Positions 1 through 31,302 of a stretch of 31,302 bases of DNA are shown here, in pieces (position 1 is the stretch's first letter; each line of letters starts with the position of its first letter). Below the pieces are notes generated by a model. It was not told the origin of the DNA, made no database searches, and saw only the letters and a list, made by a program, of their open reading frames with translations. Source of the stretch: Thermodesulfobacteriota bacterium. Its GTDB lineage: Bacteria; Desulfobacterota_D; UBA1144; Nemesobacterales; N074bin48. A program made the translations under genes and the position numbers. The stretch covers positions 1 through 31,302 of the forward strand of contig JBFFSH010000027.1 of NCBI GenBank assembly GCA_041572575.1. Direction: 5' to 3'.

Positions 1-73
1 ATACAAACATTTGTATTAGCTTGCTTATCTTACTATTTGATAGTTTTGTATTCTTAAGTAACTTCTTTTGCAT
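1..73 (-). CDS. IS1595-family transposase, N-terminal fragment (runs off window)
   Basis: ATG at 73 gives MQKKLLKNTKLSNSKISKLIQMFV..., identical to the right-end copy and resembling IS1016 transposase N-termini (KSRLSQYKQNKLIELFV-like). Confidence 0.7.
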   Translation of the reverse strand, partial: MQKKLLKNTKLSNSKISKLIQMFV

Positions 74-113
74 AGTTTCAGCTTAGTATACTTTGCTGTC
101 CTATGCGAGCTCC
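1..113 (-). mobile_element. IS1595-family (IS1016-like) insertion sequence, left end (truncated by window edge)
   Basis: 1..117 is the exact reverse complement of 31163..31279. On the minus strand it begins GGAGCTCGCATAGGACAGC (IS1016-like GGnGCT...TAG...AGC terminal repeat pattern) and leads into a transposase-like ORF. Confidence 0.8.
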
Positions 114-197
114 TTATTTTTTTATACTATATAACAATAGTATTAACTATATTTGCGTATTGAAAATATGGATAAAATTATTAAAACATTATACATA

Positions 198-854
198 TTA
201 TGATCTGTATTCAGGGTACGACCTGGTGAGCTTTTCTTTAAGCTCGTTTCTTGCTCTTAGGATTCGTGATTTAACTGCAGAAATAGAAATACCCAGAACT
301 TGTGCTGCTTCTTTATTAGTAAGTCCTTCTATATCTCTTAATTGATATGCCAATCTGTAAACTGGCTCCAGGCTGTTAATGGCTTTATCCAAAAATTCAG
401 TTTGCTCAGAGTTTATTGCTATATTTTCTGGGTTATTATCTGTGTCTATTCCCGCAAACTCATAATTGGGCAGGTCTTCATTGGAATAATTATTATCTGA
501 ACTTAGATGAGTGCGGGAGTAATTATTCATTTTTCTTAAAAGATTGAAGCTCTCATTTTTGGTAATTGTGTATATCCAGGTAGCTAATTTAGAGCTGCCC
601 CTGAAATCACCCAATTTTTCAATAAGCTTTATAAATACTAACTGTAAGACTTCTTCTGCTGATTGAGGTGATTTGGTGATTCTTAGGGACAGCCTGTAAA
701 TTTTATCTCCAAACCTGCTTACCAATTCGTTAAATGCAAGTTCATCTTTATTTTTTACGTAAAGGCCTGCAAGTTTCTCATCACTCATGTCTATGTATGT
801 TACATTGTACTTAGTATCAGGACGGTCTATTGATAAGCCCCCAAGTTCAAACAT
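198..854 (-). CDS. ECF-type RNA polymerase sigma-70 factor
   Basis: Region 2 (AFNELVSRFGDKIYRLS...FRGSSKLATWIYTITKN) and region 4 (LRDIEGLTNKEAAQVLGISISAVKSRILRAR). AAGGAG RBS upstream of ATG 854. Confidence 0.93.
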   Translation of the reverse strand: MFELGGLSIDRPDTKYNVTYIDMSDEKLAGLYVKNKDELAFNELVSRFGDKIYRLSLRITKSPQSAEEVLQLVFIKLIEKLGDFRGSSKLATWIYTITKNESFNLLRKMNNYSRTHLSSDNNYSNEDLPNYEFAGIDTDNNPENIAINSEQTEFLDKAINSLEPVYRLAYQLRDIEGLTNKEAAQVLGISISAVKSRILRARNELKEKLTRSYPEYRS

Positions 855-865
855 GTCTGTGCTCC

Positions 866-1240
866 TTATCTTTTTTTATGCTCTTTTTTAATTGTTAATA
901 CAAACTGACCTTTCATGTTTGGATGAAACCTGCAAAAGTAATTCGTTTGAGTGTCTGAGGTCACTGTTAATTTCCAGCTGTCATCCTTATTAAGAAGACC
1001 GGAGTCCCAGCTTTCATCATTTGCAGTGGCAGTGTGAGGGATAAAATCTTTATTTACCCACTCTACGGTATCGCCGGGCAATACTTGCAGCTCAGCTGGT
1101 ATAAACTCAAGATTTCTTATCTCGACTACATGCACCTTGCTTTGAGGCTCGTCAGCTAAGGCTGTCCAGGTTGTCGTTAAACTCAGGACCGCAGCAACAA
1201 AAGCTGCTGCAGCCCAAACTGTTAGATTTGATTTTTTCAT
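866..1240 (-). CDS. Exported cupredoxin (plastocyanin/amicyanin-like type-1 copper protein)
   Basis: Signal peptide; PGDTVEWVNKD..PHT and YFCRFHPNMKG supply the His/Cys/His/Met type-1 Cu ligands. Confidence 0.9.
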   Translation of the reverse strand: MKKSNLTVWAAAAFVAAVLSLTTTWTALADEPQSKVHVVEIRNLEFIPAELQVLPGDTVEWVNKDFIPHTATANDESWDSGLLNKDDSWKLTVTSDTQTNYFCRFHPNMKGQFVLTIKKEHKKR

Positions 1241-1243
1241 GAC

Positions 1244-1810
1244 TTATTTCCCGTTTAGAGAAGCAACCATCTTTTCTGCATGCTTTTCATGAGCCTTAAA
1301 TATTTGCAGAGCCTGTTCGAAAAGAGCCTTCACTTCCGCATTTTGGATATTAGGTATAAAAGTTCCTCCGACAAGACCATTTACGGCCTGATGATATCCA
1401 AGCTCATTTTCAGCGTAAAATTTATCAAAGTCGTTTCCTGATAATCCGCTCATTTTTTCTACAAGCCCGTCTGCCTGAGTATTTAGCTGCTGGCTTAGAA
1501 AGTTGTCTTGTGCCTCAGCACCTAGTTTTTCAAGAAGAGCAAGCGCCTGAGCGTTTACGGCTTCATGGTCTCTTATCATGGTTTTTGCAAACTCATGAAT
1601 TACAGGATTCTTAGACTTTGCGAGTGCTAAGTGTGCATATCTTATGTCAATTGAATCTGCTGTGTATGCTACATGCGCTATCTCAAGGTCATTTAAATCA
1701 GCCGGGGTCTTGTCTTTGGCTGACAGGTTTGCTGCTGCAAATACCATGAGTGCTACTGCTATAACAAAAATACCGGCTGCTGCCGAATTTAAATATCTTA
1801 TGTTGCTCAT
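1244..1810 (-). CDS. DUF4142-family exported ferritin-like helical protein
   Basis: Motifs FAKTMIRDH, FDKFYAENELGYHQ, HEKHA. Start moved to ATG 1810 because of a GGAGGT RBS and because the longer ORF start lies inside the sigma54 promoter. Signal peptide present. Confidence 0.82.
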   Translation of the reverse strand: MSNIRYLNSAAAGIFVIAVALMVFAAANLSAKDKTPADLNDLEIAHVAYTADSIDIRYAHLALAKSKNPVIHEFAKTMIRDHEAVNAQALALLEKLGAEAQDNFLSQQLNTQADGLVEKMSGLSGNDFDKFYAENELGYHQAVNGLVGGTFIPNIQNAEVKALFEQALQIFKAHEKHAEKMVASLNGK

Positions 1811-1848
1811 TATGGTGTTACCTCCAATAAATTTTATATACATATATG

Positions 1849-1863
1849 GCAACACCTGTGCCA
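1849..1863 (-). promoter_or_regulatory. Sigma54 (-24/-12) promoter for DUF4142-cupredoxin-ECF operon
   Basis: Minus strand TGGCAC-AGGTG-TTGC is a perfect TGGCAC-N5-TTGC match, and a sigma54 activator gene is adjacent. Confidence 0.85.
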
Positions 1864-1887
1864 AACTTAAGACAACTGAAAATAAGC

Positions 1888-1904
1888 TTGTAACTGTCTG
1901 AAAT
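1888..1904. promoter_or_regulatory. Putative IHF-like DNA-bending site
   Basis: TTGTAACTGTCTGAAAT, conserved as TTGTAACTGCCTGTAAT at 5164..5180 at nearly the same offset (25 vs 26 bp) from the -24 box. Loosely matches IHF YAA-N4-TTGATW. Confidence 0.5.
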
Positions 1905-1960
1905 GATTGAAATAATTATGATTTAAATGATATTAGATAAGATCATGTTAAAATCTGTTA

Positions 1961-1978
1961 ATTGCGAAATAACGCAAT
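1961..1978. promoter_or_regulatory. Putative upstream activator sequence (enhancer) for sigma54 activator
   Basis: Palindrome ATTGCG-N6-CGCAAT about 99 bp upstream of the -24 box. TTGC-N8-GCAA recurs 101 bp upstream of the second sigma54 promoter. Confidence 0.65.
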
Positions 1979-2016
1979 GTAATGGTATAGAGTAATTATT
2001 TTGTATGGAGGGTGAT

Positions 2017-3990
2017 TTACTGATCCTGTTGTATGGCTTTTTTCTTTATTCCGAGCTTGGCCATGCGTGTCCTGAGAGTGCTGGGGTTGATGTCCAAAAT
2101 CTTGGCAGCTCCGTTCTTTCCATGTACCTGCCAGTTTGTTTGACTTAGTACTTTGATGATGTGCTCTCTTTCTACGTCTTCAATCCTTGTTGACCCAATA
2201 CCCTCATCTGCTTGTAATTTCTGCGATGATACCAATAGTCTGTTATCAATTTCAAGAGTATCGCTTGTGCTGAGAATTACGGCTCTTTCTATGATATTTT
2301 CAAGCTCCCTGATATTTCCAGGCCAGTTGTAATCGGTTAATCTTTTAAGTGTATCATTACTGATAGAATTAATATTTTTTCCCATTTTTCTGCAATATTT
2401 ATCCAAGAAATAATAGCATAAGGGTGTTATATCTTCAGTTCTGTCTCTTAAAGATGGTATGTCTATAGGGAACACATTTAATCTGTAATAAAGATCTGCT
2501 CTGAATTTGCCTTCTTTAACTGCATCTTCCAGGTTCCTGTTTGTAGCCGCTATTACCCTTACGTCTACCGTAAAGGTCTCTGTGCCACCGACTCTTTCAA
2601 ACTCTCTTTCCTGTATGACTCTCAGGAGCTTTGCCTGAGCATCCAGGGGCAGGTCGCCAAGCTCATCTAAGAATATCGTACCTCCGTCTGCAAGCTCAAA
2701 TTTCCCTATTTTTTTAGTAATAGCACCGGTGAATGATCCCTTTTCGTGTCCGAATAGCTCACTCTCAATCAAGCCCGATGGAATAGCCGGACAGTTAACT
2801 TTAATGAGCGATCCGTTGTTTCTGCTGCTCAGGTTGTGTACAGCTCTGGAAATAAGCTCTTTGCCTGTTCCTGTTTCACCTCTTATAAGTACCGTAGCGT
2901 CTGTGTCTGCTACTTGTTTGATGTTGTTTTGAACTTCTTTTAACGGTTTACTGGTTCCTATAATCTCTTCAAAATTGTACTCTGTTTTTATTTCCTCTTT
3001 TAGGTATACATTTTCCTTTTCAAGTTTTTGCTTAAGTGATTTTATTTCCTCAAAAGCACCTTCAAGCTGGTCATGACTTCTTCTAAGTGAATCTTCAGCT
3101 TCAATTCTTTCTAGCTCCGATCCTGCTCTTAGAGCAAATACCTGTAGAATGTGAAAAAAGTTGGAAATATCTTTAAATATATCATCGTGAAATACTGCTA
3201 AATGACCAATAACTGAATTCTTTGAGTTATAAATGGGAATACCTAGATAGCTTTGAGCGTCATATTTCTTTAATTCTTCATCATCAGGATATAAACCAAT
3301 AATATTGTCATCGTAATAGCAAAATTTACCAGATATCACATTTTTACATGGAGTACCTTGCAGATCATACTCTATATCATCTCCATAATCATTTCTTTCC
3401 CAAAAAGCCAGTGTCCTAACTTTAGTCCTCTCGGTATTGAGACATTTAGAAATAAACACATAATTAACATTTAATATTTCTGATATGTTCTTAACAAGTG
3501 TACAGAAGAAATCTCTTCCTGTTACTGAACTAGTCTTTTTAATTAATAAATTTATCGATTGTTCTGTAACCTTCTTATCTGTAATATTTATCCATGAACC
3601 TCCTACCTCTCTAGGTTTGCCCTGATAGTCATATATAACCTCACCACGGTCATAAAACCACCGGTATTCGCCGTGTGCACATTTCCACCTGTATTCTACT
3701 TCGTATGAACTGTTCTCTACAACACTACTAACAGCTTTGACTACCATTTCTCTATCTTCAGGGTGAATTCTGCTTTTCCAAAACTTATTATCAAAACCAA
3801 ATTTCTCTACATCAAATCCGGTGAGGTTCTTTACCCCCTTGCTCATGAAAGTAAGTTCAAATTTACCTTTTGCGCTTGTGGTATAAAATGCAATTGGAAG
3901 AGTGTTTAATACCAAGGACTGCTTGGTACTGCTGATATTTGATAAAGATTTCTTATTGTCAGATATGCTTTTTTTATTACTCATTAACAT
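2017..3990 (-). CDS. Sigma54-dependent enhancer-binding protein (PAS-GAF-AAA+-Fis HTH, FhlA-like)
   Basis: PAS (IHPEDRE...EYRWK...YRWFYDRG), GAF (SYLGIPIY...VIGHLAV), Walker A GETGTGKE, ESELFGHEKGSFTGA, FLDELG, WPGNIRELEN and C-terminal HTH. Confidence 0.95.
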   Translation of the reverse strand: MLMSNKKSISDNKKSLSNISSTKQSLVLNTLPIAFYTTSAKGKFELTFMSKGVKNLTGFDVEKFGFDNKFWKSRIHPEDREMVVKAVSSVVENSSYEVEYRWKCAHGEYRWFYDRGEVIYDYQGKPREVGGSWINITDKKVTEQSINLLIKKTSSVTGRDFFCTLVKNISEILNVNYVFISKCLNTERTKVRTLAFWERNDYGDDIEYDLQGTPCKNVISGKFCYYDDNIIGLYPDDEELKKYDAQSYLGIPIYNSKNSVIGHLAVFHDDIFKDISNFFHILQVFALRAGSELERIEAEDSLRRSHDQLEGAFEEIKSLKQKLEKENVYLKEEIKTEYNFEEIIGTSKPLKEVQNNIKQVADTDATVLIRGETGTGKELISRAVHNLSSRNNGSLIKVNCPAIPSGLIESELFGHEKGSFTGAITKKIGKFELADGGTIFLDELGDLPLDAQAKLLRVIQEREFERVGGTETFTVDVRVIAATNRNLEDAVKEGKFRADLYYRLNVFPIDIPSLRDRTEDITPLCYYFLDKYCRKMGKNINSISNDTLKRLTDYNWPGNIRELENIIERAVILSTSDTLEIDNRLLVSSQKLQADEGIGSTRIEDVEREHIIKVLSQTNWQVHGKNGAAKILDINPSTLRTRMAKLGIKKKAIQQDQ

Positions 3991-4045
3991 AATATTAAAG
4001 CATAAATCAGTTTTTTTTGCTACCCCTATATAATTAGTAAATAAT

Positions 4046-4074
4046 AAAAAGCGGGTACAGTAGTTTGTACCCGC
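4046..4074 (-). terminator. Rho-independent terminator after YHS gene
   Basis: Minus strand GCGGGTACA-aactac-TGTACCCGC (9-bp stem) followed by TTTTT. Confidence 0.8.
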
Positions 4075-4146
4075 ACACCTTATTTTTGATATTTCAATAA
4101 GATTAAAGTTTCATTTAAGTATAGATTTACTTAGTAAGAAGAAGAT

Positions 4147-4605
4147 CTATAACTCACTTGGTGATTTATCTTTTATATTCGGCCAGTGATTATTTGCTTT
4201 TTTGATGTTGCCCGGAATATCTTTAATCCACATAGTCTTAATCCCATTGTCGAGATTCATATACAGCTTTCCATCGACTACTTCCCAAACCTCAGGGTCG
4301 GCTGAGAACTTTTTACCAACAGAAACTCCAAAGGCGCACCAGCCTCCATATGCGGGAAGGTATTTGTCAGGGTTTTTTGTAAATGTGTTTTTGTTCTCTT
4401 CACTTGTAAAAAGATATGTAACACCGTTATGTGTTGCAACGTAGTTTCCGTTACCCCTAAGAGGCCTCTTGTCGGTCTGGTAAGTGACAAGGTCATATCC
4501 ATTTACACCTACTGTGTTTACTGTGGTATCACCCGCAAACACTGATTGTATTCCAAATACACTGAATATCATTAACGAAAAAAATAATGTTTTTGTTCTG
4601 TTCAT
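4147..4605 (-). CDS. Exported YHS-domain protein (YHS (seleno)protein-like family, Cys form)
   Basis: Signal peptide; GYDLVTY, YLFTSEENKNTFTKNPDKYLPAYGGWCAFG, DPEVWEVVDGKLYMN. Confidence 0.88.
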   Translation of the reverse strand: MNRTKTLFFSLMIFSVFGIQSVFAGDTTVNTVGVNGYDLVTYQTDKRPLRGNGNYVATHNGVTYLFTSEENKNTFTKNPDKYLPAYGGWCAFGVSVGKKFSADPEVWEVVDGKLYMNLDNGIKTMWIKDIPGNIKKANNHWPNIKDKSPSEL

Positions 4606-4620
4606 TTCATGTCTCCTGTA

Positions 4621-5076
4621 CTAAACGTATTTAATTACATATTTATCTGATAAAGCATCTACTTTCTCTGCTGCTGGCTGGCCGTCTTTATAAAGATCTG
4701 CAAGCTCTACAAAGTAGTTGTCAAAGTTGCCTGGCAAAATCGTAACACTTATTCTGCTGTCGGTTTCTCCAACATTTGTAAAGCCATGAGGGATACCTCT
4801 TGGAAGAAGCGCCATTACTCCCGGTACAGCTTTCATTTTCTGGTCGCCCAGTGTGACTTCTATTTCACCTTCTAGTACTGAGACGAATTCATCTTCTTTT
4901 TCATGTACATGAAGGTCCACTCCGCTTCCGGGCGGGGTAACTAACTCCATCACCGAAAACACTCCGTTTGTATCCTTACTGTTAACTTTATGAATGAAGC
5001 TTCCGCCTCCTATCATAAATTCATGTCCACCACCTGGTGGAACAATGATTGGGTCCTGCGTATATGTTGTTGACAT
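4621..5076 (-). CDS. Cupin-domain protein (quercetin dioxygenase-like cupin_2)
   Basis: LHVHEKEDE...VLEGE...PRGIPHGF metal-binding cupin motifs. Start set at ATG 5076 (GGAGGT RBS); the longer ORF overlaps the promoter. Confidence 0.88.
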   Translation of the reverse strand: MSTTYTQDPIIVPPGGGHEFMIGGGSFIHKVNSKDTNGVFSVMELVTPPGSGVDLHVHEKEDEFVSVLEGEIEVTLGDQKMKAVPGVMALLPRGIPHGFTNVGETDSRISVTILPGNFDNYFVELADLYKDGQPAAEKVDALSDKYVIKYV

Positions 5077-5123
5077 CTGTCTTAACCTCCTGGTTAATAA
5101 AATTTTATTTGTATCTATATATT

Positions 5124-5138
5124 CCAAGACGCGTGCCA
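5124..5138 (-). promoter_or_regulatory. Sigma54 (-24/-12) promoter for cupin-YHS operon
   Basis: Minus strand TGGCAC-GCGTC-TTGG (one mismatch at -12), preceded by AAGTT exactly as at the 1849..1863 promoter. Confidence 0.75.
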
Positions 5139-5238
5139 AACTTGGGAGGTTAATGTTGTGTCGTTGTAACTGCCTGTAATTACGTGATAATATAGTCTGC
5201 GTGTTATGGTCTAAAGCGAAAAAGTCAACCAAATGTTA

Positions 5239-5266
5239 TTGCGGAATCCAGCAAGTTTGCTGGATT
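5239..5266. promoter_or_regulatory. Putative activator binding sites (TTGC-N8-GCAA plus overlapping inverted repeat)
   Basis: TTGC-GGAATCCA-GCAA at 5239..5254, and perfect inverted repeat AATCCAGCAA-gt-TTGCTGGATT at 5245..5266. Confidence 0.6.
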
Positions 5267-5371
5267 TAATGAAATAGACTTTTAGTAACTTAGTAGTAGT
5301 TTTAGTATGATTTTATATGGCAGGCCTGTATCTGAACTCATTATGACAATAAGAAGATTCTTATATTCATT

Positions 5372-5397
5372 CATCCAAACCTCTATTTAACTCCGTA
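5372..5397 (+). promoter_or_regulatory. Possible ECF-type promoter (CATCC-N17-CGTA)
   Basis: CATCC at 5372 and CGTA at 5394, 30 bp before ATG 5428. Resembles SigK-like ECF promoter motifs as I recall them; single instance. Confidence 0.3.
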
Positions 5398-5427
5398 TAT
5401 ATCTAAAAATTTATAAGGAGGTGCAAG

Positions 5428-6087
5428 ATGAGAAGAAACATCTTGTTCTTATTTTCATTATTTATATTTGTAGTATCAGTATCGGGTGCAGGCCAGGTTT
5501 ATGCAGGTGGTAAACATGTAATGGTATCCCCAACATCTGCTACAAAGGCTGCCGATGTGAGGGTTGCATTAAATTCTCTTTTAAGAGAACACGTGTTCTT
5601 GGCAACAGCGGCTACAGGTGCAGCGCTTGGAGGAAGGTCCGATGAATTTCAGTCTGCTGCCACAGCTCTTGATGGAAATTCTGTTGATATAGCAAATGCT
5701 ATCGGATCCATTTATGGTGAAGATGCTGGTGAGGCATTTCTTCCACTTTGGAGAAAGCATATAGGATTTTTTGTTGATTACACAACCGGGGTTGCTACAA
5801 AGGATGAAGCCAAGCAGCAAAAGGCCGTAAGTGATCTTCTTGGATATACAAAAGACTTTGCAGCTTTTCTAAACTCTGCAAGTCCTGCTCTGCCGGTAGA
5901 TACAGTTGCTGAGTTATCAAAGACTCATGTTATTACGCTAAAGGCAGTAGTGGATACGCAGGCTACAGGAAACAGTGAAGAGGCTTATAAGGCAATAAGA
6001 AAAGCATCAGCACATATGCAGATGATAGCCGACCCACTTGCTGAAACCATAGTACAGCAGTTTCCTAATACATACGCTGTAAAATAA
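5428..6087 (+). CDS. Exported His-containing helical-bundle protein (family often loosely annotated 'copper amine oxidase-like'), function unknown
   Basis: AAGGAGG RBS and signal peptide; motifs LREHV, NSVDIANAIGSIYG..AGEAFLPLWRKHIGFFVDY, SKTHV, SAHMQM. Confidence 0.7.
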   Translation: MRRNILFLFSLFIFVVSVSGAGQVYAGGKHVMVSPTSATKAADVRVALNSLLREHVFLATAATGAALGGRSDEFQSAATALDGNSVDIANAIGSIYGEDAGEAFLPLWRKHIGFFVDYTTGVATKDEAKQQKAVSDLLGYTKDFAAFLNSASPALPVDTVAELSKTHVITLKAVVDTQATGNSEEAYKAIRKASAHMQMIADPLAETIVQQFPNTYAVK

Positions 6088-6112
6088 TATTTATTCATAT
6101 TTAAAATATATT

Positions 6113-6144
6113 CTGGGGCAGGCCGCAACACCGGTCTGCTCCAG
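6113..6144 (+). other. GC-rich intergenic RNA hairpin
   Basis: CTGGGGCAGGCCG-caacac-CGGTCTGCTCCAG, a 13-bp stem with two G-U pairs on the + strand and no U-tract. Confidence 0.6.
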
Positions 6145-6161
6145 CACTTACATGGAGAATT

Positions 6162-6563
6162 ATGATTATGAAACTATTAAAAATGATAATGATCTTTACT
6201 ATTATGAATGTGTTTTATATATCAGCAGCTACATATTTTATGAGTTTTGCCGATAGTATCGAGGCTGAAACCGTTTTGGAAAAAAGTAATGGGGATCAGG
6301 TCGAAGTAGATATCAAGCTATTTCAGTACAAACCCGCAGACATAGAAGTTAGCACCGGTACTACAGTAATCTGGAAAAACAATGATGCCATTGAACACAG
6401 CATAACACATGGAACCCCGGAAAATTCAGGAGATGAATTTGATTCAGAATTTTTCACAAAAGAACAAAGCTATTCGATGAAGTTTGAAAAAGAAGGTGAA
6501 TATCCTTACTTTTGCAAAAGACATCCATCTATGAAGGGTAAGGTTGTAGTTACTTCCAGATAA
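6162..6563 (+). CDS. Exported cupredoxin (plastocyanin/azurin family)
   Basis: GTTVIWKNND..EHSI and GEYPYFCKRHPSMKGKVVV type-1 Cu ligand set; GGAG RBS. Confidence 0.9.
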   Translation: MIMKLLKMIMIFTIMNVFYISAATYFMSFADSIEAETVLEKSNGDQVEVDIKLFQYKPADIEVSTGTTVIWKNNDAIEHSITHGTPENSGDEFDSEFFTKEQSYSMKFEKEGEYPYFCKRHPSMKGKVVVTSR

Positions 6564-6633
6564 GCCGTATATAAAATCTAAACAGTCTGGCAAAGAGAAA
6601 ACATAAGAATATTTACGAAAATAGAGTAAATAT

Positions 6634-6719
6634 TGGCGGAGGGCGAGGGATTCGAACCCCCAAGTCCGCAAGGACGCCGGTTTTCAAGACCGGTGCATTA
6701 GCCGTTCTGCCAGCCCTCC
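6634..6719 (-). tRNA. tRNA-Ser (anticodon TGA)
   Basis: GGAGGGC/GCCCTCC acceptor stem + GCCA, anticodon arm CCGGT-CTTGAAA-ACCGG, long variable arm (GTCC-TTGC-GGAC) and GGTTCGAATCC T-loop. Confidence 0.97.
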
Positions 6720-6788
6720 GATTTGAGTGTTTTCATTCTACCTAAAGAGTTTGTTACTTCAAATTAAATTGATAGAGAATTTGGATAC

Positions 6789-8012
6789 TCAGGCATATTT
6801 AACTTCACCGAGTTTTTTTGCAGGACTTCTTTTGCCCTTCTTAAGGAGACTAACTGCATCCTGAAGGCCTGCAATTGTAAGCGGAAACATTCTGCCTTCG
6901 AAAAATTCCCTTACCATTCCAATTGATTCTGTCCATTTCCAGTCATCCGGATCGATGGGGTTTAGCCATATAAAATCGGGATATTGGTCTTTTAGCCTCT
7001 GAAGCCATGTATATCCAGGCTCTTCGTTCATATATTCCACAGCTCCCCCTGGCATTGCAAGCTCGTAGGGAGACATAGATGCGTCTCCTACAATAATTAA
7101 TTTATAATCGCTATTATAAGTGTTAAACACCTCAAATGTAGGAGTTCTTTCTTCGTATCGCCTGATATTATTTTTCCATATATGATCATAAATGCAGTTG
7201 TGAAAATAAAAATACTGCAGGTGCTTGAACTCATAAATTGCAGCAGAAAATAGCTGTGCGCATATCTCTATATGGTCGTCCATAGAGCCGCCAATATCAA
7301 GGAATAACAGCACTTTTACGTTGTTCTTTTTTGATGCCACCATCTCAAGTTCTAGTAGCCCCGCATTTTCAGAGGTTTTTTTTATGGTTTTATCTATATC
7401 CAGTTCTTCTGGCATTCCTTCTCTTGTAAGAACCCTTAGTTTTCTTAGAGCCATCTTCATATTTCTTGTATCTATCTCTACATTGTCATCAAGATTTTTA
7501 AATTCTCTTTTATCCCATACCTTTACAGCCCTGCGGTTTATGCTTCTGTCCTGACCAATTCTTATCCCTTCGGGATTAAAGCCATAAGCTCCAAAAGGGG
7601 AGGTGCCCCCGGTTCCTATCCATTTATTTCCGCCTGCATGTCTTTTCTTCTGTTCCTTCATAAGCTCTTTTAGTCTTTCCATAAGCTTATCCAGTCCACC
7701 CATGGATTTTATAAGCGCCTTGTCTTCTTCGGTTAAAATTCTTTCAAACCCTCTTTTCATCCATTTATCCGGGATTTTCATAAACTCTTCAGTAGGTATG
7801 AATTCAATACCCTGAAAAAATACTCCAAATAGTTTATCAAACCTATCAAGGTGCTGCTCATGTTTGATAAGGGTAGTTCTGCTTAGATAGTAGAAATCTT
7901 CTACACTGTATGAGATTACTTCTTTGTCAAGCGCTTCCAAGAGGGTGAGATATTCCCTGAGTGTTACCGGAAGGCCATCATTTTTCAGTAGATAGAAAAA
8001 ATCTATAAACAT
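6789..8012 (-). CDS. vWA-domain (CoxE-like) protein, partner of MoxR ATPase
   Basis: GGNKWIGTGGTSPFG, MIDAS-like DIGGSM, YFYFHNC and IVGDASMSPYE motifs; directly follows MoxR. Confidence 0.88.
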   Translation of the reverse strand: MFIDFFYLLKNDGLPVTLREYLTLLEALDKEVISYSVEDFYYLSRTTLIKHEQHLDRFDKLFGVFFQGIEFIPTEEFMKIPDKWMKRGFERILTEEDKALIKSMGGLDKLMERLKELMKEQKKRHAGGNKWIGTGGTSPFGAYGFNPEGIRIGQDRSINRRAVKVWDKREFKNLDDNVEIDTRNMKMALRKLRVLTREGMPEELDIDKTIKKTSENAGLLELEMVASKKNNVKVLLFLDIGGSMDDHIEICAQLFSAAIYEFKHLQYFYFHNCIYDHIWKNNIRRYEERTPTFEVFNTYNSDYKLIIVGDASMSPYELAMPGGAVEYMNEEPGYTWLQRLKDQYPDFIWLNPIDPDDWKWTESIGMVREFFEGRMFPLTIAGLQDAVSLLKKGKRSPAKKLGEVKYA

Positions 8013-8015
8013 AGC

Positions 8016-8861
8016 TTACCTGAATCTTCTCTTTACAAGTCTGATAAGTCCATGATCCTGCTCGTTCTTTAGCAGTGACCCCACATAAGGCGGCAGTTCA
8101 TTGTCGACATCTATGTCATCGAGCTCCTCGGATGTGATTTTTCCAAGTACCAGAAGCTTTATCCAGTCTATAAGCTCGCTTGTAGAGGGTCTTTTCTTTA
8201 TTCCGTTTAAATCCCTTATTTCATAGAAAACCCGCATTGCGCTTTGAAGCAGCTTGTCTTCCAAATCGGGGTAGTGTACGTCGACAATCTCTTTCATTGT
8301 GTCTCTTTCCGGAAATGCGATGTAATGAAAGAAGCATCTTCTAAGAAAAGCGTCTGGGAGCTCCTTTTCATTATTGGATGTTATTACTACAATCGGACGC
8401 TTCTTTGCCTTAATAGTCTTTTGAAGCTCATAGCAGTAAAACTCCATCTTATCTAGTTCTAACAATAAATCATTTGGAAACTCAATATCGGCCTTGTCAA
8501 TCTCGTCTATCAACAGCACAACCTGTTCCCTGGAATCAAAAGATTCCCAGAGCTTTCCGGGTTTAATATAGTTAGCAATATCGGCTACCTCCTCCATTCC
8601 AAGCTGAGAGTCTCTGAGGCGGGTGACGGCATCATATTCATAGAGTCCCTGCTGTGCAGTCGTAGTGGATTTTATATGCCATGCAATTAGCTCCTTACTT
8701 AGAGCCTTTGCGATTTCAAAAGCTAATAGTGTTTTTCCCGTACCGGGCTCACCTTTTATTATGAGAGGTTTTTCCAGTGAAATTGCAGCGTTTACAGAGA
8801 CCATAAGGTCTTCTGTAGCAATATATGTGTCTGTTCCTTTAAATTTAATGTTCTTTGCCAT
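8016..8861 (-). CDS. MoxR-family AAA+ ATPase
   Basis: GEPGTGKT, LYEYDAVTRLRD, LLIDEIDKAD, NEKELPDAFLRRC. Confidence 0.92.
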   Translation of the reverse strand: MAKNIKFKGTDTYIATEDLMVSVNAAISLEKPLIIKGEPGTGKTLLAFEIAKALSKELIAWHIKSTTTAQQGLYEYDAVTRLRDSQLGMEEVADIANYIKPGKLWESFDSREQVVLLIDEIDKADIEFPNDLLLELDKMEFYCYELQKTIKAKKRPIVVITSNNEKELPDAFLRRCFFHYIAFPERDTMKEIVDVHYPDLEDKLLQSAMRVFYEIRDLNGIKKRPSTSELIDWIKLLVLGKITSEELDDIDVDNELPPYVGSLLKNEQDHGLIRLVKRRFR

Positions 8862-8926
8862 GTTTTTTAATGTATTCCTTTATAAGAAAAATTCAAATGT
8901 ATAGAAAATTATACATAGTGTTTTTA

Positions 8927-9601
8927 CTAAACAGATATCTCTTTTTGAAACTTTTTATGTTCTTTATTGTGTAAATACAGATCGATAATAATTTTTATTA
9001 GAATCAATACTACCAATAAATAGACCGGTGAACCAAAGTACATCACGGGAAAAGCACCTGCAATAATAGCTATATGAAGTACGCCAATTCTTATGTACGG
9101 CTGGGACATGAGGTCTTTTGCTTTTACATTCATATATTCACCTTTGATGATGAAGTTATATACAAAAGAAAACCCGTGGCTTAAGAAAAGAGTAAAAAAT
9201 GCTAATAACATATTATCGGGCAGGATTTCAAGGATCTTCCTTACTACACTTATTAACATTTCAATAAAGACAAAAAATCCCGGGGCTGATATATCTTCAA
9301 AAAGATTTCCCGGATCTCTTTTAAACATCATCATTATAAAGAATCCGTGTCCGGCGCAAAATCCTCCATAGTGGACTATGAAAAAGGGGATCATAAATAA
9401 CTTGGAAACATTTTCTGCCGGAGTAGATGCTTTTACGAATATCATTCTCAATACATTGTAAAAACCGATTATCAGATTTTCAGACCAGTAGAGAAGTACA
9501 ATCCAGAATGCATCCCAGCTTTGGTAGAATACTCCATAAATCGGGATGATATTTGATACGATAAGAACTAAACCAGAGGTTGTTTTAATTCTTTCAAGCA
9601 T
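8927..9601 (-). CDS. DUF6498-like integral membrane protein
   Basis: Hydrophobic segments; YWSENLIIG, FFIVHYGGFCAGHG, PYIRIGVLHIAII motifs. Confidence 0.75.
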   Translation of the reverse strand: MLERIKTTSGLVLIVSNIIPIYGVFYQSWDAFWIVLLYWSENLIIGFYNVLRMIFVKASTPAENVSKLFMIPFFIVHYGGFCAGHGFFIMMMFKRDPGNLFEDISAPGFFVFIEMLISVVRKILEILPDNMLLAFFTLFLSHGFSFVYNFIIKGEYMNVKAKDLMSQPYIRIGVLHIAIIAGAFPVMYFGSPVYLLVVLILIKIIIDLYLHNKEHKKFQKEISV

Positions 9602-9610
9602 AAAAATGAT

Positions 9611-10888
9611 TTAACTTATTTTATCCAGACCATCCATATATGGTCTTAGAGCTTCTGGGAGGGTGACAGTGCCGTCTTTATTCTGAAAGTTTTCCATGAT
9701 TGCTATAACAGTTCTTCCTACTGCCAGACCTGACCCGTTCAGAGTGTGAACAAGTTTTGTCTTGCCGCCTCCGGATGGTTTATATCTAATGGCTGCTCTT
9801 CTTGCCTGAAAGTCTTCAAAGTTGGAGCAGGATGAGATTTCCCTGTACTTGTTCTCGCTTGGAATCCAGACTTCAAGGTCATAAGTCTTTGCAGAGGAAA
9901 AACCTATGTCGCCTGTGCATAGGACAACTATTCTGTAAGGAAGTCCTAATAGCTCCAGTATCTTTGCAGCGTTTGCAGTAAGCGCCTCATGCTCGTCATA
10001 GGATGTCTCAGGGGTAGTAAACTTTACAAGCTCAACCTTGTTGAACTGGTGCTGTCTCATAATGCCATGAACATCCTTTCCATAAGACCCGGCTTCCTTT
10101 CTAAAACAAGGCGTATAAGCAGCATATTTAATCGGAAGCTGCTCTTCAGATATGATTTCATCTCTGTAAATATTAGTTACTGGTACTTCTGCTGTGGGTA
10201 TGAGGTAATAATCAGTGTCATTTATTTTAAAGAGGTCATCTTCAAACTTGGGTAGATTGCCGGTGCCTGTAAAACTTTCAGAGTTTGCCATAAGAGGTGG
10301 AAGTACCTCTGTATAGCCATGCTCTTTTGTATGTATATCAAGCATGAAATTAATTAGTGCTCTTTCCAGTCTTGCTCCAAGACCTTTATAAAGAGAAAAT
10401 CTTGCGCCAGTGATCTTTGCTGCGGTTTCCAGATCGAGGATTCCGAGATTCTTTCCTATCTCCACATGGTCTTTAATCTCATAATCAAATTTTGTTGGCT
10501 CACCCCATGTTTTTACAACCGGGTTATCTGATTCATCTTTACCAACTGGTACGGCTTCATTCGTAATGTTTGGTATTTGCAGGAGTATATTTCTCAGATC
10601 TGTTTCAATAATTGTTCTTTTATCATTTAACTCTTTTACAGTATCTGACAGCTCTTTTAAATCAGCTTGCAGCTGTTTTGCTTCATCCTTTTTTCCTTCT
10701 CTCATCAAACTGCCAACTTCTTTAGACCCCTTGTTTCGTTTATGTTCAACCTGTTCTGCCTCTTTAATTGCAGTTTTTCTCTTATCTATCAGTTCTTTTA
10801 GAGTATCAAAGTCTACTTTTGTATTTCTTTGCTCTGTTTTAGTTATTACAAGATCAAAATTATCTTCAATGAATTTTATATCCAGCAT
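9611..10888 (-). CDS. serS: Serine--tRNA ligase
   Basis: N-terminal coiled coil; [46 protein letters not shown]. Confidence 0.98.
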
Positions 10889-10892
10889 CTTA

Positions 10893-12344
10893 TTATCCCT
10901 TTATAACACCTATTGGTCTTAGTCTGGCTACTTTTTTTGCAATCCCTGCATTATGAACAACGTCGCATACATCTTCAACTTTTTTATAAGCATCGGGCAT
11001 TTCTTCAACAATTGTTCTTTTTTTTCTGGCTATGACTTCAATTCCTTTTTTACTGAGCTCTGCAAGCAGCTTATTCGGATCGCCCTGCTTAAGCGCTCTT
11101 CTTCTCGACAGAAGCCTTCCTGCTCCATGGCAGCAGGTTCCAAATGTTTGCTCAAGTGCGTTTTCAGTTCCTACTAAAACATATGATGCTCTACCCATAT
11201 CACCCGGTATCATGACAGGCTGTCCAACGTCCTTGTAAATATCAGGGATAAGCGGATGATTTTTTGGAAACGACCTTGTAGCCCCCTTTCTGTGTACACA
11301 TACTTTTTTCATTTCACCATTAATTTTATGTTCTTCTATTTTTGCTATGTTGTGGCTTACGTCATAGACTAGTGCAGCACCCAGATCTGCAGAGCTTAGA
11401 TTAAGCACATTCATAAAAGCCTCTCTTGTAAGGTGCATAATTATCTGCCTGTTTATCCATGCATAATTCACTGCGGCTGCAAAGGCAGAGAGATACTCCT
11501 TTCCTTCTTTGGAATTAATGTGTGCGCAGGCAAGCTGTTTGTCGGGAAGTTTTATTTGCTCTCTTTCCATATATCTCAGCATTTTATTAATATAATCGGA
11601 GCATATCTGATGCCCAAACCCCCTTGAGCCGCAGTGTATCAGCACGCAGACCTGCCCGATGGACAGGCCAAAAGCATCAGCAACCTTTAAATTGTCTATC
11701 TTGTCCACTACATTAATCTCCAAAAAGTGGTTTCCTGAACCAAGCGAGCCTAACTGATTCCTTCCTCTTTCAAGTGCTTTTTGGCTTATATTTTCTAGGT
11801 TTGATCCCGAAAAATAGCCCCTGTCTTCAATCATCTCCAGGTCTTGTTCTATTCCCCATCCTCTTTCTATCGCCCATTTCACTCCTTTATCCGTAAAATC
11901 GTTGTAATCACTATCGGATAATTTTATTTTACCCCCAATACCCGGGCCGCAGGGTACGGTTTTGAATAGTTGCTCTACAAGAAGTCTAAGGCTTGGCCTC
12001 ACGTCTTTCTCTGTAAGATTGGTTCTCATTAAACGCACGCCGCAGTTGATGTCATATCCTACCCCTCCGGGTGAGATCACTCCAGTTTCAATATCTGTTG
12101 CGGCAACTCCTCCTATTGGAAATCCGTAACCCAGATGAATGTCGGGCATGGCTATGGAATATTTTTGTATACCGGGGAGGTGGGCAACATTTACGACCTG
12201 CTCGATTGATCTGTCTTCAATAATAGACTTAAGTATTTTCTCGTTTACATAAAGCCTTCCGGGGACAAGCATCCTGCCTGTTTTTGGAATTTCAAAAAGA
12301 TAATCATTTATCTTTATTGTTTTTATAGGTCGTGAATGTTCCAT
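10893..12344 (-). CDS. rtcB: RtcB RNA ligase (long, archaeal-type)
   Basis: [54 protein letters not shown]. Start uncertain (12344 or 12359). Confidence 0.96.
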
Positions 12345-12348
12345 AAAT

Positions 12349-12768
12349 TTATATGTCAAATGTGATCGTTGCCGATAATAATCCGTTATTATGCTCTACA
12401 TTTAGGCCACTATATGTTACGGCTTTTATATCGTTTAATAGATCATGCCTCGAAAAATCGATCTCTTCACCTTTGCAGATACCCTCAACCTCTTTATTTT
12501 CATTTACTTTAATTTCAAAATCAGAGAACAACAGTCTTTTAACTTCATGCATGTATAGCAGTTCTGAAAGCCAGTTTACAAGGAGTTGTTCTTCTGAGTT
12601 TCCATCTGATTTAACCGCATATTTATTTTTTGCTTCAATAGTATTCAAATCGCAAATTATATCCATCATTGCTAAAGAACTATTAATTAATAATTCGTTA
12701 AAGTCCCTACCGGATACTCTAACGGATATATCGGCTGTGTGGTCAATTATTTCATAGCTTTTATTCAT
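12349..12768 (-). CDS. Archease (RtcB activator)
   Basis: YEIIDHTAD, IKAVTY and C-terminal FDI; likely start ATG 12768. Confidence 0.94.
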   Translation of the reverse strand: MNKSYEIIDHTADISVRVSGRDFNELLINSSLAMMDIICDLNTIEAKNKYAVKSDGNSEEQLLVNWLSELLYMHEVKRLLFSDFEIKVNENKEVEGICKGEEIDFSRHDLLNDIKAVTYSGLNVEHNNGLLSATITFDI

Positions 12769-12860
12769 AACTTTATAAGAAAAAAATAAATTAATTATTC
12801 TGTCTTGCAAAGTTTTATCATATTTGTTAATTTTACGAAATTTTATTCTGGAGGAAAGAA

Positions 12861-13580
12861 ATGGCAAATATCGGTAAAGGCTTTGAGATTACATATTACG
12901 GACATTCAACATTCAGGATCAAATCACCCAAAGGAAAAATTATTTTCATTGATCCCTGGATAACAGAAAACCCCTCATGCCCTGAAAACCTTAAAGATGT
13001 TGATGGAGTAGATATTATTGCAGTTACCCACGGCCATTTTGATCATATAAGTGATGTTAGACCACTTGCAGAGAAATATAAACCTACTGTTGTTTCAAAC
13101 TGGGAGATTTGTGACTGGCTTGGAAGTAAGAAAGTTGAAAACTGTGCGCCAATGAATAAAGGGGGAGGGCAGGTAGTAGACGGAATAAAGTTTTTCATGA
13201 CCCATGCTCAGCATTCAAGCGGCATTAAAGACGATGACGGTTCAACTATATATGGTGGAGAGCCTGCTGGCTTTGTTATTCAACTTGAAAATGGCTTCAG
13301 GCTTTATCATGCTGGAGACACTAATATATTTAGTGATATGAAATTAATTTCCGAGATATATAAACCTGAGCTTGTTATGCTTCCTATTGGAGACTTGTTT
13401 ACCATGTCACCGCTTGAGGCTTCTTATGCATGCAGGTTTTTAAATCCAAAATATGTGATACCGATGCATTATGGTACATTCCCGCCGCTTATCGGCACAC
13501 CTGATCAGCTAAAGGCTCTTACAAGAGACCTTACAGAGATGGAGATAATTGCACTTAAACCAGGTGAGGTTTTGAGCTAG
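12861..13580 (+). CDS. Metallo-beta-lactamase-fold hydrolase (UPF0173-like)
   Basis: YYGHS, IDPW, THGHFDH, HAQHSS, YHAGDT, PMHYGTF; GGAGG RBS. Confidence 0.92.
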   Translation: MANIGKGFEITYYGHSTFRIKSPKGKIIFIDPWITENPSCPENLKDVDGVDIIAVTHGHFDHISDVRPLAEKYKPTVVSNWEICDWLGSKKVENCAPMNKGGGQVVDGIKFFMTHAQHSSGIKDDDGSTIYGGEPAGFVIQLENGFRLYHAGDTNIFSDMKLISEIYKPELVMLPIGDLFTMSPLEASYACRFLNPKYVIPMHYGTFPPLIGTPDQLKALTRDLTEMEIIALKPGEVLS

Positions 13581-14002
13581 GAATTAAATTCGGATTTGAA
13601 TTTTTGAGGCACTCTGCTGATTTCTCTTTTATTGTAGTCATAAAATACAATGCCTGTCTTTACTCTGGCTACTTCCTTTAGGGTCTCAGAGTCGGAGAGT
13701 TTGTAAACAAAATCACACCCGTATTTGCTGAACTCATTAACTGCAATCTCAATCTTTAAGGACTGTCCGTAAAAAGCCTCTGATTTATATACAAGCGCTG
13801 CGTCTGAAAGAATGATCCCGGGCCCGTCAATATTGGCTTCGGAATAACCCAGGCTTTGCAAGAACCTTACCCGTGCCTCATGTGTCAGCGAAAGAATTGA
13901 GTCATGCGCCAGGTGGCCTCCATAGTTTATGTCGCTTATTCTAAGCTTTATTTCAGTGCAGTATATAAAGTCATTCGGTAGTTCTATATTTATTCTTGCC
14001 AT
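13577..14002 (-). CDS. Hotdog-fold acyl-CoA thioesterase (4HBT/YbgC-like)
   Basis: RISDINYGGHL, HEARVRFL, YKSEAFYG. Confidence 0.88.
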   Translation of the reverse strand: MARINIELPNDFIYCTEIKLRISDINYGGHLAHDSILSLTHEARVRFLQSLGYSEANIDGPGIILSDAALVYKSEAFYGQSLKIEIAVNEFSKYGCDFVYKLSDSETLKEVARVKTGIVFYDYNKREISRVPQKFKSEFNS

Positions 14003-14094
14003 AATATTCAGTGTTTAGGTTTGTTGTAATAATACGGTAAAATAGTTTATTGGGATCAACTTATTATATACTTTTTTTAAGTATAATCTCTACC

Positions 14095-14122
14095 TTGATT
14101 TTTATAAGTCATTTGTTATTAT
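14095..14122 (+). promoter_or_regulatory. Putative sigma70 promoter for PUR-domain gene
   Basis: TTGATT-N16-TATTAT with TGn extended -10; AT-rich context lowers specificity. Confidence 0.4.
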
Positions 14123-14177
14123 TGAAGCCCAATTTTCGAATTCAGTTCTCATAGGGAGGACAAGAGGCGGTGGTATT

Positions 14178-14402
14178 ATGGAAAGAGTAGAAAAAGAGCA
14201 TTTAAGTAAACACATTGATATTGAATCCAAAAGATTTTTCTTTGATGTAAAAGAAAACCATAAAGGCAAATATCTTAGAATAACTGAGCTTAGCGGGGGA
14301 AGATCCTGTATTGTGATTCCTCTTGGAGGAATTAAGACATTTAAGGACAGGCTTGGTGAAATTATAGATGAGACTGATGAAATAGTCGGTCTTGAATCTT
14401 AG
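14178..14402 (+). CDS. Single-repeat PUR-domain (Pur-alpha/PurA-like) ssDNA/RNA-binding protein
   Basis: LSKHIDIESKRFFFDVKENHKGKYLRITE...RSCIVIP matches the PUR-repeat consensus (KRFYLDVKxNxxGxFLKIxE). Confidence 0.88.
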   Translation: MERVEKEHLSKHIDIESKRFFFDVKENHKGKYLRITELSGGRSCIVIPLGGIKTFKDRLGEIIDETDEIVGLES

Positions 14403-14534
14403 GATTTGGAATTACAAACTGACAAGATTTATTCTGTATATCAATAGCACATGAACTATATATAAGTATAGGTGCGTAGAAAAATCGTTTGTATAAGGTA
14501 GCTTAAGATTTTAATATGTAATTTGGTATTAGAT

Positions 14535-16283
14535 TTAGTTAATATCTATAGCATCTACTATTCTTATCTTCAACTCTTCGGGTACGGTATTTAAAAAACC
14601 TATATCAACATTATTGAACGTTCTTCTTGTGCGTTTCGGCAGGATTTCATTTATTACAAATTTATTTGAACCAAGCTGTTTAGTTGCACCTCTGTTATAA
14701 AAAGTGACCTCGAGCTGAATGTTCGTGTATGTGATATTACTTCTGTTTACAAGGGTTATTTCTGAAAGCTGCCCTATGGTGCTTACAATTCCGGGTTTTA
14801 CCTTGTAATCCCTGATTTCTATATCTATGGTTGGAAGAGGTTCATAGTCTTCATCACTTTCTATCAGATACTCATCTTCACTAATATTTTCATACTCTAC
14901 AGTCTTTCCATCAACCCTAGCTACACTTGTGTATGGGTGTCGCTTGGTTGAGGCTGTGTTAGTATTATCTACGGCTACTTTGGTCTCAGTAAGTTCATAT
15001 TCTTCCTCTTCATCATCACCAAGACCTACAAGATTTTTGCTCCATCCGAATGCTCTGCTTATAACATTCTTCTTTTCTTTAGGCTTTTCATACCTGTACT
15101 CTATCTTATGTCTTTCATGAGTTTGAGGTTCACTCACCGGCTGACTGTAAGATTCGGTTCTTGTATCAGTTTCAAAAGTATCAGCCTCAGCAGATACTAT
15201 AACAATTTCCTGGAAAACCTCAGGGAATATCTTTGCCTGTTCCCTTAGCAGCTGTTCATCGCTTATGGCATTGTCCACCCTTGTGGCATATTGATTTCTA
15301 TCCCTATAATATGGAGATGTATCTTGAGGTTCTTCTATCAGTATTTCTTTTTGTAATTCACCCTCACTATCCTCAATACCTTCAATTATTTGCTCTCCGG
15401 AATCCGGATCAACCTTTAATACATATTTTCTGTATCTTTCAGCAAGTGATAGATTTCTGTCTCTCTCTCCCTGGCCGTCATAATCGGGATAACTATCAAT
15501 ACCAGGGGTATTTTCATCAACCCTTATACCCTCCTTTGCAAGAAGGCTCCTGTACTCTCTTTTGGTTATTTTAGTGGCATCCCTAACTGTAATTACTGCA
15601 CTTCTTGCTCCTCTATCTTTAAAACCAACGTTAATATTGTTGAACGTCTTTTCTGAATTTGCAGGCAGATAATCATGGATTATGGTCCTGTAGGGTACTG
15701 TTGATGAATCAGCAGGATCTTGGAAATTAATAGTTATCTGAATTTTCTTAAAGTTAATATCACTCTTATTCTCAAGAGTTATATACTTTAATATTCCCTC
15801 TGTACCATAATTTGTTTCAAGCCACTGCCAGTCTTTTACCAGTATTACATCTTTTGGAGAATCTATACCTCTTTCAACAAGCTCCGCTCCGGTAATCCTT
15901 ATAATTGATTTTTCAAGATCGGTATTCATGAATCCAAGACTAATGTTAGTAAATGTCTTAGTCGATCCGGAAATGAGATTGTCTTTAATGGTAGCTCTAA
16001 GTGAGCCCTGAGGCACATCATTATTGCTAATTAACTCTACTTCTATGGAAATGTTCTCGTAATCTTTGCTGCCTACATTTTCAATTGTTACGGAATTTAA
16101 GATACCTTCTATACCTCTACCACCCGTTTTCCATTCATAATCTGTAATAATAAGCGCAGTCTTGGCGGTTTCTTTTTTTCTCTTCTTTTGCTGTGACTTC
16201 GCATCGGTTGGTATTATTAGCGTTGCTAACAACAAAACAGCAATAGTTAGTAATCCAATTTTATATATATTGAACATCTTCAT
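14535..16283 (-). CDS. Exported protein with three repeated FxLYD-like beta-sandwich domains and an acidic linker
   Basis: Signal peptide; three copies of G.L..(I/V)T(I/L).N......I.(I/L)...F/L.........I...L.....TF.N...GF. Confidence 0.7.
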   Translation of the reverse strand: MKMFNIYKIGLLTIAVLLLATLIIPTDAKSQQKKRKKETAKTALIITDYEWKTGGRGIEGILNSVTIENVGSKDYENISIEVELISNNDVPQGSLRATIKDNLISGSTKTFTNISLGFMNTDLEKSIIRITGAELVERGIDSPKDVILVKDWQWLETNYGTEGILKYITLENKSDINFKKIQITINFQDPADSSTVPYRTIIHDYLPANSEKTFNNINVGFKDRGARSAVITVRDATKITKREYRSLLAKEGIRVDENTPGIDSYPDYDGQGERDRNLSLAERYRKYVLKVDPDSGEQIIEGIEDSEGELQKEILIEEPQDTSPYYRDRNQYATRVDNAISDEQLLREQAKIFPEVFQEIVIVSAEADTFETDTRTESYSQPVSEPQTHERHKIEYRYEKPKEKKNVISRAFGWSKNLVGLGDDEEEEYELTETKVAVDNTNTASTKRHPYTSVARVDGKTVEYENISEDEYLIESDEDYEPLPTIDIEIRDYKVKPGIVSTIGQLSEITLVNRSNITYTNIQLEVTFYNRGATKQLGSNKFVINEILPKRTRRTFNNVDIGFLNTVPEELKIRIVDAIDIN

Positions 16284-16466
16284 TTAAAATAGCACCTCAG
16301 AGTTATTATAAGATAATATCTAAAAAAGTAGTTTAGTGAAGCAATAATAACTGATCAATTATACATAATTAAATTTCTAATTGTTAATAATTTTTTATTT
16401 GTATGAAATTTGTAATTTTTATATCATTTTGACTATAATTTTTGACTTATGTAGAATTGGGTTTAG

Positions 16467-18290
16467 ATGGGGATCATAACTATACTTCCTGATGATGTTG
16501 TATCCAAAATTGCTGCCGGTGAAATAGTAGAAAGACCGGCATCAGTGGTAAAAGAGCTAATTGAAAACTCCCTGGATGCAAACTCTAAAAAGATAAAGAT
16601 CACGCTTGTATCCGGAGGCAAAAAATTTATAAGTGTAGAGGATGACGGCATAGGCATGAACAGGGATGATGCGCTTCTTTGTCTTGAACGTCATGCTACA
16701 AGTAAAATAAAGGCAGCCGATGATTTACTGCATGTCAGCACACTGGGATTTAGGGGTGAGGCACTTCCTAGTATAAGCAGCATATCCAAATTCAGGCTTG
16801 TTACAAAACAGGACCAGCAACTATCGGGTTGTGAAATCGTTATAGATGGTGGAGTAATAAGGAAGGTAAATGATACGGGTTGTCCCGAGGGTACTCTCAT
16901 TGAAGTAAGAAGCCTTTTTTATAATACGCCTCCAAGGCTTAAATTCCTAAAAAAGATTGAAACAGAGCTTTCAAATGTCTTAGATATTGTACAGCGCCAC
17001 GCAATTATCAGATATGACGTGAGTTTTGAAGTAATCCATAACGATAAAACCATCTTAAATCTAAGTTCAAGATCTAATCTGCATTCGCGTCTTTTAGAGA
17101 TTTATCCAAAGGTAGACCTTCATGAGGTAAGCGCCGAATCTTCAGGGGTTGTTGTGCACGGTTTTTTATCGAGCCCAAACGATGTGAGGACATCTACATA
17201 TAAACTATTTTGTTATGTAAACGGAAGGCCTGTAAAGGATAAACTTATAACAAGGTCTGTGATTTCATCTTTTGGTAAAGTAATAGAGAAGGGCAGGTTC
17301 CCTCAGGGTGTGCTGTTTACCCAATTGCCAAGCTCCGAAGTAGATATAAATGTTCATCCTACAAAAAGTGAGGTGCGTTTTCATTCAGCATATAAAGTCT
17401 CAGAGCTTATAAGCAGCGCAATAAGCAAGATGCTTGAAAATGCTCCATGGATAATGGCATTTGATAAAAAACCATATAGTAACACTAATATTGACCAGAA
17501 AAATATTAATAATACTTACAACTACAGACCCGCAGACACAAGAAGGGTAAGTCCAAATTACTTTCAAAGTGAAGATCAGTTAAGGGTACTCAGGGAAATA
17601 GGCCAGGATTATAAACAGGACTATAAAATTGAGAGCAGCCCGCAAGTTGGCAGTGAAGAAATATTAACTGCACAATCTCAAAGTGATGATATTTTTACAC
17701 AAAAAGGGTTTTTTGGAAGCCTTAATATAGTAGGGCAGATAAATAACCTTTATATAGTTTGTGAGTCACAAAGCGGCATGATTCTTATTGACCAGCATGC
17801 TGCGCATGAAAGGGTAAATTATGAAAAATTTAAAAAACAATTTGAGACAAGCACCCTTCAAACACAAAAATTTTTGTTCCCAGAAGTAATAGAGCTTACA
17901 GGAGCGGAGAGTACTGTTGTTGATGATAATATAGATCTGTTTTCAAAGATGGGGTTTGATCTTGAAAAATTTGGTGACTGGTCGTATTTGCTCCGTTGTT
18001 CGCCGGTGTTTTTAAAAAATGGTGACTGGCATAAGATTATTGTAGATATAATAGGTGAGCTTAAGGAAAATGACGCCGAGAAAAGTGTGAGTGACAGGAT
18101 TGACCTGTTAATTGCAACGATTGCATGCCATAAATCTGTCACAGCAAATCAGTATCTGCAAACCGAAAAGTTGCAATTCCTCTTAGACGAGCTTGATAAG
18201 ACGGACTTGCCACATTTCTGCCCGCATGGTAGACCTGTATCAAAAGAATTTACTTATGGGGAGATGGAAAAGCTTTTTAAAAGAACTTAA
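16467..18290 (+). CDS. mutL: DNA mismatch repair endonuclease MutL
   Basis: IAAGEIVERPASVVKELIENSLDA, GFRGEAL, DINVHPTK, DQHAAHERVNYE, ACH, CPHGRP. Confidence 0.98.
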   Translation: MGIITILPDDVVSKIAAGEIVERPASVVKELIENSLDANSKKIKITLVSGGKKFISVEDDGIGMNRDDALLCLERHATSKIKAADDLLHVSTLGFRGEALPSISSISKFRLVTKQDQQLSGCEIVIDGGVIRKVNDTGCPEGTLIEVRSLFYNTPPRLKFLKKIETELSNVLDIVQRHAIIRYDVSFEVIHNDKTILNLSSRSNLHSRLLEIYPKVDLHEVSAESSGVVVHGFLSSPNDVRTSTYKLFCYVNGRPVKDKLITRSVISSFGKVIEKGRFPQGVLFTQLPSSEVDINVHPTKSEVRFHSAYKVSELISSAISKMLENAPWIMAFDKKPYSNTNIDQKNINNTYNYRPADTRRVSPNYFQSEDQLRVLREIGQDYKQDYKIESSPQVGSEEILTAQSQSDDIFTQKGFFGSLNIVGQINNLYIVCESQSGMILIDQHAAHERVNYEKFKKQFETSTLQTQKFLFPEVIELTGAESTVVDDNIDLFSKMGFDLEKFGDWSYLLRCSPVFLKNGDWHKIIVDIIGELKENDAEKSVSDRIDLLIATIACHKSVTANQYLQTEKLQFLLDELDKTDLPHFCPHGRPVSKEFTYGEMEKLFKRT

Positions 18291-18293
18291 GAT

Positions 18294-18881
18294 ATGAAAG
18301 AACATGTAATATCCGCTCTTAGAGAGAGCGCAGATGTAAAGATGCAAATGGCAAAAGAATCACTGGACGAGATTGTTCAGGTTTCTGAGCTAATAACTCG
18401 TGCGCTTAAATCAGGAAAGAAAGTTCTAATATTTGGAAACGGCGGAAGTGCTGCCGATTCGCAGCATATAGCGGCAGAGTTTGTAAACCGCTTCATGATT
18501 GATAGAAAAGCACTTGCCGCAATAGCTCTTACAACTGACAGTTCCATTATTACTTCTATAGCAAATGACACATCGTTCAATGATATTTTTTCCAGACAAA
18601 TAGAGGCTATTGGAAACAAGGGTGACATTGCGCTTGGTATTACAACAAGCGGAAAATCAGCAAACATACTGAAGGCTTTGGAGATCGCAAAAGAAAAAGA
18701 GCTAAAGACCGTAGCCTTTAGCGGAAGCGGTACAACAAAACTTAAAAAACACACTGATCACATAATTGCAGTTCCTTCCACATCCACCCAAAGAATCCAG
18801 GAAGCTCATATCACTGTAGCGCATATAATATGTGAGCTTATTGAAAACGCACTTACAGAAAGTGGCAGTAGTGGTAAATAA
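18294..18881 (+). CDS. gmhA: D-sedoheptulose 7-phosphate isomerase
   Basis: GNGGSAADSQHIAAEF, IAND, SRQIEA, TTSGKS, RIQEAH. Confidence 0.96.
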   Translation: MKEHVISALRESADVKMQMAKESLDEIVQVSELITRALKSGKKVLIFGNGGSAADSQHIAAEFVNRFMIDRKALAAIALTTDSSIITSIANDTSFNDIFSRQIEAIGNKGDIALGITTSGKSANILKALEIAKEKELKTVAFSGSGTTKLKKHTDHIIAVPSTSTQRIQEAHITVAHIICELIENALTESGSSGK

Positions 18882-18945
18882 TATTTTTTACTAACCACTT
18901 TATTGAGATTGATTTTTTACTATCCTTTAGCAATAATCTTCTTTT

Positions 18946-19128
18946 ATGAAAGTAAAGTGTCCCACATGTAATAAATCTGTGAATTGGGAAGATACTATTT
19001 ACAGGCCATTTTGTTCAGAGAGATGCAAGATGATTGATCTTGGAACGTGGGCAAATGAGCAGTATAGTATGCCAGTAGAAGATGCAATAGATAATGAAGA
19101 ATTAGAAGAACATGAGCAGGTTCACTAA
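18946..19128 (+). CDS. yacG: DNA gyrase inhibitor YacG (zinc finger)
   Basis: CPTC...[17 protein letters not shown]. Confidence 0.93.
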
Positions 19129-19158
19129 TAAGAAAATCTTTTTGGAGGAGAATTTAAG

Positions 19159-19731
19159 ATGGGAGTAGTTGATGTAAGCAGGTTTCATAAAGGGCTTAAA
19201 ATAGAGTTTGAGGATTCAGTATGGGAAGTTACAGATTACCAGCATTCCAAGATGGGAAGAAGCGGTGCTATTATAACTACAAAGCTTAAAAACATCTTTA
19301 CAGGAGCTGCTCAGGAAAAAAAATTCAGGTCGGGAGATACATTTCAAACCCCTGATTTAGAAAAAAAGCAGATGCAGTATCTATATAAGGATGATATATC
19401 CTTTCACTTTATGGATAACGAAACCTATGATCAGATTGCAATATCACCAGACCAGGTAGGAGACAGCGCAAAATTCTTAAAAGAACAGCAGGATGTGATC
19501 GTAAACTATTATAATGGCGAGCCTATTGGTATAGAGCTTCCTACAACAGTTGATCTCGAGGTTACAGAGACCGATCCTGGTCTTAAGGGTGATACCGTTT
19601 CAGCTTCTACAAAACCTGCAACAGTAGAAACAGGAGCCGTAATAAACGTACCTCTTTTTATAGATATTGGTGAAATTATTAAAGTTGATACAAGAGACGG
19701 CAGTTATGTTGAGAGGGTGAAGAATAAGTAA
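19159..19731 (+). CDS. efp: Elongation factor P (Arg-tipped loop)
   Basis: HSKMGRSGA loop, QYLYKD, FMDNETYDQ, PGLKGDT, KPATVETG, VPLFI. Confidence 0.97.
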   Translation: MGVVDVSRFHKGLKIEFEDSVWEVTDYQHSKMGRSGAIITTKLKNIFTGAAQEKKFRSGDTFQTPDLEKKQMQYLYKDDISFHFMDNETYDQIAISPDQVGDSAKFLKEQQDVIVNYYNGEPIGIELPTTVDLEVTETDPGLKGDTVSASTKPATVETGAVINVPLFIDIGEIIKVDTRDGSYVERVKNK

Positions 19732-19746
19732 TTAATAAATTGCCGG

Positions 19747-21051
19747 TTAACCAAACGGATCACCCATATCAGGATGCCATAGTTTAAAATGATCCTTATG
19801 TAGTTCCGTGTAAGCCCCTTCCTTATAGTGCTTATCATAAAACTCGAGATCTAGGTGGTGTGCCTGGAAAACAAGCCTTGTAAACATAGGGTCTAAAAAT
19901 GCCGGAAACCTGCCGTAGTTTTCATGCACATACCTGCAAAAATCTTTTACTATCTCTACTCTCACTTCTTTTGGATGATACTCATCGTCTAAAATACCTT
20001 CAGGGTCTTGATAAGGGAATGGATTGTCTTCATTCCAGAAATCTCCTCTAATTTGCAGGAATTTATCGACCGCTTCACCCATATCCTTTACATACGGAGG
20101 ACAGAGCGCCTCAAATACTCCATCCCTTCCTACAGGAACAGGGTTCTTTTCGCTGCGTAGAGATTCTTCGGGTGTAGTAAAAGTAAAGCCAAGGCCGGGA
20201 AACTCTGGTTTTAATCCCAATGCATAATGGGGTAGAAGCCCCGTAAAAGCCCAACCGCCAAGTCCAAGGCACTGAAGCGCGAGATTCATATTTTGGCATA
20301 TAAATGCCTGTTCTACATTTAGTGTTGTTAGCACTCTTAGCTCTAGATCAAATAGTGACATGCGGACATCATTTTTTATGTATCCCTTTTTTATCCACTT
20401 ATCGAGCCCGCAACTCCTGCCGCCGTTTAGCTCGTCTATAATGTTAAATCCATACTTTGAGCCAAAATAAATAAATAGCAGTACCATGTACTCAACTGTT
20501 GTGTTTGTAACAGGGATCAAAAATGTAGTGCCGGGTTTGTTTACGTTCCATGCATTAAAATCAAAAAGCCCTGGCTCGCCCTTTGGAAGTACTGCTCTAC
20601 CATCCTCAAGTTTAAGCTGACTCTTATTAAAAAGAGACAAGAGCCTTTCCAGTTTTTGCTCATCTGATTTGTTCTGAAATATTGATGTTTGATCTTTGTC
20701 CGGCAGCAGATCAAAAAGCTTTACCATATATACTCCGTCATCATTTGTATAAAAGAGCTCTGTAGAATGAGAATTGCATGAGCAGGGCCAGCTTCTTCCT
20801 GTCCAGTGGAACAGCCATGATATACCGGTTCTTGGAAGATCACCAAGGGAAAGTCCGGTCATACCTGTCCCAGCCCATATGAGCATTGCTTCTTCCAGAT
20901 TTGATAGTGCTACCGGTTTGTGACTTGATTTATGTTTTAGCGTTCCTTCTTCTATTTCCATTCCAAGACCAAATCTTCGTGAGCGTCTTGAAAAGATAGA
21001 ATCATAAAATCCAAAGTTTAGTGCCGTTTCAAAACCATCAGGTACTTCCAT
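19747..21051 (-). CDS. Uncharacterised protein with probable nitroreductase/SagB-like (FMN) fold
   Basis: SRRSRRF near the N-terminus, GRSWPCSC at the PSAG-like position, and EQAFICQNMNLALQCLGLGGW typical of nitroreductase superfamily; GGAGG RBS. Confidence 0.6.
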   Translation of the reverse strand: MEVPDGFETALNFGFYDSIFSRRSRRFGLGMEIEEGTLKHKSSHKPVALSNLEEAMLIWAGTGMTGLSLGDLPRTGISWLFHWTGRSWPCSCNSHSTELFYTNDDGVYMVKLFDLLPDKDQTSIFQNKSDEQKLERLLSLFNKSQLKLEDGRAVLPKGEPGLFDFNAWNVNKPGTTFLIPVTNTTVEYMVLLFIYFGSKYGFNIIDELNGGRSCGLDKWIKKGYIKNDVRMSLFDLELRVLTTLNVEQAFICQNMNLALQCLGLGGWAFTGLLPHYALGLKPEFPGLGFTFTTPEESLRSEKNPVPVGRDGVFEALCPPYVKDMGEAVDKFLQIRGDFWNEDNPFPYQDPEGILDDEYHPKEVRVEIVKDFCRYVHENYGRFPAFLDPMFTRLVFQAHHLDLEFYDKHYKEGAYTELHKDHFKLWHPDMGDPFG

Positions 21052-21188
21052 TCAGTTTCCTCCAGGTATAAAAGTATGTAGAACTATTAACTAAGATATT
21101 AGTCTTATATATGATATCACTACATATTGTATAATTTTTTTCATATAAATACTATATGTAAAAAAACCTTTGACAAAAGTTAAGAAAT

Positions 21189-23042
21189 ATGATTAACTTT
21201 TCGTCAATGTTCACCAGGTATTACTATTTATTTCTACCCATTCTGCTTTTAACAATAAGCTGTGCTACTACAGGTAAGCAAGCTTCACAGTCTATTTCTG
21301 ATAACGCATTTTCTGCGTTATCCAATCAGAGTGATAGTTATTATGGCGGCCATGTATTGGGCCAGAGTGAAGCTTCGGCCGAACAATATTTTGTTAGGGA
21401 AGACAGAACAGGTTATTACCTTCTCGATCCGGACGATCAGACCTGGAAGGCACACTACTATTTTTTTAGAATCAGAGACCATATATATGAAGACCTGGTG
21501 GATCAGCTTCCAACTACCGATCAGGAAATACCTATTGTTCTAAACGATAAGGTCCAGAAATATATAAACTTCTATCAAAACAGAGGTAGAAAGACTTTTA
21601 CAAGGTGGCTTGAAAGATCAGGCAAGTTTATCCCAATGATGACCGAGATCCTAAAGAAAAAGGATCTTCCATCAGACCTGGTTTATCTATCAATGATTGA
21701 AAGCGGTTTTAATGTAAAGGCACGCTCTCCAATGGGTGCTGTAGGGCCCTGGCAGTTTATTAGAGGAACCGGCAGGAAGTATGGACTTACTATAAATTCC
21801 TGGATAGATGAGAGGATGAATCCTGAAAAGTCTACAATAGCAGCTGCTAATTATTTGAGCGATCTATATGAAATGTTCGAGTCTTGGGAGCTTGCAGCAG
21901 CTGGTTACAATGCAGGAGAACACAGGGTGCAGCGTGCAATTGATAAATATAATCATGACGATTTTTGGGAGATGTCCCGAACAAGAAAGGCTTTGCCTCG
22001 TGAAACACAAGAGTATGTACCTAAAATTGTAGCGGCATTAGTAATTGTAAAAAATCCGGAGAAGTATGGTTTTACAGAGATTGATTATCACAAACCTCAA
22101 TCATATGAAATTGCTGTAGTTCCTGCTCAAAAAAGTTTAAAAGATATTGCAAGAGTAATAAAAACTGATTACAAAACACTAAGAGATCTTAATCCGAGTC
22201 TTATAAGAAATGCTACTCCGCCTGGCTCAAATTATTTATTAAAGGTTCCTGACGGATATGGGCAGATTGTTGGAGAAAAGCAGACAGAGCTTTATGCCCT
22301 TAAGAAATATAATGCGCCTATGTATCTTACTCACCGGGTAAAAAGCGGTGATACCCTGGGTGGTATAGCCAGAAGATACAGGTCCTCAGTTTCTTCCATT
22401 AAAAGAACCAATAAATTAAGAGGTAATCTTATAAGAATAGGGCAAAAACTAAGAATTCCTACAAAATATACCGGCAGTTCTTATGCATCAAATAGTAGTT
22501 CAAGTAAGTCATCCTCTTATAGCGCTTCATCCAAGTCATCAACCTATAAAGTGAGAAAAGGTGACACTGTTGGCGGGATTGCCAGCAGACACGGTGTGAG
22601 CATTAAATCAATAAAAGCAGCAAATAAGATCAAAGGAAATACTATATACCCGGGACAGAAGCTCACTATACCCGGAGGATCGAGCTATTCTTCAAAATCC
22701 ACAACGGTTGCCAAGAAAGCCAAAACTTATAAAGTGAGAAGTGGTGATACTCTTAGTCAAATTGCTGAAAGGCATGGAGTTAGACTCCACTCACTAAAGA
22801 GAGAAAATAACATCAAAGGTGCTAATATTAGAGTAGGTCAGGTTCTCAAAATTCCTACTAAAGTGTATGCAAAATCTTCTTCGAGTAAGTCAAACCTAAT
22901 ATCATACAATGTAAGAAGTGGCGACAACCTGTGGGAAATTGCAAGAAAGCACAACACAACTGTCTCTAAGATTAAGAAATGGAACAATCTCAAGTCAAAC
23001 AGGCTCGATAGAGGCGACGTTTTAAAAATCTACGTTAAATAA
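21189..23042 (+). CDS. mltD: MltD-like lytic murein transglycosylase with four C-terminal LysM domains
   Basis: Lipobox-like LTISC; MIESG, AVGPWQFI, AGYNAGE, LPRETQEYVPK; four (H/Y)xV(K/R)xGD LysM repeats. Start may be ATG 21207. Confidence 0.92.
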   Translation: MINFSSMFTRYYYLFLPILLLTISCATTGKQASQSISDNAFSALSNQSDSYYGGHVLGQSEASAEQYFVREDRTGYYLLDPDDQTWKAHYYFFRIRDHIYEDLVDQLPTTDQEIPIVLNDKVQKYINFYQNRGRKTFTRWLERSGKFIPMMTEILKKKDLPSDLVYLSMIESGFNVKARSPMGAVGPWQFIRGTGRKYGLTINSWIDERMNPEKSTIAAANYLSDLYEMFESWELAAAGYNAGEHRVQRAIDKYNHDDFWEMSRTRKALPRETQEYVPKIVAALVIVKNPEKYGFTEIDYHKPQSYEIAVVPAQKSLKDIARVIKTDYKTLRDLNPSLIRNATPPGSNYLLKVPDGYGQIVGEKQTELYALKKYNAPMYLTHRVKSGDTLGGIARRYRSSVSSIKRTNKLRGNLIRIGQKLRIPTKYTGSSYASNSSSSKSSSYSASSKSSTYKVRKGDTVGGIASRHGVSIKSIKAANKIKGNTIYPGQKLTIPGGSSYSSKSTTVAKKAKTYKVRSGDTLSQIAERHGVRLHSLKRENNIKGANIRVGQVLKIPTKVYAKSSSSKSNLISYNVRSGDNLWEIARKHNTTVSKIKKWNNLKSNRLDRGDVLKIYVK

Positions 23043-23072
23043 TCAAACCATCCTCAAGCTTTTCCAATCATC

Positions 23073-23723
23073 ATGAATCACAAGCTTATTTCCAGACTGC
23101 AGGATAGCTACGAGAAAAAGAAGCCGCTTATAAAGTCTCGTCTAAATGATTTTAAACAGATCAGAAAAAATGCATCAGATGAGCTGTTATTTGAAGAGAT
23201 GACATTTTGCATACTCGCGGCAGGCACAAGCGCAAAGATGGCTCTAAACTCAGTAGAGGCTGTAAAGGATGTGCTTGCTTTTGGAGATTTTAATCAAATT
23301 AGAGCTAGCCTAATCGGGCATTACAGATATCCAAATCTCAGAGCTAATCATATAATCCAGTGCAGAGAGTATCTGAAATCTGAATATAATTTCAATATTA
23401 GAGATATGATCGCTAACATAAAAGACCCAATTGAGAGAAGAGGGTTTTTGGCTACGACTTCGGAAATAAAAGGCATAGGGTTTAAAGAGGCAAGCCATTT
23501 TTTAAGAAACACCGGACACTCAGGCTATGCAATATTGGATAAACATATCATTTATTACTTATATGAGCTTAATCTAATAAGATCAAACGAAATTCCTACT
23601 ACAGAAAATAAATATTTAGAAACAGAGAAAATACTGATAAACTTTTCAAAAGATATAGGAATAAACATAGATGAACTGGACCTTCTTCTTTGGAGTGAGA
23701 AGACCGGGGAGATTTTGAAGTGA
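23073..23723 (+). CDS. ogg: 8-oxoguanine DNA glycosylase/AP lyase (Ogg2, archaeal/Thermotoga type)
   Basis: EMTFCIL, YRYPNLRA, HhH IKGIGFKEASHFLRNTG, ILDKH, C-terminal TGEILK. Confidence 0.9.
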   Translation: MNHKLISRLQDSYEKKKPLIKSRLNDFKQIRKNASDELLFEEMTFCILAAGTSAKMALNSVEAVKDVLAFGDFNQIRASLIGHYRYPNLRANHIIQCREYLKSEYNFNIRDMIANIKDPIERRGFLATTSEIKGIGFKEASHFLRNTGHSGYAILDKHIIYYLYELNLIRSNEIPTTENKYLETEKILINFSKDIGINIDELDLLLWSEKTGEILK

Positions 23724-23798
23724 TAAGATTATTTTTATACAATAAATATATTATATAAGTTTCAGATTATTAATAATAATATATCATCGAACATTTCA

Positions 23799-24095
23799 AT
23801 GGCACAATTCATCGATAATGGCAGTTTTACTATCAAAGGCTTTAAATTATTTTGGAAGATTCGTCATTGGGGTGGGGCGTCTAATGCTTACGAAAATCAT
23901 CGAGGAATAGCAGTATGTGTTAATGCTGAATCTGGTAAAGAAAGAGAACTTATAGTAGAGTTCCCGTTTAATATGTATTTCTTTGAGAAACCAAGATCAC
24001 AGCGTGACTTCGAAGCCAAGTTGTTTCAAGAAGTAGAATTGGCATTAGATCAAGGATGGGATCCTAAGTCACGTGGCAAGGCTAAGACATGGTAG
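23799..24095 (+). CDS. Hypothetical protein
   Basis: 98-codon ORF co-oriented between ogg and tag; no recognisable family. Confidence 0.55.
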   Translation: MAQFIDNGSFTIKGFKLFWKIRHWGGASNAYENHRGIAVCVNAESGKERELIVEFPFNMYFFEKPRSQRDFEAKLFQEVELALDQGWDPKSRGKAKTW

Positions 24096-24155
24096 GTGAG
24101 GGAGTAAAATTGAAGAATTGTACTATTAATAAGGTTAGAATATTAATAATAATTC

Positions 24156-24734
24156 ATGACTACTGACAACAAACCAAGATGCTCGTGGATGGGGGATGAT
24201 GAGATAATGCTACATTATCATGACGAGGAGTGGGGTGTGCCTGTTCATGATGACAGGAAATGGTTTGAGTATATAATTCTAGATGCATTTCAGGCTGGGC
24301 TTTCATGGAAAACAGTACTTCATAAAAGAGAAGGATTTAAAAAAGTGTTCTTTAAATTTGATCCTATAAAAGTTGCAAGAATTACAGATAAACAGATGGA
24401 GTCTGCAAGGAATAATCCTGCCATTATCAGAAACAGATTAAAAATTAAAGCGGCCAAAACAAATGCTGAGGCATTTTTAAAATTACAGAAAGAACACGGC
24501 TCTTTTAATTCATATATATGGTCATTTACAGATGGTCAAGTAATTCAAAATAAGTGGAATAGTCTCGGTGATATTCCGGCATCAACCCCTCTTTCAGATG
24601 AAATTAGCAAGGCGCTAAAAAAAGAGGGATTTACCTTTGTGGGATCTACTATTTGTTATGCATTCCTACAGGCAGCAGGCGTGGTAAATGATCATATAAC
24701 AAGCTGTTTTAGGTATAAGGAATTAATAAAATAA
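24156..24734 (+). CDS. tag: DNA-3-methyladenine glycosylase I
   Basis: RCSW, YHDEEWG, FQAGLSW, IIRNRLKI, FVGSTICYAFLQAAGVVNDH...C. Confidence 0.96.
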   Translation: MTTDNKPRCSWMGDDEIMLHYHDEEWGVPVHDDRKWFEYIILDAFQAGLSWKTVLHKREGFKKVFFKFDPIKVARITDKQMESARNNPAIIRNRLKIKAAKTNAEAFLKLQKEHGSFNSYIWSFTDGQVIQNKWNSLGDIPASTPLSDEISKALKKEGFTFVGSTICYAFLQAAGVVNDHITSCFRYKELIK

Positions 24735-24797
24735 CTGTAACCCACCTGCATCATGAAATAATTTATGCTTGAATGTTATATGTTAAATTTAATTGTA

Positions 24798-24826
24798 TTG
24801 CTTTTTACCATTAAAAACTTTATATT
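24798..24826 (+). promoter_or_regulatory. Putative sigma70 promoter of leader-cusCBA operon
   Basis: TTGCTT-N17-TATATT, 9 bp before ATG 24836. Confidence 0.45.
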
Positions 24827-24835
24827 AAAACTAAT

Positions 24836-25225
24836 ATGAAAAAGGTTCTATCATTTTTTCTTGCTCTAAATATATTCCTTTGTTATGGCGGGCTGTGTGA
24901 TCTGTGTCATGCGTTAGGCCCTGAGCCGGATACTGCGGCTGACTGTCATTCCATGGGCGCAATGCAGATGGAGCAATCAACCATAGATACATCTTTGGAT
25001 TTTCAGATATCATCTATAGAAGAAAATATATCTCTTTGCCAGTATTTTCTTTTAAGTAAATCTTTTGAGATTGAAGACAATTTGTATGATGGTGAAATAT
25101 TTACAGAGTTATTTATTTCACAGACTAATAATTACAATTATATTTTCGAGAAATCTAGTTTTAAGATACCTGACAGAGCAATACCCACCGAGCTTTTTAT
25201 AAAAAACTCTTCTTATTTAATCTAG
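24836..25225 (+). CDS. Small exported Cys/His/Met protein, putative metal-sensing leader (DUF2946/CutF-like role)
   Basis: Signal-like N-terminus, CYGGLCDLCH, DCHSMGAMQM, and C-terminal PDRAIPTELFIKNSSYLI; first ORF of the metal RND operon. Confidence 0.6.
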   Translation: MKKVLSFFLALNIFLCYGGLCDLCHALGPEPDTAADCHSMGAMQMEQSTIDTSLDFQISSIEENISLCQYFLLSKSFEIEDNLYDGEIFTELFISQTNNYNYIFEKSSFKIPDRAIPTELFIKNSSYLI

Positions 25226-25227
25226 AA

Positions 25228-25321
25228 ATATTTCTCTCCGTTATTTTTTCCCGTTTACAGGGAAGTTTTATCCACTTGGGTTCATTTAGGAACTCTAATT
25301 CTTAACCGTGGAGGGAAATAT
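25228..25321 (+). promoter_or_regulatory. Anti-Shine-Dalgarno stem sequestering cusC RBS/start
   Basis: AUAUUUCUCUCCG (25228..25240) pairs over 13 contiguous bp (two G-U) with UGGAGGGAAAUAU (25309..25321). Confidence 0.65.
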
Positions 25322-26603
25322 GTATTTTTATCTTATTTTAACACTGTTTTTATTTATAAATTCTGCCGTGCTTGAGGCAAAGGAGAGTTTTAGTCTCGAT
25401 AGCGCAATCAGACAGGCTTTGGACAATAATCCTGAAATAAAGGCTGCACAAGCAATGTCTTTAGCTTCTGCTAAGAGACCTACTCAGGTGTCTTCACTTC
25501 CAAATCCAACAATTGGACTCAGGTTTAAAAATGTAAGTTTCTCAGAGATTACGCTTGGTGAAGATCCAAGAACTGATATTCAGGCATATTTTATTCAGGA
25601 TATACCATTTCCAACCAAACTCTCTTCCAAAAGAAAAATTGCCGAGCAGGTATCAGAGGCCCAAAAATGGAAAGCAGAGTCTGTTACAAGAAGAGTTATA
25701 GCAGAGCTCAAAAAAGAGTACTACAACTGGTATCTGATTAGTAAATCACTCGAAATTACAAAACGAAATAAGGAACTTCTGGAGCAATTTGTAAAAACAG
25801 CAGAGATAAAATACGAAGTCGGAAAGGGTATACAGCAGGACGTTATTAAAGCACAAGTGGAACTCTCTTCGTTCATTCATACAGTAGAACACCTGAGTAT
25901 GAAAAAAGAGATCACCGAGGCAAGAATAAAGAAGATATTAAATCTCTCCCAGCATTCTGATATCGGTAGTCCTGAAAAAATAGAGAAAACGGATATTGAC
26001 ATCACACTGGAAAATCTAAGCGAAATGACCAAGAATCAGTCCCCACAATTACTTTCAGAACTCGAGCTTGTTGAGGGTTCAAAAGAACAGCTGCAGCTTG
26101 CAAAAAAGCAGTATCTTCCGGATTTTGTGATTCAGGGCACTTATTTTAACAGAGACGGAGGAACTGATAATTTCGAAGACCTCTGGCAGGTGGGGCTTGG
26201 CCTGAAAGTGCCGCTTTATTTCTGGAGAAAAGAAAAGCCTGCAATACAAGAGGCTCATTTAAACCTTCAGGCTAGTAAGGATAGATATGATGATAGTACG
26301 TCAGAGATTTTGTTTGAGATCAAGGATAAATATATTTCTGCTAGTACTGCAGACAGGCTCATGGGCTTGTATAAAGATGGAATCATACCTCAGTCACAGA
26401 TTTCCCTTGAGTCTGCAATTTCCGGCTATCAGGTGGGTGATGTGGATTTTCTTACACTACTTAATAATCTCATAACCCTATTTAATTTTGAGATTGAGTA
26501 CTACAAACAGCTTGCCGAGCATGAGATATCTGTAGCAATGCTTGAGCAGATATCGGGAGTAGATTTTAATAAAACAGAGTCTGGTAATCAGGGGAGAAAT
26601 TGA
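25320..26603 (+). CDS. TolC/CusC-family outer-membrane efflux protein
   Basis: Signal peptide, ALDNNPEI, LPNP, YLPDF, SGYQVGDVDFLTLL. Start ATG 25320 after GGAGGG RBS. Confidence 0.92.
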   Translation: MYFYLILTLFLFINSAVLEAKESFSLDSAIRQALDNNPEIKAAQAMSLASAKRPTQVSSLPNPTIGLRFKNVSFSEITLGEDPRTDIQAYFIQDIPFPTKLSSKRKIAEQVSEAQKWKAESVTRRVIAELKKEYYNWYLISKSLEITKRNKELLEQFVKTAEIKYEVGKGIQQDVIKAQVELSSFIHTVEHLSMKKEITEARIKKILNLSQHSDIGSPEKIEKTDIDITLENLSEMTKNQSPQLLSELELVEGSKEQLQLAKKQYLPDFVIQGTYFNRDGGTDNFEDLWQVGLGLKVPLYFWRKEKPAIQEAHLNLQASKDRYDDSTSEILFEIKDKYISASTADRLMGLYKDGIIPQSQISLESAISGYQVGDVDFLTLLNNLITLFNFEIEYYKQLAEHEISVAMLEQISGVDFNKTESGNQGRN

Positions 26604-26604
26604 G

Positions 26605-28035
26605 ATGAAATTTAAAAACAATAAAGCCGTAGTAGGGTTAATCTTAATTATTATTACAGGATTAGCCTTGTTTGGATCAAAAATACCTGTTGTAAATAAA
26701 ATCCCATTATTTACACAAAAACACGAGCATGAATATATGCCGGTAATGGATGAGGATGGGGCTATAGAGTACTGGACATGCGCCATGCATCCGTCTGTGA
26801 GGCTTGATGAACCGGGTCAGTGCCCTATATGCGGGATGGATCTAACATCTGTTGAAAAACCAATAAAACATAAGAGCAGCGATATGGATAACGCATCATC
26901 ACAGAATATGCATGACCATAGTGGTCATGGCACAGGTGTGATGCCCAAAAAACAAGAAGATGGACAAGTAAGTTCAGAGTTTATAGTAAGCCCACAAAGG
27001 CAGCAGATGATTGGTGTTAAGACAGAGATAGTCTCTATTCGGTCTATGAACAGGACGATTCGAACAGTTGGTAAGGTTGAGCTTGATGAAACTAAAATAG
27101 AACACATACACACAAAAGTAAGCGGTTGGATCGATAAAGTGTTTGTAGACTTTACATGGAAGCATGTAATGAAGGGCGACCCACTATTTTCTATATACAG
27201 CCCCGATCTTGTATCCACACAACAGGAGTACCTGCTTGCACTCAAATCAGAGAATGTTCTTGGAAAAAGCGAGTTTTCCGAGATTTCAGGCGGCGCAAAG
27301 TCGCTGGCTGAGGCTACAAGAAGAAGGCTTAAACTCTGGGATATCTCAGAATCACAGATAAGAGAACTGGAAAGAACAGGAAAGGTAAAAAAGAGCCTTG
27401 TTATTTACTCTCCCATAACAGGTCATGTTTCGTTTAAAAATGCATTTGAGAATATGTATGTTGAGCCTAAGACAACAATTTTTACAATTGCCGATCACTC
27501 TACTGCATGGGTAAATGCTGATATATATGAGGATGAAATATCTCTGGTTAAACCGGGTCAGCATGCTTCTATTACAGTTACGGCACTCCCGGGTGAGGCG
27601 TTCCATGGACAGATCACATTCGTATGGCCGCATCTTATGAAAAAAACCAGAACTTCCAAGGCAAGGCTGGAGTTTCCAAACCCTGATCTGAAGCTCCTGC
27701 CAGAGATGTTTGCTGATGTAACTATTGAAATACCCAGTGAAGATAAACTCTCAGTACCTACAAGCGCAGTACTGAGAACTGGCAAGCAGAATATAGTGTT
27801 TGTTGATAAAGGTGAAGGGGCGCTGCAAATAAGAAAGGTCAAACTTGGACAGAAATCTGAGCTGTACTATGAAGTGCTTAAAGGTTTAAAAGAAGGTGAC
27901 AGGGTGGTAACAAGCGCAAACTTCCTGATTGATTCGGAAAGCAAGGTGAGGGCTGCTGTGGCTACGTGGGGAGATGATGATCAGTCAGAAACTACCGAAG
28001 ATATAAAATCAGATAACCATGAGAGTATGAAATGA
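26605..28035 (+). CDS. cusB: CusB-like RND membrane-fusion protein with N-terminal heavy-metal-binding domain
   Basis: WTCAMHP...PGQCPICGMDL, His-rich MHDHSGHG, GWIDKV, YSPDLVSTQQEYL, NFLIDSES. Confidence 0.9.
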   Translation: MKFKNNKAVVGLILIIITGLALFGSKIPVVNKIPLFTQKHEHEYMPVMDEDGAIEYWTCAMHPSVRLDEPGQCPICGMDLTSVEKPIKHKSSDMDNASSQNMHDHSGHGTGVMPKKQEDGQVSSEFIVSPQRQQMIGVKTEIVSIRSMNRTIRTVGKVELDETKIEHIHTKVSGWIDKVFVDFTWKHVMKGDPLFSIYSPDLVSTQQEYLLALKSENVLGKSEFSEISGGAKSLAEATRRRLKLWDISESQIRELERTGKVKKSLVIYSPITGHVSFKNAFENMYVEPKTTIFTIADHSTAWVNADIYEDEISLVKPGQHASITVTALPGEAFHGQITFVWPHLMKKTRTSKARLEFPNPDLKLLPEMFADVTIEIPSEDKLSVPTSAVLRTGKQNIVFVDKGEGALQIRKVKLGQKSELYYEVLKGLKEGDRVVTSANFLIDSESKVRAAVATWGDDDQSETTEDIKSDNHESMK

Positions 28036-31000
28036 TAGAAAAGATAATAGAGTATTCCGCAAAAAATAAATTTATAACAATCCTGGGAGTCCTTTTTATC
28101 TCGGCATGGGGATTTTGGGCCATGAGCAACACTCCTCTCGACGCAATACCCGATCTTTCCGATGCTCAGGTAATAGTATTTACAGAGTGGAAAGGCAGGA
28201 GTCCTGACCTTGTAGAGGATCAGATTTCTTATCCTATTGTTACAACAATGATTGCTGCGCCAAATGTTAAATTTGTAAGAGGCCAGTCATTCTTCGGACT
28301 TTCTTTTGTCTATATAATTTTTGAAGACGGTACGGACATTTACTGGGCAAGAAGCAGGGTGTTAGAGTATCTGAACCAGGTCTCGGGAAAGCTTCCTGAA
28401 GGAGTTAATCCCACACTGGGTCCGGATGCTACGGGTGTGGGATGGGTTTATCAGTATGCGCTTGTGGATGAAAGCGGAAATAACGATCTGTCTGATTTAC
28501 GCACTTTTCAGGACTGGTATCTGCGCTACTGGCTTGAATCTGTCCCGGGTGTAGCAGAGGTAGCAAGCGTGGGAGGATTTGAAAAACAGTATCAGGTAGA
28601 GATTGATCCCAATAAGCTTGTAGCTTACGATATACCGCTTAATAAAATAATTTCTGCTATTAGAAGGAGCAATAATGATGTGGGGGGAAGAGTAGTAGAA
28701 TTTGCCTCGACAGAATATTTTGTAAGAGGCAGGGGGTATATCAAATCCACTTCGGATATAGAAAAAATACCGGTAGGAGTAGGAAAAGACGGTACTCCGA
28801 TTTATATAAGAGATATTGCAGATGTTCATATGGGCCCTGAAATCAGAAGAGGGCTTGCCGAATTAAACGGTAAAGGTGAGGCGGTAGGCGGTATAGTAGT
28901 AATGCGCTACGGAGAAAATGCCTTAGAAGTGATAAGTAACATTAAGGCAAAAATACAAGAGATACAGCCATCTTTACCCAAAGGAGTTAAAATTGTAACC
29001 ACATACGACCGCTCCGGTCTAATAAACCGCGCAATTGATACACTAAAGGGGAAATTAATAGAAGAAATCATCATTGTAAGCATAGTAATTATTATATTTC
29101 TATTTCATCTAAGAAGCGCAGCAGTTCCCATTCTAACTATCCCCTTTGCAGTACTAATGGCATTTATACCGATGTTTTACCTTAAGAATACATCAAACAT
29201 CATGTCCCTCGGCGGTATAGCCATAGCAATTGGCGCCATGGTTGATGCGTCTATTGTTCTTGTGGAAAATGTACATAAGAGGCTAGAGGGTAAGATTCTT
29301 GGTGATAATCAACAAAAGAGAACCGAAATAATTATAGATGCCATGAAAGAGGTAGGAAAGCCCATATTTTTTGCTCTTCTCATAATAACGATATCATTTC
29401 TGCCAATATTTACTTTGGAAGCACAGGAAGGAAGGCTATTCAGGCCACTTGCATATACAAAGACATTCTCTATGTTTTTTGCATCCCTTCTTGCTATTAC
29501 TCTTACCCCAGCGCTTATTGTTTTGTTTATTAAAGGTGAGATTAAATCTGAAGAAAACAATCCGATTAACAGGTTTTTAATAAAAATGTATGATCCTGTT
29601 GTAAGATTTGCTCTAAAATTCAAAACTGCTGTAATAGTTGTCTCTGTCCTGATATTAATAGTCACTTATCTTCCCTACAAAAAACTTGGCGAAGAATTTA
29701 TGCCGCCTCTTAATGAAGGCAGCATCCTTTATATGCCAACAGCCGTACCGGGGATGTCAATAACAGAAGCATCAAAAATTCTTCATATTCAGGATAAAAT
29801 GCTCATGAAATTTCCTGAGGTACAGACAGTATTCGGGAAAATCGGAAGGGCCAAGACAGCTACTGACCCAGCTCCGCTCAGTATGGTTGAAACAGTTATC
29901 ACTTTAAAGCCGGAGAAAGAGTGGAGGGCTGGAATGACCTGGGACAAGCTTATATCTGAGATGAATACGACAATGAAATTTCCGGGAATGGCAAATATTT
30001 TCTGGATGCCCATTCAAACAAGAACCGAGATGCTATCAACTGGTTTTAGAAGTAATCTTGGTATTAAAGTATTCGGTCCGGATCTGAATATTATTGAAAA
30101 TATCGGAATTGAGATTGAAAAAATTCTTACCGAAGTTCCTGGTACAAGAAGTGTTTTTGCTGACAGGGTTACAGGCGGATATTTTATGGATTTCAATATA
30201 AGCCGGGAGAGAGCAGCCAGGTATGGTCTCACGGTGGGTGATGTCGAAGATGTAATAGAAAGTGCTATTGGAGGTAAGAATATATCACACACTGTAGAAG
30301 GTCAGGAAAGATATCCTATCAATGTCAGATATCAAAGGGGGTTCAGGAACGATCTTGAGGCGCTTGGCAGTGTGCTTGTATCAAGCCCAACAGGAGTAAA
30401 TGTTCCTCTTTCATTATTAACGGATATAAAATTTACAACCGGCGCACCACAGATAAGAAACGAGGACGGGCAGAAAGTTGGCTTTGTAAATGTCGATGTC
30501 TCAGACGGCGACTATGCCGGATTTGTTGATAAAGCACAAAAAACTATTAATGAAAAAATTTCACTTCCTAAAGGCTATAAGCTCGAGTGGGCCGGTCAGT
30601 ATGAATATTTGCAAAGGGTTAAAGAAAAATTAAGTTATGTGGTTCCTGTTACGATTCTAATAATTTTCATTCTGCTATTTCTCAATTTTAACTCGTTAAT
30701 TGAGTCATTGATTGTACTCCTGTCGGTACCGTTTTCTCTGGTAGGAAGCATATGGTTTCTAAGTATCCTCGGATACAATTTAAGTATAGCTGTCTGGGTA
30801 GGAATAATAGCCCTTGCAGGTCTTGCCGCTCAGACAGGAGTAGTGATGATCATATATTTGGATGAGTTTTATGATAAAATGGTTGCCGAAGGAAAGGTTA
30901 GCCTGAAAAATCTCGAGCAGGCCATACACGATGGTGCGGTGCAAAGAGTTAGGCCAAAGATGATGACGGTGATGGCTCTTATTATGGGTCTATTACCACT

Positions 31001-31166
31001 TATGTGGAGTCATGGCACGGGAGCTGATGTTATGAAAAGAATTGCAGCACCTATGGTAGGCGGGCTTGTTACATCAACTATTCTTACTCTTGTAATAATC
31101 CCTGTAATATATGCAATTTGGAGGGGCAGGGAATTAGATAAACATATAGAGAAAACTAAATTATAA
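28032..31166 (+). CDS. cusA: CusA/SilA-type Cu(I)/Ag(I) RND efflux transporter
   Basis: PLDAIPDLSD, LGPDATGVGWVYQY, GAMVDA, EFMPPLNEG..LYMP, DPAPLSMVET, RVRPKMMT, MKRIAAPMVGG. Confidence 0.96.
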   Translation: MIEKIIEYSAKNKFITILGVLFISAWGFWAMSNTPLDAIPDLSDAQVIVFTEWKGRSPDLVEDQISYPIVTTMIAAPNVKFVRGQSFFGLSFVYIIFEDGTDIYWARSRVLEYLNQVSGKLPEGVNPTLGPDATGVGWVYQYALVDESGNNDLSDLRTFQDWYLRYWLESVPGVAEVASVGGFEKQYQVEIDPNKLVAYDIPLNKIISAIRRSNNDVGGRVVEFASTEYFVRGRGYIKSTSDIEKIPVGVGKDGTPIYIRDIADVHMGPEIRRGLAELNGKGEAVGGIVVMRYGENALEVISNIKAKIQEIQPSLPKGVKIVTTYDRSGLINRAIDTLKGKLIEEIIIVSIVIIIFLFHLRSAAVPILTIPFAVLMAFIPMFYLKNTSNIMSLGGIAIAIGAMVDASIVLVENVHKRLEGKILGDNQQKRTEIIIDAMKEVGKPIFFALLIITISFLPIFTLEAQEGRLFRPLAYTKTFSMFFASLLAITLTPALIVLFIKGEIKSEENNPINRFLIKMYDPVVRFALKFKTAVIVVSVLILIVTYLPYKKLGEEFMPPLNEGSILYMPTAVPGMSITEASKILHIQDKMLMKFPEVQTVFGKIGRAKTATDPAPLSMVETVITLKPEKEWRAGMTWDKLISEMNTTMKFPGMANIFWMPIQTRTEMLSTGFRSNLGIKVFGPDLNIIENIGIEIEKILTEVPGTRSVFADRVTGGYFMDFNISRERAARYGLTVGDVEDVIESAIGGKNISHTVEGQERYPINVRYQRGFRNDLEALGSVLVSSPTGVNVPLSLLTDIKFTTGAPQIRNEDGQKVGFVNVDVSDGDYAGFVDKAQKTINEKISLPKGYKLEWAGQYEYLQRVKEKLSYVVPVTILIIFILLFLNFNSLIESLIVLLSVPFSLVGSIWFLSILGYNLSIAVWVGIIALAGLAAQTGVVMIIYLDEFYDKMVAEGKVSLKNLEQAIHDGAVQRVRPKMMTVMALIMGLLPLMWSHGTGADVMKRIAAPMVGGLVTSTILTLVIIPVIYAIWRGRELDKHIEKTKL

Positions 31167-31302
31167 GGAGCTCGCATAGGACAGCAAAGTATACTAAGCT
31201 GAAACTATGCAAAAGAAGTTACTTAAGAATACAAAACTATCAAATAGTAAGATAAGCAAGCTAATACAAATGTTTGTATTGGAAGTGCCGGCATGTAAAG
31301 CG
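31167..31302 (+). mobile_element. IS1595-family (IS1016-like) insertion sequence, left end (truncated by window edge)
   Basis: Starts GGAGCTCGCATAGGACAGC immediately after the cusA stop; identical inverted copy at window start. Confidence 0.8.
31207..31302 (+). CDS. IS1595-family transposase, N-terminal fragment
   Basis: MQKKLLKNTKLSNSKISKLIQMFVLEVPACKA, open to the window end; resembles IS1016 transposase start (..KLIELFVAGVTARTA). Not in the ORF track. Confidence 0.75.
   Translation, partial: MQKKLLKNTKLSNSKISKLIQMFVLEVPACKA

Follow-up and report, generated by a model that had tools for sequence, protein, structure and literature searches.

Gene content of the locus

The window, the whole analyzed stretch of DNA, spans 31 kb of the 2.6 Mb genome of a marine Dadabacteria-like bacterium. 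The locus is composed of a DUF4142 operon, a cupin operon, and an activator gene located between them, and both target operons are on the activator's own strand (Table 1). The ECF sigma factor, cupredoxin, DUF4142, activator, YHS, and Cupin_2 genes were identified using Pfam and NCBIfam, in agreement with the initial annotation, which had named a type-1 copper carrier, a YHS protein with cysteine, a cupin, an ECF sigma factor, and a PAS-GAF activator. The ECF sigma factor gene is separated from the cupredoxin gene by a gap of 12 bp, and no anti-sigma gene adjoins it in the window. The N-terminus of the YHS protein resembles a signal peptide. The nearest solved relative of the cupin is the quercetin 2,3-dioxygenase YxaG. 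The initial annotation omitted the terminator-like hairpin and the distal site of each enhancer pair.

Table 1 Features of the two operons and the activator gene (positions in the window; a dot marks features without assigned strand).
Feature	Position	Strand	Remarks
ECF sigma factor	198..854	-	third gene of DUF4142 operon; TIGR02937 above cut-off
Cupredoxin	866..1240	-	N-terminus signal-peptide-like; type-1 copper ligands H69, C103, H106, M109
DUF4142 protein	1244..1810	-	predicted ferritin-like four-helix bundle; likely exported; start ATG 1810
RBS of DUF4142 gene	1820..1825	-	GGAGGT
P1, predicted sigma-54 -24/-12 promoter	1849..1863	-	TGGCAC-N5-TTGC; identical box in orthologues L133, L134
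P1 IHF-type architectural box	1888..1904	.	17 bp; 25 bp from -24/-12 box
P1 proximal enhancer site, predicted	1962..1977	.	TTGC-N8-GCAA; 99 bp from -24 box; 18.5-19.5 bits, tied for best single site of the genome
P1 distal enhancer site, predicted	1980..1995	.	18 bp from proximal site; 2.7 bits, weak; conserved in L133, L134
One-component sigma-54 activator	2017..3990	-	PAS_3, GAF, AAA+ with GSFTGA loop, Fis-type HTH
Intrinsic-terminator-like hairpin	4051..4074	-	9 pairs, 6 G-C, T-run; between YHS and activator genes, ends cupin-YHS operon
YHS-domain (seleno)protein family member, Cys form	4147..4605	-	NF041384, 138 bits, cut-off 70; TGC codon
Mono-cupin (Cupin_2)	4621..5076	-	His/His/Glu/His metal motif; cytoplasmic; start ATG 5076
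RBS of cupin gene	5085..5090	-	GGAGGT
P2, predicted sigma-54 promoter	5124..5138	-	TGGCAC-N5-TTGG, -12 variant; TTGG kept in L133, L135, L136
P2 IHF-type architectural box	5164..5180	.	17 bp; 26 bp from -24/-12 box
P2 proximal enhancer site, predicted	5239..5254	.	TTGC-N8-GCAA; 101 bp from -24 box; 4.7-7.4 bits alone
P2 distal enhancer site, predicted	5257..5272	.	forms inverted repeat 5245-5266 with proximal site

Promoters and IHF-type boxes

The predicted promoters P1 and P2 contain the only -24/-12 boxes in the window. The upstream regions of the two operons match element by element, as had been proposed, with the ribosome-binding sites, -24/-12 boxes, 17-bp boxes, and TTGC-N8-GCAA sequences all in place. 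The sequence AAGTTTGGCAC occurs just twice in the 2.6-Mb genome, both times at these promoters, and the genome contains rpoN. In orthologues that lack TTGG, the -12 element of the P2 counterparts is TTGC or TTGT. The reading of P1 and P2 as sigma-54 promoters with an enhancer about 100 bp upstream is supported, and the enhancer position is conserved in relatives. The elements, their spacing and conservation, the protein domains, and rpoN were read directly from the sequence. A scan for sigma-70 promoters provided no signal, with 22 sites versus 21.2 expected. In four RNA-labelled runs, present as contigs, genes and intergenic DNA are covered equally at a flat depth, from which no start sites, strand, or level can be read.

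The P1 box matches seven and the P2 box six of the nine defined positions of the IHF consensus. In close orthologues, upstream conservation falls into blocks at the pair of sites and at the IHF-type box. The 17-bp box has 36 copies in the genome at no more than one mismatch, some of them ahead of other, unrelated sigma-54 promoters, which rules it out as a signature of the regulon. The presence and spacing of the shared IHF-like box stand as initially claimed; the box is a general IHF-type element and not specific to the regulon. The genome contains four IHF/HU-like genes, none of which scores above the ihfA cut-off (TIGR00987).

Paired enhancer sites

We learned a motif de novo from 26 promoters of relatives with the window left out; the training promoters come from related genomes and hence are not independent. 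The motif is a 16-bp near-palindrome whose copies are paired at a spacing of 18-19 bp and lie 96-101 bp upstream; it has a log-likelihood of 149, compared to 47-57 in five shuffles with fewer seeds. The paired-site model ranks P1 (21.2 bits) and P2 (10.7 bits) first and second among 36 candidates, the next of which has -0.6 bits, and also first and second among 446 relaxed boxes. The list of 36 omits the promoters on C5 and C12, which have TTGT as the -12 element and were scored separately. The observed pair score was reached by none of 5000 shuffled upstream regions for the DUF4142 operon and by two of 5000 for the cupin operon. The distal sites of P1 and P2 each contribute only about 3 bits. 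The inverted repeat at P2 is kept in L133 and L136 with matched changes.

With position and spacing unconstrained, a score of at least 18 bits was reached by 33 of the 107 boxes in the retrieved loci, and 13 of these 33 come from outside the training set. The spacing is 18-19 bp in 32 of the 33 and the distance 96-101 bp in 27, while five of the remaining six are displaced by about one helical turn. The box with a pair at 99-101 bp is present in seven of eleven cupin orthologues, four of which were held out, and the other four have no box within 170 bp.

The sequence TTGC-N8-GCAA is found twice in the window, at the two promoters, and 45 times in the genome, which corresponds to about 1.6e-4 per 9-bp slot. 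Its GCAA half reads ACAA in the close orthologues L133-L136, and this variation led us to reject TTGC-N8-GCAA as the motif of the family. The enhancer named in the initial annotation is therefore present at the right distance, but it is the proximal version of this genome only, and the full element comprises paired 16-bp sites. A genome scan for the motif together with a sigma-54 box places the window promoters on top of the 36 candidates; the motif is not exclusive to the window, as promoters of paralogous activators carry it too. No convincing further target with a pair at 94-102 bp was found among the 446 relaxed boxes. C30:28173 overlaps with a repeat at the end of a contig, and C13:24187 seemingly lies inside a reading frame. 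With its 10.7 bits, the cupin pair is a weak one; a third relaxed box, likewise apparently in a reading frame, scores 10.2 bits, as does C13:24187. The motif core was not found in the literature searched.

Activator and its paralogues

The AAA+ sigma-54 interaction domain of the activator (PF00158, 243.6 bits) contains Walker A and B motifs at residues 371 and 440. Its GSFTGA loop is listed among the loop variants that keep activity (PMC4641369). The HTH (PF02954) and PAS (PF08447) domains score above the cut-off, and a receiver domain is absent. The GAF domain is just below the Pfam cut-off, and its fold confirms the assignment. All 42 homologues keep C215 and H263 of the GAF domain, and 38 of them keep C183. 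Many GAF types match the GAF model about equally well, no ligand emerged from the fold search, and a sequence search of solved structures returned no real GAF relative. The predicted AAA+ domain, loop, HTH, and sensor, together with the promoters, paired sites, and rpoN, characterize the locus as a putative one-component sigma-54 enhancer-binding protein system.

The genome also encodes paralogous activators on C5, C4, and C12, whose recognition helices are near-identical to that of the window activator (C27). The motif is also present at their adjacent promoters, with 31.1 bits on C5, 9.6 bits on C4, and four single sites of 8.7-12.1 bits on C12. The C5 promoter outscores both window promoters and has the best site pair in the genome, and the adjoining activator contains a GAFTTA loop. 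The regulon had been described as self-contained, which is doubtful, since paralogous activators share helices and motif elsewhere in the genome. As the enhancer is an instance of a motif common to the whole family, the paralogues are likely able to cross-activate.

Conservation of the module

The genes that are split over two promoters in the window form one run behind one promoter in relatives, and therefore the predicted co-regulation of the two operons is well supported. In L013, L015, and L107, the cupin, YHS, DUF4142, and cupredoxin genes are in a single same-strand run behind a single promoter of this kind. This arrangement, and the motif shared by P1 and P2, support the co-regulated module put forward initially. 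The activator-cupin-YHS synteny is kept in L013, L113, L118, L133, and L134. The activators beside the module copies differ in their sensors: that of L013 has PAS only, that of L015 has no sensor domain, and that of L118 has a GAF domain without the GTPC motif. The gene set is therefore not tied to one particular signal. Local co-localization of activators and their targets is the rule (PMC4641369).

DUF4142 protein and cupredoxin

The DUF4142 protein (PF13628, 109.5 bits versus a gathering threshold of 27) has invariant His, Asp, Glu, Tyr, and Met residues. In fold comparison, its model is closest to DUF305 (Z 17.1) and copper-bound CopM (Z 16.7), with rmsd of 2.1-2.4, and Dps, symerythrin, and other ferritin-like folds are within 1-2 Z units. 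Foldseek comparison to DUF305 and CopM provided TM of 0.70-0.83 with E of at least 3.5e-3. The model shares with CopM/DUF305 and ferritin-like bundles the four-helix architecture, His/Met-rich invariant positions, and likely export; however, the sequence identity is about 14-16%.

The type-1 ligands His, Cys, His, and Met of the cupredoxin are kept in 77 of 77 homologues, and the DUF4142 and cupredoxin genes are adjacent in 77 of 80 loci, in many marine bacteria. In other bacteria, an AraC regulator is located beside the pair (48 of the 80 loci); its best NCBIfam match is RclR, at 123 versus a cut-off of 400 and thus far below it. Complex prediction for the two proteins scored 0.59, compared to 0.00 for the best control, with a run agreement of 100% and partner pLDDT of at least 91. 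Of 157 solved pairs, 116 attained the corresponding mark, as did 2 of 215 mismatched ones; among these, just 18 solved pairs but both mismatches scored no higher than 0.60. The model weakly suggests that the DUF4142 protein and cupredoxin may form a complex. That its carboxylates and tyrosines are invariant and its cupredoxin neighbor constant suggests that the DUF4142 protein harbors a redox site rather than serving as plain storage. To our reading of the literature searched, this is the first functional lead for the pair, as a metal protein that is exported and to which an electron carrier is likely bound, and the pair sits under stress regulators of two unrelated kinds.

A second pair of a helical protein and a cupredoxin is encoded next door, at 5428-6563. 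The divergent 5428 gene has no sigma-54 promoter and has an ECF-type promoter instead. Control of this promoter by the ECF sigma factor of the window is unsupported, as three of the four promoter copies are at an ECF/ChrR-like locus on C70. An atlas search with the 219-aa neighbor named no family.

Putative mechanism and alternative explanations

The two operons share predicted sigma-54 promoters and paired sites, and we consider it reasonably likely that the PAS-GAF activator between them switches both on, probably under stress by oxidants or reactive small molecules. Two activator dimers would bind the two 16-bp sites, 18 bp apart, the proximal one 98-100 bp from the -24 box, with the DNA bent by an IHF-type protein at the box some 27 bp upstream. 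Signal perception by the GAF/PAS domains would free the AAA+ ring and lead to promoter opening. The output would comprise the cytoplasmic cupin, the exported Cys-YHS protein, and the exported DUF4142 metal-binding bundle with the type-1 cupredoxin as its likely partner, while the ECF sigma factor, having no neighboring anti-sigma gene, might relay the signal onward. What we infer here is the binding and looping, which paralogue acts, what the signal is, and what the targets do biochemically. The same motif precedes an MsrA gene and an OsmC-like gene, and these targets, together with the conserved Cys and His of the GAF domain, point to oxidant stress. The AraC regulator with RclR as its best match, beside the DUF4142 pair in other bacteria, also speaks for an oxidant signal.

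With the same promoters and activator, the module might instead handle copper or another metal, with the DUF4142 protein buffering periplasmic copper in the manner of CopM, the cupredoxin carrying copper, and the GAF domain sensing metal through its Cys and His. The resemblance of the DUF4142 model to DUF305 and copper-bound CopM, its invariant His and Met residues, and the adjoining second cupredoxin pair speak for such a role. We find it unlikely, because the ferritin-like folds score nearly as high, the motif otherwise targets MsrA, an OsmC-like protein, a hydrolase, and STAS-ECF units rather than metal exporters, and a strict -24/-12 box is lacking at the heavy-metal efflux genes (25308-31166).

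The near-identical helices, the motif at paralogue promoters, and the site pair next to the GAFTTA-loop activator raise a different question, namely whether P1 and P2 are real but driven mainly by, or shared with, the paralogues on C5, C4, and C12. A genome-wide network would then include the module as one of its nodes, without the neighboring activator as a dedicated switch. This, too, is improbable: every activator has its own adjacent promoter, one-component activators act mostly locally (PMC4641369), the activator-cupin-YHS synteny is kept, and the window sites are distinct, with TTGC flanks, 18-bp spacing, and a gap of 98-100, compared to 19 bp and 86-88 on C5 and C4. It is very unlikely that the DUF4142 promoter alone is functional and the cupin side is a decayed duplicate, as its TTGG element, weak proximal site (4.7 bits), and lower pair score could imply. 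TTGG and the inverted-repeat pair are conserved amid diverging spacer DNA, orthologous cupin promoters have strong pairs at the same distance, and shuffled sequences rarely reach the cupin score.

Beyond activation by the adjacent regulator, we speculate, with little confidence, that the locus belongs to an oxidant-defense network of Dadabacteria. An expanded family of sigma-54 activators would use one DNA code of paired, helically phased 16-bp sites and swapped sensors to feed several signals into a common set of promoters and ECF cascades. Among the products of this network would be a new exported enzyme, in which a DUF4142 metal bundle binds a cupredoxin of its own as electron carrier. Other marine bacteria would have this enzyme under an RclR-like regulator, and it would detoxify reactive halogen or oxygen species. 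The motif, with its spacing and phasing rules, is testable for a large unstudied activator family of an abundant, mostly uncultured marine lineage, and enables mapping of the family's regulons from sequence.

Comparison with known systems

The regulatory design is known and ordinary, whereas the enhancer motif of the activator family and the gene set were not found in the literature searched. The searches, which included part of the ECF classification supplement, found neither DUF4142 joined with cupredoxin or an ECF sigma factor, nor Dadabacteria together with sigma-54. The claim that the gene set is undescribed is upheld by these searches; the layout, with an activator between two co-regulated sigma-54 operons, IHF, and palindromes, is a described one. 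OrpR of Desulfovibrio vulgaris (PMC8359166), a one-component activator of the PAS type, has its gene between two sigma-54 operons and co-regulates them with IHF via palindromes in a small local regulon with redox input. The OrpR operons diverge, whereas both operons here run in the direction of the activator. The OrpR PAS domain binds a 4Fe-4S cluster via three cysteines, in contrast to a single cysteine (C104) in the PAS domain here, where the conserved Cys and His are in the GAF domain. The palindrome and targets of OrpR also differ from ours.

PexR of Myxococcus xanthus (PMC12754779) resembles the activator in its GAF-AAA+-HTH architecture, tandem interrupted palindromes upstream of sigma-54 promoters, and oxidant-defense targets. 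However, its sites CACCG-n6-CGGTG, targets ahpC and katB, and lack of a PAS domain are not matched here. The NorR model covers only residues 314-595, with 362 versus 476 bits. The conserved GAF Cys/Cys/His set appears to differ from the metal-GAF ligands of the NorR/PexR family. The best family match of the AAA+-HTH half is FhlA/HyfR-like (NF011958, 401 bits, residues 312-653). FhlA identity was rejected, given the cut-off of 830, the unmatched sensor half, and the absence of formate hydrogenlyase genes from the window. In sigma-54-to-ECF cascades such as HrpL/ECF32 (PMC7826278), the ECF sigma factor gene is, as predicted here, under sigma-54 and not its own promoter, in a different context.

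Organisation of the two operons

The DUF4142 operon, behind promoter P1, and the cupin operon, behind promoter P2, lie on either side of the gene of their predicted activator. The initial annotation had placed −24/−12 boxes, a 17-bp box, and a palindrome at each promoter, and all of these elements were located there. A search for a terminator between the activator stop codon and P1 found none, and read-through into the P1 operon is therefore possible. A crude hydropathy check identified signal-peptide-like N-termini in the DUF4142, cupredoxin, and YHS proteins and none in the cupin and ECF sigma factor.

Features of the window and of related loci on other contigs of the same genome
Feature	Position	Strand	Remark
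Window-end sequence	1-117; 31163-31279		113-117 bp, copies inverted relative to each other
ECF sigma	854-198	minus	third gene behind P1
Cupredoxin	1240-866	minus	second gene behind P1
DUF4142	1810-1244	minus	first gene behind P1
−24/−12 boxes	1849-1863 (P1), 5124-5138 (P2)	minus	sole two in window
17-bp box	1888-1904 (P1), 5164-5180 (P2)		
TTGC-N8-GCAA palindromes	1962-1977 (P1), 5239-5254 (P2)		sole two in window; 45 genome copies
Activator	3990-2017	minus	between the two operons, before P1
Terminator-like hairpin	4074-4051	minus	between YHS and activator
YHS	4605-4147	minus	after cupin
Cupin	5076-4621	minus	5'-most gene behind P2
TCATCC-N17-CGTATA	5371-5399		ECF-type promoter upstream of divergent pair
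Divergent pair	5428-6563		219-aa helical protein and second cupredoxin
tRNA-Ser	6634-6719		directly after module
rtcB-like RNA ligase and archease-like genes	10893-12867		presumed from translations
Heavy-metal efflux-like genes	24836-31166		presumed from translations
L108	C5:15058-17789		activator and STAS-ECF unit
L148	C12:20282-22983		activator and OsmC-like gene
L149	C70:3553-7938		ECF and ChrR-like anti-sigma

The window is one entire contig of a 2.6 Mb genome with 37% G+C and 96% completeness. The genome contains rpoN and 18 sigma-54 activator domain matches, 12 of them full. The titles of public loci in which the same gene set accompanies the activator read Candidatus Dadabacteria, Thermodesulfobacteriota, or Deltaproteobacteria, and the sequencing runs containing the stretch are marine. 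The distribution of the module is patchy, with close homologues of DUF4142 in 7 and of the cupin in 10 of 101 genomes of the order, including the genome itself.

A paired enhancer motif upstream of both promoters

The loci compared were those surrounding DUF4142 genes and those surrounding the order's related activators. Motif discovery was run on 26 sigma-54-type upstream regions; the window and the four loci most closely orthologous to it (L133-L136) were excluded. It yielded a 16-bp near-palindrome with the consensus TCACGATATTTCGTAA that occurs in pairs. Its log-likelihood is 149, compared with 47-57 in five shuffles (120 seeds versus 40 for the shuffles). When pairs are scored at a distance of 94-102 bp from the −24 box, P1 ranks first with 21.2 bits and P2 second with 10.7 bits, both among 36 candidate promoters of the genome, where the next scores −0.6 bits, and among 446 relaxed boxes, where the third reaches 10.2 bits. 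Shuffled upstream DNA of the two promoters matched the observed score in 0 of 5000 cases for P1 and 2 of 5000 for P2.

These loci contain 107 distinct boxes; with position (70-140) and spacing (16-22) left free, 33 of them had a pair scoring at least 18 bits. The spacing is 18 or 19 in 32 of the 33. Twenty-seven pairs lie at 96-101 bp, in agreement with the enhancer proposed about 100 bp upstream; five lie at 87-88 or 108-111 bp, and one at 81 bp. Thirteen of the 33 were not in the training set, and 10 of these lie at 97-101 bp. A box with a pair at 99-101 bp precedes 7 of 11 cupin orthologues (four held out); in the other four, no −24/−12 box was found within 170 bp. The genomes compared are kin, and these counts are therefore not of independent events. 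In alignments with close orthologues, both sites and the 17-bp box are conserved and the spacers have diverged. The palindromes TTGC-N8-GCAA, initially proposed as the binding motif, were confirmed in position; the GCAA half is frequently ACAA in close orthologues, and the sites come as pairs of 16-bp elements. The learned motif sharpens the predicted sites of the activator, and a real local regulon is well supported by these comparisons.

The strongest argument that P1 and P2 are used together, as had been suggested, comes from relatives in which genes divided here between two promoters share one. The cupin, YHS, DUF4142, and cupredoxin genes form a single same-strand run behind one promoter of this type in three loci (L013, L015, L107). 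In L017 they form two runs, with an activator and an ECF gene, and L133 and L134 retain the gene order of the window to the limits of their contigs.

The 17-bp box at P1 agrees at seven of nine defined positions with the IHF consensus. Its 14-bp core has 36 genome copies at up to one mismatch, five of them within 60 bp upstream of a −24/−12 box (background 0.2%): the window's own two and others on contigs C5, C13, and C38. The box also occurs beside a tRNA gene on C54. The IHF-like element is present at both promoters as described, and its distribution marks it as a general architectural site and not a regulon signature. It is probably recognised by an IHF-type protein; the genome encodes four IHF/HU-like proteins, none of which passes the ihfA cut-off.

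Activator, paralogues, and proposed inducing signal

The activator consists of PAS_3, GAF, AAA+, and HTH domains. Its AAA+ loop, GSFTGA, appears among the functional variants listed in PMC4641369. The top NCBIfam match, FhlA, is far below cut-off and covers the C-terminal half only. The recognition helix is near-identical in the activators of the window and of contigs C4, C5, and C12, which lie near sigma-54-type promoters. Motif pairs precede a STAS-ECF unit on C5 (31.1 bits, gap 88) and an isochorismatase-family gene on C4 (9.6 bits, gap 86); the OsmC-like gene on C12 is preceded by four single sites, among which no well-spaced pair was found. The regulon is therefore not clearly the self-contained one that had been claimed, and cross-talk with these paralogues is possible. 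Local control by the adjacent activator is nevertheless the likelier default, because the window sites differ from those of the paralogues in flanks and spacing, and because 10 of 13 Desulfovibrio one-component activators adjoin their promoters, according to PMC4641369.

In L108, the activator has a GAFTTA loop, and its gene is flanked by a ferritin-like gene on one side and by the STAS-ECF unit on the other; this unit has the best enhancer pair of the genome and a TTGT −12 element. The L148 activator has the same Cys/His GAF type as that of the window, and the −12 element of its OsmC-like gene is also TTGT. Across the order (L102, L103, L105, L114, L117, L122-L132), an activator gene recurs together with a sigma-54 promoter and the genes of a small STAS-like protein and an ECF sigma; the STAS-like protein sits beside an ECF without an evident anti-sigma.

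All 42 GAF homologues retain C215 and H263, and 38 retain C183. A fold search with the confident GAF model (pLDDT 92.6) matched the PtsP GAF at Z 20.3, with free methionine sulfoxide reductase at 17.1 and bilin-binding GAFs at 17.0, and pointed to no particular ligand. Module copies also adjoin activators with PAS only, without a sensor domain, or with a different GAF type, which argues against a single fixed signal. Behind site-pair promoters, STAS-ECF units are commonest, followed by cupins, DUF4142, ECF genes, a hydrolase, and an MsrA; relatives also have neighbouring genes for cytochrome P460 and for an RclC-like protein (below cut-off). Because of these targets and neighbours and the Cys/His GAF, we favour oxidant or reactive-electrophile stress as the signal, with about an even chance given the mechanism; copper handling is the main rival.

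The DUF4142 model is a ferritin-like bundle (pLDDT 83.6) nearest to DUF305 (Z 17.1) and CopM (Z 16.7), with Dps-like folds close behind; 20 positions with His, Asp, Glu, Tyr, or Met are retained in 77 or more of 80 homologues. The gene after DUF4142 encodes a cupredoxin in 77 of 80 loci, and all 77 of these cupredoxins have the full set of four type-1 ligands. A complex of the two proteins is weakly suggested by a prediction scoring 0.59, against 0.00 for the best control (100% agreement between runs, pLDDT of the partner 91 or higher); among reference pairs, 116 of the 157 solved ones and 2 of the 215 mismatched ones reached the mark, with just 18 solved pairs and both mismatches at or below 0.60. 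An AraC regulator lies within 2.5 kb of DUF4142 in 48 of 80 loci, nearly always divergent (top match RclR, 123 bits versus a cut-off of 400), and activator matches occur in just four, one a PAS fragment. The pair is thus widespread and has come under sigma-54 control in the lineage of the window. The YHS protein, here in its Cys form, exceeds the (seleno)protein family cut-off, and the nearest solved relative of the cupin is quercetin 2,3-dioxygenase (E 3e-19). Cytochrome P460 genes often adjoin the DUF4142-cupredoxin pair (L015, L017, L052).

Comparison with known systems

OrpR is encoded between two sigma-54 operons that are regulated together, and its system has IHF, palindromes, and a redox input (PMC8359166). 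PexR activates peroxide defence, has a GAF domain, and uses tandem palindromes (PMC12754779). Paired sites and looping by IHF are the general rule (PMC7175178). The system described here works like those of OrpR and PexR but belongs to neither family. In the literature searched, which included few subscription papers and part of the ECF classification supplement, the gene set was not found, in line with the initial view that no system of this composition was known; nor were DUF4142 with cupredoxin, sigma-54 in Dadabacteria, or the enhancer motif core.

Neighbouring genes and contig ends

The divergent pair next to the module lacks a sigma-54 box, and its 219-aa protein has no Pfam family. The ECF-type promoter upstream of the pair occurs four times in the genome; three of these copies are on C70, next to the gene of an ECF that has a ChrR-like anti-sigma. 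It resembles RpoE-ChrR promoters listed in PMC5507510. In 8 of 16 homologous loci, including the window, a similar element lies upstream, and the pair itself recurs in relatives. The pair is likely a separate oxidative-stress regulon adjoining the module. The C70 locus (L149) contains the three promoter copies; its anti-sigma is encoded in two ORFs, and a second ECF gene and one for DUF4331 are also present.

A tRNA-Ser gene directly follows the module, and G+C content here equals that of the rest of the contig (0.377 versus 0.381). The presumed efflux genes encode an outer-membrane factor, a periplasmic adaptor, and an RND pump, and no strict sigma-54 box was found at them. The window-end sequence has 24 genome copies, every one at a contig end, and a second contig-end type (20 copies) has a near-identical 18-bp terminus; the repeats are likely the ends of a collapsed multi-copy insertion sequence.

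Follow-up and report, generated by a model that had tools for sequence, protein, structure and literature searches.

A putative CutF/CruR-like leader peptide with a probable pause at termination, before the cusCBA operon of a Thermodesulfobacteriota bacterium

Introduction

How copper and silver efflux may be controlled in a lineage without detectable CueR, CusR, or CsoR is the question raised by the DNA analyzed here, a stretch of 31,302 nt from a Thermodesulfobacteriota bacterium (NCBI GenBank assembly GCA_041572575.1, contig JBFFSH010000027.1, positions 1 to 31,302; hereafter the window, whose numbering we use throughout, the features of the operon being all on the forward strand). Near its end lies a cusCBA operon that opens with an ORF for a small, putatively exported protein, and this leader offers an explanation. 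From sequence comparison and RNA modeling, we lean toward the reading that it acts in cis as a copper/silver sensor, which would hold the ribosome at its last codon or stop, open an RNA stem, and let cusCBA be translated.

The stem mechanism of CutF provides a precedent (PMC9973294; bioRxiv 2025.02.05.636593). As defined in Ozturk 2023 (PMC9973294), CutF-like proteins are shorter than 150 aa, carry a signal peptide, and have PP in their last 15 residues; according to the same source, OEP/CusC genes are among their main neighbors and the commonest of them, so that action on an RND pump, as inferred in the initial annotation, is not new. EF-P is described as the factor tuning CutF, the arrest at PPP being EF-P-dependent. 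CzcI, which in the account of PMC9973294 lacks a C-terminal proline motif, was suggested there to be a metal-sensing regulator. As for arrest at the stop codon itself, it has been described in three exported leaders of sec genes, encoded before secA/secDF (Fujiwara 2024, PMC10987492). In our literature search, which lay mostly outside subscription papers, CutF and CruR were the only tested metal-sensing leaders found, both of them proline-dependent, and neither the leader family presented below nor a metal-controlled termination arrest was described.

Results

The leader ORF (24836..25225, 129 aa, ATG to TAG) belongs to a clade devoid of PP within an unnamed, order-wide family. It is followed, after a gap of 94 nt, by the genes of a pump whose proposed identity as cusCBA is borne out by PF02321 for the cusC-like outer membrane efflux protein (OEP; 25320..26603, E 3e-47) and by Pfam and NCBIfam for the cusB-like adaptor with its N-terminal heavy-metal-binding domain (26605..28035; PF16576 and PF19335, with NF007303 matched below its cut-off) and for the heavy-metal RND transporter cusA (28032..31166; TIGR00914, over cut-off). 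The cusC ATG at 25320 is preceded by GGAGGG. In a pairwise alignment of CusA to its E. coli counterpart (chain numbering offset by 7), the Met triad aligning with M573, M623, and M672, which we take to be the Cu/Ag site of E. coli CusA, is kept in full.

The claim that no regulator gene is adjacent holds upstream of the operon, the contig stopping 136 nt 3' of cusA. Genome-wide, a search of this 96%-complete genome found no CueR, CusR, or CsoR; the four MerR-family matches are a CarH-like protein and three others without the CueR-type cysteine pair, all response regulators stay below the CusR/CopR cut-off, and the single full-length OmpR-type gene adjoins a phosphate-binding-protein-like gene, a pair that is presumably PhoB/PstS. 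Rho and EF-P are both encoded. The sole efp match of the genome (elongation factor P; 19159..19731) lies about 5 kb upstream of the leader, a position that is probably a coincidence, and a 98-aa ORF at 23799..24095, between two DNA glycosylase genes, has no Pfam or NCBIfam match. At another locus (L108:1390-3167), a cysteine-free MerR-like HTH gene stands directly before a DNA-polymerase-like ORF, which we assume to encode a Y-family DNA polymerase.

A predicted sigma70-type promoter (24798..24826; -35 TTGCTT, 17 nt, -10 TATATT) ends 9 nt before the leader ATG, so that the mRNA would be leaderless or nearly so. The same layout recurs in the same-genus genome G001 and at L091, L092, and L098, and nearly so at L103. 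Across the family, a promoter-like site scoring at least 8.5 is found 4-19 nt from the ATG of 49 of 65 leaders versus 89 of 1402 control ORFs (the window site, kept in the clade, scores 8.0, below this bar), when a good SD precedes 3 of 64 leaders versus 397 of 1404 controls and is lacking before the window leader. A MerR-type promoter was considered and rejected, the spacers being mostly 16-17 nt and no upstream inverted repeat being common to the members. The constitutive look of this promoter fits a rival explanation, plain translational coupling. Here the leader would be an exported accessory protein that binds metal and stands in for CusF or CzcI, with a hydrophobic tail serving for degradation or interaction; every terminating ribosome would open the stem, so that cusCBA would be coupled to the leader but not metal-regulated at this step. 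We deem this unlikely, and the failure to find any metal-responsive transcription factor in the genome speaks against it.

The distribution of the leader bears on the same choice. A profile built from 23 sequences yields 66 matches, spread over 50 of the order's 101 genomes, and no match in the phylum's other family, represented by 19 genomes; it also matches 103 cluster representatives. A relative with 52% identity bears the label Candidatus Dadabacteria in its source. At 28 of 30 cusC-orthologue loci, the leader heads the operon (23 by motif, 1 by eye, 1 cut by the contig end, and 3 lying further upstream, with small exported-protein genes inserted between leader and cusC); as to the remaining two, one contig began too near and one locus had no leader found. 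Among 61 sampled genomes, which are kin and not independent, a leader is present in 32 of the 33 with a close cusC versus 1 of the 28 without, and this single leader precedes a multicopper oxidase. Paralogues of the leader head multicopper oxidase and other RND operons, and a scan of 24 of the 67 listed downstream ORFs returned OEP/RND components, multicopper oxidases, a CDF transporter, a cupredoxin, cytochromes c, and unannotated small exported proteins. Judged by its sequences and contexts, this is a conserved, cis-placed family heading metal-efflux or multicopper-oxidase operons. That the leader always comes first, 88-213 nt before the next gene, argues against an accessory protein and is in line with the cis-acting sensor that we favor.

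Within the leader, the initially reported CDLCH (residues 21-25, 24896..24910), CH (residues 37-38, 24944..24949), PDRAIP (25169..25186), and tail LFIKNSSYLI are present. Across the family, conservation is confined to the Cys and His residues and the spacing between them, together with the 13 C-terminal residues. In 77 sequences, Cys16, which falls in a hydrophobic export signal or anchor (about residues 1-26, 24836..24913), and Cys68 (25037..25039, 61 residues before the C-terminus and part of a CC in most relatives) are invariant, while His38, Pro117, Ser125, and Leu128 each reach at least 90%; Cys37 and His38, both nearly invariant in alignment A1, are candidate metal ligands. The CxxC-H, to which the sensing role had been attributed, does not qualify as a family motif, since CxxC is carried by 4 of 92 relatives (3 of 65 genomic leaders) and is missing in G001. 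An AlphaFold2 model of the window leader, too poor to serve as query for a fold search (pLDDT 59, pTM 0.22), contains a sole helix at residues 2-17, the remainder being predicted disordered. Atlas structure matches all stay at TM<=0.30. A lipoprotein reading was set aside, a lipobox occurring in just 1 of 75 leaders and an AxA-like site in 43 of 75. The initial assignment to the CutF/CruR kind is thus upheld in that the leader is conserved, cis-placed, predicted disordered, and export-signal-bearing. A chain predicted to be unfolded and about 20% conserved outside its motifs is hardly what an accessory protein would lead one to expect, and a free chaperone or degron would have no need for the distance from the last Cys to the C-terminus to be held at 59-62 residues, as it is in 69 of 92 representatives (cluster representatives of 100-160 aa).

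The C-terminal tail (PTELFIKNSSYLI and the stop, 25184..25225) is the candidate termination-arrest segment, as suggested by the family logo and codon use. In the 92 representatives, it takes the form H-x-P-P-[DE]-[LI]-[FYQ]-[LIV]-x-[NK]-S-[ST]-[FL]-L-[LI], its last residue standing directly before the stop. Of 60 genomic leaders, 59 retain Ser(-5) and 59 retain Leu(-2), with 4 and 5 codons in use, respectively; such a free use of synonymous codons indicates that the tail is constrained as a peptide. Some periplasmic proteases recognize non-polar C-termini, which counts for the reading of the tail as a degradation signal. PP stands at -13/-12 in 72 of the 92 representatives, and within the last 15 residues in 77 of 92 relatives and 56 of 65 genomic leaders; the window protein has PT instead. 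In a quick tree, it falls in a PP-less clade of seven members (SH-aLRT 98) that retains both the tail and the post-stop stem described below, and scattered PP losses occur outside this clade too. The retention of PP elsewhere in the family suggests that it still has some role.

With regard to known families, the window protein fits the CutF-like rules of length and signal (129 aa, hydrophobic N-terminal helix) and of context (a same-strand metal-homeostasis gene within 1000 nt) but fails the PP rule. It has no match to DUF2946 (PF11162) at E<=1, of which 3 of 77 relatives are weak matches (best E 0.018), and it lacks the features of that family, the central CXXC being unconserved (the one in the window adjoins the signal segment) and the C-terminal RAPP absent. 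Nor does it match NF047658, NF045614, or NF033807, the first of which has no match in its genome either. Among relatives, CopL (NF033807) reaches a best, sub-threshold E of 0.0013, and the sub-threshold matches to HYC_CC_PP, CzcI, CopL, and DUF2946 concern 1-3 sequences each, beside equally strong noise matches. An Atlas feature search of a relative, limited to named clusters, gave CzcI, DUF6769, DUF8199, DUF2946, and DUF6660 clusters as leads. The CzcI-type clusters among these look-alikes (0.93-0.94, with low shared-feature counts) lend something to the CzcI-like accessory role, without changing our preference for a sensor.

The RNA between leader and cusC is predicted to fold as initially proposed. 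In the minimum-energy RNAfold structure of 25200..25340, an anti-SD arm located 2 nt 3' of the leader stop (25228..25240, retrieved by RNAfold, duplex, and clade comparison) pairs over 13 bp, two of them G-U, with a 3' arm (25309..25321) made of the cusC SD GGAGGG (25310..25315) and the first two bases of the ATG; the helix encloses two smaller hairpins (25247..25265 and 25278..25295), whose sequences vary among relatives. The whole fold is moderately unusual (-28.1 kcal/mol, z -1.76, 9 of 200 shuffles being equally good), and the duplex of stop region and cusC SD, at -17.1 kcal/mol, is equaled by none of 213 same-strand gene junctions of the genome (mean -7.5 kcal/mol, sd 2.6). Against composition-matched shuffles, 1 of 30 equals the window in ribosome-induced opening and 2 of 30 in closing energy. 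In the PP-less clade (14 metagenome loci, many of them near-copies amounting to about 4-5 types, and one genome locus), the same outer stem with differing inner hairpins is found in all 14 loci with a downstream start. The stem is conserved in the clade but lacks two-sided covariation. Nine aligned sequences have 89.7% of their cells paired, where slid controls give 50-72%; four changes are one-sided, and none affects both sides of a pair, because the 3' arm is the invariant SD. The inner hairpins are probably not intrinsic terminators; two terminator-like matches were obtained, but the U-tract after the first hairpin is missing in L093 and L103. A search for known RNA families gave a single chance snoRNA match under its gathering score, and three RNA-library contigs (X1, X2, X5) show flat depth, possibly from DNA, and no ends.

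Family-wide, the stem does not stand as one conserved helix, the partner of the SD shifting among members: it is post-stop in short spacers, inside the tail codons elsewhere, and in local hairpins in others. In 60 of the 66 unique loci (one fragment, one locus without a downstream gene, and four uncertain starts being omitted), pairing (P>0.4) between the SD and the surroundings of the leader stop, from -30 to +20, is predicted in 28 cases versus 16 of 160 controls (the first 160 of 213). Cognate leader/SD pairs are just slightly stronger than non-cognate ones (-10.7 versus -9.8 kcal/mol), being better in 13 of 20 genera, and a synonymous-codon test of the tail as anti-SD gave a weak signal (mean rank 0.57). 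At nine loci (L004, L005, L054, L056, L057, L060, L064, L067, L072), a predicted anti-SD lies within the coding tail, around codons -8 to -5, its partner being the atypical SD ACGGAG, which implies that the arm has shifted relative to the stop in evolution. Separately, a nested hairpin CTCTGC...GTGGTATAG...TATCAC...GCAGAG recurs at seven loci of family f7 (L017, L019, L050, L051, L061, L065, L071), beginning 15-25 nt past the leader stop; it might act as a pause site or form a structured RNA.

The composition of the stop region opens a second alternative, namely Rho-dependent attenuation as in CruR and TnaC, where the C-rich, G-poor region would be a rut site, a metal-held ribosome would block Rho, and the stem would be secondary. 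Of 60 members, 47 have an anti-SD-like or C-rich word in the first 16 nt past the stop, including members without a predicted SD helix, versus 18 of 213 controls; over -40..+25, the C/G ratio is 3.2 in the family versus 0.8 in controls, with YC counts of 14 versus 4; the rho gene product is present; and CruR is described as acting through Rho (PMC9426467). In the clade, however, pairing with the SD ties up the C-rich element in a helix of 12-13 bp, when rut sites are unstructured, and post-stop/SD pairing is seen in 8 of 10 members with an intergenic region of at most 110 nt versus 0 of 65 controls (a post hoc split). As the sole explanation, attenuation by Rho seems to us rather improbable, a notch below the accessory-protein reading, although it is compatible with a pause at the stop and may apply to long-spacer members.

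Where the ribosome would have to stand was examined with a model in which no mRNA base within 16 nt of the P site may pair. Opening the cusC site of the window costs 14.1 kcal/mol in free mRNA, and 14.8, 15.0, and 13.0 with a ribosome at codons -12, -6, and -3, respectively; a ribosome on the last codon lowers the cost to 7.8. Five loci of the PP-less clade give the same pattern. In this model, the proposed geometry of a ribosome paused near the leader stop and opening the stem is therefore sound, and the switch point is the last codon or the stop and not PDRAIP. Among family members, 40 of 60 show a drop of 2 kcal/mol or more at the last codon, versus 11 of the first 110 controls; at codon -12, the figures are 6 of 60 and 8 of the same 110. 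The release is partial, the SD being about 0.17 unpaired even with the ribosome on the last codon, since the first inner hairpin arm offers it another pairing partner. Against composition-matched shuffles, the family-wide effect disappears (ribosome-induced opening 2.8 versus 2.3 kcal/mol, real sequences being higher in 8 of 20 genera), and the window itself remains significant at 1 of 30; much of the family signal is thus C-richness, which leaves room for Rho attenuation or for coupling to ordinary termination. As a matter of fact, normal termination would cover the same anti-SD arm, a point in favor of the accessory-protein reading.

The same model weighs on a third alternative, elongation arrest as in CutF and CruR, either at PDRAIP, taken in the initial annotation for a degenerate RAPP, or at the PP position of the family. 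Cys68 lies 47-50 residues from the PP position, close to the 45 residues given for CruR (PMC9426467), PP is widely kept among relatives, and genus g16 has a predicted anti-SD inside its tail codons. Yet a ribosome at the PDRAIP or PP codons leaves the cusC SD closed, the residues 3' of the prolines are more conserved than the prolines themselves and would be unneeded if arrest were at PP, and the degenerate-RAPP idea has to be abandoned for the clade, which shows RESL, RASP, KVSC, KEYL, or RATL in place of RAIP, G001 having neither proline. We consider this alternative very unlikely, and pausing at termination remains our preferred reading.

Discussion

Under the reading that we favor, a constitutive sigma70-type promoter would yield a near-leaderless mRNA, from which the nascent leader chain would be exported co-translationally. 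With roughly 60 residues between Cys68 and the stop, Cys16, Cys37-His38, and Cys68 would have arrived at the membrane or passed it by the time the stop is read, and metal binding may then alter the pull on the chain, so that LxLxNSSYLI in the tunnel would delay release. The ribosome parked there would cover the anti-SD arm and perhaps protect a C-rich Rho site as well. On this basis, the window leader is probably a switch of the CutF/CruR kind that pauses at termination, its metal sensing and stalling being putative; by analogy, there is a fair probability that it works like CutF, outside DUF2946 and the published CutF-like rule set. A more demanding version, to which we give only tentative credence, is that of a proline-independent termination arrest through LxLxNSSFLI-stop by a metal-sensing nascent chain. 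This chain would come from a constitutive, leaderless transcript, and these bacteria would have no other copper/silver regulator. If this were true, it would be the first termination-arrest peptide controlled by an extracytoplasmic ligand, and the PP-less clade would show that the prolines of the leader family are dispensable.

The likeness to known systems is partial in each case. With CutF-cutO of Rhodobacter capsulatus, as described in PMC9973294, bioRxiv 10.1101/2025.02.05.636593, and PMC8456105, the leader shares a small, exported, poorly folded, Cys-bearing, operon-first protein, a copper-detoxification operon, a stem hiding the next SD, and the same predicted direction (metal on); a stem of this type within reach of the leader ribosome was computed here for the clade and inconsistently across the family. 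According to these sources, however, CutF has CxxxC, ends with PPPRL, and arrests at PPP, whereas the family has no conserved CxxC/CxxxC and places PP 12-13 residues from the end, before a conserved tail, the window clade being without PP. One of the 29 CutF-like clusters of PMC9973294 might share this tail. CruR (Bp2923) of Bordetella pertussis, a DUF2946 protein, is alike in its fixed Cys-to-C-terminal-motif spacing and the C-rich region near its stop, but is reported to differ by CXXC, RAPP three residues from the end, the use of Rho, and a copper response that turns an importer off (PMC9426467). CzcI of Cupriavidus metallidurans and the CutF-like leaders of OEP/CusC genes likewise are small leader-like genes before heavy-metal RND operons in PMC9973294, yet NF045614 is matched sub-threshold only, by 3 of 77 relatives (best E 0.044). 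The name HYC_CC_PP (NF047658) evokes the same motif order of an early Cys motif, CC, and PP, but the matches are weak (3 of 77, best E 0.023, and 2 of 23; best E overall 0.011), and no paper using this term was found in our literature search. The sec-gene leaders likewise are exported, have a conserved C-terminus that runs up to the stop, and stall when the stop codon occupies the A site; they differ in preceding secA/secDF and in their tails, and the accessible parts of the source describe no metal ligands for them (PMC10987492).

Compared with the proline-dependent leaders, this family moves the conserved segment to the residues after PP, and one of its clades drops PP altogether, which allows a direct test of whether an extracytoplasmic metal signal controls peptide release or elongation. 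A further implication is that filters based on prolines, like that behind the 5,334 catalogued CutF-like proteins, may miss real members.

The surroundings of the leaders hold further exported proteins. Between leader and cusC, 1-3 small ones (117-160 aa) are encoded at L009, L017, L019, L026, L028, L050, L051, L061, L068, and L073, mostly in family f7; they are His/Met-rich and helical, of a C-x-C..H-x-x-C-A-x-x-C type, or lipoprotein-like, the representatives scanned have no Pfam match, and they may be undescribed periplasmic metal chaperones. A tblastn search of plasmids for the leader gave chance matches only. At L082, L089, and L090, a leader paralogue heads genes for an unannotated exported protein of 370-390 aa, a MetA-type outer-membrane protein, and a cytochrome c.
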